In this document: positions 1-64,000 of the stretch, piece by piece | Layout of the letters: the number at the start of each line of letters is the position of its first letter | Position numbering within the stretch: position 1 is the first letter of the stretch | Assembly: GCA_000004985.1 (NCBI GenBank) | Contig: GG738859.1 | Length of the DNA stretch: 64,000 nucleotides | Origin: Naegleria gruberi | Lineage: Eukaryota | Strand: one strand, 5' to 3' | The notes under the pieces: generated by a model | Seen by the model: only the letters and a program-made list of their open reading frames with translations | Database searches by the model: none | Told to the model about the DNA's origin: nothing | Made by a program: the position numbers and the translations under genes

Positions 1-2
1 TA

Positions 3-2021
3 AAGGATAGTTACAATATTAAGGAAGCTAATAGTAATGAATTTCCAACAACAATTTTATCTCCAGATATTGGAAATGTTTGCTTTGCTAGCTCTAAAAC
101 TGGAGTTTGCTTTACTCTTGAATCATTTGCCAAGATTTATGCTGATCAAAAAAAGAATTTCAATTACAAGGAATTTGCAAAGAGATTATGGGGAGATTTA
201 TATTTTGATAGAAGCACTAGAGGATTTTCTAAAAATCCAAATGAACTCTCAAAACGATCCTTTGTAGAATTTATTTTGGAACCATTGTACAAGATTTATT
301 CACACATTGTTGGTCAAGATCCAGAAGAGCTGGATGGAACTTTGAGAAAGATTAGTGTAAAACTCAACAGCCAAGAATTAGCTCTTGATCCTAATCCATT
401 AATGAAATGTACATTTAGAGCTCTTTTTAATTCTCCATCAGGTTTTGTCGACATGTTGGAGAGATACATTCCTGCTCCAAGTAGTTCTTATGGTGGTAAC
501 AAGACAAAGGTTGAAAACTTTTACACAGGAACTTTGGACACTAAAACGGCTAAAGATATGATTAATTGTGACTCTAATGGAGATTTAGTAATTTACATTA
601 CCAAATTATTCCCTAGGCCAGACTATTCTTCATTTGATGTTTTCGGTAGAGTAATGAGTGGTACCCTCAAAAAAGGTGATGCTGTTAAAATTTTGGGAGA
701 GGGATATACACCATCTGATGAAGAAGACATGTCAATTACTGATGTTTCTAATTTATATATTTATAATTCAAGATATAGAATTAATGTTGATAGTGTTAGT
801 GCTGGTAATTGGGTTTTAATAGAAGGTATTGATGCAACCATCAGCAAGACATCTACATTGTACAAATCTACAGCAAGCTCCAATACTTTTATTTTCAAAC
901 CTTTAACATATATGAACCAATCAGTGATGAAAATTGCTGTTGAGCCACTCAAACCATCAGAATTACCAAAAATGATGGAAGGTCTGAGAAAGATCAATAA
1001 GAGTTTCCCACTTGTCACAACAAAGGTTGAAGAAAGTGGTGAACATATTCTTCTTGGTACCGGTGAACTCTATCTGGATATTGTTATGCACGATTTGAGA
1101 ACATTATATTCAGGCATTGAAATTAAGGTATCTGACCCTTCGGTAACTTTCTGTGAAACAGTAGCTGAAACATCATCTGTAAGATGTTCCTCACAAACAC
1201 CAAATAACAAGAATCAACTTGTAATGGTTGCTCAACCTTTGGAAAGAGGACTAACTCAAGATATTGAAAGTGGAAGAATCAATCTCGACAAGATGGGCAG
1301 CACTGTCAGAGAGGATATTATGAAAACAAAATATGGCTGGGATGAATATACTACAAGTAGAATTTGGTCATTTGGTCCAGAAGTTAATGGTCCAAACGCA
1401 CTCATCAATGAAACATTTGAAGGTGAAGTTGACCAGAAACTCTTATCCACTGTAAAGGATTCAATTGTACAAGGTTTCAGATGGAGTACAAAGGAAGGAC
1501 CACTCTGTGAAGAACCAATTAGAAATGTTAAATTCAGACTTTTAGAAGCTTCGATATCTGAAGATAGAATTGCCAGAACTGGTGGTCAAATCATTCCAAC
1601 AACACGTAGAGTTTGTTATTCAAGTTTCCTCTCTGCTACTCCACAATTGATGGAACCAATTTCACTTGTTGAAATTCAATCACCATTAGAAACACTGGAA
1701 ATTGTCCACAAAATTTTGGAAAGAAGAAGAGGTCATGTCATTGAAGATGAACCAAAACCAGGTACACCTCATTACATTCTCAAAGCTTATGTACCAGCCA
1801 TTGATTCATTTGGTCTTGAAACTGATATGAGATTGAGTACTAAGGGCAGATCATTCTGTCTCTCTAAATTTGACCACTGGGATATTGTTCCTGGTGATCC
1901 ACTAGATACTTCCATTACCATTGCACCACTCGAGCCAAGTCCTTTACATGCTCTTGCACGTGAATTCCTTCTCAAGACAAGAAGAAGAAAGGGACTTTCT
2001 GATGAAATTAATTTTAATTAA
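3..2021 (+). CDS. SNU114: U5 snRNP 116 kDa GTPase (Snu114/EFTUD2), C-terminal ~670 codons; the 5' end lies upstream of the window
   Basis: One frame is open from nt 3 to the TAA at 2019-2021. The translation aligns along its whole length with EF-2-like Snu114: NVCFASSKTGVCFTLESFAKIY, SDPSVTFCETV, EPIRNVKF, GGQIIPTTRRV, SFGLETDMR, FLLKTRRRKGLSDE. No intron is needed inside the window. Confidence 0.9.
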   Translation, partial: KDSYNIKEANSNEFPTTILSPDIGNVCFASSKTGVCFTLESFAKIYADQKKNFNYKEFAKRLWGDLYFDRSTRGFSKNPNELSKRSFVEFILEPLYKIYSHIVGQDPEELDGTLRKISVKLNSQELALDPNPLMKCTFRALFNSPSGFVDMLERYIPAPSSSYGGNKTKVENFYTGTLDTKTAKDMINCDSNGDLVIYITKLFPRPDYSSFDVFGRVMSGTLKKGDAVKILGEGYTPSDEEDMSITDVSNLYIYNSRYRINVDSVSAGNWVLIEGIDATISKTSTLYKSTASSNTFIFKPLTYMNQSVMKIAVEPLKPSELPKMMEGLRKINKSFPLVTTKVEESGEHILLGTGELYLDIVMHDLRTLYSGIEIKVSDPSVTFCETVAETSSVRCSSQTPNNKNQLVMVAQPLERGLTQDIESGRINLDKMGSTVREDIMKTKYGWDEYTTSRIWSFGPEVNGPNALINETFEGEVDQKLLSTVKDSIVQGFRWSTKEGPLCEEPIRNVKFRLLEASISEDRIARTGGQIIPTTRRVCYSSFLSATPQLMEPISLVEIQSPLETLEIVHKILERRRGHVIEDEPKPGTPHYILKAYVPAIDSFGLETDMRLSTKGRSFCLSKFDHWDIVPGDPLDTSITIAPLEPSPLHALAREFLLKTRRRKGLSDEINFN

Positions 2022-2152
2022 AAATATTTTATTTATAAGAAATTTCATATAATTCTATTCTTTTTCTAATTATTATTATCAACATAGGTTTGAATATTTA
2101 ATTAAATAATTATTATTACAATTAAATTAAAATTGAAATTCAATCAAAAAAA

Positions 2153-2593
2153 ATGCCGCCACTTAAAAACATTCCATACTTTACCAAATTTACTTCCGAT
2201 TTACCATCACTACCATTCCGAACTATGGAATGGAAATATACTTGTCTCTCACTCTACAGAAATATTCTCCGACAACATAAATATAAATTAGTACCACAAC
2301 AACGATTTTTAGGAGATGCCTACGTAAAAAACGAATTTAAATTAAACAAGACTGGTGATGAGAATTATGCAAGATCATTTGTTGAAGAATGGGCTTATTA
2401 TTATCGAGTTTTAGAGGAATCACCATCACCAGATCGAATTGGAAAGGATATTTCGGAAGATGATTTTAACACTCTATCAAAGGAACAACAAGAACAATTT
2501 TATCAATTGAAGGAGGAAACTGAAAAAGTTAAGGACTATTTGAAGGAACAAGCTAAACCTAATTGGAAAGATGCTGAACTGACAAGAGAATAA
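2153..2593 (+). CDS. SDHAF3: Succinate dehydrogenase assembly factor 3 (SDHAF3/ACN9), LYR-motif family
   Basis: 146-aa ORF starting at an ATG. It carries the LYRNILRQHK LYR motif and LGDAYVKNEFKLNK...FVEEWAYYY, the signature of ACN9/SDHAF3. Confidence 0.7.
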   Translation: MPPLKNIPYFTKFTSDLPSLPFRTMEWKYTCLSLYRNILRQHKYKLVPQQRFLGDAYVKNEFKLNKTGDENYARSFVEEWAYYYRVLEESPSPDRIGKDISEDDFNTLSKEQQEQFYQLKEETEKVKDYLKEQAKPNWKDAELTRE

Positions 2594-2672
2594 ATTTGTA
2601 AATATATAAATTTGGATCAAATATTGGAATTAAAATTCATGAGATTTCAATAAATTCATAATTATGAGTATT

Positions 2673-3764
2673 TTATAATTGTGGAATTTCAAGCTTGAAG
2701 AAGGTATCATGTCTTTGCTTTTTGGATTCTCCTCCAAATAAGAGAACTTGAGTTGTTTCTTCATTCGATAACAATACAGCTGTCATGTGCGCTCTTCCTT
2801 CTTTCAAGAAGGTGTTTGAGGCATCATCACTGGCCTGAATTTCCAACTTGGTCCAGTAACACTTTTCTAAATTATTGCTGTACAGAATATCATCCAAATT
2901 TTTCACATAGAAAGCATCATTCCAAAATGAATTTCTCTTTCCATCAAAATAATTGCCAAACATGATAATCAAAGCATCCTGTGTTTGACTCAAAACCATT
3001 CCACTTCTATTTCTTTGTTTAACTATACATGATTTGCTATCGTTATTTTCAATTAGGCAGGTCCACAATTTGGTTTCCATATCAAAACTCCACAAGTCAT
3101 TCAGATAAAATTCTGACCTGTCAACTGTGAAGAACCCTCCACTCACCAACAAGAATCTATCCTTATAAATCACTGAACTATGCCAACAACGTTCTCTAGG
3201 AGCAGAATTCAAACTCTTAATTTCCTCCCACTCATTGGTTGTAACATTGAAACTCCACAAATCGTTGAGATAGGAATTGGCAGCAGTTCCAAAATCTTTT
3301 TTTCCTCCAAAAACGATCATTTGATCTTTTTTGTAAATATTTGCGGTGTGTCCATGTCTAACCTTTGGCCAAGCCATAGTTTTAGATACATTGATAACCT
3401 TACTGTCCTTTTGATTGTTTACATTCATTACAAAAATACTATTCAAGTAACTAGTGGTATTACTTCCACCAAATGTAACAATTGAATTAATGCATTCAAA
3501 AAAGAGAGAAGTATGATTATGTCTTGGAACATCCAAACTCGTAAATTTTTCAATGGATCTAATTGAGCCATCCTTTAATGAACATTTAATTGTTTCGGAG
3601 AGAATATTTCGTAAACCTTTGGTAGTGCTATGAGTTCTTCCACCCAAAATAAAGAAAGTAGACGAATCTGCCGAAACAAAAGAATGTCCTTGCAATGGTG
3701 TTGTTCCGTTCTTTGATTTTTTCACAGAGGACAACTCTGCCCTTGACGCACCCTTTGAAAGCAT
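2673..3764 (-). CDS. Kelch-repeat beta-propeller protein (paralogue A)
   Basis: ORF with repeated Kelch signatures (GGxxxxxxxLNDLWSF, RxxHSSVIY, MIVFGG). The first in-frame ATG is at 3764; the ORF-track start at 3848 is a TTG. About 55% identical in protein to the ORF at 8215-9360. Confidence 0.75.
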   Translation of the reverse strand: MLSKGASRAELSSVKKSKNGTTPLQGHSFVSADSSTFFILGGRTHSTTKGLRNILSETIKCSLKDGSIRSIEKFTSLDVPRHNHTSLFFECINSIVTFGGSNTTSYLNSIFVMNVNNQKDSKVINVSKTMAWPKVRHGHTANIYKKDQMIVFGGKKDFGTAANSYLNDLWSFNVTTNEWEEIKSLNSAPRERCWHSSVIYKDRFLLVSGGFFTVDRSEFYLNDLWSFDMETKLWTCLIENNDSKSCIVKQRNRSGMVLSQTQDALIIMFGNYFDGKRNSFWNDAFYVKNLDDILYSNNLEKCYWTKLEIQASDDASNTFLKEGRAHMTAVLLSNEETTQVLLFGGESKKQRHDTFFKLEIPQL

Positions 3765-3914
3765 TTTTTCTTGCACAAGTTGGAACCATTCTTTTAATAC
3801 AATTTCATTTCTTATCAAATTCAAAATTGATATGAAGAAGAAAATCAAAAAGTTGTACTACAATTAAGAAAAGTTTGTTTTGATGAGATTGGTAAAATTG
3901 TGGCCTGATTTATT

Positions 3915-6725
3915 TCAATTAAAAATTTTGATCAGTGTTTCTGTTAGTGACCTTTGAGTTTCATCCAACAAATTACCATTCGATCCTTCTATTGGAATAT
4001 GAACAGTCAACAATGAAACTGATTCAATCAGCTTGTTTGAATTTTCAGAAAGTAAAAAGTTAATGAGAGGAATCTTGTTAATCTGACAAGCTGTTGCGAT
4101 AGCTAATGTGCTTGGAGTTGGAGAACTTCCCACTAAAATAACAGCCGTGGCTTGTTGTTGTTGAATGGACATGTCAAAGTGATAGATAGTTTCAGCTACA
4201 GAACTCAGATTTGCTTGTGCTGTATCAAACTCTCTACTCAACATGAAATCATTAAATGATTTGATTTTTGTAATCTTGGATAATTCATCCAAATTAATTT
4301 GGGCTATAGATTGATCAGCAACTCCTAAACTATACTGAATGGCGAATGGTAGCTCTAAACTACTTAACATTGTAAGAATAGTTTTTCCTTCTTCTTGATT
4401 ACTCAAGAATACGAAAGCAGTTCTCTGATCATTTCCCCGGTAGGAGTACATTAATCTATTTCCTCTCTGAGTTTCTTTTTGAATAATAAGAGATCTGCCT
4501 TCACTGGTACCTTGTACTCTACCAGTTGTATCTCCATTATTACTGATATTCATGTAATCACCTGAATATGAATTTGTTTCCAGTGTTGGAGAAACTGGCA
4601 TGACGAAACATCTAATATTGGCATACTTTCTCGCATTGGAACAAAGATGCCAATCCTCTCCAGTGGCCCACGAGAACATCTTTTCCCTGAACATTAGTTT
4701 AACCCACTCTCTCTCCATGAACCAACTACCACCGACAACATCAACCTCAATGATATGTTCTGAACCTGAGACAGGTCCAAAAAAGTAATCCTCAGCACTT
4801 GGAGTTCCCTTCGTTCCAAGAATTCCTCTATAATTATTGGTATTGATGGTGTGCATGGCTGCTTCGAAAAATCTCCTTTCAGGAATGCAATCATCATCAA
4901 AAACAGCAAGATACCTTGTTGGTGATTGTATTGCCAATTGAAATCTGCCAAAATATTTCAGCTGCATCTCACCCTTGTTAACAAATAGTGAAATATTGTT
5001 GGAGGAGGCAAGTAACTTGGCCTCTTGAATTTCTTTTTCAATTTCGTCAGCTTTAGGTGAGGCAAAAAAGACCATCCAAATAACTTTAGGTTGATGAGTT
5101 TGTGAGAGGAGAGCTTGCATCCATCTCTTCACAAGACCTGTTCTCTTATACAAACCAACGACAGCAGTGACACCAAATTCATCAGAGGTGTTCCTTGTTG
5201 GAACGTATGTACTTGGTAATGAGAATAGTTCTTGCATGGTGAGTTGCTCCTTTGGTTTTGATCTTTCCAATAAATCCTTCTTTCTAATTTCGAATGGAAG
5301 GAAATTTTGAGTGTAAACACTTTCTGCAATTGAATCTTGAATGAATTGAGTGGAACATTCTCTTGAATCTGGTAATTTGGAGGTGATAAAATCACGAACA
5401 ATTCTTGAAATTCTCATACTAGCTTGTCCATCTCCAAATATGTGTTTCGAAAGAACTTGTTTCGAATTTTGTGAATCCTTGATGGCGTCAGTCATGGCTT
5501 TCACAATGTCAAGATAATTAACACCAATCTTTTTAATAGTACCAATGTAAATTCCCTCTGGTCTCTCAGTAGTATCTCTCATGAGAATAACTGGCTTTCC
5601 AATACTTGCCGATTCCTCTTGGATACCTCCAGAGTCAGTAACAACAATGTCAGCTTCACTAATCACATGTGGGAAGATATCATAGGCAATTGGATCCACC
5701 AATTGGACGTTATCCAATGATGATAAGACTTCATTGACTACACTCTTAGCATTTGGATTTGGATGTACAGGTAGAATGACCATAACATTCTTTCCAAATG
5801 TATTGGAAATCCTCTTGATGGCATTACACATTTCTTTAAAGTGTGGAATGTTTTCTCTTCTATGCATGGTAACAAGAATTACTATTCTATGTGATTCAAC
5901 TGCTGATGATGATGTAGTAGTAGATGAAGTGGTATCAAGAACATTGCTTTTAAAACTTTTAATGTTTTGAAGCAATTCTGGAATTATCTTTGGTGTGGTG
6001 GACTTTAAAGAATAGAACGAATCAATGCCAGTGTTACCAGTTACATAGACATGCTGTGGACAGATACCTTCTCTAACAAGAGCTGCTTTAGAGAAATCGG
6101 TTGGGGCAAACAAGAGACTGGCAAACGAGTCAATCATTTTACGATTCAACTCCTCTGGGAATGGACTATTGAAATCATAGGATCTCAATCCAGCTTCTAC
6201 ATGTCCAACTGGTATCTTTAAGTAACTGGCAGCAAGGGCAGCAACAAGAGAAGTAGTGGTGTCGCCTTGAACCAATACCATGGAAATTGGTCCTTGCCTT
6301 TCAAATTCTAAACTAATCTTTTGGAAGGAGAGGGTGAAGAAAGAGGAGATACTTTGATTGGGAGTCATTAACTTCAAGTCAATGTCCACATGTTGATGAA
6401 ATACACCAAGTGTTTGTTTCAAAATTTCGCTATGTTGACCAGTGCTAAGAACAATCACCTCCAATTCAGAGGAATAGTTTGACTTGAGATGTGAAATTAG
6501 TGGAGCACATTTGATAGCCTCTGGTCTTGTTCCCAACACAATTAGTACTCTTGGCAAGTTGTTTTTGTGTGGAATGATAATACCTTCTCTCTTTCCATTC
6601 GAATTTCTGACCAACATGTTATCTGAATCAGCTGATGACTTGTTAATGTTCAATATATGAAAGAACACAAAGCTAAACACCAATAATGTTGTGCACACAA
6701 CACTGAGTTTGAAAATCTTACTCAT
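3915..6725 (-). CDS. Type II membrane protein: UDP-N-acetylglucosamine 2-epimerase domain fused to a GT-A-fold (DxD) glycosyltransferase-like domain plus a ~230-aa C-terminal region of unknown function
   Basis: 936-aa ORF from the ATG at 6725. N-terminal hydrophobic signal anchor (LSVVCTTLLVFSFVFFHIL). Epimerase motifs VLIVLGTRPEAIKCAPL, HVEAGLRSYD, PFPEELNR, VTGNTGIDS, VTDSGGIQEES. Downstream: a Rossmann-like start (VTAVVGLYKRTGLVKRWMQALLSQT), a DDD motif (YLAVFDDDCIPE) and TGEDWHLC. Confidence 0.8.
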   Translation of the reverse strand: MSKIFKLSVVCTTLLVFSFVFFHILNINKSSADSDNMLVRNSNGKREGIIIPHKNNLPRVLIVLGTRPEAIKCAPLISHLKSNYSSELEVIVLSTGQHSEILKQTLGVFHQHVDIDLKLMTPNQSISSFFTLSFQKISLEFERQGPISMVLVQGDTTTSLVAALAASYLKIPVGHVEAGLRSYDFNSPFPEELNRKMIDSFASLLFAPTDFSKAALVREGICPQHVYVTGNTGIDSFYSLKSTTPKIIPELLQNIKSFKSNVLDTTSSTTTSSSAVESHRIVILVTMHRRENIPHFKEMCNAIKRISNTFGKNVMVILPVHPNPNAKSVVNEVLSSLDNVQLVDPIAYDIFPHVISEADIVVTDSGGIQEESASIGKPVILMRDTTERPEGIYIGTIKKIGVNYLDIVKAMTDAIKDSQNSKQVLSKHIFGDGQASMRISRIVRDFITSKLPDSRECSTQFIQDSIAESVYTQNFLPFEIRKKDLLERSKPKEQLTMQELFSLPSTYVPTRNTSDEFGVTAVVGLYKRTGLVKRWMQALLSQTHQPKVIWMVFFASPKADEIEKEIQEAKLLASSNNISLFVNKGEMQLKYFGRFQLAIQSPTRYLAVFDDDCIPERRFFEAAMHTINTNNYRGILGTKGTPSAEDYFFGPVSGSEHIIEVDVVGGSWFMEREWVKLMFREKMFSWATGEDWHLCSNARKYANIRCFVMPVSPTLETNSYSGDYMNISNNGDTTGRVQGTSEGRSLIIQKETQRGNRLMYSYRGNDQRTAFVFLSNQEEGKTILTMLSSLELPFAIQYSLGVADQSIAQINLDELSKITKIKSFNDFMLSREFDTAQANLSSVAETIYHFDMSIQQQQATAVILVGSSPTPSTLAIATACQINKIPLINFLLSENSNKLIESVSLLTVHIPIEGSNGNLLDETQRSLTETLIKIFN

Positions 6726-7140
6726 TTTTTTAAGAATGAGAAACTGAATCCATTCGAATTAATGTTGTGGCGAAATAAGAAAAGGCAAATGAAGGTACAA
6801 TTGAATCTGATGTCCACTTCCAACCTTTTCACTGCTCAAAACTCCTGTATTGCCACAGTACAATCACTACAAAATACAAGGACTTGTGGTGTGAGAAACA
6901 TCTTGTGGCCAATAATTTTCCAAATTGTGTGAAAATCTAAAAGTGTCATTGGCATGGATATTTGCTTGTACTGATTGGACTGTGACTTCCAACGTTTGTC
7001 CGCTATTCATGAAACATTTGACAAGTTCAGTGAGAAATGGGCATTCTATGTAACCAAAAAAGCAAGGATTGGGATTATGTTTATTAATGGAAAGGTTGTA
7101 CCATGACGAATGTGGTTTGCTTTAGTTTTGCATTGCAGCC
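6726..7140. promoter_or_regulatory. Divergent intergenic region shared by the epimerase-GT gene (-) and the nucleotide-sugar transporter gene (+); putative bidirectional promoter
   Basis: About 415 nt between two start codons pointing away from each other. No motif was verified. Confidence 0.3.
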
Positions 7141-7940
7141 ATGTTGGGTATCTTTCAACCAAAGAGACTTCCGATTATTAAGATACTACCAATTAGTTTG
7201 GCATTTTGTGGCTATGTTGTGTTCAATAATATTAGTATTAGTATCATTTTATCAGGTTTGTTTTTATTCGAATCAATTACATTTAATTATTATTAATAAT
7301 GTATTTCGTATTTCTGATAGTAATGAAAATTGTTTGCACCCCAACAATCATTGGAATTGAATATTTATTCTATAGAAGGACACAAGAGAGAAGAATTCCC
7401 GTATGTCTTGGAACATTTGTTACAGTATTCACAGACATGGACATGAATTTATATGGAAGTTTTATGGCCATCCTTGCCGTGATTTCCAATTCCCTCTACA
7501 CTATCTATGGCACAGAAAAACAGAAGGAATTGAATGCCAATTCTCTTCAGGTATTGCTCTATCAAAGTCTAACCAGTGCATTCATTCTGATGTTTACAAT
7601 TCCATTCCTTAATGATGTTCATGTGATTTATAATTATGATTGGAGAGATGGAAATAAGCTCATGTGGATATTTGCAAGTTGTGTAACTGCATTCTTTGTC
7701 AATTTCAGTTTCTTTTTGGTGGCTGGAAAGACGTGTCCACTCTCTGTTAATGTGATTGGATATTTCAAAACATGTTTGGTATTTGTGGGAGGTTTCTTGT
7801 TGTTTACCTCTTATATATCATTTAAGAATTTGATTGGCGTGATTTTAACATTGATTGGTGTTGCATGGTACACTCATGAAAAGTATGAGATGGGTAGGAT
7901 GGAAGAAGAGACAATTCTTCCAACCTCAAACAAACAATAA
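7141..7940 (+). CDS. TPT/DMT-family nucleotide-sugar transporter (SLC35-like), 2 exons; the N-terminus is probably incomplete
   Basis: Exons about 7141-7255 and 7321-7940, intron 7256-7320 (GTTTGT...TAG, 65 nt). The translation has LAFCGYVVFNNISISI, IVCTPTIIGIEYLFYRR, LQVLLYQSL and KTCPLSVNVIGYFKTCLVFVGGFLLF, typical of UDP-sugar/triose-phosphate translocators. Only about 244 aa are recovered, so one or more upstream exons in 6780-7138 could not be resolved. Confidence 0.65.
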
Positions 7941-8214
7941 ACATTTCTTTTTTACGGTGCCAAATTAGAAAATCTCCTTCTTTATTTCAAATCATTGATA
8001 GATACCACAACAGTTTCAATTGACCATTTTGTGTTAATTCATGTTGAGCTGTATCTTGAATATACGAATCTAAAACTAATCCCCAAAATAACACAATTTT
8101 AAAGGGAAAAATATGGCCAACATTCTGTGTTATTTTCCTAATTGAAAGAAAAACCATTCTGACAACATGATAAAGGAAATGAATTTATTGTAAGAGATAT
8201 CAACAAATAATGAT

Positions 8215-9360
8215 CTACATTTTATCAATTTTCAAGATGAAAAAATTATCATGTCGTTTCATAAAAGATTCGCCTCCAAATAACATTACTTGAATGAATT
8301 TTTCATTTTCAGAAAGTAAAACAGAGCTAATGTGTCCTCTTCCCTCAGTTAGTAATGTCTTTGCTTGTTCGTCTTGTGGTTGAATTTGTAACTGCTTCCA
8401 AATTGGTAATAAGGAATCCTTTTCAAAGAGAATTGAATGCAAATCGTCAACATAGAAAATATCAGTCAGAAAGAGATCCTTATATCCATCATAATAATTT
8501 CCAAACATGATAAATAATGCATTTTCACTCACTATTATTCCAGATCTGTTTCGTTGGTACATTTTACATGTTTTCTTGTCATCGTCTTGAATCAAGCAGT
8601 TCCACAATTTGGTTTCCATATCAAAGCTCCACAAGTCATTCAGATAACATTCACTTCCATCCAATGTATAAAACCCTCCACTCACCAACAAGAATCTCTC
8701 CTTATAAATCACTGAACTATGCCAACAACGTTCTCTAGGAGCAGAATTCAAACTCTTAATTTTCTCCCACTCATTGGTTGTAACATTGAAACTCCACAAA
8801 TCATTGAGAAAGCTATCAGAATCTACTCCAAAACCCTTCTTTCCTCCAAAAACAATCATTTGATCTTTTTTGTAAATATTTGCAGTGTGTCCATGTCTAG
8901 TTTGTGGCCACACTGTCTCTTTGTTACGCTTCAACACCTCCTGCTTCCTCTCATCATGAATATTCATTACAAAAATTGAATCCATATATAGTTCAGTGTT
9001 ACTTCCTCCAAATGTCACTATCGAATCAATGCTCTCAAAATACAAGGATGTGTGATTATGTCTCGGAGAATCCAATTTCACATCCTTCTTCATTGGAACA
9101 TGTTCAATTTTACAAGAATTAGAATTGCAATCATCATTCAATTTTGATCTTGACGAATATTTAAATTTTACAATATCGGATAGAATGTTTCGAGTATTCC
9201 TTTCTGTACTGTGAGTTCTTCCTCCACAAATATAGAATGTCATTTCAAATAATTTGTCAGTATGATTAATTATTGATGGAATGAAGGTATTTCCCTGTAT
9301 TGGTTTTGTGCCACAAGTTGGTTTTTGAAGAGAAAATAGGCTCCCTTCAAGTTGTTTCAT
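8215..9360 (-). CDS. Kelch-repeat beta-propeller protein (paralogue B)
   Basis: 381-aa ORF from the ATG at 9360. The same Kelch motifs as paralogue A. Nucleotide blocks 8590-8900 are near-identical to 3050-3360. Confidence 0.8.
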   Translation of the reverse strand: MKQLEGSLFSLQKPTCGTKPIQGNTFIPSIINHTDKLFEMTFYICGGRTHSTERNTRNILSDIVKFKYSSRSKLNDDCNSNSCKIEHVPMKKDVKLDSPRHNHTSLYFESIDSIVTFGGSNTELYMDSIFVMNIHDERKQEVLKRNKETVWPQTRHGHTANIYKKDQMIVFGGKKGFGVDSDSFLNDLWSFNVTTNEWEKIKSLNSAPRERCWHSSVIYKERFLLVSGGFYTLDGSECYLNDLWSFDMETKLWNCLIQDDDKKTCKMYQRNRSGIIVSENALFIMFGNYYDGYKDLFLTDIFYVDDLHSILFEKDSLLPIWKQLQIQPQDEQAKTLLTEGRGHISSVLLSENEKFIQVMLFGGESFMKRHDNFFILKIDKM

Positions 9361-9781
9361 TTTTTTTTCTATATTGTTTAATTGGAATGCAAGATGGAAA
9401 TTGATTCAAGTTTACAAAATAGTTTTGATTATTCAATTCTCTTATAACTTGAAATGGAAGAGATTTTGTTCAAATTACAAAGAAAGTATTGTATTGGTTT
9501 TGTTTTGGTTTTGGTTTTTTACAGTGTATCATTCAAGAGCAACTCTTGATTTATTAATTCAAAATAAAAGAAAACTTTCTCTTTTGTTAACTCAGTGAGC
9601 TATAGTTTGCATACTCTTATATGTGTTGGTAATATATTGATTTTTGAGATTATTCAATAATATATTTTAAATATTAAATTTTAGAGAAATAATTTTTTAT
9701 GTTTTTACATTTTAAAAAAGGTTTACAACACCTCGTGTGAGAGATGTGGTAAAATTAGGTGTTTTGCGTGCTGGTTGGTAT

Positions 9782-10911
9782 TTACGTATAATCAGTTGCA
9801 ATTTCTGCATTGGAATCACTAATGGATTGCATGTGAATATTTTGAACATTTCCAATCTTCTTATTACCATTCTTATAACCTAAACCATGATTTTGATCAA
9901 AACCTTCACCTAATCCATATAAAATACCTATATACTTCTTGTCATTCATGTTATTTTCAAAGAAAACTTTCATCATTTTGAAAAATGTAGCACTTGTCAA
10001 TAAACTATCAGAACCGGCCTGGTGAGCAGGACCAATTCTCCTAAGGCCCAAGTCTTCCGCCAATTGGTTCAATCCTCCTTTCAAAGTATCACAACTCCTC
10101 ATCAAGTATTTAATATCATAAATACATGGGAAAAATGTATGTAATAATTCAAAGAAATCACGTTCAACTTCTGGTAATGGATCATTTGTTAAGAGCTTTA
10201 TCAAATATCCAAAGTCATAAGCACTGTGAAATGATATCCATTTAACATCTTCAGAAAGTACAATACCAGAAGAAATTAACTTTTCTCCAAATGTTTCAAC
10301 ATCAATTCCTTCCTTTTCATGGCTCAAAAATTTGATACCACTATCGGCCAAAAGTTCAATAGAATCTTGTGCATACATATCCTCTTTCAAGTTGAATTTG
10401 AAGTTAAATTGCCAAACACATTGTCCATCATCAGGAACATTTCCTTGCAAATCGGTAAATGTTAATCCGAGTTGAATAACTCTTAACAAGTTAACATTAC
10501 ACTTCAATGTTTGGTAGTGATACTCTGATTGTGTTCTAAAATTACCAACTGGTCTAGCAACTACTCCAGGAAATTCAGTATCCTACAAAATATTTGTAGT
10601 ATTGTGTGTTGATGATGTTGTTGTAGTAGTAGTTAATTTGGTTGTTGTTGTTGTAGTGAATTTTAATTGTTTAAAGATGTATAGTAAACAATTACAGCAA
10701 ATATTGACAATGAATTATTATAATAATAAATTAATAATAATTCACCATTACATACCATTGCTATGCAAGGATACTTTTCAACCATATGTATAATCTTGTG
10801 CATTTCCGTATCTAGATTATGCTTCCAAACATCTATAATTTTAATTTTCGAATCAGGATCGTTTATAGAAGTATTTCTATCGCTAAGCTCTACCAAATTA
10901 TATCCCACCAT
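9782..10911 (-). CDS. CAF1: CCR4-NOT deadenylase subunit CAF1/POP2 (DEDD exonuclease), 2 exons
   Basis: Exon 1 about 10756-10911 (ends ...EKYPCIAM, then GTATGT). Intron about 10583-10755. Exon 2 about 9782-10582 begins DTEFPGVVARPVGNF. Contains SGIKFLSHEKEGID, WISFHSAYDFGYL and LAEDLGL. Confidence 0.8.
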
Positions 10912-11497
10912 TTTGTATTCCTATTTAATATAATAATAATAACTTTCTCCACTTTAACTACTAGAGTGATGATCAAATAATACAATAATCTCCAATATTC
11001 AAAATTGCTATACAACACTGTACTCTGTCCGTCAATATATTAATAACAACACTGTAATGTAGCAAGAATTTTAGACTAGCAACAGAAAATAGGATGGCGC
11101 CAAAAAACTCTCGCGTTGGAAACAATACAAATTTTTGCAATTTGAAAAAAATTAGAAAATTTTTAAAATTAAAATTATTTTGGTCAAACATCGTTAAATT
11201 TTCCTGCTAATACAAAATGTGTTATTTATTGGTGGTTTTTGAGATGAGGTGGTGTTGGATTTGTTTTTTGGGTGATGAGAGTTGTTGTTTGATTATGAAG
11301 GTTGATATGTGTTCAATAAGATCATGAGTTATTTTTACATATAAAGGAAAAAGGAGACGAGTGTTGTTCAAATAAATGGAAGGAGACTAAGGTATTGAAC
11401 CAGTATTGAGCCAACTGAAACTCTCAACAAGAGAACTTTGGGTTAGAGATGATTGGAGAAATGTAATGCCTCTATGGGATACTTATTACTAGAAATG

Positions 11498-12760
11498 TTA
11501 TTGCTGTGTTTTAATTACATCGATGGCTTGTTGAGCTTGTGTGAGACCATTGCTGAGAGCTTGATGAAGGTAATCTAAGGATTTCTCGACATTTTTCTCG
11601 CATCCTTGACCTTTAAAGTAGGAGATTCCAACATTGAATTGAGATCTAGCATCACCAAGATCAGCAGCTTTCAAATACCATTGGAATGCACTTTCATATG
11701 ATTGTTCAACTCCAATACCATCGTAATACATGTTACCAACACTGAACTGAGAGAGCACATGGTCTTGGTTTGCAGCTTTCAAATACCATTCATAAGCCTT
11801 TGCATCAGATTGCTCAATTCCTAATCCATTTTCATAGAGCAATGCCAAGTTATATTGTGAATCAGCATGATTTTGGTTTGCAGATTGAGTGAACCATTCA
11901 ACTGCAGTTTGATAATTTTGTTCAACACCATGTCCATTCACATATAAGAATCCAAGAATATGTTGAGCATCTGTCAATCCAATATTTGCCAATTTTTCAA
12001 AAATCTTGAATGATTTTTCCAATTGTGGGTCAACTCCCTCACCTCCACTGAAATAAATTAATCCCATATTATATTGAGAATCAACATGATTTTGTTCAGC
12101 TGCCTTTTCATACCATTTTAAAGCCTCAGTCAATGATTTTTCAATACCTTGCCCATTTTCATAAAGTAGGCCAACATGAAATTGTGCAACTTCATCTCCT
12201 TTCACTGCTGCCTTCATATAATACTCGAATGATTTCTCATAATCTTGTTTAAGTGTTGAGTAACAATATCCTAAAAACGTAGAGGCAGGAACAAAATCCA
12301 GTTCGGCAGCCTTCAAACAATATTCAATACACTTCTCATATTCTCTCATATCAAAATGATATAATCCCAAATGATATTGAGCAGAAACATTTCCTTCATC
12401 TGCTGCTTTCACCAACTCTTCATGAGAATATTGAATTTCATAATCATGATCGTGATGATGATGTCCACCACATTGATGCTCACATGAGGAACATCCTCCT
12501 TCCTCCTCACCATTATGAACAATTCCTTCTTCGTGATGATGATGACTTCCACAATGTCCCGAACCACATCCACCTCCTCCAGAAGAACACGAATGATTAT
12601 TAAACAATTGAACATGATAGAATTTCATGATAGGATTCATAATACTCGGAAGAAAGGAACTCTTCCACGCAGTAGTGGTCTTGTTGTTACAAAATCTCAG
12701 ATGAGAGTGTTTGGCAACAAAGAATTTGATTGAATTACTTTTCAATAACTTGTTCATCAT
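11498..12760 (-). CDS. Sel1-repeat (TPR-like) protein with an N-terminal His/Cys/Gly-rich cluster
   Basis: 420-aa ORF. Residues 55-105 read CSSGGGGCGSGHCGSHHHHEEG...CEHQCGGHHHHDHD, followed by about 8 Sel1 repeats (AxYxLGxxYxxGxGVxxxxxxAxxWYxKAA). The N-terminal 45 aa are basic and hydroxylated, resembling a presequence. Confidence 0.75.
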   Translation of the reverse strand: MMNKLLKSNSIKFFVAKHSHLRFCNNKTTTAWKSSFLPSIMNPIMKFYHVQLFNNHSCSSGGGGCGSGHCGSHHHHEEGIVHNGEEEGGCSSCEHQCGGHHHHDHDYEIQYSHEELVKAADEGNVSAQYHLGLYHFDMREYEKCIEYCLKAAELDFVPASTFLGYCYSTLKQDYEKSFEYYMKAAVKGDEVAQFHVGLLYENGQGIEKSLTEALKWYEKAAEQNHVDSQYNMGLIYFSGGEGVDPQLEKSFKIFEKLANIGLTDAQHILGFLYVNGHGVEQNYQTAVEWFTQSANQNHADSQYNLALLYENGLGIEQSDAKAYEWYLKAANQDHVLSQFSVGNMYYDGIGVEQSYESAFQWYLKAADLGDARSQFNVGISYFKGQGCEKNVEKSLDYLHQALSNGLTQAQQAIDVIKTQQ

Positions 12761-13096
12761 TTTTTTTAAAATTGCTAGAAAACAAGTTTTTGAAAACCTT
12801 GATTAATTTCGACTATCAAATGTTGGGAATTGTCAAATAACAATATATCAACAATAAGGCTCTCTGACAGAAACAATATAAATTCTAAATAAGGAGTAAC
12901 TTGCAAAGATTTTAGTGTAATTTCATGCAGTCAATATGAATCACTAAGGCATTCCACAAAAATGTTAACCAATAACACAAGATCGGATTTCCGAGAAGAT
13001 CTCTCATAACATAGTCGCACCAATAACAATAGCGGACTAGCAAACTGAAGTACACTGAGGATTAATAAAAAAAATAGCAATATTTACAGAAGCTCG

Positions 13097-14187
13097 ATGA
13101 ATTTTATCAATTCCATTACATCAACTCTTAGTGCTATCACTCCAACCCAGTACGGATATGGTGCTCTGGGTTTATTAGGTCTTTATTTTGGCAAGAAATA
13201 TTTCAATGGCGGTACAGTTAGTGCTGATCTGTTGAAGAGTAATCTTTCGGGAAGGATTGTTATTGTTACTGGTGCTTCGATGGGAGGTATTGGTTATGAA
13301 ACATCAAGAGTATTGCATAGTTTAGGAGCTACCGTTATTCTAGTTGTTAGAAATGAACAGGCAGGTAAAGAAGCAAGAGAAGCTATTTCCAAACAAAATG
13401 GACATGCTGACAGATTGGTTGTCATGTTAATGGATTTGACTGATTTGGAATCTGTTAAGAAGTTTGCTCAAGAATTCAAATCTAAATTCAATCAATTGGA
13501 TATTTTGATTAATAATGCTGGAGTTATGGCTTGTCCTCATTCAACAACCAAACAAGGAATTGTAAGTACTATATTGAGCTCTAAAACTAACAGAATTCAA
13601 AGGAAATTCAATTTGGATGCAACCACCTCGGCCACTTCTTACTCACTCTCTTACTTTTGGATATGATTAAGAAATCAAATGGAAAAGTTATTAACTTGTC
13701 ATCCTTGGCAGCTAATTCAAGTGTAAGCTTTGTAAACAAATATGCCACCTTTGCTATGGATACATTGAAAGGTGACTGTAAACAAACTATGTCAACTCAT
13801 TCACTCTACAAGAGATCCAAGCTTGCAAATGTATTGTTCACTAAAAAGTTGAGTAGAGAATTAGCTTTGGATACTACTACCACAGCTCAAACCTATTCTT
13901 TACACCCCGGAGCGGTTAGCACGAATCTCGGACGCTGGCTTGGAAGAGCTGTTACCTTTATCTTAATGACTATCATGTATCCAATCATGTGGTTCTTGTT
14001 AAAATCAGCTCACCAAGGTGCTCAAACAACTCTTCATCTCGCCCTTTCTGATAAATCCAAGTTAAAACCTGGAAGCTATTACAGTGATTGCCATGAAAAT
14101 ATTGGAAATCCATGTGAAGATTCAATTGAATTACAAGATCGTTTGTGGAATAATAGTATTGAAATTTGTAAAAAATATCTTGAGTAA
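13097..14187 (+). CDS. Short-chain dehydrogenase/reductase (retinol dehydrogenase RDH11/12-like), 2 exons
   Basis: Exon 1 is 13097-13561 (IVIVTGASMGGIGYET, NNAGVMACP). Intron about 13562-13602 (GTAAGT...CTAAC...AAAG, 41 nt). Exon 2 is 13603-14187 (FGCNHLGHFLL, YKRSKLANVLFTKKL with the YxxxK motif, HPGAVSTNL). Confidence 0.8.
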
Positions 14188-14189
14188 AT

Positions 14190-14855
14190 TCAATGTTTTG
14201 TTGGGAAATCACTATGCATCCAAACAAATCCACTTTTTGATGAGTGTGATGCACTCTTTCTCTGCAACCAATTGGTTAAGTGAATATAATATTGACCTCT
14301 TTGGGTATCAAATGATATGTAGAGCTTCTTTGCAATAATTCTGTACTGAGATTGTCTAAAATATTGTGGAATTGTTTCACCATGACTCTCCAATTCATCT
14401 GCAACTTTGGACATGTCAATAGTATGGTAATTTTTCGTCCATACAGGATTTCCAAAACTTGGGAAATGAGGATATGTAAATTCATAAGTAATACGTGTTA
14501 CAGATTCCTCTCTTCCATTATTGTTTGATATCTCTGTTCTCTTGTAAAGATGATTTGGGATGGTAGCCGACATGTAGGTTTGGAAAGCTTCTTTCGAACA
14601 ATTTCCAATAGCTGTATTCATCATTTTGCAATCTCCACTACTTGGTGTATTACATTTAATCAAGTTTCTCCTGATCCTTCTCTCCAATCTTTGTGCTTCC
14701 TCAAGTATCTGAGTTGAGATGGTACATGAATAATTGGTAAGTGGAGAATCGTACACGTAAAGTGGTATTTCGTCCATACACTCGAAAGGGTCAATTAATT
14801 TACTAGTGTTATCTCTTTTACTGGTGGGGAATGAGAATTTGGTGCTGATACTCAT
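14190..14855 (-). CDS. Hypothetical protein (221 aa), no recognisable domain
   Basis: ATG-initiated ORF lying convergent to the SDR gene. No family recognised by eye. Confidence 0.35.
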   Translation of the reverse strand: MSISTKFSFPTSKRDNTSKLIDPFECMDEIPLYVYDSPLTNYSCTISTQILEEAQRLERRIRRNLIKCNTPSSGDCKMMNTAIGNCSKEAFQTYMSATIPNHLYKRTEISNNNGREESVTRITYEFTYPHFPSFGNPVWTKNYHTIDMSKVADELESHGETIPQYFRQSQYRIIAKKLYISFDTQRGQYYIHLTNWLQRKSASHSSKSGFVWMHSDFPTKH

Positions 14856-15066
14856 AATAGATGTGATGCTATTTTTCTGTAAAGAAGAGACTGTGTAATA
14901 AATCTTGAAAACTCATTATTTCAGAGTTTTTTAAACTATAATTTTAGCAATTAGATCATTATCCGACCACCCATTCACCCATTCACTTTATTTATTATCA
15001 TTAATGGTCAACTGATAATATCCAAACAATGAACTAATACGAATATTCTAAAACATAACCCAAAAA

Positions 15067-15492
15067 ATGAAAAGAACAAATTCCAGAGCATCATCATCAA
15101 ATTCAAAGAAAGCCAAAACATCAAAAACAACAACATCAACTAGAAATACCAAAATAGCACAAAAAGATGCCATATCTTCTTCAAAATCATCAAAAAGTAG
15201 GACAAGTACTCCTTCAAAGAAGGGAACAAAAACAACAACATTCGAGGATGAATATTCATCATACGACTCGGAATCATCCTATGATTGTTATATATTGGGA
15301 GTGTTAGAATCGGATTCATCAGATTATTCATCAGAGGAAGAAGTTAAAGAAGTTGTCATTCCGAAAAAACCACCAGAAGTTGTTGATTTAATTGACTCTT
15401 CTGATGAAAATAATGAGGACAAATATTGGGAAAAAGTTGTTGTGAAGGATGAAAAGCAAACAAAGAATAACAAGAAGCAAAAATTAAGATGA
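15067..15492 (+). CDS. Hypothetical Ser/Lys-rich acidic protein with a VVDLIDSSD (SIM-like) motif
   Basis: 141-aa ORF with a basic N-terminus, an acidic Ser-rich centre and a basic C-terminus. Low complexity, so the coding call is tentative. Confidence 0.3.
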   Translation: MKRTNSRASSSNSKKAKTSKTTTSTRNTKIAQKDAISSSKSSKSRTSTPSKKGTKTTTFEDEYSSYDSESSYDCYILGVLESDSSDYSSEEEVKEVVIPKKPPEVVDLIDSSDENNEDKYWEKVVVKDEKQTKNNKKQKLR

Positions 15493-15522
15493 AATTCTTT
15501 ACCAATTGGCAGAGTTTAAATG

Positions 15523-16497
15523 CTACTTGTAAATGAGAACTCTCCTCCTTTTAGAATCACAAAGGAATAATTCTTGGGTTTGTTCATTGATGAATATTCC
15601 ACAATTTCCATCCCATTCGTAATTTAGAACATAACGTACCAGATTCAAGTCTCTATCAAGAACAAACATCATTCTATCAGCATCACTGACAAATAATAAT
15701 TGACTAGATTTTTCAAAAAACATTGAATAAGGTCTTGATAGATATTCAGTGCTGCTCAGACCTTTAATGTGTGGACCAATCTTTTTCACTGATCTCCATC
15801 CTTCATTATCCTTAACCAACTTTTCTATAAAGTATTTCCGACAGACGAACATTTCTCCCTCAATTTCACTAGAAAATTCAATATTATCCAAAAATTCTAA
15901 ATCATCTGTTGGAATATTAATTTTCAATGTACTACCTGTTTTAGAATCAATACAAGTTAGCACATCAAAATAATCACACACGTAAACAACATTCTCAAAT
16001 ACATTAATTCCCCAAACATGTTGAAATGATTTAGAATGAGACCAAATCAGAGCTCGATGCTTAGTATCATCCACCACAATTGAATCCTCATCATTCCATA
16101 ACAGCTTAATATTAAATTTTGAAACATGGTTCAAACTAGAAATGTATAAATCAAATCCTCTCACACAAAACCATACAACATAGGATTTAAATAGAATTGA
16201 TCTAATAAACGATCGATTCTTCAAATCAAACACCAAAATCCGATCCTTTACATTTACCAATATCAATCCATACTCATAGCATATTTGAATATTCTTTGGT
16301 TTTCCATGCATTGCAAAATCAATCTCGGAACTGATTTCAAAATTCTCCCACCCAAATCCTCTTCTAGGTTTCAATTTATTTCTAAATTTTTCCATTAGGA
16401 TTTCCAAATCCCTTCTTTTATCTTCCTTTCCATCTTTCTCTCCACTGATAATACTATGAAAATCCATCAATTCAATACAAACACATGTTCTTTCCAT
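15523..16497 (-). CDS. Putative NHL-repeat/beta-propeller protein
   Basis: ORF with a probable ATG at 16497 (MERTCVCIELM...). The C-terminal half carries NHL-like blades (LLFVSDADRMMFVLDRDLNLVRYV). Assignment is weak. Confidence 0.4.
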   Translation of the reverse strand: MERTCVCIELMDFHSIISGEKDGKEDKRRDLEILMEKFRNKLKPRRGFGWENFEISSEIDFAMHGKPKNIQICYEYGLILVNVKDRILVFDLKNRSFIRSILFKSYVVWFCVRGFDLYISSLNHVSKFNIKLLWNDEDSIVVDDTKHRALIWSHSKSFQHVWGINVFENVVYVCDYFDVLTCIDSKTGSTLKINIPTDDLEFLDNIEFSSEIEGEMFVCRKYFIEKLVKDNEGWRSVKKIGPHIKGLSSTEYLSRPYSMFFEKSSQLLFVSDADRMMFVLDRDLNLVRYVLNYEWDGNCGIFINEQTQELFLCDSKRRRVLIYK

Positions 16498-16649
16498 TTT
16501 TTCATAGCTAACAATGAACAGTAATATTATTTTGGCGCCACTATTTTTCCAAACAAGGACTTGGACAGTGGATAAGTGCAATGATTGGTTTGTTTTATGG
16601 TCAACTATATTTTGAAAATTGCAAATGTATTTAAAAACCTTTAAAAAAA

Positions 16650-17804
16650 ATGTCAACAACACAAACCAAGAAAAAATCCATCAAAAAATCGGAAGCCTAC
16701 ACACAAAATTCGAAAATAATTCTCAGGAAATTCTTAAGATATTATTCACTCGTTTCCAGGAAGAATACTTCATCACCATGTACAATGGAAGAAATATCTA
16801 CAAAGAAAAAGAAGGAAAATTTAAAAGGAATATTTGCTAGTCTTCCGTTGGATGTGGTGATTGGAAATGTGTTTCCTTTTATTTCTTATTTTGAATTGTT
16901 GACTTCGTTTTGCTGTATTTCAAAAGAGTGGTACTTGTCGATTTGGGAAAAGTATATTATGAATTCGTCAATTTCTCGATTATTGTTGAATTTTAGTAGG
17001 AGTTTGAAGAGATCTTTCAATTTTGGAAAATTGGGAGGAAAATATGACAAGTTTCCAATATTATTGCCAACCTATGATGATCATATAATGTGTGATACGA
17101 ATAGAGGATTTGTAAAATATGAACCAGTTGTTCTGATTGGAGAAGGATGTGAACAGAAACTTTGTAAATTACAAAATTTCACTAGAAGTTGTAAATATTT
17201 ATCAGACTTGAAATTTGATCCTCTTTCAAGCTTGAGAGAGACTGGAGTACCTAGAGAAAAATTACTAATTTATCAGGATAGTGAAATATTATCCCCTGAC
17301 TTACACACTGTCGAATTTTTCAGAAAACATGTTACCAATAATTTGAGAGGTGCTGCCAAATCATATTCCAACAAATCCAATGTGAATATTCCACAAGCTA
17401 GCTTCAGTATTCCTGAAGTTTTTATTGATGCTCTTCTCAGTAACAAGTCTCAATTGTCTGATTATTTCTTCACCGATGAATTAAAGAAGGAAATTAGGAA
17501 TTTAAATGTGGTAGATGCAGATCAGAATAAGGCCTGTATGGGAGTAGTTGTGTGGATTTTGAGAGAGATTTTGAGTTTTTATTTCATGATGTTTGAATAT
17601 CGATTATTTAGCACCAAGTATGCCAATGCACACATTCCTAATAATGACTCGCCATCAAATATTAAGGTATCAATGCGAGAGAAGAGATTATCTTTGTTTA
17701 ATTTTGAGGGTTCACATCATTTTAAAGAGGGATCAATTCTCGATTGTTTTTCTCAGGTAATTGATACAATTTATGGAATGAATATCTTGAATGCATCAAC
17801 GTAA
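16650..17804 (+). CDS. F-box-like domain protein (hypothetical)
   Basis: 384-aa ORF from an ATG. LPLDVVIGNVFPFISYFELLTSFCCISKEWY fits the F-box consensus. The remainder is unassigned. A GTAAGT directly after the stop suggests a possible unannotated 3' exon. Confidence 0.45.
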   Translation: MSTTQTKKKSIKKSEAYTQNSKIILRKFLRYYSLVSRKNTSSPCTMEEISTKKKKENLKGIFASLPLDVVIGNVFPFISYFELLTSFCCISKEWYLSIWEKYIMNSSISRLLLNFSRSLKRSFNFGKLGGKYDKFPILLPTYDDHIMCDTNRGFVKYEPVVLIGEGCEQKLCKLQNFTRSCKYLSDLKFDPLSSLRETGVPREKLLIYQDSEILSPDLHTVEFFRKHVTNNLRGAAKSYSNKSNVNIPQASFSIPEVFIDALLSNKSQLSDYFFTDELKKEIRNLNVVDADQNKACMGVVVWILREILSFYFMMFEYRLFSTKYANAHIPNNDSPSNIKVSMREKRLSLFNFEGSHHFKEGSILDCFSQVIDTIYGMNILNAST

Positions 17805-17967
17805 GTTTCAAATGTTGTAATTGTACTAATTTCTGAAAAGTGGATCATTGATTGGTTTTGTAGGTTGGAGAGTTTTCAAAATTGATTGTGTGTTTAGTAA
17901 GGGTTATAATTTCCCTCCTGAAGAGGATGGTAATAGTACTCAATAATACTTCAAAAAATTGTCTAGG

Positions 17968-20093
17968 TCAGTCATTCTTTATCTTGAACGAGCTCTTTTC
18001 CAATGCCTGTTCAATACATGCTTTCAATAAAGATCGTTGGCAAGGTTTAATAATCACAGAGTCAAATATTTCAGAAGGGGGCTCTACAAGCACATCTCCT
18101 GTTAGTGCCACTACTGAAATTGAGTCTTTGAACTTTTCCCTCAATATAGTAGCAGCTTCAATACCATCCATTACTGGCATGTTCTGTCTATTGTTGATTA
18201 TTATAGTATTTTAATGACACTTACCAAATCCGTAATGACTAGTTTATGTTGTTTAGGATCCACTGCATCAACCAACTCCTTTCCATTACAAACACTCTCT
18301 GTTTCATAACCAAGACTTTCGATCAGCTTAACAATTACTTTTCTATTAATTGGATTATCATCTGCAATTATAATCTCTGTTCTTTTTGTTGGTTGTGTAT
18401 TTTCTTGCAAGGTTGGTTCTGTGAACAGTCTAAAATAATTCTCGTGAAAGACCATTTGTCGCTTAAGAGAAGTATCGGCATCTTCCTGTAGCTCAGTTAC
18501 ACAGTCACCAACCACAATTTCCAATGGAAGAGTAATTGTGAACTCACTTCCTTTATCAATTTCAGATTTTAATGAAATAGTTCCACCCATTGAATTCACA
18601 TGACTCGATACAATATTTAAACCCAATCCAGAACTATGTAATATTTCTAGCCAAACATTCAAATCTAGATTACTTACCCTGGATAAATATTTTCATTCAC
18701 ATTGTGCAATTGAGAGAATGGAGCAAAAATCTCCCTCTGCTTGTTCTTGGGAATGCCAGAGCCCAAGTCTATAACCTTAAACTCAATTTCCTGTTGTAAA
18801 ATTCCATGATTAGTTTGGGGTTCTCCGTTCGCTTTGCAGATTAAATTAACAGTTTGTCCATTCTTAGAAGCCTTAATAGCGTTAGTTAGCAAGTTAGAGA
18901 GAATTTGGTGAATCCTAGTTTGACTAGTTCTCACATTCAAGTTTTGTGTAATAGAATCCATTAATATTTCCAATTTAACATTAAAATGTTTAGAATAGCT
19001 ATTAATGATTGCCCCAATTAATTGAATACATTTTCCTAAATTAAATACATTTACAATGGTATTCTTGAAATTTTCCTTCTTTTCATGTTCAAATCTTGCT
19101 ACAGTTAGAATGTCCTCGATTAAGTTCAATAGTATTCCATCAGAGGAGGCAATAGTTTCAACTAGCTCTCTCTGTTCACATGTCAGATTAGTTTCTCTCA
19201 ACAACTCTACACTGCCCAGGCTACTCAAACATGGTGAACGAAATTCATGGCTATTACATTTTCAACATTTCTCCTTAATGATAATAAACTTACCTGATGT
19301 GTCTAAGGAATGTTTGTTTAGTTGAGAGAGCTTCCTCTAATTTTTCTCTAGTCTTCTCAAGGGTCCTCACTTTTTGTTTCAAATTTTCTGATGTTGTCAT
19401 TACATGAAAACTCAATATCAGAATAGAAAGGACAATTCCTGAATTTTCACAAAAGTATGTAATGGAATCCAGTGTAAATCCATATCTAGCTAGCTCCAAA
19501 ATTGCACCTCCCAAGTGTAAAATACACGAATAATAGATTGGTATGAGAGAATAAATCTTGTACTCTTTCGAAAGGTTGTTAGTACTCATAATAATGCACA
19601 GATAAATTGGCAGGATAATAATTTTAACCTTGCCCACAAATATGAATCTGACAGTAAAAGCCAACAAGCTAATGAGAATTCTCTTCCTCTCACTTGCCAT
19701 GGTTGTCTCAATATCTGTCTGTTGGTCAGAGATGGAATAGGAGATGTACTTTCTACTTGCAGTTGACCCAATTACACAAGCAATAAGCAGAATAACATTG
19801 GCCTCCCACTCCAATGCATAATATCCATATAAACCCAATATTAAATATTGAAATAATAAAACAATAGGTACCAAATGAACCGAAGTGATAGTTCTATAGA
19901 GAATCCTTTCAAGATTTTTCATCCATGTTTTGTCAGTATCTCCAAAATTAATCTTTAGTCCAATAAGTGGATCAATCCGTAACACTCTGTAAGATGAAGA
20001 AGATGTTGATGTAGTTTTGTTGATATCCACGTTCCCCGAGGAAGATGTATCGCTTACACATTCAATATCAGTATTATTATCCAGAGCCAACAT
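17968..20093 (-). CDS. Hybrid sensor histidine kinase (multi-TM sensor, HisKA, HATPase_c and receiver domain), 4 exons
   Basis: Exons about 20093-19294, 19250-18678, 18633-18225 and 18183-17968, with introns of 43, 44 and 41 nt (all GTAAGT...AG). Membrane N-terminus. H-box SHEFRSPC spans the exon 1/2 junction. N-box LLTNAIKAS. G-boxes IDLGSGIP and GSGLGLNIV. Receiver IIIADDNPINRKV ... NMPVMDGIEA. Confidence 0.75.
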
Positions 20094-20765
20094 TTCAGCT
20101 TCCTCTGTACTTGTTATTGGTTGCTATGAAAAAGAATTAATCCTCTTGATGATGCTAAGAACAATCTAGTTGAAATTTCAGAACAGAACGACAATCACTA
20201 TCTGACGTAATTTTTGCTTTTTTTTAAAGTCCTTTCAAAATAACTTACCTTTTAGGGACACAATGCTCAGCACAATGACCTCACAGTTACCTTTCCAATG
20301 AAAACGAAAATTGTGCGAGACAACATTTTTAAGCATCCTCCTTTGCTAAATATGGTGTTTTGTGTGGTAAGGTTGAAGCAGATAATTGAGATCTTAATAT
20401 ATGCTTCAAAGAAGCGAGAAGGAAGTTCATTCGTTAATCGAATGCTTTAAAAATTAAGGCATTTGATACAATGTTGTCTATGCACTAAAATAATTATTTT
20501 CATAATAAATTAATTGCTCTGCCTCTTGATGTGCTTGTTAGGATTTTCCATCAGCAAAAAATTATCATCACACTCCGCAACGAGTACCACCATCAACAGC
20601 ATTAATTTTAAACTCTTGGGTGTTCATCATTTTGTTGCGAGTAGATTTATTTTAATTTATATATTACGAGAGAAGAGAATAATTGGAAAAGTCTTCTGAT
20701 ATTAATTATTGTTTTTTGTGCCATCATCAAAAAGGCTTGTTGGAGGAGAAGATTTTGAAGCGAAA

Positions 20766-22724
20766 ATGTTTATGAATAATAGTTTACCTACATCATCAGA
20801 GAGGGATTTTGATAGTAAAGAAAAACAAATTAGTGCTCAATATGCTAATTTATTGCAACGATCGAATAGATACTTCTCCGGGCTGAGGTTTGTTTTTATT
20901 GTTTGATTATCAATTTAATAATATATTTAATATTTGATTGTGTGTGCATTATAACTGATTACAGAGAACTTCCACAAACTGGACAAAGAAAAGTGTGGGA
21001 GCCATACTTTCGAAAGACATTCGAAGTATTCACACAACTGTGGAAATATCAATTGGAACATCGTTCTGTTTTGGAGAAGAAGGCCAATTTGAAGAGGTTT
21101 GAAATTGGTGAAATTGCATCACGTATTGGTCAACTCTATTACTTGTACTAGTAAGTGTCTATTCTTCATGATGATCGACTAATCGTATAAAAACAGTTTA
21201 AGAACAGGTGATATCAGATATGTCTATGAATCCTATAGATTTTATGAAGCAATTCATACAAGACAATATTTCAAAAATATTGAAAGAGAAGACAATGCTC
21301 AACTTTATCACGGAATGCTCAGATATTATGCTAGATTTATTGTTGTTTGTTTACTAGTTAACAAACGACAAATCATTTATGAAATTTTACCGGAATTTAA
21401 AGATAATGTCAGCAATTATTTAACACATTTTAATATTGGTGGAAAAGGAGGAGAGGAATGGGAATTGCTCATTAATGAACTTGAAAACTTTTTAAAAGCC
21501 GAAACGAGTGTTACAATCGATCAAGCTGTTGATCTAATTAACTATAGATCAGCTGTTCAATTTCCAAAATCTAAAAGTAGAAGAAACAATATACCTAATT
21601 ATTTATTTGATAATCGAAGTGGCAACAATACGCCTTCTTCCTCAGATGATTCATCACCATCCGATATTACTTCTCCTGTTGAGGAAACAATATTTTCACA
21701 AATGACAAGTTCAAATTATATTGTCAAAATTTCAGATGCCATATTGATGACAAACAGAAAATCAACAGTCAAATTCAGTGAATTAACCTTGGATGTTTTT
21801 AGAATTATACAATCATTGGAAAAGAATTCACTCAACGAGAAGCAAGCATCCATTCGTAAAACCATGCTCTACAGACCAACTGTTTCCGAAATGTTAGCAA
21901 GCTTATCGAGTAGTGTGGATATTTCTGAGAGTGTTGACACCACCCAAAATACCAATTTTGCTAATTTTATTTACATTTCGGCTGATGGAGCCAAAGGAGG
22001 AGTTTCACTAAATTCCAAGAGAAGAAGCAATCAACAATATTCTTTCGATGAAGAGTTATCGACAGAGACTAGCCATTTTATGGATCCTAACAGCCTTACA
22101 ATAGATGACATTTTGCCATTCACAAGAAAGCCACTATTTTTAGTTGTTGAAAGTGAGAATTCAACATCTCTAATGGTAAGTAACTATTTTGATATTATCA
22201 TTTATTCTAATTTGAAATAGCCAAAACATAATAGATTCCCATCCTGCTTTGTTTGTTTATTCTCCCCTAAACTTTACGTCTCTCATCTCTCCAATACCTC
22301 AATGATTGGATCCTTCTTTACACACTTCCTTGCATCACCAATTCTTGCCTTGTGCACGTTGACAAAGTTGGAAAGTGTGAAAAATATTGAAAAGAATGTT
22401 TATAGAGAATGTGAGAGTATTTTAATTAATTCCTTTACCGAGATGCACAAGATTCTCTCTCAAGATGACGATTTGGATATTTCACTCAAACTATATTTGG
22501 AAAATGAAACAACGAGACTTTACATTTTGAGGTTTATTCTTTGCAGATTTTTATTGGAAACTTACCTACGTGCTAATAGTGAACTCGTTTTAGGGCATCA
22601 CTTGCATTCATTCCTCCCAACTTCCTATCCAACTATTCCACACGTTTCACAGGACGTATTAACCAAGACTGTCACTCAAATTCTTGAAAGATTGGAGATT
22701 GACTCGAAACTTTTTGATATTTAA
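20766..22724 (+). CDS. SCAI: SCAI (suppressor of cancer cell invasion)-family protein, 4 exons
   Basis: Exons about 20766-20887, 20965-21150, 21197-22175 and 22221-22724 (introns 77, 46 and 45 nt). The spliced translation matches SCAI across conserved blocks: WEPYFRKTFEVFTQLWKYQ, IGEIASRIGQLYYLYYLRT, LRYYARFIVVCLLVNK, VKFSELTLDVFRIIQSLE, PFTRKPLFLVVESENS. Confidence 0.8.
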
Positions 22725-22735
22725 TTTATTAAAAT

Positions 22736-23971
22736 TTATAATTTACTTGCTCGCATAACCTTTTGAATACCTTCTCTGATAGGCACTCTTGGAGAATAGC
22801 CCAAGTCTCTCTGGGCATTACTCAAATCAAAAGTGGCACTTCTAGAAATGGTAGCAACTGCATATCTAGAAAGAGGTGGGTCTCTATCATAAATACCTAA
22901 CAAGGAAAAAACACATTCAAAAATATATCCAATAAAGTAAGCGAATGTAAAATTGATCTTCTTGGGAACAAAAGTATCAGGTCCAGTCTTTTTCTCATAA
23001 TTCAAATCAATGTTCAAATAGTCCTTACTCAATTCCTTACATAATTTATGTAAATCCAATGGTTCTCCATTTGTGATATTGTAAGCCTTTCCCAAACACT
23101 TGTCTCTCTTGTAGGCTAAAAGCAGAGCATCAACAACATTATCGATATAAGTCAAATCAATCAAAAGTGGTTTGTCCTTCTCTGAAATATTTACAAATCT
23201 TCTCTCACGTAAAACTTGAGTAATTCTTGGTAAAATTGCAGTATCATGAATTCCAATTACTGCACGTGGCCTTATAGAAACTACTGGGAACTGATGCTCT
23301 CTATACAAACTCAAAATAAATTGTTCAGCCATATACTTGGTCTTGGCATATTCATTCAACATGTTTTCCATTTTCAGTGTTTCATCATTATTCTCACTAA
23401 CATTATACAAATGTTCCCTACTCATATAAATAGAGGGTGTTCCAACAAATACAAATCTACTCAATTTCTTATTTTTCTTATAGTGAGCGAGTGCCAAATT
23501 GGCCAAATTCATTGTACCTTGAACATTTGCCTTGTATAAATCAGTAGCTCTAGCCCATGAAGTCGACAAGGCTGCACAATGGAAAATCACATCAACACTC
23601 GACAAGATTGGATCTAATAATGTATTAACACTCTCCGAATCACTAATATCACACTTGATAAACTCAACATTTAAATACTTGTTTTCCAATTCACTGCCAA
23701 TCGTGACATTTCTTCCGAGAATGATAATTTTTCCAAAATCTTTTTCTATTGATGATAATAAATTATTAATATCATCATTGCTATTATTTTCATTTTGTTT
23801 GATCTTGTTTGATGATGTTTGGACAGTTAATTGTTTTGGTTTGGCAATTCTTTCACAAAGTACTCGACCAACATGTCCCGTGGCTCCAGTAATGAGTGCT
23901 GTTTGCTTCTTGTTGTCTGCTGTTTCATCGACAGTCGTACTACCAGATGGCAGGATATCATGACAGGACAT
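22736..23971 (-). CDS. NAD(P)-dependent 3-beta-hydroxysteroid dehydrogenase/NSDHL-like (extended SDR) enzyme
   Basis: 411-aa ORF. N-terminal LITGATGHVGRVL Rossmann motif, catalytic YAKTK (YxxxK), and a C-terminal membrane-associated region. An Asn/Ser-rich insertion follows the Rossmann motif. Confidence 0.65.
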   Translation of the reverse strand: MSCHDILPSGSTTVDETADNKKQTALITGATGHVGRVLCERIAKPKQLTVQTSSNKIKQNENNSNDDINNLLSSIEKDFGKIIILGRNVTIGSELENKYLNVEFIKCDISDSESVNTLLDPILSSVDVIFHCAALSTSWARATDLYKANVQGTMNLANLALAHYKKNKKLSRFVFVGTPSIYMSREHLYNVSENNDETLKMENMLNEYAKTKYMAEQFILSLYREHQFPVVSIRPRAVIGIHDTAILPRITQVLRERRFVNISEKDKPLLIDLTYIDNVVDALLLAYKRDKCLGKAYNITNGEPLDLHKLCKELSKDYLNIDLNYEKKTGPDTFVPKKINFTFAYFIGYIFECVFSLLGIYDRDPPLSRYAVATISRSATFDLSNAQRDLGYSPRVPIREGIQKVMRASKL

Positions 23972-24039
23972 TTTTTTGAACTATTCGAATGGAACAAAAA
24001 GGAGTCGATTTGCTGTACTGGATTTTGAAAAAGATCTGT

Positions 24040-24966
24040 TTATTGCTTCTTCTTGGATCCAGGTTTTGGCCAGAAAAAGCTTCGATATGCTTTGGCTGTT
24101 TCTCTATCTCTCTCCGTAACTGTGACTCTGTCGAAAGATTTCAGATAGGGAAAGATGGAGAGAATGCAGAACCGATAGTTTTTGATATCCTCAATTGGAT
24201 TTCCTAAAAGAGTGAGATACTTCAACTCTCTAAACCTTTGCAGTGGGGCAATTTCATTGAGGGAAGTAATATTATTGGCGTGTAAGTAAAGTGTAGTGAG
24301 GTTTTCTGGGAGAGAATCAATACCTTCCAGTGTCGATAAACTGTTGAAAGAAAGATCTACCCATAGTAACTCATTTGGGGTTTCCAAAACATTTGAAAGA
24401 ACTGAGAAAATACCAATTAGACTTGTCAAGTTATTATTTGACAATCTGACTCCTCTTCCTAAATATTTGACAACTTCTTGAGGGGCTTCCTCTTTCTTTT
24501 CCTCTTGCTTTCCAATAAAATCAGAAGTATTCATTTGCATCATTTTTGCTCTTTCATCCAATAGAGTTCTGTTTCCTCGTTTTATGGTTGTTTGATCATC
24601 TTCCACTTTAATTAAACTCGATTTGTTTGATTCCTCGGAGTGATCTTTTGTGACTACTTTTTCTCCATATCTTGGCTCTTGTCCGTATAAATCTATTTTT
24701 CAAATGATGATTTTAATGATTAGATATTTGTATTATTGATGAAGTTTGGAAACAAGTATTTTGCAAAACAAACCTTCCAAAACATTTAAATTCTTAAATG
24801 AAAAATCAATAATTGGAGCTGTAAAATTTGCATAACTGAGTGGAGGACCACTCATTTGAGAACTATTCTGAATGGTTGTATTATTGGTTCTATTGGCTTG
24901 AGAATTACTAATCAAACTCTGATTAATTTTACTGCTGTCATTGTGAGCAGATGTTTTTAATGGCAT
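24040..24966 (-). CDS. Leucine-rich repeat protein (LRR plus LRR-cap), 2 exons
   Basis: Exon 1 about 24966-24774 (Asn/Ser-rich, ends ...NLNVLE, donor GTTTGT). Intron about 24773-24693 (81 nt). Exon 2 is 24692-24040 with LSNNNLTSL, LSFNSLSTLEGI, LYLHANNITSL and LTLLGNPIE. Confidence 0.6.
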
Positions 24967-25272
24967 TTTGTTTTTATAAAGGATAAGTTGTCGAGATTTG
25001 AAGTTAATATAATGTTGTTGTTCCTTGATTCCGAGAGAGGTGAATGTTGTTCTCTCTTTTTTTATTGAAATTTTTGGCAAACGGTTAAGGCGGTATAAGG
25101 AAGAGAATGATAGGTGCTGAAGTGGACTGCATGTTCTGAATTTTTATATTTCTATTGGTAAGAAACTTGAATCATGCTTCCAATGAATGTAAAATAATTT
25201 TAGAGAACTGATGCTAAAAGTTCGATATTAATACGAACAGCTGCTGCTTATGAATTTCTCATCTTTAAAAAA

Positions 25273-25774
25273 ATGAATAAAAACAAGATATTATTGGGTG
25301 GAATCTTGTTGTGTATTTTTATCATGGTCTTGTTGAATAACTTGATCAGTGTGTCGGAAGAAGGCGAGTCTACACTATTTGTTAAGGCTCAAGATCAAGC
25401 TCTTGCTGATGATAGTATGTTTTAATAGATACAACATAAAAACACTGTGGTTATCATCTTAACAATTTTAAAATATTAATCCAACGAATTATAAAGACTC
25501 TGAAATGCTTACGGACCTTATCTCTGATGCCTCTAAGAATGATACCCTGACCTCGGACGATTTTAAAACCTTAGATGAATTGAACAACCTACCAAGTCAG
25601 AAAAAGATTATTGATGAAGCTAAGGAGGCTTTACTTGCAAACAAGCTGAAATATGAAACAATACTTTCGGATCTCAAGACAAAAGTAGACAGTATCAAGA
25701 AAGAGATTCAAACATTGAATACTGAGGAGGATTTAATTTCACAAATGATCCAAGAATTGGAAGCTACAGAATAA
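25273..25774 (+). CDS. Hypothetical small signal-anchored coiled-coil protein, 2 exons
   Basis: Exon 1 is 25273-25414 (MNKNKILLGGILLCIFIMVLL hydrophobic anchor, donor GTATGT). Exon 2 is 25497-25774, a heptad-rich coiled coil. Weak support. Confidence 0.3.
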
Positions 25775-26625
25775 TCCGTTTTACAGTATTTCCAGTAAAC
25801 AGATTCTCCTTGATGATCGATGTTTTTAGCCTTTTTGTCTTTTCAGTTAAAACCGTAGTTGAATGTATGTGAAAAATGTTTTGTAAATTAAATTAATCTT
25901 TAATCGTTTTTTGCTTTAAAAGTTGTCACTTGCAAGGCTTGATGGGTCAATTATTTTCTCAGAATATACAAGCCTAATCCATTTCAAGACAAAACCATTA
26001 TTTTTTGCCAAGAAAAAGGAAAGCTTGTCATTTGTTTGGTATTCACAATAGAATAGACTAACACTTCTGTTGCATCAACTATATTGTTGAATTATTGTTG
26101 TGATGAATAATTACAACACTATGTTGTGCACATACTGTTGTGTGATTAACTGTTATGATTTAATATTTCTATCGTCCATCTCCTGTCCAAGCCACTGCAC
26201 AAATATGAACAACATGAGAATTCAATGTAGCGGCTTTTTCGCACTTGTTGATGCAAAAATTTCATTCAACAACCCTTCTAAAGGACAAGCATAGGCTTTC
26301 TTGTTTTAGGAACGCGCACATAACAACAAAAAAATTAAACCCTTCAAGTCAATAGTGTGTGGAGTTCGTTCTGTCAGCGCGCCATATCATCAACAGTGGC
26401 CAACAGAAAAAGCAGCGAATTATTTTCATCATCATCAACGATACACATCATCATCACTAATAACAACAATAATAATTATATTATTGGATAAATATTGTTA
26501 GCACTGCAACAACAACAAGATTAACGTTTGCTACCTGATCAGTAGTAGTAACACAGGATCAAAGAAGTCAATACTTTTTGTCGGCAACAACAAACAAAAG
26601 AAACCTTGTGGGAACAATCTTTACC

Positions 26626-29349
26626 ATGTTGTCATCATCGACGATAAAACAACAAGCCATACCACCCTTTCATAATCATACGGAATTTTCTTCTCATCTT
26701 CGAATAATTGCAGAGGTTGATAAACACTCTAATAAGACAAAGTTGTATCTATACTCAATGCTGTCTAAGAACAAGATAGTCATCACACCTGATGTCCCTA
26801 AAACCATTAGTGAATTTAGAGATGAACATATGGATGTAGGCATGGTGTTTGCAGTTGTGGGCACATCTTGGTGCGGTAAATCGACTATTGCCAATGTGGC
26901 CAGACAATTATTTGGACCAAAGTATGGTCGTAATGAGAAGGCAGTTTTTGGTGATCTGATACGAGGTTCTATTGTCAAGTCCTTCTCTCAACTCTTAAAT
27001 TGTCTCAGAAACTTTTTGGACCAAGAAGATTTTGTTAAAGAGCATCAACGCACCATTCATGATAGGTTAATAGAGTTAAAGATCTTTAAACTTAAAAAGA
27101 GTTTGCAAACACCAAACTTTACATCCTCTGGTTGCGAGCCTAGAGGTCTCCACAGTGAATATGAAGCTCAGAAGAGTACAATAATAGCAACACCAATAAT
27201 GAAAGAGGAATTTGAACAATTGAAACGAGAATTGATTCAATATTTTGCTGAAAGAAATGAGGTTATAGATCGATCACTTGATATTCATTCAGACGTAAAT
27301 CGTGTGGTGAAACTCTTAGAGAGCTTATGGAACGACCCTATTGTACAAATTGTCTATGCCCTAAATCATAGAATTCCTAATCTCAACGTATCAACTAACC
27401 TAGATTACTGGATACCAAGACTTAAAAAGATTTTCTCAGCTGGCTTTTCTCCTAAATCTAAAGACATTCTCCAATCCCACCCAGGCCATAATGGTATCTA
27501 TGCCCATCATCCTATGGAATGCAAGTTTCCAAAAAATCAAACTGAGACTGTGACTGAAATTCCACTCTTTGAAGCTAAGGAAATACCATTTGTAGTGTTG
27601 GATGTTACAGACGTTAGTCGTAAATTGGAACATGTTATAGATCTTGTAACAGATATTGTATTTGTAGTTTCTATGGATGACTATTATCTTATAGACGAGA
27701 GAAATATGGACAGATTATCTGATGCCATTCAAAAATTTAGAAAACTTTGCGAGGACATGAAAGAAAGCTTCTTATCGAGAAGAATTCCACTCAAAAACAT
27801 TACACTTGTTTTTAACAAGTTTGATATATTTTCAGACAAGGCCTCCAAATCTGAGGACCCTTTTATCAAGTTAGAAACATCCCACCCAGATATTTATACT
27901 TATTATGGTACTGATTCAGGAGCTTCCCAGCACCTTATCAGGTCCCTCATTGACTATTTTGTAAACATTTACGATTCATACTTTAGAGATATAAGAGAAT
28001 TTCCAATAAGCAAACATCAAATTGAAACTTATAGACTAACATCGAGTTTACTGGCTGGTACTATACTGAACATTTGTGTAACATCTGCCACTAACAAAAG
28101 TAACATGGAAGATTTTTGGAGATTTGTGATTGGTCGTGAAAAAGGCGTTGAGCAACGTTCTTATTGTACAGACGGTTCATGGATACCGTTCAGAATGTGT
28201 AGATCATCTCTTCATGAGCAGTATGGAATCTCTTACCTTAATTGGGGAGAGAACTTCTTCATACATGGTAATAACCAACCATTTAGATTTGCTGTGCACG
28301 AAAGCCTTCTCTTACTGAGATGTCCACAGCTGGCTACTATAATAGGGTTAAACGAGAAGAACAAGAAGGCTGTAAATACTTATGAACCAGTTCCAACAAT
28401 AATGGTGGACTTTGATGTTGGTGTTTTAGCCGAATTGATACGGAGGATTTATGATGGCTTTAGTGTTTTTGATTTACAAAAATTCATTCAACACTATCCT
28501 TCTCTCCTTCCTGTTGTTATCAAGAAGCCAAAGAAGCTAACCAAAAAACCAAAGCTACTTCGACCAGTTATTCTAAAATACAAAATGATCAAGGCAAAAA
28601 CTATTAACAAGAACATTATATATAGATTTAACCATCCTCAATTTACTGATATAGTTAACTATGTTGACTTGATTGGAAATAATTTTTCTGCCCTCTCTGG
28701 TAGACATGACATGCTGTTATTCCACCAAAGTGATAACATTTCGAGTTGCAAGTTCATGCTATCGATGAGATTGCCAGGATTCACTCTTGAGAAAGATTAC
28801 TATGTACTTGTTCCATATATCAAAAAGCCCTCATATTTTAATGTTTTGAGAATACTTAACCACGAACGAGACGTTTGCATTGATAACTGGAAAGAGCTGA
28901 TAGAAATGATTTTCATCAGCAAAATGTGGCAGTTTGAAGACGATTCTATATTAGTAGAGACTTTGAGAAAAATGTTTAAAAATGTAGTTTCAGCTGATAA
29001 TGTTCACCAAATGATTCCACTGTTGTCAAATGACTTTATAGATTTCTCTCAACTTGATGACCCTGTACAAGGCAAGGTTTCAGAGAGAACCCTTCTAGAT
29101 AACCTACCAACAGAAATAATCTATGTTGTGTCTTCCTTTTTGTATGGTGTCTTTGATACAAATCCACAAAACTCTCTAATTGATCAAGACTACTTGAGTC
29201 TTATTTGTTGCCTGAATCATACCTCCTTCTTTAGGTTCTTTAAAGAGATTCCTAAGGACAAACTCAAACAATTTATTTGGAAAACTAAGTTTACCAAATT
29301 TACCCTATTTTTGAAAGAGTGTAATTCTTTCCTAGAAAAACACAAATAA
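26626..29349 (+). CDS. Divergent G-alpha-like GTPase domain fused to a ~450-aa C-terminal extension of unknown function
   Basis: Open from 26578; the first ATG is at 26626. P-loop VVGTSWCGKSTIANVARQLFGP resembles GAGESGKSTIVKQMKIIH. NKxD is LVFNKFDIFSDK and TCAT is ICVTSATNK. Switch II reads VVLDVTDVSRK instead of DVGGQR, and the arginine-finger region reads NQTETVTEI. Confidence 0.65.
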   Translation: MLSSSTIKQQAIPPFHNHTEFSSHLRIIAEVDKHSNKTKLYLYSMLSKNKIVITPDVPKTISEFRDEHMDVGMVFAVVGTSWCGKSTIANVARQLFGPKYGRNEKAVFGDLIRGSIVKSFSQLLNCLRNFLDQEDFVKEHQRTIHDRLIELKIFKLKKSLQTPNFTSSGCEPRGLHSEYEAQKSTIIATPIMKEEFEQLKRELIQYFAERNEVIDRSLDIHSDVNRVVKLLESLWNDPIVQIVYALNHRIPNLNVSTNLDYWIPRLKKIFSAGFSPKSKDILQSHPGHNGIYAHHPMECKFPKNQTETVTEIPLFEAKEIPFVVLDVTDVSRKLEHVIDLVTDIVFVVSMDDYYLIDERNMDRLSDAIQKFRKLCEDMKESFLSRRIPLKNITLVFNKFDIFSDKASKSEDPFIKLETSHPDIYTYYGTDSGASQHLIRSLIDYFVNIYDSYFRDIREFPISKHQIETYRLTSSLLAGTILNICVTSATNKSNMEDFWRFVIGREKGVEQRSYCTDGSWIPFRMCRSSLHEQYGISYLNWGENFFIHGNNQPFRFAVHESLLLLRCPQLATIIGLNEKNKKAVNTYEPVPTIMVDFDVGVLAELIRRIYDGFSVFDLQKFIQHYPSLLPVVIKKPKKLTKKPKLLRPVILKYKMIKAKTINKNIIYRFNHPQFTDIVNYVDLIGNNFSALSGRHDMLLFHQSDNISSCKFMLSMRLPGFTLEKDYYVLVPYIKKPSYFNVLRILNHERDVCIDNWKELIEMIFISKMWQFEDDSILVETLRKMFKNVVSADNVHQMIPLLSNDFIDFSQLDDPVQGKVSERTLLDNLPTEIIYVVSSFLYGVFDTNPQNSLIDQDYLSLICCLNHTSFFRFFKEIPKDKLKQFIWKTKFTKFTLFLKECNSFLEKHK

Positions 29350-29451
29350 ACACAAACCTAATTTATTTTGTCACAGTGTTTTGGTATTCCTCTTTTTGGA
29401 AAATAAATTAATCTAATTATAACTTTTACATTTAAAAAAATAAGTGATGGA

Positions 29452-32408
29452 ATGAAAACGATCATTGTCAGGTTCGAAGACATCACAATACCTCCTAAAG
29501 TGTTGGAAAAGTCATTCAATGATTGGGAACACTTGGCACCTTTTGAATTGTTTGAAGAATTGCAGAAATATCTTCGGGATGAATGTTTTATTCATGTACA
29601 CCAATTTTCAAAGATGATACTAAAATCGGAGGATAATGAGTATGAAATATCATCTCGTATTGTTCATCAAGTTGGCAATGTACAACTGTCAATCCAAAAT
29701 TATTATATTTCATGGTATAACTTATTCGACAAGGAAATTAGAGTTAGACTTTGTCCACTTTATCACCAACAAGAAGAGGATTCTATCGTTCCAACCGATG
29801 AAGTGTGTTTGCATTTGGGTTGTCACTCATTTACAGAAAGACAATTGTTAGAGGTGAAGGAATCGGAATTAATTGAAGAAAGGAGAGGCTATTTGTGTTA
29901 CTTATTGCAAGTAATATTTGAGGATGGAAATCATGTTGCTTCTTCTTCTGTTAAAATAGATCAATCCTACCTCATGGATACATTAGAAAAGTTTCCTACA
30001 GAGTTTGAGGCTTTTTGTAAATGGCTCATTGTTAACAAGTTGAAGAGAACAAGAGCCTATTTGAAGGAAGATCGTTATATTATTGTAAATGGAAGATATG
30101 AAATGTGCTTTCACTTAATACATGGAGGAAGATTAAGTAATCCACTCAACAATACTTCGAACGAAAGTAATGAAAGAAATCAACTGTGGATTGGGAAAGA
30201 TTTTAAAAACAAGTGTAAGGTAGTTATGAAATTTGGAATCAGAACTGAAAATGAGTTTGAAAATCTACAAAAAATCAAACATAGTCATATTATTCAAACT
30301 TTAGATCATTATCCCTCTAATGAAATACAGGAAAATGCTTTTGTTACTTTTCTATATAAGGGGCTCAATTTGAGACAACTTATTGAATCAAAGGATAATA
30401 ACCTCACATTTAAAGAAATTAGAGAAATTGTATCGCAAATTGTTGATGCCATTGCTTATCTTCATGATATGGGAATAGTTCACAAAGACATCAAACATGA
30501 AAATATTCTTATTGAGGAAAATTTGGACAAGATTTGGCTTGTAGATTTTGATGAGAATTCGTATTCAGGTGGTTGTACAATTTTTTTAAATCAACCTCCA
30601 GAAAAAGTATTATCCATGAAAGCAGATATTTGGGCATTAGGGGTACTTGTCTACCAATTAATAACAAAAGATCTGGAGACTAATATTCAAAAAGATTTTC
30701 TCAGTGGACGCATACAGATTGGACATCATATTGACATTCTAATTGAACAATCAAATGATACTAATCTCCAAACGTTAGCGAAGATTGTAAGAACGTGTTT
30801 ACAAGAAAAACAATCAAGACCCACAATATATGGGATTTATGAAATATTGTATGAAGAAGAACTTGAATTATTGGAAGACATAGAATTTGAAAGTGATATT
30901 GATGAAGAAATAGATTTATCAGAAATTGATAGGGATGATTTGATATCTCAACTATCTACTAATGGAATGAAATTGAGATATATTCCTTATTCAAACCAAG
31001 ACATGGAAATGGTAACAGCAGCTGTCAACTGTAATTGTAATGCACTGGAGTTTACCTCACCTTTATTGAAAGAGTCAGATGATTTCATTGATAGCATCCA
31101 AATACCTCCAGAGTGTGTAAAGTTGTTAGGAGTTGATAAGCAAATACGAATCATTAAGAAAGAACCATCCCTCTTCCATAGTTATAGACAACTAGTTCTA
31201 CAAGCTGTAAAGCACGACAGCTCACTTTTTCATCATTTAACAGAAGAATTGAAGAGTGACTCTGATATTTTTATTGTAGCCATCGAGAATGGATTGGAAA
31301 ACTATGAGCAATACTTGAAATATCATGCATCTTCCAAAAGTGTGGCATTGGTTGTGGTCGAATTATATCCCTCTCAACGAGAGCACTTTATTTACGATGT
31401 TTTTGAGGAAATTTATAAGGATCATTTGGATGCAATTAACAAAAACCCATTAGAATTGAGAAAAGCACCAAAACCCTTAAAGTCTTATTCTGATTTTGTA
31501 ATACAGATAGCTAAAAAGCAAATAGGCGTTCTAGAGTTTGCTTCTGATATTCTAAAATCAGATAGAAATTCATTTTAGAAGCTTCCAAGATATCACTTAG
31601 TGCTTTACAATATGCCAGTGCGAGTCTTCAATCAGATGAAGAGTTTATTGATAAAATATACAAAATAAGATGTCACGATCTGGATGCTTATCAATTAACT
31701 GGAGAAGAGAAAGAAATTTTCATGATTGCTATCTCAGGAAGGTTTAGTTTTATTCCTGAAAAATTCAAGAAGGACAGAGCTTTTGTTATGAAAGTACTGA
31801 AGAAAAGGGGAAGGATTCTAGAGTATATTCCTCACTTTTCATCTGATAAAGAGGTTGTTATGGCATCCATAATGCATTACTCATACGATCTTGAGTATGC
31901 AGACTATTCTTTACGTTCAGATGAAGAAATTGTACTGTTGGCAACCACATTGAATGGTGAGTGTTTTAGATACGCAGATTCAAAACTACAGGAAAATAGA
32001 GAATTTGTTAACAAGGTTGTCTCAATTAGTGGGCGTGCAATAGCTCATGCAAGTGAAATTTTGAAACAGGACAGAGAGATAGTGTTAGCTGCTGTTTCTC
32101 AAAATGGAAATGCATTGGCTTATGTTAATCATTTTAAGGATGATATGCAAGTGGTACTACGAGCAGTTGAGTCCAATGGTGATTCATTCCAGTTTGCCGA
32201 TCCCAAATTACAAGGTGATAAAGAGTTTGTTTTACAGGTTGTGAAACAAAACGCAAAAGCCCTTTTATTTGCATCATCCAAGTTAAAAGCCGATAGGAAT
32301 TTTATTTTGAAAATTGTGCAAACTAATGTATTCGCCTACCCTTACATTGGAGAGTACTTTAAAAACGATGAAGAAATTAAAGCAGTTTGGCAAAGTGCAT
32401 CTCAATAA
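29452..32408 (+). CDS. Protein kinase (HKDIKHEN / DFD) fused to C-terminal DUF4116 repeats; the ORF is interrupted by a 1-nt frameshift near 31573-31577
   Basis: Frame 1 ORF 29452-31578 holds the kinase domain (KVVMKFG, HKDIKHENILI, LVDFDEN, ADIWALGV) and then DUF4116-like repeats. A second frame is open from 31566 to 32408 and continues the same repeats (ALQYASASLQSDEEF, DREIVLAAVSQNGNALAYV). The switch sits at the tcaTTTTag run. Confidence 0.65.
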
Positions 32409-32416
32409 ATATGGTT

Positions 32417-34921
32417 TTAATGATGTGTTAATATTGAAATGTCAGCGAGGGGTGAAAAGTATTCAACTTGCGCCAAAAGTTTTTGCTTCATAATTGATTC
32501 TTTGATGGCATTCATCTTATTTGATTCTGAATTTTCTAGCCAGTATGGATGCTCAATAATTTGCTCAATGGTGATTCGCTCTGCAGGATTCCAGGTAAAT
32601 ATTCTTGAAATGAGATCGAGAGCCACCTCTGAGCAAGAATCCAAAGCGAAACTAAATGAATTTCTTTTAGATTGGAGTGTTCTTTCATTCATCTCGAAAA
32701 TAATTCTTTCCTTCTCCTTTTCGTTAATTCCTTCCATATTGGAAAAACTGAACAAGGGTGAATGTGGTTGTCTTGGAATGGAAATGTCTTCAATTAGTTT
32801 TCTCAACTCATCACATTTCCCTAATACCTTGAATTGATTAAGTGGTAGTAAGTGCTCACTCACTATAAGGCCGAATATAGAATTCCTCTCCTTATTTTCC
32901 TTCCTAGATAGATACATTAACTCTGTAAGTATAACTCCAATAGTCCAAATATTTTGCTTTGAAATGATAGAGCTGATATTTCTCTCTGGGACTAAAGCAT
33001 TGGTACACATCATTAACAGAATTTCAGGAGCCCAATATCTCAATGACAATCTTGGCAGCAACTCCAAGTTATTGTTATTTTCCAAATCAGTAAAATCTAC
33101 CAGAACTTCAGTGTCATGTCTTTGTTTGGAAATAAGTAAGTTAGTATCTGGGTTGAGTAAAAGATTATTTGGGAATGAATTGCTGACCTTTTTGAGGAGC
33201 TTGAGCATGAATGAATTTACATCTTCTAAAGTAAAATCTGAATGCAATAAGCTATCCAAATAGTCAGTCAGATATGCTGAGGAATTTTCAATTTCAGATG
33301 GAAGATTCATTTCCACCGAGTTAGGAGTTACTGTTGGTGACTCAAAACTTCTGTGTGCGATGAAATTCTGAATTAATTCATACATTGTCTCTAGATTATA
33401 ATATTTACACCAATCCAATACATTGAATCCCATCTTGTCTCTTTCCATTGGGTTGTATCCTAGTTTGAGTAGTTCATAAACTTGATTGTACATTTCTCGT
33501 GCAGAAAAATGATGCAATAAAGAGTGGCCGTTGTAATCTCGTTTCAGCTTGAATTCTTCAAACTTTTCAGTGGAATCCATTGGAGACATTTCAAATTGAT
33601 CAAACAAGTTCATTGAATCCATTTCATTAACCGATGATTGGTTCTCGAGTACTCCAGATGTCAACTCGTCCAAATCATCTAAAAAGTTATCTTCATCTCT
33701 GACTTCTTGTAGTGATGCATTTTGCCCCAAACCAATAGAGTTTTCCTCTCCAAAGAATTGAAAATCCAATCCACCATTATCGCAAGTCAAAATCTCATGG
33801 TGGCCATACATTAGTTTTACAATGCATTCTAAATTATTTTCCTTAATTATTGGAGTGTAGCTAAATATTTCCAAATCGTGTCTTAAACCTTCCTGAAGTG
33901 GTGTTAATATATGTTTTCTTGTGATGTTATATACATTGGATGGATTGGCCTTTTCAATAAAGCAAATTGTAGTTGGAAGAGAAAATGGAGAAAATAAATG
34001 AGTAATAAGGGACGACTTCATCAGTAAATCATTCTCATTGAGTGAGACATAAATTACAAAGTGGGTAGATATTTTGCTGTGAGCCCTCGAAGGTGACATG
34101 CTCAAGAGTTGCAATTTCAATTCAGGTTGGGGAAGATGTGCTTTTGGTTGAGTAAGACCAAAAGGTGGGAAATTTGGGAATGGTTGTAAAAAGCTCATGT
34201 CCATCTTTGGAACCATTGAAGAGAGAGGTTGAGTGAACAAATCTCTCTTTCTTTTCTTAGCCATTGGATCATTTGCATCATCAGATGAGTTATTATCATT
34301 TACAAGGAGTGGAGGAAAAGATGAATTTGATGAGCTATCTGAGCTTCCAATAAATGATGAAGGTGTGGTGGTAATATCCATGGATGATGTAGCTGCCACT
34401 GGATTCTTTTCTCTATTGCATTCAAACTCATCAATTACTGTTTCAGTAACCCAGGCATATTTGTTCGTCCCAATTTCAACTCCATATGTATTAAGCCTGT
34501 CTTGACCAACTCTCCTACTCGATCTCTCATTAACAATCATGACACCAATACTTCCTAATACTTTGATAGGTCTATTCGAATAGATGGTTGGATGTCCATT
34601 CACATTCGATTTTTGAAAACTAATCACCTTGCCAATTTCATATTTGTGCCCATTAAATCCTCCAATAATTGTCCTATTCTTACTACATTGACCCTCTGAA
34701 TCAATAACAACTGGTTGATTCTTATACATTTGTTCTTCCGAGGATGTTGAACATGATGAAGACTTTTTCTTCTTTTTCTTCTTTACCTTCTCGTCCTTCA
34801 TTGGTTTCATATCCAAATCATCTTCCTTTTTAATATTCAATGTTGAATCAATCATGGTTGCTAGTGATGCTAGACTTTCATCCGATGATTTGTTGTTGAT
34901 CAATTGTTGTTGTGATTCCAT
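32417..34921 (-). CDS. Kinase-like (probable pseudokinase) protein with an ankyrin repeat and a long N-terminal region
   Basis: 834-aa ORF. The C-terminal half has kinase subdomains VII-XI (LVDFTDLE, RYWAPE, NIWTIGVIL, ERITIEQIIEHPYW). The catalytic loop reads LLLNPDTNLLI with no HRD Asp. An ankyrin-like segment reads NGHSLLHHFSAREMYNQVYELLKLG. Confidence 0.5.
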   Translation of the reverse strand: MESQQQLINNKSSDESLASLATMIDSTLNIKKEDDLDMKPMKDEKVKKKKKKKSSSCSTSSEEQMYKNQPVVIDSEGQCSKNRTIIGGFNGHKYEIGKVISFQKSNVNGHPTIYSNRPIKVLGSIGVMIVNERSSRRVGQDRLNTYGVEIGTNKYAWVTETVIDEFECNREKNPVAATSSMDITTTPSSFIGSSDSSSNSSFPPLLVNDNNSSDDANDPMAKKRKRDLFTQPLSSMVPKMDMSFLQPFPNFPPFGLTQPKAHLPQPELKLQLLSMSPSRAHSKISTHFVIYVSLNENDLLMKSSLITHLFSPFSLPTTICFIEKANPSNVYNITRKHILTPLQEGLRHDLEIFSYTPIIKENNLECIVKLMYGHHEILTCDNGGLDFQFFGEENSIGLGQNASLQEVRDEDNFLDDLDELTSGVLENQSSVNEMDSMNLFDQFEMSPMDSTEKFEEFKLKRDYNGHSLLHHFSAREMYNQVYELLKLGYNPMERDKMGFNVLDWCKYYNLETMYELIQNFIAHRSFESPTVTPNSVEMNLPSEIENSSAYLTDYLDSLLHSDFTLEDVNSFMLKLLKKVSNSFPNNLLLNPDTNLLISKQRHDTEVLVDFTDLENNNNLELLPRLSLRYWAPEILLMMCTNALVPERNISSIISKQNIWTIGVILTELMYLSRKENKERNSIFGLIVSEHLLPLNQFKVLGKCDELRKLIEDISIPRQPHSPLFSFSNMEGINEKEKERIIFEMNERTLQSKRNSFSFALDSCSEVALDLISRIFTWNPAERITIEQIIEHPYWLENSESNKMNAIKESIMKQKLLAQVEYFSPLADISILTHH

Positions 34922-35279
34922 TGAACAATCCGAAATGACAACTCAATTCTTTACAATTTACTAAACTATTTTGCACCGATATTATCAATTTACTATTATC
35001 ATGCACTTTTCAAACTCTAACTGAAGATCTTAAAAGTGATTTCTCTTGTTTTTTTTCTCAATGTTCTCCAATTGCAACGAATGATGGATGCAGCAGAGTT
35101 CATCATGTTCATCCATTCAATATTCCGAAACTCTAAAAATTGGAACAACAAGAACGCAATCATGATGATGATTCACAAGGAATTTGATTGAAAAGACCTA
35201 ATTGTTTTGATTTGGGAGTAATTATTATATTAACAAATCACTCTCTAATCAATTTGATATAAAAAGCAAAATCAAAAAA

Positions 35280-38200
35280 ATGATTCAATCATCAGCAAGG
35301 AATCTTTCAAAACATTTGATGAGGAGTGGAGGTGTTGCTTTTAAACGTACAACCCTCTCCGAATTGGATAAAAAAGTAATTCTGATTAGACAATTGGTGG
35401 ATAGATTTTATTATTCGCAAAATAGAGAGTTTGGTCAGGATTTGTCCCTTGTTGGATTAAAGAATCAAAAGATTAATTTATCTGCTAACATGATGACAAA
35501 TAGTAGTAGTACGAATAATAATTCACGTTCCTATTCATCTTCTACATCACCATCCGAGAAGAAAATTCTACTTGTCGATGGTACTCCACTTGTTGTGAGA
35601 GCTTACTTTGGAACACCTCCTCTGACTTCGTAAGTGATTTTATTGCTTTTCATCAAATGGTTCGAATAATATACAAATAGATCTAATGGAACTCCAACTA
35701 ATGCAATTTTAACATTTGCAAAGAGTTTAATTGCCATTCTGAAATCGGATGAATTTGATCATGTGGCTATCTTTTTCGATTCTGGAAAACCTTCAATAAG
35801 GAAATCAATTTCATCTGATTATAAGGCAAACAGAAAACCAACTGAAGATGTAAGTTATGACCTAGCTTTAGGAGATTCTTAAAATGTTTAGAATTTGAAA
35901 AAACAATTTCCAATCTGTAAATTATTAGCCGAAAAGATGGGCCTAAAAGTGATAAGCAAGGACGGATTTGAAGCAGATGATCTCATTGCTACAGTAGCCA
36001 GACAAGCAAAGGATGAAAAGTTTAATTCAATTGTTGTGGTTTCCTCTGATAAGGATCTTCACTGCCTTTCGGATACAAATTTAACTCTTCTTGACCCAAT
36101 GACAAAGAAGAAATTAACAATGGACGATATAATTGGAAAGTATGAATTGCCTCCAAAGTTGATTCCAGAGTTTTTGGCACTTGTTGGTGACACTGCAGAC
36201 AATATTAAGGGTGTTAAAGGTATTGGAAAGAAGAAGGCAGTTTCACTGTTGGAACAATATGGATCAATTTCTGAAATTTTGAATAATTTGGACGATGAAA
36301 ATATGGAAAAGAAGTCAAGAGAGGCCATCAAGAGTAATATTGATGACCTTAAATTATCCTTGAGGTTAGTTGCTTTGGACGAAGAAGTTCCTTTGGATTA
36401 TTCTTTACAAGATTTCCAAGTTGACCAATCCTCACTGGATTTTTCACAAAACGAAGAGGTATGTTTATATAATAATGTTCACCATTTACAAACAATCGTC
36501 AGCTCATTAAAATGTTAGAGGATTTGGAAATTAATTCAGTCATTAAACAATTAAAGAAGGAAACAGATAAGAAGGAAAAAACTACAAAATCCAAATCTAA
36601 AAAGAAGGAAGTTATAGAATCTGTTGTACTCAGTGAAGAAATGTCCTCTGCAGATGTAGCCTCCTTAAAATTATCCCACGTCTCGGATGACTCTAAAATT
36701 GGTAAGATTGTCAAAGCATCAGAGTACAATATTATTCTGAATGAGAAAGAGTTAGACTCTTTCATTGAACAGGTGAAGATATCAGGAGTAAGTTTGCAAC
36801 AATTTTCAACATACTGACATAATTTAGAATGTTTGTTTCTCAACGGAAATTTGTCTATTAAGCTTACATAATCCTGTAATGGCTGGTATATCATTCTGCA
36901 TTAGTCCAGGACAAGCATACTATCTTCCATTTTTCAAGGGTGGAAAGGTTGAATTTTTAGATTCTGTAAATATTCTAAAGGAAAGTCCAATACTTTCAAA
37001 GGTTAGGACAGAAATTATGGAAAATCCAAACATTCTCAAGATTGGCCACAATATCAAGTATCATATCAAAATGCTTGCAAACTATGGAGTTACAGGTAAG
37101 TTTTAAATTTATTTATTATTTACTAATATTCAATAGTGAAAAACTTTGACGATATCATGGTAATGTCTTATGTTTTAAATTGTGGTAAACATGGTCATGA
37201 AATGGATGAAATTGTAGAAAATGTCTTGTTACTCGATCCTAAGGAACATATCATTCCAGAGAAAGAAGTGCTTGGCATTGGTAAAAAGAAGGTTACCCTT
37301 ATGGAGGCAGATATTGTCAGTGTTGTTCATTTTGCATGCCAACATGCTGACTTGACTAAACAAGCATATGATGTTTTAAAGTCAGCCCTAGATAAGAGTC
37401 CTAAACTTACTCAATTTTACGAAGGTATCGAAAAACCTCTTGTTGAAACACTTGCAGGTATTGAAATGAAGGGAGTTTTTATGGATGAACCTGCCCTTGT
37501 GAAGATGGAAAACGAATATAGAGAAAAGATCAAAGCCATTGGAAATAAGATAAGAGAAGATGCAGGATATCCAACTATTGATGAAGATATTGAAATCCCT
37601 ACTTCAGAAGAGGAAATTGAAAGTATGATCATTGAAATGGATGAAATGAAACAAGAAGCTTCTGAAGAATTCAATATTAATTCAAATAGACAATTGGGAC
37701 AAGTGATATTCGAAAAATTGGGAATTGGTACAAAGTTAAGAAAAAAGACCAAAGTTGGAGATTATATTTTGAATGCTGAAGTTTTACAAAAACTTGCCGC
37801 AGAAGGACACAGCATTGCCAAGCATATTCTAGAATATAGGGCCTTAACCAAACTCTACAGTACATACATCTCTGGATTAAGACAACATATCAACCCATAC
37901 ACAAAGAGAATTCACACCACTTTCCAAAATGCCCTTACGGTTACTGGTAGATTGAGCTCAGTCATGCCAAACATTCAGAACATTCCTGTCAGAACAGCTG
38001 AAGGTAAACAAATAAGAAGATGTTTCATTTCTCCTTCTGATGATTATGTAATAATGAAGGTCGACTATTCACAGGTAGAGTTGAGAATTTTAGCCCATAT
38101 TGCCAATATTCCAGTGCTTAAGAATGCCTTTAAAGAAAATAAGGACGTTCACGCCATTACAGCCAGTCAAGTTTTCAATGTTCCACTCGATCAGGTCGAT

Positions 38201-38755
38201 AAGTCAACCAGAAATAAGGCCAAGGCCATTAACTTTGGTATTATCTATGGTATGAGTGAATTTGGTTTATCAAAGAGAATTGGAGTAGACACTCAAGCCG
38301 CCAAGTCATTTATTGAACAATACTTTAAGCAATATCCAGGTATTAAGAATTACATGACCAAGACTATTGAATTTTGTAGAAAACATGGTTATGTAAATAC
38401 TCTTTTCAACAGAAGATGTTGGATACCTGGTATTGAGGACCAAGGATTTGGAGGAAAATCATCTTTTGGTGAGAGAACAAGTATCAATACTCCAATCCAA
38501 GGTACCTCAGCTGATATCACAAAGATTGCAATGAACTCATTACACAAGGCATTCCAGGAGAAGGGATTGAGAACCAGAATGATTATTCAAGTTCATGATG
38601 AAATTGTTTTTGAAGTACCAAAGGATGAAGTGGAAACAGTCGAACCAATCATTAAGGAACTCATGGAAGGTGCAGCATTCTTTGGTGGAACAAACTTTAC
38701 GGTGCCACTAACCGTCGAAGCTACAGTTGACTCAAAATGGTTGGCAGATGAATAA
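35280..38755 (+). CDS. polA: Bacterial-type DNA polymerase I (family A) with 5'-3' exonuclease, degenerate 3'-5' exonuclease and polymerase domains; 6 exons; N-terminal presequence-like extension
   Basis: Exons 35280-35629, 35681-35849, 35892-36458, 36503-36787, 36828-37095 and 37137-38755 (introns 51, 42, 44, 40 and 41 nt, donors GTAAGT or GTATGT). It is collinear with E. coli Pol I. 5'-exo motifs: LVDGTPLVVRAYF, FEADDLIAT, SSDKDL, H3TH GIGKKKA. Exo-site remnants: FSTE where Pol I has FDTE, and KYHIKML where it has KYDRGIL. Pol motif A DYSQVELRILAH, motif B RNKAKAINFGIIYG, motif C QVHDEIVFE. Confidence 0.85.
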
Positions 38756-38788
38756 ATAATAAATAATTTATTTCCTAGTAAAACTGGT

Positions 38789-41626
38789 TTAGGTTCTTGG
38801 TTTATGACTATTATATTTTCTCTTATTTGGTAAAGATGAGAGTCCTTCATAGGCTTTCACTTTGCTTATTCTTACATTGAATCTTCTCAACATTTCATAC
38901 TCATCTTCTTCACTTTCTGACTCGCTTTCAGATTCTTCTTCACTGCTACTGCTTTCCACAACTTTTCTTGGACGACCAACTTTTCTCTTTGTTTCACTTT
39001 GTTCATCCTTTCTTGGTCGACCAACTTTTCTTTTTGGTTCCTCCTCGTCCTTCTTGGTTTCTTTTTTCACGTTTTGTTGTTCGTCCTTTCTTGGTCTACC
39101 AACTTTTCTCTTTGGTGTTTCATCTTCGCTTTCAGAAGATGATTCTTCCTTAACTTTGGTATTGTGAACGATTCGTCTTGGCTTTGAATCTGCTGATTCT
39201 GATTTCACACTTGAACTACTACTACTAGTTGGCTTGGAAGATGTTGATTCCTTCTTAGTGACTACCTCTTTTGGTTTGGTTTCAGTTTCGTCCTTTCTTG
39301 GGCGACCAACCTTTCTCTTTGGAGCCTCTGGTTCTGGTGTTGTTTTTGCAGATGATGATGATGAAGAAGTAGAAGAAGGTTTTACAGGCTTTGGTTGAGA
39401 TATAGGTGTTTTTGGTGTGGTGAGAATTGGCTTGGCTGAACTAGTTGACTTTGATTCTTTCTTAACAGTACTAGGAGCAGGAGTTGTCTTCTTTTCAACC
39501 TTTTTCTCCTCTACCTTCTTTGGTCTTCCAACCTTTCTCTTTTCTTCCTCTACCCCTTTAGGAGTTGTAATAACAGAGTCACTCTTTCTTGGTCTACCAA
39601 CTTTTCGTTTAGCATCGGATCTAGCTTCTTTGTCATAGTCTGATTCTGATTCAGATTCACTGCTACTTTCCTCAACCTTTCTCTTTTTTGTTTGTTGTGT
39701 TTTCTTGTCTGTTGATTCATCCTTCTTTGGTCTTCCAACTTTTCGTTTGGCTTCAGATTTGGTTCCTTCAGTTCTAGCTTTAGACTTTTCCTTACTATCA
39801 CTACTTGAAGATGATTCAGATTTTCTTGGCCTACCCACTTTTCTCTTTTTCTCCTCTTCATCTGTATTCTTCTTTGGTCTGCCAACCTTTCTCTTTGATT
39901 TGCTCTTTTCATCATCAGATTCCTCATCATATGAAAGTTCAGAGTCTTCATCTTCCTCACTTTCGCTTTCAGATTCACTCTCCTCCATAGCTTTCTTTGG
40001 AGGTCTACCTCTTTTCTTTTTAGTTTCTTCTTCTGGTTTTTCTGCCTTCTTTTTGGCAGTTCTTGTCACTCTAGGTTGTGTTGTCTCAGTGAGTGATGTA
40101 GATATTCCAGCATTTTTACATCTTCTGGTTTTGAATTCGGTATGTCTCATTATTTCTCCTTTTTGAGCCTGTTCATACATTTTAGTCATGAGAGCTCGTT
40201 CGTACACAGTCAGACCAAACTCATCCAATTGTGGGGCATCATCCTTCTTTTGTGTCTCTTCTAATTGTCTTTCTATTGATAAAAATTGTCTGAAACGTTT
40301 CTTTTCAGTCTTTCTAATATTACGAATTAAAAAAGTATTTCCAAATTTTGCAGAGTCAATAACTTCTTTTGGAAGCTTTGAGCTGTCTTCCAATATTTTC
40401 AGTGTGTACAAAGTTCTTTGTTTGAATTTTGATTCAAGTTTGTGAGCTCTTAATTTTTTAGCTTGTTCACTATCCATTTGTGTTGATTTTTCCTTAGCTT
40501 CTAGCAAGGACATATCTTTTGATGTAATTGTTCCTCTGCAATTTGCACTTCCACAATAACATTTTTGGAAGGAAACACCATAACATTCCATTGCATAGTC
40601 AAAAGTAACTTCTTCTCCTTTTTCAATATCTCTAAGTGCAAAAACACCTATCCTAGATTGATGGCCAACTGTCCATTTTTGCAATACAGAGTTTGGATCA
40701 CAACTGTGATTAATAAACCTAGCATTATTACCCTTTTTTGAGGCATCAATAATTTGATTGGTACCAACTGAAAGGAAATAATAGTGGCGTTCACCATCAT
40801 AAGCTTCTTGTCTTTGTTTGTAAATTTTTTCATCTAATACTTCTCCTACATATTCAATAATAAAAGTTCCTTTTGAAATTTTCTCTTTAGCAAAAACTCC
40901 AAACCCCTTTTCACCAGCTCTTTTAACTTCTATTTTTTTCCAACTCTTTTTTTGAAATCTATTATTTGTGCATTTAGATCCACAACTACAATAGCCGATT
41001 ACACACTCCATGCACAATAATCTATTCACACAAAATTCACCACAGTGATCATCACCTGAAATATCTCCCTTTTTTGAAGGACCACAAGTACACATAATAA
41101 TGTCATCATCAAATAAATTTTTCCAGGCATAAACTGTACTATCACCTAAATAAATATTTTCATCAATCTTTTTAAATTGTCTGCTGTCGTAAGCTGCTTT
41201 TTCGTCATCTTCATCTTTTTGTTGATTTAATTCAATTTTCCTCTTCTTTTTTGGTAATTTAACTGTTTCTTCCGATGTTTTGTTTTTCTCATCCTTACTT
41301 TCAAGTCTATTATTTCCAGAAATAAATAATTCTTGTAATAACATGGCATCTTAAAAAATTAAATAAATTAAAATTAATAATAAATTACCTTCCATATCGT
41401 TCTTGGTATGTGATGCAATAGATTCTTGTTGTTCAACACCAGTAGATTTTTTATCATCTTTGTTTTCCTCTCCAGTTGATGACACTACATTTGATGATAC
41501 ACTATTTGGATTGGATAATTCTGATTGTTGGGTATTATCGCTTGGTGGAAGTATCTGATGATCTTCCGTCGTCCCTTCCTTGTTGGGCGATGATGACGAG
41601 GTTTGGCCACTTTCCGTTTGGCTCAT
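38789..41626 (-). CDS. SET-domain (AWS-SET-postSET, SET2/NSD/ASH1-like) histone lysine methyltransferase with a long C-terminal AT-hook repeat region; 2 exons
   Basis: Exon 1 about 41626-41389, intron about 41388-41350 (GTAATT...AAG, 39 nt), exon 2 about 41349-38789. SET motifs GFGVFAKEKI, NHSCDPN, FDYAMECYG. PostSET CYCGSANCRG. Then at least 10 KRKVGRP(R/K)K AT-hooks lie in Ser/Glu/Lys-rich sequence. Confidence 0.75.
38940..40010 (-). repeat. Coding tandem repeat: iterated AT-hook motif (KRKVGRPRK/KKD) inside the SET gene
   Basis: The nucleotide unit cctttcttgg(t/g)c(g/t)accaactttt ctctt recurs on the plus strand. It produces spurious antisense ORFs reading GRPTFLF. Confidence 0.6.
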
Positions 41627-41974
41627 TTTTTTTAAAAATTATTTTTTAATATTTTTATTTGCAACTGATTGTAATATTAATCATTAATATTAATAATTAA
41701 TATTATTAATAGGATGATTTATTCTTTATTTAATTGAATTGAAATAGAAATTATTAGAAAATTTAATTCTCCATTATTGTCTATTTGTGATCAAAGATTG
41801 AAAGAATTATCCAATATTTCGAATTGAGCTATTGGATTATTTCAAATATCCAAGATCTTTTGGGTATGTATTTTGCCTGATGCTGTTCATTGTGCTCTTA
41901 CAGTTACATCCTTTGCATTTAGTTATGAATTGATTGAAATCTATACTTTCGACTAGTATGATAATTTGTAAAAA

Positions 41975-43315
41975 TTAATCGGTCATGTGATCACTAAAGA
42001 AATGTCTTGGAGTATCCTCAAGAACTAAATCTGTGGAAACTGTGCATGTATCTTTGAGGGTGTCATCAATAACTTGTTCCAATTCATCAGTCTTGGTCAT
42101 GGAGAGTGATTTGGTAATATTGGATGCAATCAATTTGACTGTTTCCATACTCTCTGGTGTATTCTTTACATATTGAGCTGTAATGTAGAGGAAAATGCTC
42201 ACAAAATTAAAGTAGATGGCCCAAGGGGACAGATCAGTTGTGAGAGCAAGATACAAATTGGCCACCAAACTCAATATCACTGCAATTTGTTTCTTCATAG
42301 AGTTGGTTTTCATCAACCAGTATGAACTGAGTGTTAATACTGCAGCACACAGAAATTCCTTCCAAATGAGTCCTAATATTCTCCAAATAAAATCTCCTTT
42401 TCGACCCTTTGAGGATGATCGTGATGATGCATTCCTATTACTACTATTAGTATTATTATTTGAATATCGATTGGAATAAATTTGTCTTGAATTTCTAATA
42501 TTTTGCAATAATTCTGATATTTTTCCACTTGGACTTGCAACGTTATCCAGCATGGAGGAGAGTGATCTTGTCTGACCAGTTTTAATATGTTTCAATTGAT
42601 TCAATAATATTCTACTCGTCCTATTTTTTGATGTCAATCCATACTTATTCAATGTTTCAATATTATTTAATAATTTTGATGAAGAATTTGCTGATCCAGT
42701 CAATCCACTAGGTTTGTTATTCTTGAAAATTGAAATATAAGTAAATGGATTCAAAATCGTCCCCTTATTTGAATATGCAAGTTCATAGAGTCTTCTTCCA
42801 ACAGCATATATCGAAATCAAAGTATTACTAACAATTAAAATTCTTCTAGTATATTTAATTGCATAGGAATGACTTTCATCCATCATACTTTCAACAATAA
42901 CTTTTAATTCTTCAATTTCCGATCGTAATTGTTCAATTTCAAAATCTATAAAACTCTTAGATGATGATTGTGCAAGAAGAGGAGAGGGTGAATAGGACCC
43001 GAGTGATGGTGATTGGTCCACCATAGCACCCATCGATGATGATGAACTGAAAGGAGGAATTGAGAGAGGAGTTGTAAATGGTGATGATGAATGCAAAAAA
43101 TTAGAATCCCTCGATGAAGTTCTAAAGTGTGATGATCTCTTGTTACTACTACTTGCACCATTAATACTATTACCACTACTATTACTTGCACCAACAACGG
43201 AGGAAATTAAAGAGTCAATCCCATTGCTACTAGGTGTTCTTTTTATGGTTGAAATGAATTCCTCCTCAATGCTGTCATTCTCTCTGGTTGGCAGAACAGA
43301 TCTGACTTTACGCAT
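41975..43315 (-). CDS. Hypothetical coiled-coil / transmembrane protein with a Ser/Asn-rich N-terminus
   Basis: 446-aa ORF. Low-complexity N-terminus, coiled coil IEQLRSEIEELKVIVE, two hydrophobic helices near residues 320-370. No family recognised. Confidence 0.4.
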   Translation of the reverse strand: MRKVRSVLPTRENDSIEEEFISTIKRTPSSNGIDSLISSVVGASNSSGNSINGASSSNKRSSHFRTSSRDSNFLHSSSPFTTPLSIPPFSSSSSMGAMVDQSPSLGSYSPSPLLAQSSSKSFIDFEIEQLRSEIEELKVIVESMMDESHSYAIKYTRRILIVSNTLISIYAVGRRLYELAYSNKGTILNPFTYISIFKNNKPSGLTGSANSSSKLLNNIETLNKYGLTSKNRTSRILLNQLKHIKTGQTRSLSSMLDNVASPSGKISELLQNIRNSRQIYSNRYSNNNTNSSNRNASSRSSSKGRKGDFIWRILGLIWKEFLCAAVLTLSSYWLMKTNSMKKQIAVILSLVANLYLALTTDLSPWAIYFNFVSIFLYITAQYVKNTPESMETVKLIASNITKSLSMTKTDELEQVIDDTLKDTCTVSTDLVLEDTPRHFFSDHMTD

Positions 43316-43566
43316 TTTTTTAGATTTTTATTATCTTTAATGCAAGTAAATTGATAAAGCAATACAATGGATTATTATAAAGCAAAAAGACAGTCCTATT
43401 AAAAAAGATTACCTTGTTCATATGAGCATTAGAGCAAACAATCCTTGAGTTACTGAAATTATCATTCTGAGTGGTTCGATTGAGAATTGTTTTTGGTTTG
43501 TTTGCCTTTGTATTTCACAATTTTGGCGCCACATAAAATACAACAAAACCAAACAGAAAAAAAACA

Positions 43567-45582
43567 ATGCAACAACAACATTACTCTTACAAACAACAAC
43601 AATTTGGAATTTTAATACTCTTAATTTTATTTATTATTAACCTTGTCGGAACTGTAAAATCACAAACCAATTCCACAGATACAATAGATTATGTTGTTAA
43701 TTGGGATAATGTTCCAACAACAGCACCAACAGTTACCAATCCACAACAAAAGTCATTTGGTTCCTGTGTTTGTGATGTAACTTTAAATCAATGTGATGTT
43801 AACTGTTGTTGTGATCCTGATTGCGCATATTCAATAGTAGAAAACTCCTTCTCAAAATGTCTGGTGCCTTACACAAAGAAGGATTTTAATTATTTGTGTG
43901 TCCAAAAAACATTAGTAACTTTTAGTAATTTGAACAATTTGAAAATTTCAACTAAGGAAGTGGTACAAGATGCTGGAACACCTCTTTTTTGTGTTTACTT
44001 TGAAGCAGGTTTGTTTTAACTTTCAACCTATTTTAACATTTTGAAAAAGCCTCTGTTGATGGGTTGTATTATGCTGTTGTTTCCGATTTGGATGCAACAT
44101 CTATTAAGAAGGTATTTGAAAAGTATGAAGCTTTAACTACTTACAGAACTAGCTACACACAAAAGTATATTTATGATGTGGCAGCTGTCAAAACAAACAC
44201 AAGAGTAACTATATTTCAAGATGGTGATAAAATTCCTTACACCATATCGGCTCCTTCAAGCAACACCTCTCAAGTAACTACAGTATCCTATTTCACTTTG
44301 CATAGAAGCTCTAATTCGGATGTTTGTGAAAAAACTTTTGTAAAATTTATGAGAAATAATGGAAAAGAAAATAAGTGTTCATGGATTCCATCAACTTTAG
44401 AAGATTTCAGAACAAAATGTCTAGGAGATTTTAGTGTGAGCTCATTTGTATCGAACTACTTTTCATATGGAGCAGCACCAGATAGCTATTCTCAATACAT
44501 AAAAGTGGAACTTTTGGAAATGATATCAGTAAGTTCAAGTGGTGCAGAAACGGTTCTCTCAACCATTCCAACAACTACCTATGCCTCCCAAACTTGCACA
44601 AATGCTGTAATTGGAGCAAAATATTATTTTGTTTTTACTAGTTCAGGATCAATTTCAAAAGCTTACGTTACCTTAAGAGTCAAAACTCTGGTCAATCCTT
44701 CATTTGTTGAATTGAAATCACAAGTGAACTATATCAATGGGGTACGTTTAAATTTTATGGCTTTTTTCTAACAATAATTCTCAGACTATTTCAGATTTCA
44801 GACAGGGTGTAATCAAACCAAAGAGTGGTAATCCAGGTTATATTCGTAAAAAGCCTGTACTTGCTGGTTACATGGTAACAAACTCGGTAAAGAATGCTAT
44901 CTATCAACACTACTTGGGTCTGACTGCACCAACTGGATATGATTGCAGCTCCAAGAGTAGTATTCTGTTTGATGTGGATGCTGTATTTTCGTGCAGTTTC
45001 ACTTACACTCTTTCACAATTGAAAGCAGCATGTTTGTCAAATACATTTTCCCAATTAGAATCAAATGCCACATATGTAGGAAGATATGGTAATGCTGACT
45101 ATACAAATACTAACGATTGGGTAGCCATAGTAGAAGATTCCAAACCAAGCTCTGTAAGTATTTTTCATATTGTAAATAGTATTAACCCTCATCTAAAGAC
45201 ATGGGACGAACTTACACAAACATGTAATAACATTGCGGCAGGAATCGAATATCAAATTGTTATATCCAAGTCGGGTTCTGTTCAAAACGAGCAATGGAAA
45301 GTGCAAGGCATACAAAGATCTCGTTACTCTCTCACTTGGACCTTCAGTGGGGACAATACGAAAACAAACACTTTTTGGATTGAAACCAGAGTGAAATATG
45401 TAAGAACTGAAAATCAAGAAACCATCCAAAAGAATTATCCAGCTCCTAACTTTTTACCATTCCTTCCAGAAGATGTTTTCTATCCGTTCTCACTCCTCTT
45501 ATCATCCTCTTCTCAACCATATCACTTGATTTCTCTTCTTCCTTTCCTCCTTGTTTCTATTGTTTCAATTTTAGTTTTGTAA
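43567..45582 (+). CDS. Tectonic-like ciliary transition-zone protein (signal peptide, Cys-rich N-terminal motif, C-terminal hydrophobic anchor), about 3 exons
   Basis: Exon 1 is 43567-44008 and carries the tectonic signature CVCDVTLNQCDVNCCCDPDC. Intron is 44009-44049 (GTTTGT, 41 nt). Exon 2 is 44050-44741. Exon 3 runs about 44785-45582 and ends in a hydrophobic tail (LISLLPFLLVSIVSILVL). Confidence 0.6.
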
Positions 45583-45704
45583 ATGGAAATATGCAAATTC
45601 TCTTTCTTTCCATTCAGAATGTTAGTGCTGCAATTCACAGCCTCTCAATTACACTCCCAACACATTCTTCTGCTATTCGATAGAAACTTGGAATTCAAAA
45701 AAAA

Positions 45705-47600
45705 ATGCCAAGTGATGAACGTGAAGGAAAATACTCATCAACCAACGAGGTAGATAATAACCACTCTGATGAAGTAGAAAATAAATCAAAAATTCCAAAG
45801 TATGACAATGATGAACAAAACCCTTCATCAAATGTAAAAGAATTGGCGGAAAGAGGTAAAAACAAAGTTCTTGAAATGATGATGAAAATGGGCTATAAGG
45901 AAGGAGAAGGTTTAGGTAAATTCGGTCAAGGAAATGCCTCCGTCGTCAATCCACAGGTAAATACAGGTAGAGGAGGTCTCGGAACAATTGATGAAACCTC
46001 TAACTTGTCGAATGTTGTCGAAAGTAGTGATGGAACTTATAAATTACCTTCAAATTTTCAAGTTCAAAGACATGAAGCTGATCCAAAGATTTATAGTCAT
46101 AAGGAAGAATTTGAATGGATTGCATGCAAGGAGGAAAATAGAAAAATCTACTCTGGACCAAATGATCCAATTTACAAAATTGTCAAACCAGAGAGTGATA
46201 ATTTGGATCCATCCAAAATGGCACCAAACGATGCTAATGAAGGACAAAATCCATTCATTGATCCTGAAATTATGAAATCCATTTTCAAAACAAAAGCAGA
46301 CTTTGATGATTTACCACCGAAAATATTCCTCGATGCAAGATTGAGATCTAATCCATATGAAAAAATTGGTAAATCAATCTTTCAAAATAGAGCTGCTGTA
46401 AAATTGGCTAATATTGATTTAGTAACAGATTTGACCAGTGAAACATCCTTGCCAAGACTTGTAGAAGAAAATGGCGTTCTCTATTTTGCAGATATTTGTG
46501 CTGGTCCAGGTGGTTTTACAGAATATTTATACTATAGATATAAAACCTCTAAAGCTAAGGGTTGGGGTTTCACGCTTAAGAATGATAAGGATGATTGGAA
46601 GTTGGAAAAATTCAATAATGAATCTCCATGTTCAAACTTTGAGTTAAATTATGGTGTGGATGGCACAGGTGACATTACCAAAAATGAAAATATGCTTTGT
46701 CTTGATGATGCTGTAAATAGAGGAACAAATAATAGAGGATTGGCACTTGTGACTGCTGATGGAGGATTTTGTGTTGATGGTGTTGAGAACTCTCAAGAAT
46801 ACTTGACACAACAATTAGTTCTTTGCCAATTTTTGACTGCTCTTCTTACTTTGAGAAAGGGGGGATGTTTTGTTTGCAAATTATTCGATTTGAATACCTG
46901 GTTTTCTGCCTCTCTGATATATGTCATGTATCAATACTTTGAAAAGGTTACCATTTTCAAACCATTTTCATCGAGACCAGCAAACTCTGAAAGATACATT
47001 GTTTGCAAGGGAATGACAGAAAGAAAGCCTGAAATTATCAAGTTTCTTCTCCAAGCCAATACCAGACTTTCTGAACGGAAACCAATCAAATCACTTGTTG
47101 ATTGTGATGTAATGACTTCTGATAAGGAATTTGCTCAATTTATGACCACCTCTAATAATACCTTCTCAGAAAATCAAGATTATAATTTGAAACGATTGAA
47201 AATGGCAATTGAAGATAGGTATATTGATATTAAGGATCTTCAATACCAACTTCAACAATCATGTCTAAAAGAGTGGAATTTACCTGAATCAAGATCCAGA
47301 TCGTATAATAAGAGATCTTATGATAATTATAGAGGTAATAGGTCATATGACAGAGACAGGAATTATAGTGGTGGACGTGGAGGTTATGGTGGAAATCGTG
47401 ATAACAACAGATATGATAACAGAAATAATGATAGCAGATATGATAGACATGACAGAAGGGATAACAATGATTATTACAACAATAATGGTAGAAGCAATAA
47501 TAGTCGTAACTATGGAAGAGTAAATAATCATGACGACAGATATGAAAGAAGAGATTCCCATCATTCAAATTCATACAGAAATGACAGACATTACAGATAA
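45705..47600 (+). CDS. CMTR1: Cap-specific mRNA (nucleoside-2'-O)-methyltransferase 1 (CMTR1-like): G-patch plus RrmJ/FtsJ domain plus RD/RS/N/Y-rich tail
   Basis: G-patch MMKMGYKEGEGLGKFGQG. FtsJ motifs RAAVKLANID, FADICAGPGGFTEY, LVTADGG, CKLFD (K-D-K-E tetrad context). The C-terminal about 100 aa are RSYDRDRNYSGGRGGYGGNRDNNRYDNRNND low complexity. Confidence 0.8.
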   Translation: MPSDEREGKYSSTNEVDNNHSDEVENKSKIPKYDNDEQNPSSNVKELAERGKNKVLEMMMKMGYKEGEGLGKFGQGNASVVNPQVNTGRGGLGTIDETSNLSNVVESSDGTYKLPSNFQVQRHEADPKIYSHKEEFEWIACKEENRKIYSGPNDPIYKIVKPESDNLDPSKMAPNDANEGQNPFIDPEIMKSIFKTKADFDDLPPKIFLDARLRSNPYEKIGKSIFQNRAAVKLANIDLVTDLTSETSLPRLVEENGVLYFADICAGPGGFTEYLYYRYKTSKAKGWGFTLKNDKDDWKLEKFNNESPCSNFELNYGVDGTGDITKNENMLCLDDAVNRGTNNRGLALVTADGGFCVDGVENSQEYLTQQLVLCQFLTALLTLRKGGCFVCKLFDLNTWFSASLIYVMYQYFEKVTIFKPFSSRPANSERYIVCKGMTERKPEIIKFLLQANTRLSERKPIKSLVDCDVMTSDKEFAQFMTTSNNTFSENQDYNLKRLKMAIEDRYIDIKDLQYQLQQSCLKEWNLPESRSRSYNKRSYDNYRGNRSYDRDRNYSGGRGGYGGNRDNNRYDNRNNDSRYDRHDRRDNNDYYNNNGRSNNSRNYGRVNNHDDRYERRDSHHSNSYRNDRHYR

Positions 47601-47846
47601 ATTTACCTACTCAACCTTTTAAATGAAGTTTCTCTTGCCCTACAATGTTCATTTACAGTTTTCCAATCAATCACCATAGTCCTCTTCATCAAATAAATTA
47701 ATAATAATTTAATATTTAATTATTACTGTTATTGTTTATTATATTGTTCAAAGGAAAAAAGCAAGAAATGCCCAAGATTTATTTGTAAAGACCGTAAGAT
47801 GTGATCGGGAAGGAAGTAATTATGGTGTGTGGATAGAAGATTATGT

Positions 47847-48473
47847 TTACATTTCATATTCAGCAGCTTCCAATGTAGACAACAATGGTTCTAGGAGTTC
47901 CAAACCAATTTCAGCTTGACCTCTAACAGCATTGTCTCTGCTCTTCAGCAATTCCTTTTGAGCTTCAACTTCACGTCTAACGAGATTGACATCCAATTCA
48001 TCAAGTTTGTATGCTTCAGACAAGTTCAATTGAACAAAACCGTGATAGTAAACAAAAGCGAAACCACCAGCACTGAACCATTTAACAGTCTTTTCATCGT
48101 TATATTTGATTTTGATAAGTCCAGGATTAATTCTCATAACTTGAGTTCTGTGGTTAGGGAAGATACCATAGTCACCGAATTCAACAGTGGAGAGAGAAAT
48201 GTCATCAACTTTATCACTTCTGATGATGTAACTGTTGTTTGTACAGAGAGTGAGGGTAAGTTTTTTAGTTTGGATGGCTTCAGTCAAATCATCAGGGAGT
48301 GATTTAACGAAACGATTTGGAATGTAAGAAAAGGCATCTTCAATTTCTTGTTTATCCTTCTTCTTTTCAGAGGCGAAACGCTTTACAACATTGTTGCAAG
48401 CAACAGCCAAAATTTTCTTTGATGATTGGTTGTTGTTAACTCTGAGGAGTGGCTTGGTGATGTTCTTGAGCAT
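47847..48473 (-). CDS. ATP5D: Mitochondrial F1-ATP synthase delta subunit (homologue of bacterial epsilon) with presequence
   Basis: 208 aa. LSTVEFGDYGIFPNHRTQVMRINPGLIKIK...FSAGGFAFVYYHGFVQLNLSEAYKLDELD...AQKELLKS...AVRGQAEIGLELLE aligns with the ATP synthase delta/epsilon family. The N-terminus is basic. Confidence 0.75.
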   Translation of the reverse strand: MLKNITKPLLRVNNNQSSKKILAVACNNVVKRFASEKKKDKQEIEDAFSYIPNRFVKSLPDDLTEAIQTKKLTLTLCTNNSYIIRSDKVDDISLSTVEFGDYGIFPNHRTQVMRINPGLIKIKYNDEKTVKWFSAGGFAFVYYHGFVQLNLSEAYKLDELDVNLVRREVEAQKELLKSRDNAVRGQAEIGLELLEPLLSTLEAAEYEM

Positions 48474-48711
48474 TTTTTTCGATTTTTTAGCGCACAGGTT
48501 AGTTTACAAAATGGACACAAAAATGAGGTTTTTTATTAATATTTTCTCTCATTCACCATCATCATGTAGAATATTATTACTTTAATTTAAATAATAATAT
48601 TATTACAAATAGATGTACATGATGAAACTCTTGGTAAAAGAAGCCTCGGGTGAGCAATCTTGTTCATTTATTATGATGGTAATCTTTTTCTTCATCGCAA
48701 AGCTGAAAAAA

Positions 48712-50074
48712 ATGCCAAAGAACAAAAGGGCAGCTGCCAGTAGCAGTGGAAGTACTAGTAAACCAACCGATTCAGAGAATGGTCTTCAGCAAGGATCAAA
48801 AGTGTTATGTAAATCGCTGAGAGACAATGAATACCGTAAGTGATTGTACTAGTTGATTGTGATCATAACAACGTTGACGACGGAAATTTTTATTGTTGTA
48901 TGATGATTATGTGGTAGATATGGCCGAAATTATCGAAATTAATGAAAAGAATGCCCAATTCTATGTTCACTACATTAATTGTATGTAGATTTTTATTATA
49001 ACAGCATTCCGATCATGTCATTAAATAGTTGATAAAAGATTGGATGAATGGGTTACTATTGATCGATTCAATTTGGATGAGGATGAAAGTGTTACAAAGA
49101 GAGATGAAGATACTAGAGTGGAACGTAAATTAACGAGAAATATGAAAAGACAATATAATGAATTACATAATGTGTCAACTGAGATTGATGTAGATAATGA
49201 TCCTGTGCAAGCAGCATTGGAAAAGGAACATGAGGAATTTACCAAAGTTAAAAACATTCAAAAAATTCAATTCGGAAAATATGAAGTTGAAACATGGTAT
49301 TTCTCACCATATCCAGAAGAATACTCAATGATTGATAAATTATACATATGTGAATTTTCTTTGAAATACATGAAGAGCAGGAGAACATATGAAAGACACA
49401 GAGACAAATGTACTTTAAAACATCCACCTGGTGACGAAATATATAGAAGTGGATCTCTAAGCTTTTTTGAAGTTGACGGAAAAAAACAAAAGATTTATTG
49501 CCAAAATTTGTGCTTGTTGGCTAAATTATTTTTGGATCACAAAACTCTCTACTTTGATGTAGAACCTTTCCTTTTCTATGTACTTTGTGAATGTGACGAG
49601 GAAGGATGTCACATGGTAGGATACTTTTCAAAGGAAAAACAAAGTGCTGACGGTAATAATTTGGCTTGTATTCTGACCTTACCTCCTCATCAAAGAAAAG
49701 GTTATAGTAAGATTTTAATTGGATTTTCATATGAATTATCTAAAATTGAAGGAAAGGAAGGAACTCCAGAAAGACCATTATCCGATCTAGGTAAAATCAG
49801 TTATCGTAGTTACTGGAAGAATGTTCTTCTTGACATTTTACAGGCTCATTCAGGTATTTCAATTAAGGAAATTTGTAAAATGACAGCCATCAAACAAGAA
49901 GATGTATTGACAACTTTGCAATCACTCAATTTACTCAAGTATTGGAAAGGTCAACACATTATTTCTGTTGCCCCTAAGATTCTCGAAGAGCACATGAAAA
50001 AGCAAAAGAGAGATGAAGTTAAGATTGATCCATCTAAGATTCACTGGAGTCCATATCCACTTTCTCAACAATAA
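48712..50074 (+). CDS. MYST-family histone acetyltransferase (Esa1/Tip60/MOF-like; chromo-barrel plus MYST HAT), 3 exons
   Basis: Exons 48712-48835, 48918-48980 and 49029-50074 (introns 82 and 48 nt). Chromo-barrel [16 protein letters not shown] spans the splice junctions. HAT core: C2HC zinc finger ([21 protein letters not shown]), [18 protein letters not shown], acetyl-CoA site [17 protein letters not shown]. Confidence 0.85.
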
Positions 50075-50156
50075 ATATTTAACAATTGAGATAACAATCA
50101 TTTTGGTTAATTTTTTTTCACTCACAGAAGAATAAATTAACAAGTTTATAATTATT

Positions 50157-50891
50157 TTACACCAGTTTCACCTTTCCTTCAAAGAGTAAAGTTCTTATCA
50201 TTCTGTATTGAATGAAAAATATTGTTCCCTTAGGTAGTTCAAGTTCCAATTCATCTTCATCTTCATTGTTTGGATCAGCATTGAAAGGAGTGAGTGTCAC
50301 AGTACCTAAATCTTGTACAACTTCACAGAATAAATATTTAAACCAATCTGGTTCAACAAAAGGTACAATGTTATCCTTTCCTTGACCTTTTGAAGCAACA
50401 TCCACATTGGTTTGATTGATGAAACTATTATCGAAATAGGTAGATCTTAATTTAGAGAATTTTTGGAGGAACTTCCACTCTGAAGGTGTAACAATTTTCA
50501 AAGCTGAATGAATTTCCTCATCCGTACTTGTTTCCCAAGATAAGTCACTATTATTGATATTTTTGATTTCTGTTCTCTTTACATATTCACACAATGTTTC
50601 CAACTTGAATAGTCTTGTCCTCATCAGAGATGTTACTAAAAATTTCAATCTATTTAATTCTGTATTTCTAATAGAATATTCTTCCGTATAGACATCACTT
50701 TCCATGAGTTTTTCTTCCTCCGATTCAATCCTTGACTTGGCTCTTTCGACCATAGATTCAAGACGTTTTCCTCCAGGTAAAAGTTCGGGAGAGTTTTTTT
50801 CATTGACAAGCCAAATCCTCATATCCTCGAATACTTCGGCATCATCGCCACTCTCCATCATCAATTCGGCAGAATCTATTAGGCTTTGCAT
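50157..50891 (-). CDS. SLD5: GINS complex subunit Sld5 (GINS4)
   Basis: 244 aa. WLVNEKNSPELL, RLKFLVTSLMRTRLFKLE and the C-terminal IFFIQYRMIRTLLFEGKVKLV match the conserved Sld5 blocks. Confidence 0.75.
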   Translation of the reverse strand: MQSLIDSAELMMESGDDAEVFEDMRIWLVNEKNSPELLPGGKRLESMVERAKSRIESEEEKLMESDVYTEEYSIRNTELNRLKFLVTSLMRTRLFKLETLCEYVKRTEIKNINNSDLSWETSTDEEIHSALKIVTPSEWKFLQKFSKLRSTYFDNSFINQTNVDVASKGQGKDNIVPFVEPDWFKYLFCEVVQDLGTVTLTPFNADPNNEDEDELELELPKGTIFFIQYRMIRTLLFEGKVKLV

Positions 50892-51143
50892 TTTGTTATT
50901 ATTGTGATCTTTTTTTTATTTAATTTTTAAAATATTTTTTAACCTAGTTTTGGCGGGAATTTGGTGTTGGCATCTTTAAAATCATCTTGATTTGTGGCAA
51001 GAATATATTAATGTATTTCACAAAGTAGAACATTCAGGATTTTCATATGGGAAGCTGAAGCTATTGATTTGGTATTGAGATTTAGGAGGTTATTTTGTTT
51101 TTATTTGAGGGTAGATTGATATTTCACAAATTCATGAAGCAAA

Positions 51144-51264
51144 TGGCTACGGCCATATCACGATGAATGCACCTCATCCCGTCCGATTTGAGAAGTTAAG
51201 CATCGTCGAGCCACATCAGTACTGAGGTTGGAGACAACTTGGGAACCTGTGGTGCTGTAGTCTT
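51144..51264 (+). rRNA. 5S: 5S ribosomal RNA gene (single dispersed copy)
   Basis: GGCTACGGCCATATCACGATGAATGCACCTCATCCCGTCCGATTTGAGAAGTTAAGCATCGTCGAGCCACATCAGTACTGAGGTTGGAGACAACTTGGGAACCTGTGGTGCTGTAGTC matches the eukaryotic 5S consensus. Helix I closes between GGCUAC and GUAGUC. A T6 Pol III terminator follows. Confidence 0.85.
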
Positions 51265-51268
51265 TTTT
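51263..51268 (+). terminator. Pol III oligo-T terminator of the 5S gene
   Basis: TTTTTT immediately 3' of the 5S helix I strand. Confidence 0.5.
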
Positions 51269-51445
51269 CGTGAAATTTTTTATCTGAGTTTCCTGACCAA
51301 TGAATCTTCCAAGTGTCATTATTTCAAGAGTTTCGTTAAAATGTAAATTCATCTTTATGAGAATCATAAGAGGTCACCTCATACTGATGCTCCACTCTCA
51401 ATAAGGAGAAGAATAGATTTTATTATTGAATTATTCGTAAACTCT

Positions 51446-52096
51446 TTAGACAACTTGTTGATAGGAAGCCTTTCTTCTTCTGAGTACAAAGAAAATCAAT
51501 CCAGCACAACATCCAACACAACACAAAACTCCAATAATACCTCCAACAGATGCAACAGCAATCACAATTGCTGCAGTATTATCTTGTTGAGGAATGATGG
51601 TCAAATCAATAAAAACTCTTGCTGTGGCACCTTCATAGGATGGATTTCTCTTGACGAGAACTCTAATCTTACCCAAGTCGGTTCTTGGTAGAGTGACTAT
51701 ATTACCCTTTGATGATAGGTAGCCACTGTTTGGGAAGTAAAAGTAGAACATGTATTCTGCAATGGAAGGTGGAACATAGGCAGGGTTGGCTTTAACTTTT
51801 TCAACAAAGTCATTATATTGAGGTTCTGTTAAAAAGTAAACAGAAGCTCCATAGCCAGAGCTTGAATAATTCATTTTGAATTGATTATAGTCTGGACCTA
51901 CTTGACATTCCAATGCAATGGCATACTCATTGCTCCATGAAAATTTATAGTCCTTATCCACTGGTGTGCAAGGAGTTGCAACTTGTTGTTGTTGGCTTGT
52001 TGCAACCACAGTAGCATGTGAATTGTTCAACAAAAAGAGAATGGCAACAATTGAGAATAAGACTAAAGTGCAAGAGTTGAGTGGAGTATTCATCAA
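51446..52096 (-). CDS. Type I membrane glycoprotein of unknown family with C-terminal YQQV (paralogue 1)
   Basis: 216 aa. Signal peptide, about 150-aa ectodomain with conserved Cys (PC...ECQV), TM helix IVIAVASVGGIIGVLCCVGCC, short basic tail ending ...YQQVV-stop. Confidence 0.5.
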   Translation of the reverse strand: MMNTPLNSCTLVLFSIVAILFLLNNSHATVVATSQQQQVATPCTPVDKDYKFSWSNEYAIALECQVGPDYNQFKMNYSSSGYGASVYFLTEPQYNDFVEKVKANPAYVPPSIAEYMFYFYFPNSGYLSSKGNIVTLPRTDLGKIRVLVKRNPSYEGATARVFIDLTIIPQQDNTAAIVIAVASVGGIIGVLCCVGCCAGLIFFVLRRRKASYQQVV

Positions 52097-52631
52097 TGCA
52101 GCTTGTTTTTTTTAAGTGTTCACTTTAACACTCCGTGTAAGCAAGGTTATGAATCTTATAGGAGGTTACCATTTGAACATCATGCTAAGAATGGATATTT
52201 AAGAGATTGAATACGCAACATAAGCGTACAATTGGATCATCGAAGTAAAAAAGTGCAAAGCAACATGGTTTGAAACAGTTTACAACAAATGTCAATTCAA
52301 CTTATTAATACGACATTTCATGTTTTGAGGGAGAGTACATGAGTACATAATATCCTGTAATTGTTAGATTATTCAAAGAGACTTGGCATCTTTTTACTTG
52401 CAAGTAAAAACTTTCAAATTCATTTCTATTTAGTTTTCAAAAATTGGTTAATAGAAACTTCCTTTTCGCTTTTGAGCTTTCCAAACTATTATTCGAATCT
52501 ATAATATGTTACCAAGGATTAGTGAAATCAAACCTTTCATTGAAACCCTTTACAACGGTATAGATATTTTAAAAATAAATTTCAAAGAAGAGACGCTGCC
52601 AGATGTGTTACAAAAAGATAATAACATTCAT

Positions 52632-53297
52632 TTAAACTTGTTGATAAGCATCTGATACCATGGGTGTTGTCATTTGTTCATTGCTCATAGCAACTTTTCT
52701 TCTTTTAACCACAAACACAATGAATGCAATGGCACATGCTCCACAACACAACACTCCAATCAATCCTCCAACAACCATAACAGCAATCACAATCGATTTG
52801 GAATTGTTTTTTTGTGGAGTGATTAGCATTTCAAGATAAACACTGGATACTGAGGTTGTTGGTAAGGTTGGATTTCGTTTTACAAGAACTCTGATGGTGC
52901 CATAACCTTCATCTCTTGGCTTGGGGATGACATCACCTTTGGAAATCTTGTAGGAAGTATCAGAGTAGTAGAAGGAATGCAAAAATTCTGGCGGAAGGTA
53001 TTGTGGATTGGATTTCACATTTTCAAGAAAGGAAGAATATTGAGAATCTAATAGAACAAACACGGAAGAACCATATCCATAGGTTGAGAATGTAATTTTG
53101 AGTTCATTGCATTCAGAAGATACTTGACATTCCATTGCAATCGAATAATTGTTAGCATGTGAAAATTTAAAGGTTTCTTCCATATAACATGGTGTTGCAC
53201 TTTGACAATGAACAGTGGAGGAACTGATTAACAATAATTGGAGAGCAATCATTAACGCGAAAACCACTAACAGTAACGAATTGTTTGAAGTGTTCAT
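52632..53297 (-). CDS. Type I membrane glycoprotein, paralogue 2 of 51446-52096
   Basis: 221 aa with the same architecture. Shared blocks: MECQV, YGYGSSVF/SGYGASVYF, NPQYLPP/NPAYVPP, IRVLVKRNP, TM helix plus RRK, C-terminal ...DAYQQV-stop. Confidence 0.5.
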   Translation of the reverse strand: MNTSNNSLLLVVFALMIALQLLLISSSTVHCQSATPCYMEETFKFSHANNYSIAMECQVSSECNELKITFSTYGYGSSVFVLLDSQYSSFLENVKSNPQYLPPEFLHSFYYSDTSYKISKGDVIPKPRDEGYGTIRVLVKRNPTLPTTSVSSVYLEMLITPQKNNSKSIVIAVMVVGGLIGVLCCGACAIAFIVFVVKRRKVAMSNEQMTTPMVSDAYQQV

Positions 53298-53486
53298 AGT
53301 GTGTTTCTTTTTTTTTCTTGTTTTTATTCGATTCTCCTATTTAATCGAAAATGGACATGGTGCCCCTTTTATGAGATCATACATTCACTTATCTCTAAAA
53401 ACAAACACTTCTAAGCATTACTATCCATTGTAAAACTATCTACGAATTGAAATTTAATTAAATTTCAAATTCTGAAAAGAAAAAAA

Positions 53487-54818
53487 ATGAGAAAATTGCT
53501 TCTGGCCACTTCCGTGTTGGCTCTTGGTGCCGGAATGTCAATGGATCGTGGAATAAAATCCTTCATGCCATTTTCATCATCCTCATCATCAATGGATAAT
53601 AATAATACTTTGGAAGTTTCTAAAATGGTGATGGGAAGTAAAATGATTGTGGAAGCACAAAGTGCTGCTCCAATGACACCACCACCAACACCAGCACTTT
53701 CTCCTAGTAGTGGTAGTGCTACAACACCAGCATCATCGGAACAAAGTGGAGAATCAGCAGAAGGAGAAGGTTCTGGTGCTAGAAATCCTGGTAGAGTTTC
53801 ACCACAAGGATTACCTAGACAACAAGCTGGCGATAATCAATCAGCCACTCCAGCTGCAATTATGAGCAAATTGCCAGGTTATGTTAAGGCACATGCCAAG
53901 ACAAAGGAAAATCAACAATTATTCCAAACATTTTACGAGTTGGGAATACCAAGTGATAGAGAAATGCACATGTTTTCTGGATATATTTCAGCAACTGATA
54001 CTAGATTGAGAATTCCATCACTTGTTGCTTGGACCATTAAAGGACGTACTAGTGGAGGAAGTAAGGAAAGAAAATCCGATAGATCCAATTCTCAATTCCA
54101 TTCGAGTCCATACCTTCCAGAACCATTCAATGCTCAAAATTCTGACTATTCTGGAGAGGGATATGATAGAGGACACTTGTGTCCATGTGGAGATTTTTAT
54201 TATAGTATGGGACAAAAAGCTTTGGATGAAACATTCTACTTGTCACACAATGTAGTTCCACAAGATCCAAATAATAACAGATTTTATTGGCTTAGATTGG
54301 AAATGTTCACTAGAGGAATGGCCAAACAGTTCGATAATGTCCACGTATTGGCTGGTCCACTGTTTGTTCCAGAAGAGTCAGGAAAAAAAAAGTTTGTTCG
54401 TTATGAAGTCATTGGAGATAATAATGTTGCTGTTCCAACACACTTGTACAGAATTTTGGTTGGAGAGAAAAAGTCTGAAAACAAATTTTTCATTCAGGCC
54501 TTTATGATTCCAAATAAGCCAATTCCAAAATCAAAGCCAATTACCGATTTTATTGTTCCAGTTTCAGACATTGAAAAGCTCAGTGGTATGCAATTGTTAC
54601 ACAGAATTGAAAAGACAAGTACATTACCACTTTGTAAACATTTCCCATGCGAATTGAAAGCATGGCAAGAATTGGAAATGCAAAAGATTCTGTGGGATAA
54701 GAGTATGGATTCTAAGGAAAAGGTTGAAAATGAGTGGAATAAGCTCATCCAAGAAGGTTGGAAGCCAAGTCCACAAATTGTTCAACAATTCCAATCAAGA
54801 CTGTCTGATTTAAAGTAA
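53487..54818 (+). CDS. DNA/RNA non-specific endonuclease (EndoG/NUC1 family) with a long Ser/Ala/Pro-rich N-terminal extension
   Basis: 443 aa. Catalytic DRGH motif in GYDRGHLCPCGDF, then NVVPQ, and N at the Mg-binding position. The N-terminus MRKLLLATSVLALGAG resembles a targeting or signal sequence. Confidence 0.75.
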   Translation: MRKLLLATSVLALGAGMSMDRGIKSFMPFSSSSSSMDNNNTLEVSKMVMGSKMIVEAQSAAPMTPPPTPALSPSSGSATTPASSEQSGESAEGEGSGARNPGRVSPQGLPRQQAGDNQSATPAAIMSKLPGYVKAHAKTKENQQLFQTFYELGIPSDREMHMFSGYISATDTRLRIPSLVAWTIKGRTSGGSKERKSDRSNSQFHSSPYLPEPFNAQNSDYSGEGYDRGHLCPCGDFYYSMGQKALDETFYLSHNVVPQDPNNNRFYWLRLEMFTRGMAKQFDNVHVLAGPLFVPEESGKKKFVRYEVIGDNNVAVPTHLYRILVGEKKSENKFFIQAFMIPNKPIPKSKPITDFIVPVSDIEKLSGMQLLHRIEKTSTLPLCKHFPCELKAWQELEMQKILWDKSMDSKEKVENEWNKLIQEGWKPSPQIVQQFQSRLSDLK

Positions 54819-54837
54819 ACATGTGTAAATGATTGGT

Positions 54838-56051
54838 TTATAAGTAAATTGTGCAAATCTTAATGTCCGATAGATGTGAATCAGTTCCCTGCACTACCTT
54901 ATCTAGAATGGATGTCATGAATAGAAAATGAATATTTTCATGGTTATTGTAATAGGCAAATGAAAAACTCTCACCACACATAATACTGGTTTTTCTTGGA
55001 AAGAGTATTTCTTTTGGTTTAGAAATTCTAACTGGTGTGGAGGTAGATGAAAATTCTTGAGTTCCAAGCTGATAATATGAGTTCTGCCCACCCACATAGA
55101 GAGAGCCTGATTCTCCAAGAAGCACGTAATGTCTCCAACCAGCTGAGAATGCTATCCATTTTCATTATAGAAAACTCAATTTAACTTTATAAACTTACAA
55201 ACAATTGGCTCATTAATATCAAGTTTTTTATAATAATTTCCAACATGTTTTCCAACTCCAAAAATTTCATTATTCTCCAATTGAACTATTGTACATAACC
55301 CTCCACAGGTAACATTACTAATTTTCTTTCCATGAAAAGGTATTGTAATTGGTTTAAAAAATTCGTTATTTCTTTCATTAGAAGAGGAGTATGAATTTGC
55401 ATCATTTAATCCACAACCATATAATTCAAATTCAGTAGCAATCACAGTGAATTGAGCACCCATTGCAATTTTTTCAACTTTGTTATAATCTTCAAATGAA
55501 ACAAGTGAAAGAGTTCCATACTTATCAATTCTAGTTCCATTTCCTAATTGTCCACAAGAATTCCATCCAGATCCATAAATCTTGCAGCCTATTTTCACAA
55601 AGAAATGTCCAGCACTAGCACTAGTATAAAACCCGTTAATCTCTTCATTCTCTTCTTTCTCAATTTTAACAAAACTATGTGATTTAGTTTCAAATCCACT
55701 CCAATAAATATTTCCACAATTTGTAATTACATAACTATTGATCTGAGAGCAGAAAGCATCCACAATCATCTCTCCCTTCTCAAGAAACGTTCCAACAGGA
55801 ATGATCTTTAGTGAGTCATCAGTTTTACTCGTACCAAACACTTGTCCGTTATGATTATTACCAATTCCGAATAATTGACCATCCTGCAACAATATCATAG
55901 TATGTTCCCTTCCACATGCAATCTTTTTAACTTTCGAAAGTGATGATTCATCATCATTGGGAAGGAGTGTAATTGGCGAGAAGGTTTTGCTTTTCGAAGA
56001 TTGACACGATTCACAAAATCTATTGGAGCCAGTGGAAAGAACATAGACCAT
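54838..56051 (-). CDS. RCC1-like repeat (beta-propeller) protein, 2 exons
   Basis: Exon 1 about 56051-55199, intron about 55198-55152 (47 nt, GTAAGT), exon 2 about 55151-54838. Repeated GxxHxxxL...G...G.N..GQLG blades (CGREHTMILLQDGQLFGIGNNHNGQVF, YGSGWNSCGQLGNG). Confidence 0.55.
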
Positions 56052-56153
56052 TTTTTTGAAAGTTTACAAAGTGTTCATTGTTCAACCTCATGTTGTGATG
56101 TGTACTAATTTACTCTTGGAACAATCTTTTACAACAAGTATTGTTCATAAAAA

Positions 56154-57605
56154 ATGTTTCAAAATCTTCACGAGCAAGGGATAACAATTATTCTCGATGA
56201 TCAAATTGGATCGGAGAGGCTTTCTTTTAAATATAACCTCTCTCGATTCTATAATTTAGTAGTACATTTCACAGAGACAGCTCCAACACTGGCAACATTA
56301 TTGGAGGATGAACCCGAATTATTGCTAGAATCGATGAAGAGTTCTTCGACACCATTCATTCCCGATCAATATAAGAATGATTTAAATTTTCTGAGGAAGG
56401 CCTGTCGAATGAATTGTAGTTTGATAACAAATAATGATTTAATGCAAAATGATAAAGAGTGCTGCTTGATTACAGCATCTCAAAAAGGAGGTAAATTATT
56501 GCATTGTTGCAAAATCAAAGATCTAGATGTGATATTGCAAGCTTTCAAAGTTAATCCAAATGATATTTCATTCACATACGGATCAATGTTAATTAACACT
56601 CAAGAATATCAGGAATGGAAGAAACTGCAGGAACAGAAAAAAATTGCGCCAACCCACAAGACCAATCATAAAAAGGAAATTTTGGATGAAAAAGAAATAG
56701 TTCTCAATTCAGTTAATAAGAACGGAATGAACTTGAGAAAATTCCCATCATTTGCTTTGGATAGAGATGTTGTTCTAGCAGCCATAAAACAAAATGGTAC
56801 CATATTCCAAACAATTGATGAAAAGTGGAAAGAAGATTTGGAAATTGTGAGTACTGCAATAGATTCTGATCCCATGAATTTAAAATTCCTTCCAAATCAT
56901 TTCAAAAGTGACAGATCATTAGTGATGAAAGCAGTAACCAGCAATGGATTTGCTCTAAAATTTGCTGGTTCATCATTCCAAAGAGACAAGCAAATTGTTC
57001 TTTCCTCATTCACAAGTAATGGAAAAGCTGTAGAATTTGTACACAAGAGCCTGTGGTTAGATGAGGAAATTGTGAGATGTGCTTCTAGAAAAACTGGAAG
57101 ATGTCTATTTCATGCAAGTGAATGCATTAAATCCAATAAGGAACTAGCTCTCCAAATCATTCAAAAATTCCCAGAAGGATTCACCTACTTGAGTAATAGT
57201 TTGAAAACAGATAGGGACTTTATCTTATCAGCAATAGAGAAGAACCATTTAATTCTCTATCAAATCAGCCCCTTATTGAAACAAGATAACTCATTTCTAA
57301 TAGATGCCCTCAAACGAAACTCACTCATCTTTCCCAATTTACCTGAGAGTTTCCGATACGACCCCAATATGATCATTCTATCCTGCAAGAATTCTACTCA
57401 ACATCTGACATCTTTTCTGTATTACAAACAATCGCTCAGTCATAACTTTGACTTTGCATTACAATGTACTCAAATGAATGGTTCAGCTCTCAATTGCTTT
57501 AGTGATTTTTCACATAACGAGTTAAAATTACTTGCACTTGCTGCAGCTTCATCTTTCTTTCATCAGAAACACCCAAATTTTAAATTGCTTCTTCGTGATG
57601 ATTAG
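56154..57605 (+). CDS. DUF4116 repeat protein
   Basis: 483 aa. The C-terminal two thirds consist of about 8 repeats of the form (K)xDRxxVLxAVxxNGxALxFAxxxLKxD, the same repeat as in the C-terminus of the kinase gene at 29452-32408. Confidence 0.55.
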   Translation: MFQNLHEQGITIILDDQIGSERLSFKYNLSRFYNLVVHFTETAPTLATLLEDEPELLLESMKSSSTPFIPDQYKNDLNFLRKACRMNCSLITNNDLMQNDKECCLITASQKGGKLLHCCKIKDLDVILQAFKVNPNDISFTYGSMLINTQEYQEWKKLQEQKKIAPTHKTNHKKEILDEKEIVLNSVNKNGMNLRKFPSFALDRDVVLAAIKQNGTIFQTIDEKWKEDLEIVSTAIDSDPMNLKFLPNHFKSDRSLVMKAVTSNGFALKFAGSSFQRDKQIVLSSFTSNGKAVEFVHKSLWLDEEIVRCASRKTGRCLFHASECIKSNKELALQIIQKFPEGFTYLSNSLKTDRDFILSAIEKNHLILYQISPLLKQDNSFLIDALKRNSLIFPNLPESFRYDPNMIILSCKNSTQHLTSFLYYKQSLSHNFDFALQCTQMNGSALNCFSDFSHNELKLLALAAASSFFHQKHPNFKLLLRDD

Positions 57606-57895
57606 ATTTCATTCCATGAATACACATTAAGGTGGTAACCTCCACAACTATTAACCATTCATCCGTACTAAAAAATCCTTCAAAAGAGAAAGCGTTGAGT
57701 TTATTCTACTGCAGTGAGGAGGTTATTTTTTCGTACACCAGTATATATTGAGGCTTCACGAAATTGATTGATAACCATTGCAATACAGACATTAAGTTTA
57801 CAACAAAGATTGCTTGCGTTTCAGAGGCCAAAAACTGCGCAACAAAAATCTCGCTGAGCCAACAGACCAAGCTAAATAAAAACAATTTAAAAAAA

Positions 57896-60800
57896 ATGCA
57901 CAAACTAAGCAAGGTCTTCAACGTTTCTTGCAATCATATTGCTAAACAGCAAGCCATTCGTCAATCTTGCTATAAAAAAACAAATATTATTTCATTGTTG
58001 GAAAAGGAAGGACGAAAGCAAGGATTCCATTGCACTGTTTTTAATTCAAGACTTAGAAAATATAGTGAATCGGGTGAAACACCAACAATTGGTATTCGTA
58101 GAGAAGATAAAAATGTTTGGGAACGTAGAGTACCTCTCACACCATCCCAATGTGAAGAATTGATCAAGGAACATGGTATTCGTATTGTAATTCAACCATC
58201 AACAACTCGTGCTTTTGGTGATGAAGAATATAGAGAAGCTGGCTGTGAGATTAATGAAGATTTGAGTATTGCCCAAACAATCTTGGCAGTTAAAGAAGTT
58301 CCAGCCCAATTATTAATTCCGAACAAGACTTACATGTTCTTCTCTCACACAATTAAAGGACAATGGTATAACATGAATATGTTGGACACTATTTTAGAAA
58401 AGAAAATTAGATTGATCGATTATGAACGTATTGTGAAGGAAGTTGAAATTCCAGGAACTGAAAAAACAGTAGAAGAAAGATTGGTAAGATTTGGTCCTTT
58501 TGCTGGTAATGCTGGTGTTATTGATACACTTCATATTCTCGGAGAAAGATTATTGACTCAATATGGATATACAAGTCCTTTCCTCAGCATTTCATATGCT
58601 AGAAATTACATTAGTCTTGAAATTTGTAAACATGCCTTGAATGAAATTGGCAGAAAGATTAGTCAATATGGTATCAACAAGGATTTATTCCCAATGACCT
58701 TTGTTATGACTGGTAAAGGTGGTTCTGTTTGTCATGGTATGAAGGAAATGATTCAACAATTGCAACCTCCAGAATTAACACACAAAACAGTTGAATTTTT
58801 GAGAACACCACAAGAATTGAGAGCTTTGTGGGAAAAGAAAGCTAGAGGTGAAGTAACCAAGGAAGATTGTAGAAAGATTTATATTTTAATTTGTGGTCCT
58901 GAATATATGGTTAAACACAAGTCACAAACTCAACCATTTGACAAGTATGATTACTATGCTAATCCACAAGATTACGAACCAATTTTCCACGAAACAATTA
59001 TTCCATACACTAAAGTTTTGTTAAACGGCATGTATTGGGATGCCAGATATCCAAGATTAATCACTAACAAGCAAGCTAAACAATTAATTGATCAAAATAG
59101 ATTCCCACTCATTTGTGTTGGTGATGTTTCTTGTGATCCTGGTGGTTCTGTTGAATTCTTGACTAAGACTACTACAATTTCCTCTCCTGTCTATGTAAAT
59201 AATATCAAGGAAGACAAGATTCTTGACGATACTGTAATTGGTGAAGGTGTTGCAATGCTTGCTGTTGACCACTTGCCAGCTGAATTCCCAAGATCTTCCA
59301 GTAGTTTGTTTGGTTCTCACCTTTTCCCATTCATTCCAGATCTTGCTAGATCATTTGTTACTATGAGTTCTCCATTAGAAACTCAAATGAAATATTTGCC
59401 AACTGAGCTCAGAAAGGCTGTAATTACATCAGGTGGTAAATTGACACCAAACTTTGAATATATTGACAAGATTAGAGGTCCAAGATCTAGCAGAGTTTTG
59501 ATTTTGGGATCAGGATATGTTGTTCCTCCAATTATTGACTACTTGATCGATAATCCAAGAGATATTGCCACCGTTACCGTTGCCTCTGATAAGATTTCTT
59601 CTGAATTCAAGAGCAAGTATTCTGATTCTAAGAAATCTGTTGAATTTGTTAGTAATCTCAATGTTACTAATGATAGTCAATTGCTTGCTGATTTGATTAG
59701 CAAATGTGATATTGTACTTTCATTGGTTCCAGCTCCACTCCATCCAATTGTTGCTCAACAATGTTTAAAGTATGAAAAACATCTCGTCACTGCCAGTTAT
59801 ATTAGTCCAGAAATGGAACAATTGAACGAACAAGCTAAAGAAAAGGGTTTGCTCTTCATTAATGAAATTGGTTTGGATCCTGGTATTGATCACATGTGTA
59901 TTATGAAGACTCTCGATCAAGTTGTTGGTCAAAGAGGTGGTAAGGTTGAAAGCTTCAAGAGCTTCTGTGGTGCTCTCCCAGCCCCTGAATCATCTGATAA
60001 TCCTCTTGGTTACAAGTTCAGTTGGTCTCCAATTGGTGTTTTGAGAGCTTCTCAAAATCCATGTTTATTCATGAAGGATGGTGAAGTTGTCAATGTTACT
60101 GATGGTAACAAGCTCACTTTCCTCAATGAAAAGGTTGACGTCAAGTTTAAGGGATTCAATTTTGAAGTTATTCCAAACAGAGATTCCCTCAAGTACATTT
60201 CCAAGTACAAGTATCTGAATGAAAAGGACTTGAAGACCATGATGAGAGGAACCCTCAGATTTGGTGGTTTCTGTGAAGTTTTCAGATTACTCACTCTTTT
60301 AGGATACCTCAATCAAAGCACTGTCATTCCAGCTGATGCCAAGACTTATCGTGATATTTTCTGTACTCAATTGGGTGTTCCAGTTTCTACTGATTTGAAG
60401 ACCATTTCTGCCAAGGTCACCAGTCTTTACAATGAAAAGATTGATGCCATGTTCTCTAACATTACTGACAAGTACCAACAAGCTATTTACAATAGACTTA
60501 AGGCTAACGCTCAAACTGATGTTTCTTTCGCTCTCAAGAGTGTAAAACAACTTGGTTTGCTTTCTACTGATTCATTTGGTGAAAAACCAAAGAGTGGATT
60601 ACTCCTTGATTTGATCTGTACTCACCTTGAAAAGGAACTTGCCCTCTCTGCTGATGACAAGGATCTCAACTTTATGGTCCATGAATTTATTGTAAACTAT
60701 GAAAAGGAAAATGTTAAGGAAAAGATTACCTCAACTGTTTGTGTTTATGGTGACAAGAAGGAAGGAACTGCCACAAGTAGAACTGTTGGTTTACCTGTTG

Positions 60801-60973
60801 CTATCACTGCTGTACTTGTTGCTAAGGAATCAGCTGCCCTTAAAAAGTCAGTTGGTGGAGGTGGTGTCATTGGTCCAACTTCAACACCACTTTTATATGA
60901 AGGAGTTTTGAGTAAGCTTGAACAACAAGGAATTACTGTCGAAGAAACTGTTGAACCATACGAAGAAATGTAA
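57896..60973 (+). CDS. AASS: Bifunctional lysine-ketoglutarate reductase / saccharopine dehydrogenase (LKR/SDH, AASS-like) with presequence
   Basis: Open from 57764; the first ATG is at 57896. The N-terminal AlaDH/PNT-like LKR domain (IGIRREDKNVWERRVPLTP, FSHTIKGQ) and the C-terminal saccharopine dehydrogenase domain (VLILGSGYVVPPIIDYL, GLDPGIDHM) align end to end. Confidence 0.85.
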   Translation: MHKLSKVFNVSCNHIAKQQAIRQSCYKKTNIISLLEKEGRKQGFHCTVFNSRLRKYSESGETPTIGIRREDKNVWERRVPLTPSQCEELIKEHGIRIVIQPSTTRAFGDEEYREAGCEINEDLSIAQTILAVKEVPAQLLIPNKTYMFFSHTIKGQWYNMNMLDTILEKKIRLIDYERIVKEVEIPGTEKTVEERLVRFGPFAGNAGVIDTLHILGERLLTQYGYTSPFLSISYARNYISLEICKHALNEIGRKISQYGINKDLFPMTFVMTGKGGSVCHGMKEMIQQLQPPELTHKTVEFLRTPQELRALWEKKARGEVTKEDCRKIYILICGPEYMVKHKSQTQPFDKYDYYANPQDYEPIFHETIIPYTKVLLNGMYWDARYPRLITNKQAKQLIDQNRFPLICVGDVSCDPGGSVEFLTKTTTISSPVYVNNIKEDKILDDTVIGEGVAMLAVDHLPAEFPRSSSSLFGSHLFPFIPDLARSFVTMSSPLETQMKYLPTELRKAVITSGGKLTPNFEYIDKIRGPRSSRVLILGSGYVVPPIIDYLIDNPRDIATVTVASDKISSEFKSKYSDSKKSVEFVSNLNVTNDSQLLADLISKCDIVLSLVPAPLHPIVAQQCLKYEKHLVTASYISPEMEQLNEQAKEKGLLFINEIGLDPGIDHMCIMKTLDQVVGQRGGKVESFKSFCGALPAPESSDNPLGYKFSWSPIGVLRASQNPCLFMKDGEVVNVTDGNKLTFLNEKVDVKFKGFNFEVIPNRDSLKYISKYKYLNEKDLKTMMRGTLRFGGFCEVFRLLTLLGYLNQSTVIPADAKTYRDIFCTQLGVPVSTDLKTISAKVTSLYNEKIDAMFSNITDKYQQAIYNRLKANAQTDVSFALKSVKQLGLLSTDSFGEKPKSGLLLDLICTHLEKELALSADDKDLNFMVHEFIVNYEKENVKEKITSTVCVYGDKKEGTATSRTVGLPVAITAVLVAKESAALKKSVGGGGVIGPTSTPLLYEGVLSKLEQQGITVEETVEPYEEM

Positions 60974-60997
60974 TAAATTATTTAATGATTAATTGGA

Positions 60998-62230
60998 TTA
61001 TTTAAAGATTTCTAATTCGTGATTCTTACGAACAACGTGCAAAACTGGAATGAATGAGGATGGAAGTTGGTAGTCTGATCTTGTCAAAACCGTGATAAGT
61101 GGAGTGTTTAAATTCTTAATCTCAATGAAACGATTCTTTGAATTCTTTAAGGAGGTAGGATCTAAAAAGAAAACTTTCAAATTTGAGATCACGTAATCCT
61201 TTTCACATCCATAAGGGAATGCAGGTCCATTTGGAGGGAACATCATGTCCAATTGTTCTCTCACAGTTTGGTGTTCACTAAAAGTATGAATGAAATCTGT
61301 TTGATTGAATTCATCGTAGGCAAAGATAACAGAGAAGAATACTTCACCACTGTGTTCATCAATTTGGATACCTCCCAAAGGTCCATCACGAGTGTAGGTA
61401 TTCAATTGTTCAGATTCTAGCTCTGTATAATCTCCAATTTTGATTCCCTTTCTATTGGAGAGGAATTTCTTCAATTGTTGTATGGTTTGTTCTTGTTGTC
61501 TCTTCTTTTCTTGCTCTTCAGCTTTCTTTTCTTGCTCCTTTAAAAGTGCATCCTCGGCCTTCTTCATGAAATCCTCAAACAAGGCATGTTTTCCTTCAAT
61601 TTTAAGAGCCCTTTGACAATATTTGATAACTGGCTTGTATTTCTTTAAAGTCATGGCAGCTTTAGCAATTCTGAACATGGCTTTAGTATTCTTATTATCA
61701 ATTTTCAAAACTTCCTTTGCATCCACAATGGCATGTCCATAATTACCCATCAATGTAAAGATGTGTGATCTATTATTTAACAAGTCAATTTTCAATCTTG
61801 TGTCAGTAATTGGTTGCTCCAATCCTTCTGAATAATATCTGATAATATCCTTGTAGTACATTTCTGGATTTTTACTATCCTTCAACAAGTTATTTCCTTG
61901 ATTTTTAAAATTGGTTGCAATTTCATCTGGAGTACCATCATATCTAAGTTCAGCCAAAGCCATAGCAATTGGATTGTCCAAACCAATGTCATTCATCAAC
62001 AATGGATGGTCTCCTTTACACCAATCAGGTAATTCCTTTGGAACAACAGGAATCCAGTCATCATCATCGTCATCACCTTCCATTAATTCTTGATAAGTCA
62101 TTGGCTTCTTCTTGTTTGTTGCAGAGGCTTCAGGTGTAACAATATCTTCTACCAAAACCTCTTCGGTACTCTTTTCCGAAGTCGATGATGAAGAAGTGAG
62201 AGGAGTTGAAGTTTGTTCGTTATTACTCAT
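60998..62230 (-). CDS. TTC4/Cns1-like TPR co-chaperone
   Basis: 410 aa. Acidic N-terminus, three TPR repeats (FKNQGNNLLKDSKNPEMYYKDIIRYYSEGL...), a central Lys/Glu coiled coil, and a C-terminal TTC4-type domain (VFFSVIFAYDEFNQTDFI...YVISNLKVFFLD). Confidence 0.65.
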   Translation of the reverse strand: MSNNEQTSTPLTSSSSTSEKSTEEVLVEDIVTPEASATNKKKPMTYQELMEGDDDDDDWIPVVPKELPDWCKGDHPLLMNDIGLDNPIAMALAELRYDGTPDEIATNFKNQGNNLLKDSKNPEMYYKDIIRYYSEGLEQPITDTRLKIDLLNNRSHIFTLMGNYGHAIVDAKEVLKIDNKNTKAMFRIAKAAMTLKKYKPVIKYCQRALKIEGKHALFEDFMKKAEDALLKEQEKKAEEQEKKRQQEQTIQQLKKFLSNRKGIKIGDYTELESEQLNTYTRDGPLGGIQIDEHSGEVFFSVIFAYDEFNQTDFIHTFSEHQTVREQLDMMFPPNGPAFPYGCEKDYVISNLKVFFLDPTSLKNSKNRFIEIKNLNTPLITVLTRSDYQLPSSFIPVLHVVRKNHELEIFK

Positions 62231-63005
62231 TTTTTTGCTTCAAATTGAGATGTGAATCAACGCTGATTGAAGCTTGGACTATTTATCCTCCAAGAAATTG
62301 TACCCAACCTTTGAAAATCTATTGGTAAGGTTTCTGCTCTTCAACTCAACTCAAACAACAATTTCATTTTGTGTTGTGTGCTTATTCAAAATAATTTCGA
62401 TATTTTTTAAAATTATTTATTTAAAACCACTTTGCCTTCATGATAATTCCCTCACAAAATAAATGAGCCAATTCATACCACGAAATTACTCCTAGAAAGC
62501 TCTGCCTATTCCTCACCTTCATGATTCATTCGAGTCAGAACGTTAATGATGAGTCGGAGGGTGTAAAAGCCACTCTGACAACACCATTCAAGTGTCGAGT
62601 TCTTCGGTGCTTGGTGGAGTTGTGTGAGGTTTGCGTGGGGTTTCATAATAAAGAATAAGCTCGTCATGGTGCATGATTGTGGGAAGTGTCTTTGGCATGG
62701 AACAAGAACACGATAATGTCTCCATATGCTTAGAACATATTCATCTTTTTATTTCCATGGTATATGAGTTGTTTTTCATTCTTTTAGGTTGTTCCTTTAA
62801 GGTTTGAACATCGTGTGTTGTGATGAATAATGTGCTTTTTAAAACCTTTAATTACAGCAGTAATGAAATGTAAAGATAATAACCAACATAACAATAAAAA
62901 AAAGTAGCACGTTGAGGACCTGAAGTGGTTTCTTTGATTTCCAATTGAATTCTTTTTGCCAACCAATTGCAACCACGTTGTTTTGTATATATACCGAGAG
63001 AGAAA

Positions 63006-63996
63006 ATGTGTTGTGGAGGAGAGAGTGATAAAACAAAAAACAACAATGAATGTAGTGTATCACCTCATCATGATGAAAATTTATTAATTAATAATATTAA
63101 TTGTGTGATGAATGTTGTTATATAATCTGTATCGGAACTAATAGTAAACATTAAAGTTGTAAATCCACAGCCATCAGCTTCTACAATAGCTGCTCGCACC
63201 ATTCAATCAAATTATGACGAATTATTTAAAGTAATTGTCATTGGAGACTCAAGTGTTGGAAAAACAAGTTTACTGAACAAGATGGTTGTAAGTTAATTTT
63301 GAAAATAATCGGAAAATAATTATTACAGTCAGGAACATTTACAGATTCGTTCATGCCAACTGTTGGAGTTGATTTGTAAGTTTTTTAAAAGAGAGGAATT
63401 TGACTGAAATTTCAATATTAAGGAAAGTGAGGTTTTTAACAATTGACGGTAAAAACATTAAACTCCAAATATGGGATACTGCCGGACAGGTATGTTTTAA
63501 AAAAATTGAAAATATTCAAAAATGTTTTAGGAAAGATATAGAAATTTAACAAAATCATACTATCGTGGAAGTGATGGTATTATACTTGTTTATGATATGT
63601 AAGTTTTTTTTTGAAATAGTTCAGTAATATATTGGTGAATTGGTCCATTCAAACATGCAACTGTTCAAATATGATAGAACCCAAGAAAAAACATTTAATA
63701 ACTTGAGTATTTGGTTGAATGAAGTTAAAAAGAACATTTTGGGAGTAAATAATGGAGATGCATTACCTATTGGAGCTGATCTTAATATTTTCATTATTGG
63801 AAACAAGACTGACTTGGAAACTGCTAGAAATGTATCAACAGATAAGGGCAAAAAGTTTGCAGAATCACTCCAAATTGATGCCATGTTTGAGGAAATTTCT
63901 TGTAAAACAACTGAATCCATTGAGGAGACTGTATTATGTAGATTGGCCAGAAGAATTCTCGAAACTCGTCAACGAGAAAAGAATGAAGAACGTTAA
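63006..63996 (+). CDS. Rab-family (Rab-like) small GTPase lacking a C-terminal prenylation Cys; N-terminal MCCGG; 6 exons
   Basis: Exons about 63006-63104, 63171-63287, 63329-63375, 63423-63489, 63531-63598 and 63678-63996 (introns 66, 41, 47, 41 and 79 nt). G1 GDSSVGKTS, switch I/RabF FMPTVGVD, G3 WDTAGQERY, RabF YYRGSDGIILVYDIT, G4 GNKTDL. It ends ...REKNEER-stop with no Cys. Confidence 0.7.
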
Positions 63997-64000
63997 TTGT

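What the first reader, a model, noticed from the sequence alone, without database searches (positions are those of the whole stretch)
26626..29349. G-alpha-like GTPase with degenerate catalytic machinery fused to a large novel C-terminal domain
The nucleotide-binding elements of heterotrimeric G-alpha are recognisable: P-loop GxxxxGKST, NKxD as NKFD, TCAT as TSAT. Switch II reads DVTDV instead of DVGGQ, so the catalytic Gln is absent. No arginine finger appears in the switch I equivalent. The myristoylation/palmitoylation N-terminus is missing. The protein continues for about 450 residues with no recognisable domain. This resembles plant extra-large G proteins in being a GTP-binding but hydrolysis-impaired G-alpha with an extension, yet the extension sits at the other end. 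It could be a constitutively GTP-bound scaffold or a novel signalling protein.
Basis: partly seen in the sequence, partly recalled or inferred. Interest (0 to 1): 0.6.

Follow-up and report, generated by a model that had tools for sequence, protein, structure and literature searches.

The report
G-alpha pseudo-GTPase fused to BTB domains
This Naegleria gruberi gene encodes a G-protein alpha domain that keeps its nucleotide-binding pocket but has lost its GTP-hydrolysis and switch residues. Its long tail is not a new domain: it holds one BTB domain, a probable second one and an F-box-like motif, the same layout as RhoBTB ubiquitin-ligase adaptors.

Summary
Window 26626-29349 (+) is one intact 907-codon ORF, identical to N. 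gruberi XP_002678998.1 ("predicted protein").

**G-alpha domain.** Residues 72-465 match Pfam G-alpha (E 6.9e-39).
- Kept: G1 (GTSWCGKST), G4 (NKFD), G5 (TSAT).
- Lost: Arg finger (now His285), Mg-binding Thr (now His288), and DVGGQ (now DVTDV).

**Not a pseudogene.**
- Full-length orthologues exist in N. fowleri and Willaertia; the N. lovaniensis one is split into two gene models.
- A sister clade includes Acrasis kona.
- dN/dS is 0.096 over 207 codons.
- No member has DVGGQ. The Acrasis clade has canonical switch I and DVGSE, Willaertia has DIAGE, and Naegleria is fully degenerate.

**The "novel" C-terminal region is wrong.**
- Then a lysine-rich linker.
- BTB2 is probable (hhalign 61%).
- Then an F-box-like LPxEI..I.SFL helix and a helical tail.

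This is the RhoBTB layout (atypical GTPase, two BTBs, helical tail) with G-alpha in place of Rho.

**Best reading.** A non-hydrolysing G-alpha module attached to a cullin-type adaptor scaffold. The biochemistry is untested. It is a new variant of known kinds, of moderate interest.

The parts
26626..29349 (+). Complete single-exon CDS (907 aa plus stop) of the G-alpha-BTB protein, N. gruberi NAEGRDRAFT_47887
   Evidence: ORF list. 100% identity to XP_002678998.1 over 907/907 residues.
26626..26838 (+). N-terminal region (aa 1-71). No Gly2 and no canonical alpha-N helix. Short motif I-P-P-F/I-V-P-F-F is shared within the Naegleria/Willaertia clade.
   Evidence: Family alignments. Only 25% identity to N. 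fowleri. The single-sequence AF2 model is uninformative.
26839..28137 (+). G-alpha-like domain (aa 72-504) with Ras-like and helical-domain parts
   Evidence: Pfam PF00503 E 6.9e-39, aa 72-465, profile positions 21-313 of 333. PDB sequence hits are G-alpha chains. BLASTP to Gi-alpha-1 E 2e-11.
26860..26886 (+). G1/P-loop GTSWCGKST (aa 79-87). The GxxxxGK[ST] core is kept. Glu43 of Gi-alpha-1 is replaced by Trp.
   Evidence: Alignment with Gi-alpha-1: G40, G45 and K46 are invariant. Family alignment.
27463..27498 (+). Switch I equivalent DILQSHPGHNGI (aa 280-291). The Arg finger is His285 and the Mg-coordinating Thr is His288.
   Evidence: Relatives Willaertia (DILNTRIPTSGI) and the Acrasis clade (RVKTTGI) keep Arg and Thr.
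27601..27636 (+). Switch II equivalent DVTDVSRKLEHV (aa 326-337). Gly202 is Thr, Gly203 is Asp and the catalytic Gln204 is Val. It is 3 residues shorter than canonical, and Trp211 is lost.
   Evidence: N. fowleri has DISKLDKITHV, Willaertia DIAGERTERIKL, and the Acrasis clade DVGSERNERKKW.
27814..27825 (+). G4 motif NKFD (aa 397-400)
   Evidence: N269, K270 and D272 columns are invariant in the alignment with Gi-alpha-1. N397, K398 and D400 are invariant across nine family members.
28081..28092 (+). G5 motif TSAT (aa 486-489), preceded by a Naegleria/Willaertia-specific insertion
   Evidence: T486 and A488 are invariant in the family. The pattern matches TCATDTKN of Gi-alpha-1 by inspection. 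MAFFT did not co-align it.
28138..28230 (+). Conserved connector (aa 505-535, ...GVEQRSY..GSWIPFRMCRSSLH) between the G-alpha alpha-5 helix and BTB1. This is the most conserved segment between N. gruberi and N. fowleri (71%).
   Evidence: Alignment.
28231..28506 (+). BTB/POZ domain 1 (aa 536-627), with the signature FRFAVHESLLLLRCPQL ... LAELIRRIYDG
28507..28698 (+). Lysine-rich, low-confidence linker (aa 628-691; core KKPKKLTKKPKLLRPVILKYKMIKAKTINK). A basic stretch occurs at this place in all family members.
   Evidence: Alignments. pLDDT is 21-40. A role as nuclear-localisation or membrane-binding signal is inference only.
28699..29034 (+). Probable BTB/POZ domain 2 (aa 692-803), with DMLLFHQ..CKFMLSMRLPGF ... 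SYFNVLRIL ... ELIEMIFISKMW ... NVHQMIPLL
   Evidence: hhalign of the 8-sequence family alignment against BTB references gives 61.5%, E 7.8e-5, 93 columns in the expected register. With 5 sequences it gave only 3.7%. No Pfam or PDB sequence hit. Helices at aa 734-801 have pLDDT 61-89. Identity to N. fowleri is 54%.
29089..29145 (+). F-box-like first-helix motif TLLDNLPTEIIYVVSSFLY (aa 822-840)
   Evidence: T822, L827 and P828 are invariant in the family. Sub-threshold Pfam F-box-like hits occur at the aligned site in P0007, P0035, P0036 and P0037, E 0.003-0.2. hhalign against F-box references gives 81%, E 1.2e-5, but over 17 columns only.
29146..29346 (+). C-terminal helical tail (aa 841-907). 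Together with the F-box-like motif it shows 66% identity to N. fowleri.
   Evidence: No database match.

Best explanation
The gene encodes a member of a family seen only in Heterolobosea and unassigned metagenome contigs, which I call G-alpha-BTB.

**Shown**
- The N-terminal half is a genuine G-alpha domain.
- In the Naegleria lineage it has become a pseudo-GTPase. The phosphate, Mg-Ser and guanine contacts (G1, G4, G5) are kept. Every element needed to hydrolyse GTP or to sense the gamma-phosphate is replaced: the Arg finger, the switch-I Thr, and the Gly-Gly-Gln of switch II.
- The alpha-5 helix, whose free end normally contacts a receptor, is internal here. It runs directly into a conserved connector and a BTB domain.
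- The C-terminal half is BTB1, a lysine-rich linker, a probable BTB2, an F-box-like helix and a helical tail of about 65 residues.

**Inferred**
- By analogy with RhoBTB and other PF00651-type BTB proteins, the C-terminal half acts as a cullin-RING (most likely Cul3) adaptor or dimerisation scaffold.
- The non-hydrolysing G-alpha module serves as a nucleotide-stabilised binding or autoinhibitory domain, not as a timed switch. It would not be coupled to receptors, G-beta-gamma or RGS proteins.
For: **G-alpha homology and motif states**
-.

**Motif history across the family**
- G1, G4 and G5 are kept wherever the region is present in the available sequence.
- The catalytic Gln is absent in all members. 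The Acrasis clade has DVGSE, Willaertia DIAGE, N. gruberi DVTDV and N. fowleri DISKL.
- Switch I is canonical (RVKTTGI) in the Acrasis clade. The Arg and Thr are kept in Willaertia and lost in Naegleria.

**Selection**
- dN/dS is 0.096 (dS 1.0) over 207 codons against a related Naegleria contig.
- Intact 905-1064 aa orthologues exist in N. fowleri and Willaertia; N. lovaniensis is split into two models.
- An environmental N. gruberi contig is 99.8% identical in DNA.
- Constraint sits in the C-terminal modules rather than the switches. Identity to N. fowleri is 12-36% in the beta2-beta3 and switch II regions. It is 54-71% in the connector, BTB2 and tail.

**BTB1**
- Pfam BTB above cut-off in four relatives.
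- PDB profile hits are only SPOP and KEAP1 BTB chains.
- hhalign 92%.
- Foldseek top 14 hits are all BTB domains.

**BTB2 and F-box-like motif**
- BTB2: hhalign 61.5%, E 7.8e-5, 93 columns.
- F-box-like motif.

**RhoBTB layout from the literature**
- Rho GTPase domain, two tandem BTB domains and a helical tail of about 100 residues. BTB1 binds Cul3. The GTPase domain is atypical and autoinhibitory (PMC1257465, PMC10413933).
Against: - No Pfam BTB or F-box hit in the window protein itself.
- BTB2 does not match BTB1 significantly.
- The F-box-like match covers only one helix.
- A Cul3-contact phi-x-E motif is arguable in N. gruberi (L-N-E after CPQLATIIG) but is not conserved across the family. 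This is by inspection only.
- Nucleotide binding, Cul3 or Skp1 binding and expression were not tested.
- Asp329 at the Gly203 position could exclude GTP altogether.
- No G-alpha-domain structure could be obtained. The single-sequence AF2 model had pLDDT 33.5.
Confidence: 0.5

Rival explanations
1. The BTB domains serve only as oligomerisation or partner-binding modules with no cullin involved, as in the BTB-ZF, T1 and KCTD12 types. The protein would be a multimeric scaffold that places a nucleotide-bound G-alpha-like surface at a membrane or in the nucleus through the lysine-rich linker.
For: - BTB domains often act without Cul3 (PMC1257465).
- A lysine-rich linker is conserved in position in all members.
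- Cul3-contact residues are not demonstrably conserved (inspection).
Against: - The best sequence and fold matches are to Cul3 adaptors (SPOP, KEAP1, KBTBD2, KLHL22) rather than to T1/KCTD or Skp1-type BTBs.
- An F-box-like motif also points to cullin-RING ligases.
Confidence: 0.22
2. The protein is a receptor or decoy for G-beta-gamma. The G-alpha domain would hold G-beta-gamma permanently and deliver it to a Cul3 ligase, as KCTD5 does in animals, or would sequester it.
For: - The BTB protein KCTD5 with CUL3 ubiquitylates G-beta-gamma (PMC11047111).
- Acrasis-clade members keep a canonical switch II (ERNERKKW) that could bind G-beta.
Against: - In the window protein, switch II is shortened by 3 residues and lacks Trp211. 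Switch I is rewritten, and no alpha-N helix is recognisable.
- These are the two G-beta contact surfaces according to established G-alpha structures (my own knowledge).
Confidence: 0.08
3. It is still a working GTPase switch that uses non-canonical catalytic residues, for example His285 or an external GAP supplying them in trans. The BTB half would be its effector or output.
For: - G1, G4 and G5 are kept under selection.
- Some GTPases work without the canonical Gln (general knowledge).
Against: - The Gln, the Arg, the switch-I Thr and both switch-II Gly residues are lost together.
- The replacement residues differ between N. gruberi and N. fowleri (DVTDV against DISKL; SHPGHN against YHDLQQ). 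This argues against a conserved alternative catalytic site.
- These segments show the lowest conservation in the protein.
Confidence: 0.08
4. It acts through SCF rather than Cul3. The F-box-like helix would bind Skp1, and the BTB-like domains and G-alpha domain would be the substrate-binding part.
For: - The LPxEI..I.[FS][FY]L motif has its T, L and P invariant in all nine members.
- hhalign against F-box references gives 81%.
- Pfam F-box-like E 0.003-0.2 in four relatives.
Against: - Only the first of three F-box helices matches, over 17 columns.
- All Pfam scores are below the gathering cut-off (at most 17.7 against 24.3).
- A variable insertion of 11 to about 60 residues follows the motif.
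Confidence: 0.08
5. It is a decaying pseudogene or an annotation artefact.
For: - Degenerate catalytic motifs.
- Annotated only as "predicted protein".
Against: - The ORF is 907 codons long in a 34% GC genome.
- The architecture is conserved across Naegleria, Willaertia and the Acrasis clade.
- dN/dS is 0.096.
Confidence: 0.02

Closest known systems
RhoBTB proteins (RhoBTB1/2/3; Dictyostelium RacA)
   Same: - Same order of parts: an N-terminal atypical GTPase domain with doubtful or no GTPase activity, a linker, two BTB domains, and a helical tail of about 100 residues (PMC1257465, PMC10413933).
- The BTB matches here are to the same PF00651 long-form class that binds Cul3.
   Different: - The GTPase domain here is a heterotrimeric-type G-alpha with a helical domain, not a Rho domain.
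- The long basic insertion lies between the BTBs rather than inside BTB1.
- An F-box-like motif follows BTB2.
- No sequence similarity to RhoBTB was detected: no non-G-alpha protein outside the family appeared among the 30 hits.
- Cul3 binding is untested.
- Found in Heterolobosea only, whereas RhoBTB occurs in animals and Dictyostelium.
Canonical heterotrimeric G-alpha subunits (Pfam PF00503), including the N. fowleri G-alpha subunits studied biochemically (PMC9283941)
   Same: - Homologous domain scoring 134 bits.
- Helical-domain region aligned.
- G1, G4 and G5 motifs present.
   Different: - No Arg finger, catalytic Gln, switch-I Thr or switch-II Gly-Gly.
- No lipidation site or alpha-N helix.
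- The C-terminal alpha-5 tail is not free.
- About 400 extra residues at the C-terminus.
Plant extra-large G proteins (XLG1-3)
   Same: A G-alpha-like domain with degenerate catalytic motifs joined to a large extra region. A Sphagnum protein of 862 aa is a weak hit (P0013, named). That it is an XLG is my own guess.
   Different: - The XLG extension is N-terminal and Cys-rich (my own knowledge). Here the extension is C-terminal and built of BTB modules.
- No specific sequence relationship beyond the shared G-alpha domain.
BTB Cul3 adaptors acting on G proteins (KCTD5-CUL3-G-beta-gamma)
   Same: Links a BTB/cullin module to heterotrimeric G-protein components (PMC11047111).
   Different: - KCTD5 has a T1-type BTB and binds G-beta-gamma in trans.
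- Here a G-alpha domain is covalently fused, and its G-beta contact surfaces are degenerate.
Acrasis-clade G-alpha-BTB proteins (Acrasis kona "G alpha-2 subunit" P0037, metagenome proteins P0007, P0034-P0036)
   Same: Same full architecture, alignable end to end: G-alpha, BTB1, basic linker, BTB2, F-box-like motif and tail.
   Different: They keep canonical switch I (RVKTTGI) and near-canonical switch II (DVGSERNERKKW), so they may still undergo GTP-dependent conformational change. The window protein does not keep these.

Membership tests
Heterotrimeric G-alpha (PF00503) | Sequence match to the family profile above the curated threshold | tested here: met
   134.3 bits against a cut-off of 48.8, E 6.9e-39.
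Heterotrimeric G-alpha (PF00503) | Nucleotide-binding motifs G1 (GxxxxGKS/T), G4 (NKxD) and G5 (TCAT-like) | tested here: met
   GTSWCGKST, NKFD and TSAT. G5 is assigned through the family alignment and the sequence pattern.
Heterotrimeric G-alpha (PF00503) | Catalytic and switch residues: switch-I Arg and Thr, and switch-II DxxGQ | tested here: not met
   His285, His288 and DVTDV.
Heterotrimeric G-alpha (PF00503) | Ras-like plus all-helical domain fold | tested here: inconclusive
   The Pfam alignment spans profile positions 21-313, including the helical-domain region. The AF2 single-sequence model failed, pLDDT 33.5.
Heterotrimeric G-alpha (PF00503) | Lipidated N-terminus with an alpha-N helix, and a free C-terminal alpha-5 tail for receptor coupling | tested here: not met
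   The N-terminus is MLSSST, with no Gly2. The alpha-5 helix continues into 400 further residues.
BTB/POZ (PF00651) | Profile match above the gathering score | tested here: inconclusive
   No hit in the window protein. The aligned segment of relatives scores 32.7, 23.4, 22.8 and 22.0 bits (cut-off 20.5), with one at 19.2. hhalign of the family BTB1 alignment gives 92%, E 6.4e-7.
BTB/POZ (PF00651) | BTB fold | tested here: met
BTB/POZ (PF00651), second copy | Profile similarity of aa 692-803 to BTB | tested here: inconclusive
   hhalign gives 61.5%, E 7.8e-5, over 93 columns. No Pfam or PDB sequence hit. No significant match to BTB1.
Cul3 substrate adaptor | Binding of BTB (phi-x-E loop and 3-box) to the Cul3 N-terminal domain | not testable with these tools
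   Only fold neighbours suggest it. A motif is arguable in N. gruberi but not conserved across the family (inspection).
F-box (PF00646/PF12937) | Three-helix F-box that binds Skp1, with a profile match above threshold | tested here: not met
   The best Pfam F-box-like score in relatives is 17.7 bits against a cut-off of 24.3. hhalign covers 17 columns, the first helix only. It is therefore called F-box-like, not an F-box.
RhoBTB | Rho-family GTPase domain at the N-terminus | tested here: not met
   The GTPase domain is G-alpha. It works like RhoBTB in layout but is not a member.
Plant XLG | N-terminal Cys-rich extension preceding the G-alpha domain | tested here: not met
   Only 71 residues precede the G domain and they are not Cys-rich. 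The extension is C-terminal.

The most novel reading that the evidence does not exclude
Heterolobosean amoebae independently built a "G-alpha-BTB" analogous to RhoBTB. In this reading a heterotrimeric-type G-alpha domain, hydrolysis-dead since the origin of the family, gates or targets a cullin-RING ubiquitin ligase. That would wire G-protein-type nucleotide sensing directly to protein degradation without receptor, G-beta-gamma or RGS. Naegleria would have taken it further, to a pure pseudo-GTPase scaffold.
Probability: 0.3. Interest if true: 0.7.

Novelty: new variant of a known kind. Interest (0 to 1): 0.5.

Why it matters
- G-alpha subunits are nearly always stand-alone proteins of about 350-400 residues, working with receptors, G-beta-gamma and RGS proteins. 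A conserved family in which G-alpha is fused to BTB and F-box-like modules would be a second, independent case of a GTPase domain fused to tandem BTB domains, after RhoBTB. This would suggest a general design logic.
- The family also gives a natural series: canonical switches in the Acrasis clade, intermediate in Willaertia, and full pseudo-GTPase in Naegleria. That series could be used to study how a G domain turns from a switch into a scaffold.
- An orthologue exists in the pathogen N. fowleri (FDP41_000149). G-protein pathways there are being examined as drug targets (PMC9283941).
- I found no paper describing this protein or this architecture. The key comparative paper (Anantharaman et al. 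2011, PMC3396428) could not be read, so prior mention cannot be excluded.

Tried and rejected
- **Word-indexed homology search with the full protein:** nothing found. Exact-sequence lookup: not on record. The exhaustive HMMER search was needed to find the family.
- **Single-sequence AF2 of the whole protein:** pLDDT 33.5, unusable, so the G-alpha fold was not confirmed structurally.
- **afdb50 fold library:** not installed.
- **Anantharaman et al. 2011 (PMC3396428):** not held.
- **Pfam on the isolated C-terminus and on BTB2 segments:** no hits.
- **PDB profile searches with the BTB2 and tail alignments:** only chance-level hits such as MJ1557, HinP1I, BET5, CLOCK, and FBXL5 at E 1.4.
- **hhalign of BTB1 against BTB2:** not significant, 0.4%, so an internal duplication is not shown.
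- **Pseudogene reading:** rejected on the dN/dS value and the conserved orthologues.
- **XLG membership:** rejected, because the extension is at the wrong end and of a different kind.
- **G-beta-gamma-trap idea:** judged unlikely for this protein, because both G-beta contact surfaces are degenerate.
- **Contig L003:** it carries SISPA primer sequence at both ends. Only positions 110-715 are homologous, and only those were used for dN/dS.


Full report
**What is at the coordinates**

Window 26626-29349 (+) holds one uninterrupted ORF of 907 codons starting at ATG 26626. The ORF listing entry begins 16 codons upstream, at a TTG. The window is 31-38% GC and densely packed with long, mostly intron-free ORFs carrying eukaryotic domains. 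These include protein kinase, DUF4116, SET with AT hooks, G-patch with FtsJ, EF-2 domains and LKR/SDH. The protein is 100% identical over 907/907 residues to Naegleria gruberi XP_002678998.1 / EFC46254.1 / NAEGRDRAFT_47887, annotated only as "predicted protein". So the window is N. gruberi, and the gene model is already public but uncharacterised. I found no paper that mentions it or its N. fowleri orthologue.

**The G-alpha observation**

Pfam G-alpha (PF00503) matches aa 72-465 at 134.3 bits, E 6.9e-39, against a cut-off of 48.8. The 60 PDB sequence hits listed (of 164) are all G-alpha chains. From that alignment and a MAFFT alignment with Gi-alpha-1, the motifs map as follows.

| Element | Gi-alpha-1 | This protein | State |
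|---|---|---|---|
| G1 / P-loop | G40...G45, K46 | G79-TSWCGKS-T87 | kept; G40, G45, K46 columns invariant |
| Switch I | DVLRTRVKTTGI | DILQSHPGHNGI | Arg178 is His285; Mg-binding Thr181 is His288 |
| Switch II | DVGGQRSERKKW | DVTDVSRKLEHV | Gly202 Thr, Gly203 Asp, Gln204 Val; 3 residues shorter; Trp211 lost |
| G4 | NKKD | NKFD 397-400 | kept |
| G5 | TCAT | TSAT 486-489 | kept |

- The G5 assignment rests on the family alignment and on the shared pattern T.AT...N...F. MAFFT did not co-align it, because of a clade-specific insertion.
- The N-terminus is MLSSST, so there is no myristoylation Gly.

**The family**

An exhaustive HMMER search of 1.84 billion representatives found only 30 proteins at E up to 1e-3. 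Apart from ordinary G-alpha proteins at E 1e-6 or weaker, the real relatives are these.

| Relative | Source | Length | Note |
|---|---|---|---|
| FDP41_000149 | N. fowleri | 905 aa | full-length orthologue |
| C9374_006103 + C9374_006104 | N. lovaniensis | 233 + 625 aa | one gene split into two models |
| ABK040_010113 | Willaertia magna | 1064 aa | full-length orthologue |
| Two metagenome fragments and one SRA-derived fragment (P0005) | environmental | short | one fragment is 99.8% identical in DNA to the window |
| P0007 | JGI metagenome | 863 aa | second clade |
| P0034 | JGI metagenome | 905 aa | second clade |
| P0035 | Logan | 788 aa | second clade |
| P0036 | JGI metagenome | 1139 aa | second clade |
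| P0037 | Acrasis kona, "G alpha-2 subunit" | 1086 aa | second clade |

All of them align end to end with the window protein. The named members are all heteroloboseans. I saw no member outside that group, although the metagenome sequences are taxonomically unassigned.

**Motif history**

- G1, G4 and G5 are kept wherever that region is present in the available sequence (several metagenome models start downstream of G1).
- The catalytic Gln is absent in all of them.

| Lineage | Switch I | Switch II |
|---|---|---|
| Acrasis clade | canonical RVKTTGI | DVGSERNERKKW |
| Willaertia | DILNTRIPTSGI (Arg and Thr kept) | DIAGERTERIKL |
| N. gruberi | SHPGHN (Arg and Thr lost) | DVTDV |
| N. fowleri / N. 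lovaniensis | YHDLQQ (Arg and Thr lost) | DISKL |

That test fails.
- No orthologue has DVGGQ.
- The gene is under purifying selection. dN/dS is 0.096 (dS about 1.0) over 207 codons spanning G5, BTB1 and the linker, against a related Naegleria contig.

Identity between N. gruberi and N. fowleri varies strongly by region.

| Region | Identity |
|---|---|
| beta2-beta3 | 12% |
| switch II | 36% |
| BTB2 | 54% |
| aa 406-485 | 59% |
| C-terminal tail | 66% |
| connector after alpha-5 | 71% |

Selection thus acts mainly on the C-terminal modules and on the nucleotide pocket. It does not act on a switch mechanism.

**The C-terminal half is not novel**

Pfam finds nothing in aa 500-907 of this protein.

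*BTB1 (aa 536-627).*
- The aligned segment of relatives hits Pfam BTB. P0007 scores 32.7 bits (E 8.8e-8). P0036, P0037 and P0035 score 23.4, 22.8 and 22.0. P0034 scores 19.2. The cut-off is 20.5.
- A profile of the C-terminal family alignment finds only SPOP and KEAP1 BTB chains in PDB, 22 of 22 hits, best E 0.013.
- AF2 with the 6-sequence alignment gave a moderate model: mean pLDDT 51.6, with 61-78 over most of BTB1 and 61-89 over the helices of the second module.
- Foldseek returns BTB domains as the top 14 hits, probability up to 1.0 but E at least 0.03.

*BTB2 (aa 692-803).*
- The segment (DMLLFHQ..CKFMLSMRLPGF...SYFNVLRIL...ELIEMIFISKMW...NVHQMIPLL) has the BTB pattern by eye.
- With eight sequences, hhalign gives 61.5%, E 7.8e-5, over 93 columns in the right register. 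With five sequences it gave 3.7%.
- It has no Pfam or PDB sequence hit and no significant match to BTB1.
- I call it probable.

*F-box-like motif (aa 822-840).*
- The segment TLLDNLPTEIIYVVSSFLY has its T, L and P invariant in all members.
- Sub-threshold Pfam F-box-like hits occur at the aligned site in four relatives, E 0.003-0.2.
- hhalign against F-box references gives 81%, E 1.2e-5, but only over the first helix, 17 columns.

*Linker.* Between the BTBs lies a lysine-rich segment of low model confidence, present at this position in every member.

**Mechanism**

*Shown.* It is a G-alpha homologue whose pocket motifs are retained while the hydrolysis and switch residues are gone. It is fused through a highly conserved connector to BTB modules, and the whole is under purifying selection.

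*Inferred.*
- The free alpha-5 C-terminus, the alpha-N helix and the switch II surface are missing or rewritten. Receptor, G-beta-gamma and RGS coupling in the canonical manner is therefore unlikely. This rests on established G-alpha structural knowledge.
- The order of parts is atypical GTPase, BTB, BTB, then a helical tail. This is the layout described for RhoBTB, where BTB1 binds Cul3 and the GTPase domain is atypical and reported to autoinhibit (PMC1257465, PMC10413933).
- I therefore think the most likely function is a cullin-RING (probably Cul3) adaptor or scaffold. Its G-alpha module would be a constitutively nucleotide-loaded, or nucleotide-independent, interaction or autoinhibitory domain.
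- Confidence is about 0.85 for the architecture and about 0.4 for the ubiquitin-ligase function. I give 0.5 overall.

*Open.* Whether the bound nucleotide is GTP is unknown. Asp329 replaces the Gly that contacts the gamma-phosphate.

**Rivals**

- BTB used only for oligomerisation or targeting: 0.22.
- A trap for G-beta-gamma, or delivery of it for degradation, by analogy with KCTD5-CUL3 (PMC11047111): 0.08. This is more plausible for the Acrasis clade than for this protein.
- A non-canonical active GTPase: 0.08. The lack of conserved replacement residues between Naegleria species argues against it.
- An SCF route through the F-box-like helix: 0.08.
- A pseudogene: 0.02.

**Comparison and novelty**

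- It belongs to the G-alpha homology family by sequence, but it fails the functional hallmarks of a G-alpha subunit.
- It contains BTB domains.
- It is not a RhoBTB (no Rho domain) and not an XLG (the extension is at the other end and of another kind).
- I found no description of a G-alpha-BTB architecture. The most relevant survey could not be read, so prior mention cannot be excluded.
- I rate it a new variant of known kinds, with moderate interest (0.5). It is a clean, conserved, lineage-specific fusion with a clear evolutionary series from near-canonical to pseudo-GTPase, but no functional data exist.

Noticed in passing
window 29452-31578 (+) and 31722-32408 (+): The two genes immediately downstream both carry DUF4116 repeats. 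One is a 708-aa protein kinase followed by 4 DUF4116 repeats. The other is a 228-aa protein made of 6 DUF4116 repeats (E 6.5e-65). This looks like a local pair of related repeat genes of unknown function.
   Followed up: no
window 3915-6725 (-): A 935-aa ORF fuses a UDP-GlcNAc 2-epimerase domain (E 2.5e-92) to a family-2 glycosyltransferase domain. This architecture looks bacterial and is sitting in a eukaryotic genome.
   Followed up: no
window 38789-41344 (-): An 850-aa protein with AWS and SET domains plus 8 AT-hook motifs. The region 38-42 kb has a strong AT skew (-0.20 to -0.23), unlike the rest of the window.
   Followed up: no
window 276-2021 (+): The ORF encodes EF-2/EF-G domains II-V but no GTPase domain and starts at a TTG. 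The N-terminal G domain is probably in an upstream exon or before the window start.
   Followed up: no
window 57764-60973 (+): A 1069-aa bifunctional lysine-ketoglutarate reductase / saccharopine dehydrogenase-type protein, with AlaDh_PNT and Sacchrp_dh domains.
   Followed up: no
L001:400-560 (JGI metagenome 3300057222 contig): The gene caller split relative P0007 in two. The P-loop exon (...GVNWGGKTT) is followed by an intron of about 78 nt, GTATGT...TTTTCTAG. After the intron the reading frame continues (a + tt = Ile) into TKTAKILL. The true protein is therefore longer than the 863-aa model and has an intact G1.
   Followed up: partly
L003:1-17 and 721-737 (ENA ERZ27284557 contig): Both contig ends carry the random-amplification (SISPA) primer GTTTCCCAGTCACGATA as an inverted repeat. 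Only positions 110-715 are homologous to the window. An in-frame TGA lies directly upstream of the homologous part, so the contig may be chimeric or contain an intron.
   Followed up: partly
N. lovaniensis proteins P0006 and P0002 (no window coordinates): The N. lovaniensis orthologue is annotated as two adjacent genes, C9374_006103 (233 aa, N-terminus and P-loop) and C9374_006104 (625 aa, the rest). Together they align colinearly with the single N. gruberi and N. fowleri proteins. This is probably a mis-split gene model.
   Followed up: partly
window 27499-27561 (+), aa 292-312: N. gruberi has an insertion of about 18-19 residues (YAHHPMECKFPKNQTETVTEI) right after switch I. It is absent from N. 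fowleri, N. lovaniensis, Willaertia and the Acrasis clade.
   Followed up: no
L004:676-2382 (JGI 3300062347 contig, upstream of P0034): Three short called genes lie just upstream of relative P0034 on the same strand, and two of them have G-alpha Pfam hits. They are probably further exons of the same gene, since P0034 starts inside the G domain, or a tandem G-alpha gene.
   Followed up: no

What the first reader, a model, noticed from the sequence alone, without database searches (positions are those of the whole stretch)
35280..38755. Nuclear, intron-containing, full-length bacterial-type DNA polymerase I with presequence (candidate organellar replicase/repair enzyme)
The six-exon gene encodes a protein collinear with E. 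coli Pol I from the 5'-3' exonuclease through the polymerase domain. All three polymerase motifs and the 5'-exo acidic residues are intact. The 3'-5' proofreading site is degenerate: D of DxE is replaced by S, and the YDRG Asp by H. An N-terminal basic/hydroxylated extension of about 55 aa resembles a targeting peptide. Most eukaryotic organellar family-A polymerases (Pol gamma, POP, PREX) lack the 5'-3' exonuclease. A three-domain Pol I with spliceosomal introns therefore suggests an ancient endosymbiont-derived or horizontally acquired gene now domesticated in the nucleus.
Basis: partly seen in the sequence, partly recalled or inferred. Interest (0 to 1): 0.7.

Follow-up and report, generated by a model that had tools for sequence, protein, structure and literature searches.

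The report
Naegleria mitochondrial DNA polymerase I (rdxPolA)
This is the nuclear, intron-containing gene of the amoeba Naegleria gruberi for a bacterial-type DNA polymerase I that is sent to the mitochondrion; it is real and evolutionarily interesting, but this exact protein was published in 2024 under the name rdxPolA.

Summary
Window 35280-38755 (+) carries a six-exon gene with five GT-AG introns of 51, 42, 44, 40 and 41 nt. Its 1085-aa product is collinear with bacterial DNA polymerase I: presequence, 5' nuclease, 3'-5' exonuclease-like domain, polymerase. All nine 5'-nuclease acidic residues and polymerase motifs A, B and C are intact. The proofreading site has lost three of its four carboxylates (D355S, D424H, D501H in E. 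coli numbering).

My translation is residue-for-residue XP_002679000.1, "DNA polymerase I [Naegleria gruberi NEG-M]". Harada et al. 2024 (PMC10877234) name exactly this protein rdxPolA. They showed that its first 95 aa take GFP to yeast mitochondria, cite its detection in the Naegleria mitochondrial proteome, and propose descent from the proto-mitochondrial Pol I.

My own checks agree. The five introns sit at identical positions and phases in three Naegleria species, synteny is conserved, and the closest bacterial relatives are alphaproteobacterial.

Verdict: interpretation supported, gene already known. The one residual point I did not find discussed is that the proofreading site is degenerate in all four heterolobosean orthologues.

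The parts
35280..38755 (+). Whole coding region (ATG to TAA) of the N. gruberi rdxPolA / DNA polymerase I gene; six exons, 1085 aa
   Evidence: Model built. The translation is exactly XP_002679000.1 / EFC46256.1. There are in-frame stops upstream of the ATG.
35280..35629 (+). Exon 1 (aa 1-117, ends in phase 2)
35630..35680 (+). Intron 1, 51 nt, GTAAGT...TAG
   Evidence: Same alignment column (199) and phase 2 in N. fowleri and N. lovaniensis.
35681..35849 (+). Exon 2
35850..35891 (+). Intron 2, 42 nt, GTAAGT...TAG, phase 0
35892..36458 (+). Exon 3
36459..36502 (+). Intron 3, 44 nt, GTATGT...CAG, phase 0
36503..36787 (+). Exon 4
36788..36827 (+). Intron 4, 40 nt, GTAAGT...TAG, phase 0
36828..37095 (+). 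Exon 5
37096..37136 (+). Intron 5, 41 nt, GTAAGT...TAG, phase 1
37137..38755 (+). Exon 6 (includes the stop codon)
   Evidence: This piece alone is the 539-aa ORF that a prokaryotic gene caller finds (P0122).
35280..35558 (+). N-terminal presequence (aa 1-93): mitochondrial targeting region
   Evidence: It has no counterpart in bacterial Pol I. The first 27 aa contain no acidic residue. Over aa 1-93 there are 13 K+R against 6 D+E, and 23 S/T. pLDDT is below 50 except for a helix at aa 26-50. Harada et al. report that the first 95 aa are predicted as an MTS by MitoFates and direct GFP to yeast mitochondria.
35562..36428 (+). 5'-3' (flap) nuclease domain, aa 95-352; spans introns 1 and 2
   Evidence: Pfam PF02739 and PF01367. 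The residues equivalent to D13, D63, E113, D115, D116, D138, D140, D185 and D188 are all kept, as D100, D150, E200, D202, D203, D226, D228, D273 and D276.
36429..36724 (+). Lys/Ser-rich linker, aa 353-436; spans intron 3
   Evidence: Poorly conserved. pLDDT is below 50 at aa 387-400.
36725..37357 (+). 3'-5' exonuclease-like domain, aa 437-620, with a degenerate active site (S462, E464, H536, F612, H616); spans introns 4 and 5
   Evidence: Pfam PF01612, 2e-12. The fold is modelled with pLDDT 83-98.
37358..38743 (+). Polymerase domain (thumb, palm, fingers), aa about 621-1082. Motif A is DYSQVELR (D856, E861), motif B RNKAKAINFGIIYG (R905, K909, F913, Y917), motif C QVHDE (H1033, D1034, E1035)
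   Evidence: Pfam PF00476, 3e-143. Sequence matches to solved Pol I structures: Taq 4e-136, Klenow 5e-123. Foldseek versus Klenow gives TM-score (target-normalised) 0.89-0.91.
37571..37669 (+). Heterolobosean-specific acidic insertion in the thumb (aa 692-724; 14 D/E, 1 K/R)
   Evidence: Absent from all 24 sampled bacterial Pol I sequences and present in all four heterolobosean orthologues. It falls between E. coli G575 and E576. pLDDT is about 55.

Best explanation
The region is the nuclear gene of Naegleria gruberi for rdxPolA, a bacterial-type DNA polymerase I that works in the mitochondrion.

Expression and import. The pre-mRNA loses five short spliceosomal introns. The 1085-aa precursor is imported through its roughly 93-aa basic, hydroxylated N-terminal presequence.

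Activities. The mature enzyme has an intact family-A polymerase active site and an intact 5' flap/RNA-primer nuclease. It can therefore fill gaps and carry out nick translation, that is, primer removal and repair synthesis. No POP or Pol gamma type enzyme has been reported in heteroloboseans, so it is also the candidate replicative polymerase for mitochondrial DNA. Its 3'-5' exonuclease domain keeps its fold but has lost three of the four metal-binding carboxylates, so the enzyme itself most likely does not proofread.

Origin. It descends from an alphaproteobacterial-type Pol I. The published proposal is that this was the Pol I of the proto-mitochondrion.

Shown: the gene structure, domain and residue content, identity to XP_002679000.1, intron and synteny conservation, and the best-hit and neighbour-joining affinity to alphaproteobacteria.
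Taken from the literature: mitochondrial targeting of the N-terminus in yeast, and detection in the mitochondrial proteome.
Inferred: the replicase role, loss of proofreading, and cleavage of the presequence.
For: - The six-exon model translates without interruption and is exactly XP_002679000.1 / EFC46256.1 of N. gruberi NEG-M.
- Harada et al. 2024 list that accession as the N. gruberi rdxPolA. They report that its first 95 aa are predicted as an MTS and drive GFP into yeast mitochondria, and they cite its detection in the mitochondrial fraction by Horvathova et al. 2021.
- Pfam and NCBIfam give a full Pol I architecture above the curated cut-offs.
- The best sequence matches among solved structures are Taq Pol I and the Klenow fragment. 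The AF2 model has pLDDT 83 and matches Taq, M. smegmatis Pol1 and Klenow.
- The catalytic residues of the polymerase and the 5' nuclease are all present. The exonuclease site reads S, E, H, F, H.
- Orthologues exist in N. fowleri (71% identity), N. lovaniensis (70%) and Willaertia magna (50%).
- The five introns occupy the same alignment columns and phases in the three Naegleria species, but with different lengths and sequences.
- The flanking kinase-like and AWS-SET-AT-hook genes are syntenic.
- The best bacterial hit, P0004, is a Rhodospirillales-like alphaproteobacterial Pol I.
- In a rough neighbour-joining tree the heterolobosean clade (100% bootstrap) is sister to the alphaproteobacterial Pol I clade (76%).
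Against: - No direct evidence from Naegleria cells. There is no in vivo tagging, no enzymology, and I had no RNA-seq to view the splice junctions.
- Targeting was tested heterologously in yeast, and with the N-terminus only.
- The replicase role is inferred from the reported absence of other organellar polymerases, not demonstrated. Bacterial Pol I is a repair and primer-removal enzyme, not the main replicase.
- Loss of proofreading is predicted from residues only.
- My tree is distance-based, has few taxa, and its alphaproteobacterial sample was chosen from best hits. I could not include the other rdxPolA sequences (jakobids, Tsukubamonas, malawimonads, ancyromonads).
Confidence: 0.92

Rival explanations
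1. The enzyme is only a mitochondrial repair and primer-removal enzyme (nick translation, base-excision gap filling), as Pol I is in bacteria. On this view another, unidentified polymerase replicates Naegleria mitochondrial DNA.
For: The 5' nuclease is intact while the proofreading site is dead. That is the profile of a short-patch repair or processing enzyme rather than a high-fidelity replicase. By established knowledge, bacterial Pol I is not the replicase. Gray et al. 2020 describe this bacterial role when discussing the Andalucia homologue.
Against: Harada et al. found no POP, PolIA or PolIBCD+ in rdxPolA-bearing discobids and treat rdxPolA as their mitochondrial DNA polymerase. Other family-A enzymes do serve as organellar replicases (Pol gamma, POP, by general knowledge). 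I could not search the Naegleria genome for other polymerases with these tools.
Confidence: 0.25
2. The gene is bacterial contamination, or a recent and not yet functional horizontal transfer, and the 'introns' are artefacts of forcing an ORF.
For: The protein passes the equivalog thresholds for bacterial Pol I. A prokaryotic gene caller picks up exon 6 as a 539-aa ORF.
Against: Five GT-AG introns lie at identical positions and phases in three Naegleria genomes, with diverged intron sequences. G+C content is 34%, like the rest of the window. The eukaryotic neighbours are syntenic across species. Identity to the nearest bacterium is only 37%. An orthologue also exists in Willaertia, and the protein is reported from the mitochondrial proteome.
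Confidence: 0.01
3. It is a divergent member of a previously known eukaryotic family-A group: POP, Pol gamma, the PREX polymerase, trypanosomatid PolIA-D, or nuclear Pol theta/nu.
For: All share the family-A polymerase fold. Pol nu, Pol theta and PREX appear as weaker matches among solved structures.
Against: Those matches cover only the polymerase domain, at E 1e-41 to 1e-44, against 4e-136 for Taq and 5e-123 for Klenow. The protein has a Pol I-type 5' nuclease that these groups lack. It has no primase-helicase domain (PREX) and no helicase domain (Pol theta). The published global tree puts rdxPolA apart from all previously known eukaryotic types.
Confidence: 0.02

Closest known systems
rdxPolA (Harada et al. 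2024, Mol Biol Evol 41:msae014; first noticed in Andalucia godoyi by Gray et al. 2020)
   Same: This is the very protein those authors list for N. gruberi (XP_002679000.1). It is nuclear-encoded, has an N-terminal mitochondrial targeting sequence, is of Pol I type, and has alphaproteobacterial affinity.
   Different: Nothing at the level of identity. There are nuances I did not find in the paper's main text. The heterolobosean members keep a fully intact 5' nuclease but have a degenerate 3'-5' exonuclease site. By contrast, the Andalucia member is described as having only a remnant 5'-3' exonuclease domain. The heterolobosean members also carry an acidic insertion in the thumb.
Bacterial DNA polymerase I (E. 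coli PolA, Taq Pol I, M. smegmatis Pol1)
   Same: Same three-domain order. All catalytic residues of the 5' nuclease and the polymerase are kept. The protein passes the NCBIfam Pol I equivalog cut-offs. The model fits Klenow with target-normalised TM-score 0.89-0.91. Like Taq and Bacillus Pol I, it keeps an exonuclease-like fold without the catalytic carboxylates.
   Different: It is encoded in a eukaryotic nucleus and interrupted by five spliceosomal introns. It has a 93-aa presequence, a longer Lys/Ser-rich linker and a 33-aa acidic thumb insertion. Identity to the nearest bacterial sequence is only 37-39%.
Plant and protist organellar polymerase (POP), Pol gamma, apicoplast PREX
   Same: All are nuclear-encoded family-A polymerases imported into organelles to maintain organellar DNA.
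   Different: By general knowledge these have no Pol I-type 5' nuclease and have active proofreading domains. They form separate clades of unclear or phage-like origin. Here the 5' nuclease is present and the proofreading site is degenerate. The sequence matches bacterial Pol I far better than it matches PREX.

Membership tests
Family A DNA polymerase | PF00476 polymerase domain with motifs A (DYSQIELR), B (RxxxKxxxFxxxYG) and C (QVHDE) | tested here: met
   PF00476 at 3e-143. D856, E861, R905, K909, F913, Y917, H1033, D1034 and E1035 are all present.
Bacterial-type DNA polymerase I (PolA) | Single chain with an N-terminal 5' nuclease, a central 3'-5' exonuclease-type domain and a C-terminal polymerase, scoring above the curated equivalog thresholds | tested here: met
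   NF004397 scores 928 bits (cut-off 720) and TIGR00593 scores 796 bits (cut-off 600). Pfam gives the domain order. Full-length Taq and M. smegmatis Pol1 are the top structural matches.
Bacterial-type DNA polymerase I (PolA) | Active 3'-5' proofreading site (D355, E357, D424, D501, Y497 of E. coli). This defines the E. coli-like subtype, not all Pol I enzymes. | tested here: not met
   The site reads S462, E464, H536, H616, F612. This resembles the exonuclease-deficient Taq and Bacillus subtype.
rdxPolA | Being one of the sequences in the rdxPolA clade as defined by its authors | tested here: met
   The translation is identical over all 1085 residues to XP_002679000.1. The paper names that accession as the N. 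gruberi rdxPolA.
rdxPolA | Monophyly with the jakobid, Tsukubamonas, malawimonad and ancyromonad sequences | not testable with these tools
   Those sequences did not appear among the 120 listed hits and could not be fetched. This point rests on Harada et al., Fig. 1 and Fig. 5d.
rdxPolA | Sister to, but outside, the alphaproteobacterial Pol I radiation | tested here: met
   The best bacterial hit is a Rhodospirillales-like alphaproteobacterium. The neighbour-joining tree groups heteroloboseans with alphaproteobacteria at 76% bootstrap. The alphaproteobacteria are monophyletic to the exclusion of the eukaryotes at 60-97%. This is a rough, distance-based test on a small sample.
rdxPolA | N-terminal mitochondrial targeting sequence and mitochondrial localisation | tested here: inconclusive
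   Composition and disorder fit a presequence, but no targeting predictor was available here. Experimental support (yeast GFP fusion, mitochondrial proteome) comes from the literature.
POP / PREX / Pol gamma | No Pol I-type 5' nuclease, plus family-specific extra domains (primase-helicase in PREX) and clade membership | tested here: not met
   A 5' nuclease is present, and no helicase or primase domain is found. The PREX polymerase matches at only 2e-41, against 4e-136 for Taq.

The most novel reading that the evidence does not exclude
In the Naegleria-Willaertia lineage the mitochondrial Pol I has lost proofreading. Three of the four exonuclease carboxylates are replaced: S-E-H-H in Naegleria, and H-Y-H-Y in Willaertia, where all four are gone. 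The His at the D424 position is conserved in all four species, and the domain fold is retained. If rdxPolA is their only mitochondrial polymerase, there are three possibilities. These amoebae may replicate mtDNA without intrinsic proofreading. They may rely on a separate exonuclease acting in trans, such as the DnaQ-like protein noted in Andalucia. Or the domain may have been put to another use. I did not find this discussed in the main text of the defining paper. Together with the opposite decay pattern in Andalucia (remnant 5' nuclease), it would mean that rdxPolA lost different activities in different lineages.
Probability: 0.4. Interest if true: 0.35.

Novelty: already known. Interest (0 to 1): 0.2.

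Why it matters
rdxPolA is the published candidate for the one organellar DNA polymerase inherited directly from the alphaproteobacterial ancestor of mitochondria. That makes it relevant to how mitochondrial DNA replication was rebuilt before the last eukaryotic common ancestor. This case has already been made, and with this exact protein.

The only increments are small:
- residue-level evidence that the heterolobosean enzymes are proofreading-deficient while keeping the 5' nuclease;
- five introns shared by the three Naegleria species but absent from Willaertia;
- a lineage-specific acidic insertion in the thumb.

Tried and rejected
- Contamination or an artefactual gene model: rejected on intron conservation, synteny and composition.
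- POP, PREX, Pol gamma or Pol theta/nu membership: rejected on domain content and match strength.
- A 60-nt alternative for intron 3 (acceptor at 36518): rejected because it breaks the reading frame. Only 36459-36502 restores it.
- First splice mapper: it failed on N. lovaniensis, as did a brute-force retry. An exhaustive search then found the annotated model. That model has the five conserved introns plus an extra 44-nt GTTTAG 'intron', probably an annotation patch.
I repeated it with session proteins only.
- Supplementary files of Harada et al. (domain figure S1, accession tables): not held. I therefore could not check whether the exonuclease-site degeneracy is noted there.
- Literature search for Naegleria mitochondrial polymerase proofreading: nothing specific found.
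- Search for the Horvathova 2021 proteome paper: not found in the library. That evidence is second-hand, through Harada et al.
- Other rdxPolA sequences (jakobids and others): none among the 120 listed homologues. The rdxPolA clade itself was therefore not re-tested.
- No maximum-likelihood tree program was available, so only neighbour joining with bootstrap was done.
- tRNA scan of the window: no genes found.
Full report
**1. What is in the sequence**

Window 34800-39200 is AT-rich (about 34% G+C), like the whole 64-kb window. On the + strand, six pieces of open reading frame lie between 35280 and 38755. They join into one frame if five short GT-AG intervals are removed.

| Piece | Coordinates | Intron length |
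|---|---|---|
| Exon 1 | 35280-35629 | |
| Intron 1 | 35630-35680 | 51 nt |
| Exon 2 | 35681-35849 | |
| Intron 2 | 35850-35891 | 42 nt |
| Exon 3 | 35892-36458 | |
| Intron 3 | 36459-36502 | 44 nt |
| Exon 4 | 36503-36787 | |
| Intron 4 | 36788-36827 | 40 nt |
| Exon 5 | 36828-37095 | |
| Intron 5 | 37096-37136 | 41 nt |
| Exon 6 | 37137-38755 | |

Each intron starts with GTAAGT or GTATGT, ends in AG, and is 12-31% G+C. The spliced CDS is 3258 nt and gives 1085 aa. In-frame stops precede the ATG.

**2. What the protein is**

Domain content:
- Pfam finds the 5'-3' exonuclease N- and C-terminal domains (aa 95-352), a 3'-5' exonuclease domain (aa 437-580, weak, 2e-12) and the family-A polymerase domain (aa 706-1082, 3e-143).
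- Two curated NCBIfam equivalogs for bacterial DNA polymerase I are passed: 928 bits against a cut-off of 720, and 796 bits against 600.
- The best sequence matches among solved structures are Taq Pol I (4e-136) and the Klenow fragment (5e-123). Pol nu, Pol theta and apicoplast PREX match only the polymerase domain, at 1e-41 to 1e-44.
- An AlphaFold2 model (mean pLDDT 83) has a disordered N-terminus (aa 1-93, with one helix at 26-50), confident nuclease, exonuclease-like and polymerase domains, and a low-confidence loop at aa 692-724.
- Foldseek ranks full-length Taq, M. smegmatis Pol1 and Klenow first. The target-normalised TM-score to Klenow is 0.89-0.91.

Catalytic residues, mapped on E. 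coli PolA taken from NC_000913:

| Site | E. coli residues | State in N. gruberi |
|---|---|---|
| 5' nuclease | D13, D63, E113, D115, D116, D138, D140, D185, D188 | all nine kept |
| Polymerase | D705, E710, R754, K758, F762, Y766, Q849, H881, D882, E883 | all kept |
| 3'-5' exonuclease | D355, E357, D424, Y497, D501 | S462, E464, H536, F612, H616 |

Three of the four metal-binding carboxylates are therefore gone.

The residue roles come from the established Klenow and 5'-nuclease mutagenesis literature, which I recalled from memory. That these positions are D, E or Y in E. coli was checked.

The N-terminal extension before the first conserved domain is about 93 aa, not about 55. It has no acidic residue in the first 27 aa. 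Over aa 1-93 there are 13 K+R against 6 D+E, and 23 S/T.

**3. Whose gene it is**

An exact-sequence look-up shows that my translation is identical, from first to last residue, to EFC46256.1 / XP_002679000.1, "DNA polymerase I [Naegleria gruberi strain NEG-M]". The window is therefore N. gruberi nuclear DNA, and my gene model equals the reference annotation.

Orthologues are found in N. fowleri (71% identity), N. lovaniensis (70%) and Willaertia magna (50%). The next best hits are bacterial Pol I sequences at 37% identity or less.

**4. Independent tests of 'nuclear and spliced'**

I fetched the orthologous loci and mapped the annotated proteins back onto the DNA.
- N. fowleri has five GT-AG introns of 89, 51, 57, 70 and 50 nt.
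- They fall in exactly the same alignment columns (199, 269, 488, 598, 708) and phases (2, 0, 0, 0, 1) as the N. gruberi introns.
- N. lovaniensis has introns with the same five phases (2, 0, 0, 0, 1) at residue positions that correspond to them. Its model also has one extra 44-nt interval with an atypical GTTTAG donor, which looks like an annotation patch.
- Intron sequences and lengths differ between species while the exons stay about 70% identical at the protein level. This is the pattern expected of real introns.
- Willaertia has none of the five.

The neighbours in the window are eukaryotic. Upstream, on the minus strand, lies a kinase-like protein at 32417-34921. Downstream, also on the minus strand, lies an AWS-SET protein with many AT-hooks at 38789-41344. 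N. fowleri and N. lovaniensis show the same arrangement: an upstream gene of similar size and orientation on the minus strand and the AWS-SET-AT-hook gene downstream. Bacterial contamination is excluded.

**5. Origin**

The best bacterial hit, P0004, belongs to Rhodospirillales-like alphaproteobacteria. Its closest genomic relatives are Nisaea, Kiloniella, Thalassospiraceae, Azospirillum and Sneathiella.

I built a neighbour-joining tree with 28 sequences, 873 columns, Kimura distances and 200 bootstraps.
- The four heteroloboseans are monophyletic (100%).
- They group with the alphaproteobacterial Pol I sequences (76%).
- They lie outside the alphaproteobacterial radiation (60-97%, depending on whether two divergent MAG sequences are included).

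This is a crude test on a biased sample, but it agrees with the published maximum-likelihood result.

**6. Comparison with what is known**

Harada et al. 2024 (PMC10877234) surveyed organellar family-A polymerases and defined ten new types.
- One type, rdxPolA, occurs in jakobids, Tsukubamonas, heteroloboseans, malawimonads and ancyromonads.
- They name XP_002679000.1 as the N. gruberi member.
- They state that its first 95 aa are predicted as an MTS by MitoFates.
- They show that this N-terminus takes GFP to yeast mitochondria.
- They cite its detection in the N. gruberi mitochondrial fraction by Horvathova et al. 2021.
- Their tree places rdxPolA with alphaproteobacterial Pol I (97% ML bootstrap, posterior probability 1.0), but as a separate subclade.
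- They propose that it descends directly from the proto-mitochondrial Pol I and was present in the last eukaryotic common ancestor alongside POP.

The type was first noticed in Andalucia godoyi by Gray et al. 2020. They remarked that the Andalucia protein has only a remnant 5'-3' exonuclease domain and that a separate mitochondrial 5'-3' exonuclease exists.

**7. What is left over**

The exonuclease-site degeneracy is shared by all four heterolobosean orthologues. N. fowleri and N. lovaniensis read S, E, H, Y, H. Willaertia reads H, Y, H, Y, Y. The ten typical alphaproteobacterial-clade Pol I sequences sampled keep D, E, D, Y, D. One divergent alphaproteobacterial MAG sequence (P0027, which lacks a Pfam exonuclease domain) and several other bacterial Pol I sequences are also degenerate at this site.

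The loss therefore predates the Naegleria-Willaertia split. It contrasts with the fully preserved 5' nuclease, and it is the opposite of the decay pattern reported for Andalucia.

'Exonuclease' occurs in only one passage of the 2024 main text, in the methods, and 'proofreading' was not among my search terms there. The supplements were not available, and a literature search found nothing specific. This is a modest, testable point, not a new kind of system.

All four orthologues also carry an insertion in the thumb, between E. coli G575 and E576. In N. gruberi it is 33 aa long with 14 acidic residues. It is much longer in Willaertia. Its function is unknown.

**8. Mechanism**

The most likely mechanism is as follows.
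- The pre-mRNA is spliced.
- The protein is imported into mitochondria by way of the presequence.
- The polymerase and the 5' nuclease act together in gap filling and primer or flap removal.
- Because no POP or Pol gamma type enzyme is reported in this lineage, the enzyme probably also carries out bulk mtDNA synthesis.
- It has no intrinsic proofreading.

The repair-only alternative cannot be excluded with these tools; I give it about 0.25.

**9. Verdict**

Novelty: already known (rdxPolA, 2024; the gene has been annotated as DNA polymerase I in the reference genome). Interest is low for discovery purposes (0.2), although the gene itself is evolutionarily notable.

Noticed in passing
window 51145-51263 (+): A full-length 5S ribosomal RNA gene (Rfam RF00001, 105 bits, E 4e-22). 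It is the only Rfam match at gathering threshold in the window. ARAGORN found no tRNA genes.
   Followed up: no
window 38789-41344 (-): The downstream neighbour is an AWS-SET histone-methyltransferase-like protein. Its C-terminal half carries about ten near-identical AT-hook repeats ('KRKVGRPRK' / 'KRKVGRPKK') separated by Ser/Glu-rich spacers. The N. fowleri and N. lovaniensis orthologues are longer (1137 and 1132 aa), so the 851-aa ORF is probably only part of the gene.
   Followed up: partly
window 37571-37669 (aa 692-724 of the polymerase): An acidic insertion specific to heteroloboseans (14 D/E, 1 K/R) sits in the thumb of the polymerase, between the equivalents of E. coli G575 and E576. 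It is present in all four orthologues, roughly twice as long in Willaertia, and absent from all 24 sampled bacterial Pol I sequences. It is modelled with low confidence.
   Followed up: partly
L004 7560-7614 (Willaertia magna) and L003 7202-7245 (N. lovaniensis): The Willaertia orthologue lacks all five Naegleria introns. Its only annotated 'intron' (55 nt, GTGCCG...AAG) lies in a low-complexity linker. The N. lovaniensis model has an extra 44-nt 'intron' with a GTTTAG donor that removes about 22 aa present in the other two Naegleria species. Both look like annotation patches rather than real introns.
   Followed up: partly
protein cluster of the query (P0122, 539 aa, ENA contig of 8473 bases): In the 90%-identity clustering, the representative of this protein's cluster is a 539-aa ENA protein. 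Its length equals that of the exon-6 ORF (37136-38755). Apparently the last exon was called as a stand-alone prokaryotic gene on a short ENA contig, which shows how such eukaryotic genes can masquerade as bacterial ones in metagenome catalogues.
   Followed up: no
window 32417-34921 (-): The upstream neighbour is an 834-aa single-ORF protein with only a weak, partial protein-kinase domain match (C-lobe only, 8e-08, just above the Pfam cut-off). It may be a pseudokinase. A gene of similar size sits at the same position in N. fowleri and N. lovaniensis, there without any recorded Pfam hit.
   Followed up: no

What the first reader, a model, noticed from the sequence alone, without database searches (positions are those of the whole stretch)
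51446..53297. Tandem pair of novel type I membrane proteins ending in a YQQV tyrosine-based sorting motif
Two adjacent same-strand paralogues of 216 and 221 aa share a signal peptide, a Cys-containing ectodomain of about 150 aa (blocks MECQV, NPxYxPP, IRVLVKRNP), one TM helix rich in Cys/Gly (possible palmitoylation) and a short tail. The tail ends in Y-Q-Q-V a few residues from the stop, fitting the YxxPhi motif used for AP-complex sorting to endosomes and lysosomes (LAMP/CD63-like placement). No known family was recognised. This looks like a lineage-specific lysosomal or phagosomal membrane glycoprotein family expanding by tandem duplication.
Basis: partly seen in the sequence, partly recalled or inferred. 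Interest (0 to 1): 0.5.

Follow-up and report, generated by a model that had tools for sequence, protein, structure and literature searches.

The report
Naegleria orphan membrane proteins with sorting tail
Two neighbouring Naegleria gruberi genes belong to a tiny, unstudied family of single-pass membrane proteins that all end in a tyrosine signal of the kind cells use to send proteins to endosomes and lysosomes; this makes them candidate lysosome or phagosome markers for this amoeba, but not a new kind of system.

Summary
Window 51446-52093(-) (215 aa from the ATG, not 216) and 52632-53297(-) (221 aa) are intact, intron-free paralogues, 45% identical (E 1e-62). Each has a signal peptide, an ectodomain of about 130 aa, a 29-30 residue Gly/Cys-rich TM helix and a tail ending YQQVV or YQQV. 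They are Naegleria gruberi 'predicted proteins' EFC46381.1 and EFC46382.1.

An exhaustive HMMER search of 1.84 billion representatives found only three more members: one on another N. gruberi scaffold and two from metagenomes. Outside the tandem pair the members are 22-36% identical. All five keep Y-x-x-[V/I] at the C-terminus or one residue from it, and the Tyr is invariant.

Best reading: a lineage-restricted family of post-Golgi type I proteins sorted by AP adaptors to endosomes, lysosomes or phagosomes. It parallels LAMP/CD68 tails and the Entamoeba CPBF receptors. Heavy glycosylation and palmitoylation are not supported. Localisation and function are inferred only. Interest is modest.

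The parts
51446..52093 (-). Paralogue 1 CDS with stop: 215 aa from the ATG, N. gruberi EFC46381.1 / NAEGRDRAFT_65764
   Evidence: ORF. Identical to P0002. 45% identical to paralogue 2.
52013..52093 (-). Paralogue 1 predicted signal peptide (aa 1-27, ...NNSHA|TV)
   Evidence: N-terminal hydrophobic segment, translation. The cleavage site is inferred by eye.
51587..51973 (-). Paralogue 1 lumenal/extracellular jelly-roll beta-sandwich (aa 41-169) with the invariant Cys42/Cys63 pair
51482..51571 (-). Paralogue 1 TM helix (aa 175-204), with GGxxG and CCxxCC
51449..51481 (-). Paralogue 1 cytosolic tail RRRKASYQQVV. The YQQV motif is at 51452-51463, with Tyr 7 residues from the membrane.
   Evidence: family alignment
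52094..52631 (.). 538 bp spacer between the paralogues (3' flank of paralogue 2 and promoter of paralogue 1)
   Evidence: It holds most substitutions and all indels relative to a 98.4%-identical environmental strain.
52632..53297 (-). Paralogue 2 CDS with stop: 221 aa, N. gruberi EFC46382.1 / NAEGRDRAFT_47897
   Evidence: ORF. Identical to P0006.
53205..53297 (-). Paralogue 2 predicted signal peptide (aa 1 to about 31)
   Evidence: The cleavage site is inferred.
52812..53189 (-). Paralogue 2 jelly-roll beta-sandwich ectodomain (aa 37-162) with invariant Cys37/Cys57
52707..52793 (-). Paralogue 2 TM helix (aa 169-197)
52635..52706 (-). Paralogue 2 cytosolic tail of 24 aa. YQQV forms the last four residues (52635-52646), with Tyr 21 residues from the membrane.
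   Evidence: alignment

Best explanation

Proposed route:
1. A cleaved signal peptide puts a 130-aa disulfide-stapled jelly-roll (GOLD-like) domain into the lumen or outside the cell.
2. A long 29-30 residue helix with a GGxxG face anchors the protein.
3. A basic stop-transfer cluster is followed by a tail whose only conserved element is a C-terminal Y-x-x-[V/I].
4. This motif is read by the mu subunits of AP adaptor complexes (AP-1/-3 at the TGN and endosomes, AP-2 at the surface). It drives the protein into endosomes and on to lysosomes or phagosomes.

The tail length probably matters. Paralogue 1, P0003 and P0004 have short tails with Tyr 7-8 residues from the bilayer, which is LAMP1/CD68 geometry and suggests steady-state lysosomal residence. 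[quoted passage not shown]

The lumenal sandwich most likely binds a ligand, either a glycan or a protein cargo. That would make the family a small receptor or escort, comparable to the Entamoeba CPBF receptors, rather than a glycan-coat protein.

Shown here: gene structure, topology elements, family membership, motif conservation and predicted fold. Inferred: AP binding, destination, ligand binding and any division of labour between the paralogues.
For: - Motif conservation: the Tyr is invariant and Y-x-x-[V/I] lies at the C-terminus or one residue from it in 5 of 5 members (YQQVV, YQQV, YQSI, YVHI, YQTVL). Outside the tandem pair the members are only 22-36% identical. Tails range from 10 to 24 aa, with the indels lying between the basic cluster and the Tyr. 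Chance expectation is about 2% per protein.
- Tail geometry: p1 (RRRKASY), P0003 (KRRKNKPY) and P0004 (RKRRSGY) put Tyr 7-8 residues from the membrane. In LAMP1, an RKR anchor plus a correctly spaced YXXI in an 11-aa tail is sufficient for lysosomal targeting, and spacing changes divert the protein to surface/early-endosome recycling (PMC2199866).
- Adaptor recognition: YXXphi is recognised by AP-1, -2, -3 and -4 (PMC5297682). Naegleria has the adaptor machinery, including an AP-5 mu homologue (PMC3191125).
- Precedent in another phagocytic protist: Entamoeba CPBF1-11 are lineage-specific type I receptors ending in YxxL or YxxLA, and they deliver hydrolases to lysosomes and phagosomes (PMC3285589).
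- TM length: 29-30 residues suits post-Golgi membranes rather than ER/Golgi (the length rule is from my own knowledge).
- Fold: both paralogues model to the same sandwich, in a fold class dominated by ligand-binding modules (GOLD, CBM, MAM, CUB, TNF/C1q).
- Constraint: against a 98.4%-identical environmental strain, the CDSs show 0.3-0.6 substitutions per 100 bp and no indels, while the spacer takes most of the changes.
Against: - No localisation, expression or binding data exist for any member, and no paper mentions the accessions.
- YxxPhi also serves plain endocytosis and basolateral sorting, and it occurs by chance.
- Two of the five members have long tails that break the LAMP spacing rule.
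- A hydrophobic C-terminal residue can also act as an ER-export signal.
- There are few sequons, so the proteins are unlike classical lysosomal membrane glycoproteins.
- The models rest on alignments of only 2-5 sequences (mean pLDDT 73), and the fold matches are generic (Foldseek E about 1e-3, TM about 0.3).
- Conservation of the Tyr-binding pocket in N. gruberi mu subunits was not checked.
Confidence: 0.5

Rival explanations
1. A surface receptor or adhesin. The jelly-roll domain faces outward and binds prey or substrate glycans. The YxxPhi acts only as an AP-2 endocytosis or phagocytic-uptake signal, and the steady state is at the plasma membrane.
For: - The long TM helix fits the plasma membrane.
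- CBM, MAM and TNF-like lectin folds are among the structural matches.
- Paralogue 2 and P0005 carry the Tyr 17-21 residues from the membrane, which is typical of endocytic rather than lysosomal signals (PMC2199866 shows that altered spacing gives surface/early-endosome recycling).
Against: Three of five members have the exact short-tail lysosomal geometry. No conserved binding-site residues can be named. The ectodomain is a single small domain held close to the membrane, only about 5 residues from the helix, which gives poor reach for an adhesin.
Confidence: 0.22
2. A divergent p24/TMED-like cargo receptor that cycles between the ER and Golgi, with a lumenal GOLD domain and a short tail whose terminal hydrophobic residue serves COPII export.
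For: - The overall plan is the same: about 200 aa, type I, short tail.
- Paralogue 1 ends in VV, like human TMED2 (sequence).
Against: - No member hits Pfam EMP24_GP25L at E<=10.
- hhalign of the family against TMED2/TMED10 gives probability 0.9%.
- There is no coiled-coil stalk: the sandwich ends about 5 residues before the helix.
- There is no FF or KKxx/dibasic COPI/COPII tail motif; the conserved tail residue is Tyr.
- The 29-30 residue helix is long for ER/Golgi residents.
- Jelly-roll capsids and CBMs score equally well.
Confidence: 0.06
3. The conserved Tyr is a phosphorylation and docking site (hemITAM-like YxxL/I/V), or the C-terminus is a PDZ-type ligand. The family would then signal rather than traffic.
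For: The Tyr is invariant with a hydrophobic residue at +3. Kinases are abundant nearby and in the Naegleria genome generally.
Against: The motif sits at the extreme C-terminus, with no conserved acidic context. Residues at positions -2 and 0 do not fit one PDZ class (QQV, QVV, QSI, VHI, TVL). As far as I know, Naegleria lacks a developed pTyr-SH2 system.
Confidence: 0.05
4. The motif has no sorting role. The family is a structural or accessory subunit of some membrane complex, and the C-terminal YxxPhi is conserved for contacts within that complex.
For: The TM helix is the best-conserved segment (IVIAxxxVGGxIGxLCC, invariant Gly), which suggests helix-helix packing with a partner. The only PDB sequence hits are single-pass accessory subunits such as sodium-channel beta-4, through the TM region (E 0.003-0.005).
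Against: Those hits are compositional TM matches. Tail length varies from 10 to 24 aa, which is hard to reconcile with a fixed structural contact but easy to reconcile with a linear motif.
Confidence: 0.1

Closest known systems
LAMP family tails (LAMP1 ...RKRSHAGYQTI, CD68, DC-LAMP)
   Same: Type I topology. A basic anchor is followed by a tail of about 11 aa that ends in (G)Y-Q-x-[I/V], with Tyr 7-8 residues from the membrane, in paralogue 1, P0003 and P0004. The helix contains Gly. In LAMP1 the RKR anchor plus a correctly spaced YXXI is sufficient for lysosomal targeting (PMC2199866).
Entamoeba histolytica CPBF1-11 lysosomal/phagosomal hydrolase receptors
   Same: A lineage-specific paralogous family in a phagocytic amoeboid protist. 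Members have a signal peptide, one TM helix near the C-terminus, and YxxPhi either at the very end or followed by one residue (CPBF1 YxxL, CPBF8 YxxLA; PMC3285589). This mirrors YQQV versus YQQVV and YQTVL here.
   Different: CPBFs are about 900-aa proteins with large, unrelated ectodomains and demonstrated cargo. The Naegleria proteins are about 200 aa, and no sequence relation was detected (one search returned only five clusters).
p24/TMED (EMP24_GP25L) GOLD-domain cargo receptors
   Different: No coiled-coil stalk, no FF/dibasic tail and no sequence-profile similarity. The helix is longer. The conserved signal is YxxPhi.
Cation-dependent mannose-6-phosphate receptor and plant VSR-type sorting receptors
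   Same: Small type I receptors with a ligand-binding lumenal domain and a tyrosine-based AP signal, cycling between TGN and endosomes (PMC5297682).
   Different: They have different lumenal folds and longer tails with several signals. No homology was detected.

Membership tests
LAMP family (Pfam PF01299 Lamp) | Lumenal LAMP domain (beta-prism with conserved disulfides) detectable by profile | tested here: not met
   No Lamp hit at E<=10 for any of the five members. No LAMP chain in the PDB profile search.
LAMP family (Pfam PF01299 Lamp) | LAMP-domain fold | tested here: not met
LAMP family (Pfam PF01299 Lamp) | Short tail of about 11 aa ending in GYxxPhi, with Tyr 6-9 residues from the membrane | tested here: met
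   Met by paralogue 1, P0003 and P0004 (Tyr at 7-8). Not met by paralogue 2 or P0005 (Tyr at about 17-21).
LAMP family (Pfam PF01299 Lamp) | Heavy N-glycosylation of the lumenal domain | tested here: not met
   0-2 sequons per ectodomain, none conserved. Actual glycosylation cannot be tested here.
p24/TMED (Pfam PF01105 EMP24_GP25L) | Profile match to EMP24_GP25L | tested here: not met
   No hit at E<=10. hhalign against TMED2/TMED10 gives probability 0.9%. The control sequences hit PF01105 at 7e-57.
p24/TMED (Pfam PF01105 EMP24_GP25L) | GOLD-type beta-sandwich lumenal domain | tested here: inconclusive
p24/TMED (Pfam PF01105 EMP24_GP25L) | Coiled-coil stalk between the GOLD domain and the TM helix | tested here: not met
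   The last strand ends at aa 162 (paralogue 2) or 169 (paralogue 1), and the TM helix starts 4-5 residues later.
p24/TMED (Pfam PF01105 EMP24_GP25L) | Tail with FF and/or dibasic COPII/COPI motifs | tested here: not met
   No FF or KKxx in any tail.
YxxPhi-sorted type I endolysosomal membrane proteins (a functional class, not a homology family) | Signal peptide, single TM helix, and a cytosolic C-terminal YxxPhi conserved among homologues | tested here: met
   5 of 5 members.
YxxPhi-sorted type I endolysosomal membrane proteins (a functional class, not a homology family) | Binding of the motif to AP mu subunits, and Tyr-dependent endolysosomal localisation | not testable with these tools
   This needs experiments in Naegleria or a heterologous system.
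Entamoeba CPBF family | Sequence homology to CPBF ectodomains | tested here: not met
   The exhaustive profile search returned only five Naegleria-type clusters. Size is about 200 aa against the 110 kDa reported for CPBF1 (PMC3465781).

The most novel reading that the evidence does not exclude
The family is Naegleria's own lysosomal/phagosomal sorting receptor or escort. A minimal GOLD-like lumenal module would bind a hydrolase or glycan cargo, coupled to a LAMP1-type C-terminal GYxxPhi tail. The tandem pair would be subfunctionalised by tail length: the short tail for the direct TGN-to-lysosome route and the long tail for surface/early-endosome recycling. This would be an independent invention of the job done by M6P receptors, sortilin/Vps10 and Entamoeba CPBFs. 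It would also give the first specific membrane marker for Naegleria lysosomes.
Probability: 0.2. Interest if true: 0.55.

Novelty: new variant of a known kind. Interest (0 to 1): 0.3.

Why it matters
Naegleria is a deep-branching phagocytic eukaryote and the sister of the brain-eating N. fowleri. It has the full adaptor machinery but almost no known cargo or organelle-specific membrane markers. LAMPs, as far as I know, are confined to animals. A compact, lineage-specific type I family whose only conserved cytosolic feature is a LAMP1-like C-terminal YxxPhi offers three things: a ready-made candidate marker for its lysosomes or phagosomes, a natural test of whether the 'Tyr 7-8 residues from the membrane' rule is ancient, and a possible new small cargo receptor. 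If it proves to be an ordinary surface protein with an endocytic signal, little is lost. The genes are already in GenBank as 'predicted protein'.

Tried and rejected
- Pfam on both proteins and on all five members gave only TM-composition noise: Podoplanin, DGF-1_C, ETRAMP.
- PDB sequence-profile searches hit only TM segments of sodium-channel beta subunits, MHC and CD33. I rejected these as compositional.
- LAMP-domain idea, prompted by the tail: rejected on fold and profile.
- p24 membership: rejected on profile, stalk and tail.
- Viral origin, suggested by the jelly-roll capsid matches: rejected. Composition is flat at about 34% GC across the window, the neighbours are housekeeping eukaryotic genes, and the proteins carry a signal peptide and a TM anchor.
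- More family members:
  - Word-index searches with p2, with the 5-member profile and with p1 returned only known members.
  - Two later metagenome-contig scans returned nothing.
  - The contigs carrying P0003 and P0004 are under 1.7 kb and give no context or tandem copy.
  - P0005's contig was not on record.
- The AFDB Foldseek library was unavailable, so structure-only paralogues in N. gruberi could not be sought.
- Literature searches for the accessions and for the ENA project returned nothing.
- Palmitoylation: the Cys cluster is mid-helix and not conserved in two members, so I treat it as unsupported.
Full report
**1. What is there**

The minus strand carries two uninterrupted ORFs at 51446-52096 and 52632-53297.
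- The first is 216 aa only if read from a TTG. The next codon is ATG (52093), which gives 215 aa.
- Both translations are identical to GenBank models of Naegleria gruberi: EFC46381.1 / XP_002679125.1 / NAEGRDRAFT_65764 (215 aa) and EFC46382.1 / XP_002679126.1 / NAEGRDRAFT_47897 (221 aa). Both are named 'predicted protein'.
- The window is therefore N. gruberi nuclear DNA. This fits its flat GC of about 34%, its dense intron-poor genes and its neighbours.
- Those neighbours are a MYST acetyltransferase, GINS Sld5, an EndoG-type nuclease, RCC1-repeat and DUF4116 proteins, and saccharopine dehydrogenase.

The two proteins are 45% identical over 212 aa (E 1e-62). No third copy lies in the window.

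**2. Anatomy**

Each protein has the following parts:
- An N-terminal hydrophobic signal-like segment.
- An ectodomain of about 130 aa.
- One C-terminal hydrophobic helix of 29-30 residues (AIVIAVASVGGIIGVLCCVGCCAGLIFFVL and IVIAVMVVGGLIGVLCCGACAIAFIVFVV).
- A basic stop-transfer cluster.
- A tail: RRRKASYQQVV* in paralogue 1 and KRRKVAMSNEQMTTPMVSDAYQQV* in paralogue 2.

**3. Are they real, constrained genes?**

A metagenome contig (L001, ENA ERZ929261) carries both genes in the same order at 98.4% DNA identity.
- The two CDSs show 4 and 2 substitutions (0.6 and 0.3 per 100 bp) and no indels.
- The 538-bp spacer between them takes most of the substitutions and all of the indels.
- That pattern is what coding constraint predicts, although the number of coding changes (3 synonymous, 3 non-synonymous) is too small for a dN/dS estimate.

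**4. How big is the family?**

A profile of the pair was scored with HMMER against all 1.84 billion cluster representatives. Five clusters passed E<=0.001:
- The two window genes.
- P0005, which is N. gruberi EFC47025.1 (NAEGRDRAFT_65118) on another scaffold.
- Two metagenome-only proteins, P0003 (196 aa) and P0004 (195 aa).

Other searches added nothing.
- Three word-index searches of the 5.8-billion set found no new members.
- No homologue from any other named species appeared.
- I cannot verify that the other Naegleria genomes are fully represented in these libraries. 'Restricted to N. gruberi and close environmental relatives' is therefore the cautious wording.
- Apart from the tandem pair, members are 22-36% identical.
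- No Pfam family matches any member.
- PDB sequence-profile hits are TM-composition matches only.

**5.

Yes. The five C-termini are shown below.

| Member | C-terminus |
|---|---|
| Paralogue 1 | ...RRRKAS**YQQV**V |
| Paralogue 2 | ...VSDA**YQQV** |
| P0003 | ...KRRKNKP**YQSI** |
| P0004 | ...RKRRSG**YVHI** |
| P0005 | ...KRGGEE**YQTV**L |

- The Tyr is one of only 11 invariant columns in the family alignment, and it is the only invariant one in the tail.
- Tail length varies from 10 to 24 residues. The indels fall between the basic cluster and the Tyr, so the motif stays pinned to the C-terminus.
- From window amino-acid frequencies, a YxxPhi in the last five residues is expected in about 2.3% of proteins. 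It occurs in 3 of 48 other window ORFs.
- One occurrence therefore means little. Retention in every diverged member is selection.

**6. What the motif's geometry implies**

- In LAMP1, the RKR anchor plus a YXXI motif in an 11-residue tail suffices for lysosomal delivery. Deleting one residue or adding five before the motif traps the protein in surface/early-endosome recycling (PMC2199866).
- Paralogue 1, P0003 and P0004 reproduce that geometry: Tyr is 7-8 residues after the helix and the motif is C-terminal. P0004 even has GY.
- Paralogue 2 and P0005 hold the Tyr at about 17-21 residues.
- The tandem paralogues thus differ in exactly the parameter shown to switch route in animal cells. This is an inference, not a result.
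- YXXphi is read by AP-1, -2, -3 and -4 (PMC5297682). Naegleria has adaptor machinery down to an AP-5 mu homologue (PMC3191125).
- I did not check the Tyr pocket of the N. gruberi mu subunits.

**7. The ectodomain**

AlphaFold2 was run on paralogue 2 with a 2-sequence alignment and on paralogue 1 with a 5-sequence alignment.
- Both gave the same topology: eight strands in a sandwich, with one helix after strand 4, running straight into the TM helix.
- Core pLDDT is about 77-91 and mean pLDDT 73.
- The two invariant ectodomain Cys sit on the first two neighbouring strands. This is compatible with a disulfide, but coordinates were not inspected.

- Alongside them are Vip3 and other carbohydrate-binding modules, ssDNA-virus capsids, TNF/C1q, CUB and MAM domains.
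- Foldseek is weak (best E about 7e-4, TM about 0.3).
- No LAMP domain appears.

The fold is thus a common ligand-binding sandwich with the same type I orientation as in p24 proteins. It does not contradict the proposed topology, and it does not assign a family.

**8. Is it a p24?**

No, by every test available.
- No EMP24_GP25L hit at E<=10 for any member.
- hhalign of the family against human TMED2 and TMED10 gives probability 0.9%.
- No coiled-coil stalk, no FF or dibasic tail, and a helix about 10 residues longer than is usual for early-secretory residents. The length rule is from my own knowledge.

**9. Claims that do not hold up**

- 'Glycoprotein': the ectodomains carry 0-2 NxS/T sequons. 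The one in paralogue 2 at N164 is only 5 residues from the helix, and none is conserved family-wide. A LAMP-like glycan shield is unlikely.
- 'Palmitoylation': the CC/CxxC cluster lies mid-helix, 10-13 residues from the cytosolic end, and is missing in P0004 and P0005.
- The conserved helix feature is instead GGxxG with an invariant Gly. This suggests helix-helix packing, either self-association or a partner.

**10. Best explanation and rivals**

Best explanation (confidence about 0.5): a lineage-restricted family of AP-sorted type I proteins of the endocytic/phagocytic pathway. Short-tail members probably reside in lysosomes or phagosomes, and long-tail members probably cycle via the surface. 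The small lumenal sandwich most plausibly binds a ligand.

The nearest functional precedent is the Entamoeba CPBF family. These are lineage-specific type I receptors that end in YxxL (CPBF1) or YxxLA (CPBF8) and carry hydrolases to lysosomes and phagosomes (PMC3285589). The same 'motif at the end or one residue from the end' variation is seen here.

| Rival | Confidence |
|---|---|
| Surface receptor or adhesin whose motif serves endocytosis only | 0.22 |
| Accessory subunit of a membrane complex | 0.10 |
| Divergent p24-like early-secretory receptor | 0.06 |
| Phosphotyrosine or PDZ signalling | 0.05 |

**11. Novelty and score**

- The genes are already deposited but uncharacterised, and no paper mentions them.
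- The sequence family is new. The architecture and the sorting principle are textbook.
- I class it as a new variant of a known kind. Interest is modest (0.3).
- Its value lies mainly as a candidate organelle marker or receptor for Naegleria cell biology, and as a natural test of the antiquity of the tail-spacing rule.

Noticed in passing
window 52094-52631: The 538-bp spacer between the two paralogues is far more variable than its surroundings when compared with a 98.4%-identical environmental strain (L001). It holds most of the substitutions and all of the indels, concentrated around spacer positions 225-345. The 417 bp upstream of paralogue 2 and the 303 bp downstream of paralogue 1 each differ at a single site.
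   Followed up: partly
window 56154-57605 (+) and 29452-31578 (+): There are two DUF4116-repeat proteins. One has at least 5 repeats (E 1.6e-63). In the other, a protein kinase domain is fused to DUF4116. This uncharacterised repeat is, as far as I know, greatly expanded in Naegleria.
   Followed up: no
window 38001-42000; ORF 38789-41344 (-): There is strong negative AT skew here (-0.20 to -0.23). It coincides with an 851-aa SET/AWS histone methyltransferase carrying AT-hook motifs.
   Followed up: partly
window 3915-6725 (-): A 936-aa ORF joins a UDP-GlcNAc 2-epimerase domain (E 2.5e-92) to a region with a weak, below-cutoff match to a family-2 glycosyltransferase (26.9 bits against a cut-off of 27). 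This bacterial-looking sugar-nucleotide enzyme architecture is unusual in a eukaryotic genome.
   Followed up: no
window 37136-38755 (+): A family-A DNA polymerase domain ORF (E 3.7e-144). It may be an organellar or PolQ-like polymerase; I did not examine it further.
   Followed up: no
window 26578-29349 (+): A 923-aa ORF with a G-protein alpha domain stretched over about 400 residues (aa 88-481), plus a long extension with no Pfam hit. It is an unusually large G-alpha.
   Followed up: no
L001 (ENA ERZ929261 / run ERR1078381, project PRJEB11402): A sample labelled as a metagenome contains N. gruberi-like DNA at 98.4% identity to the reference across this locus. A close N. gruberi strain was therefore present in that sample.
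   Followed up: no
window 41975-43315 (-): A 446-aa ORF with no Pfam match at E<=1e-5. It contains an 18-bp imperfect tandem repeat at 43144-43193.
   Followed up: no
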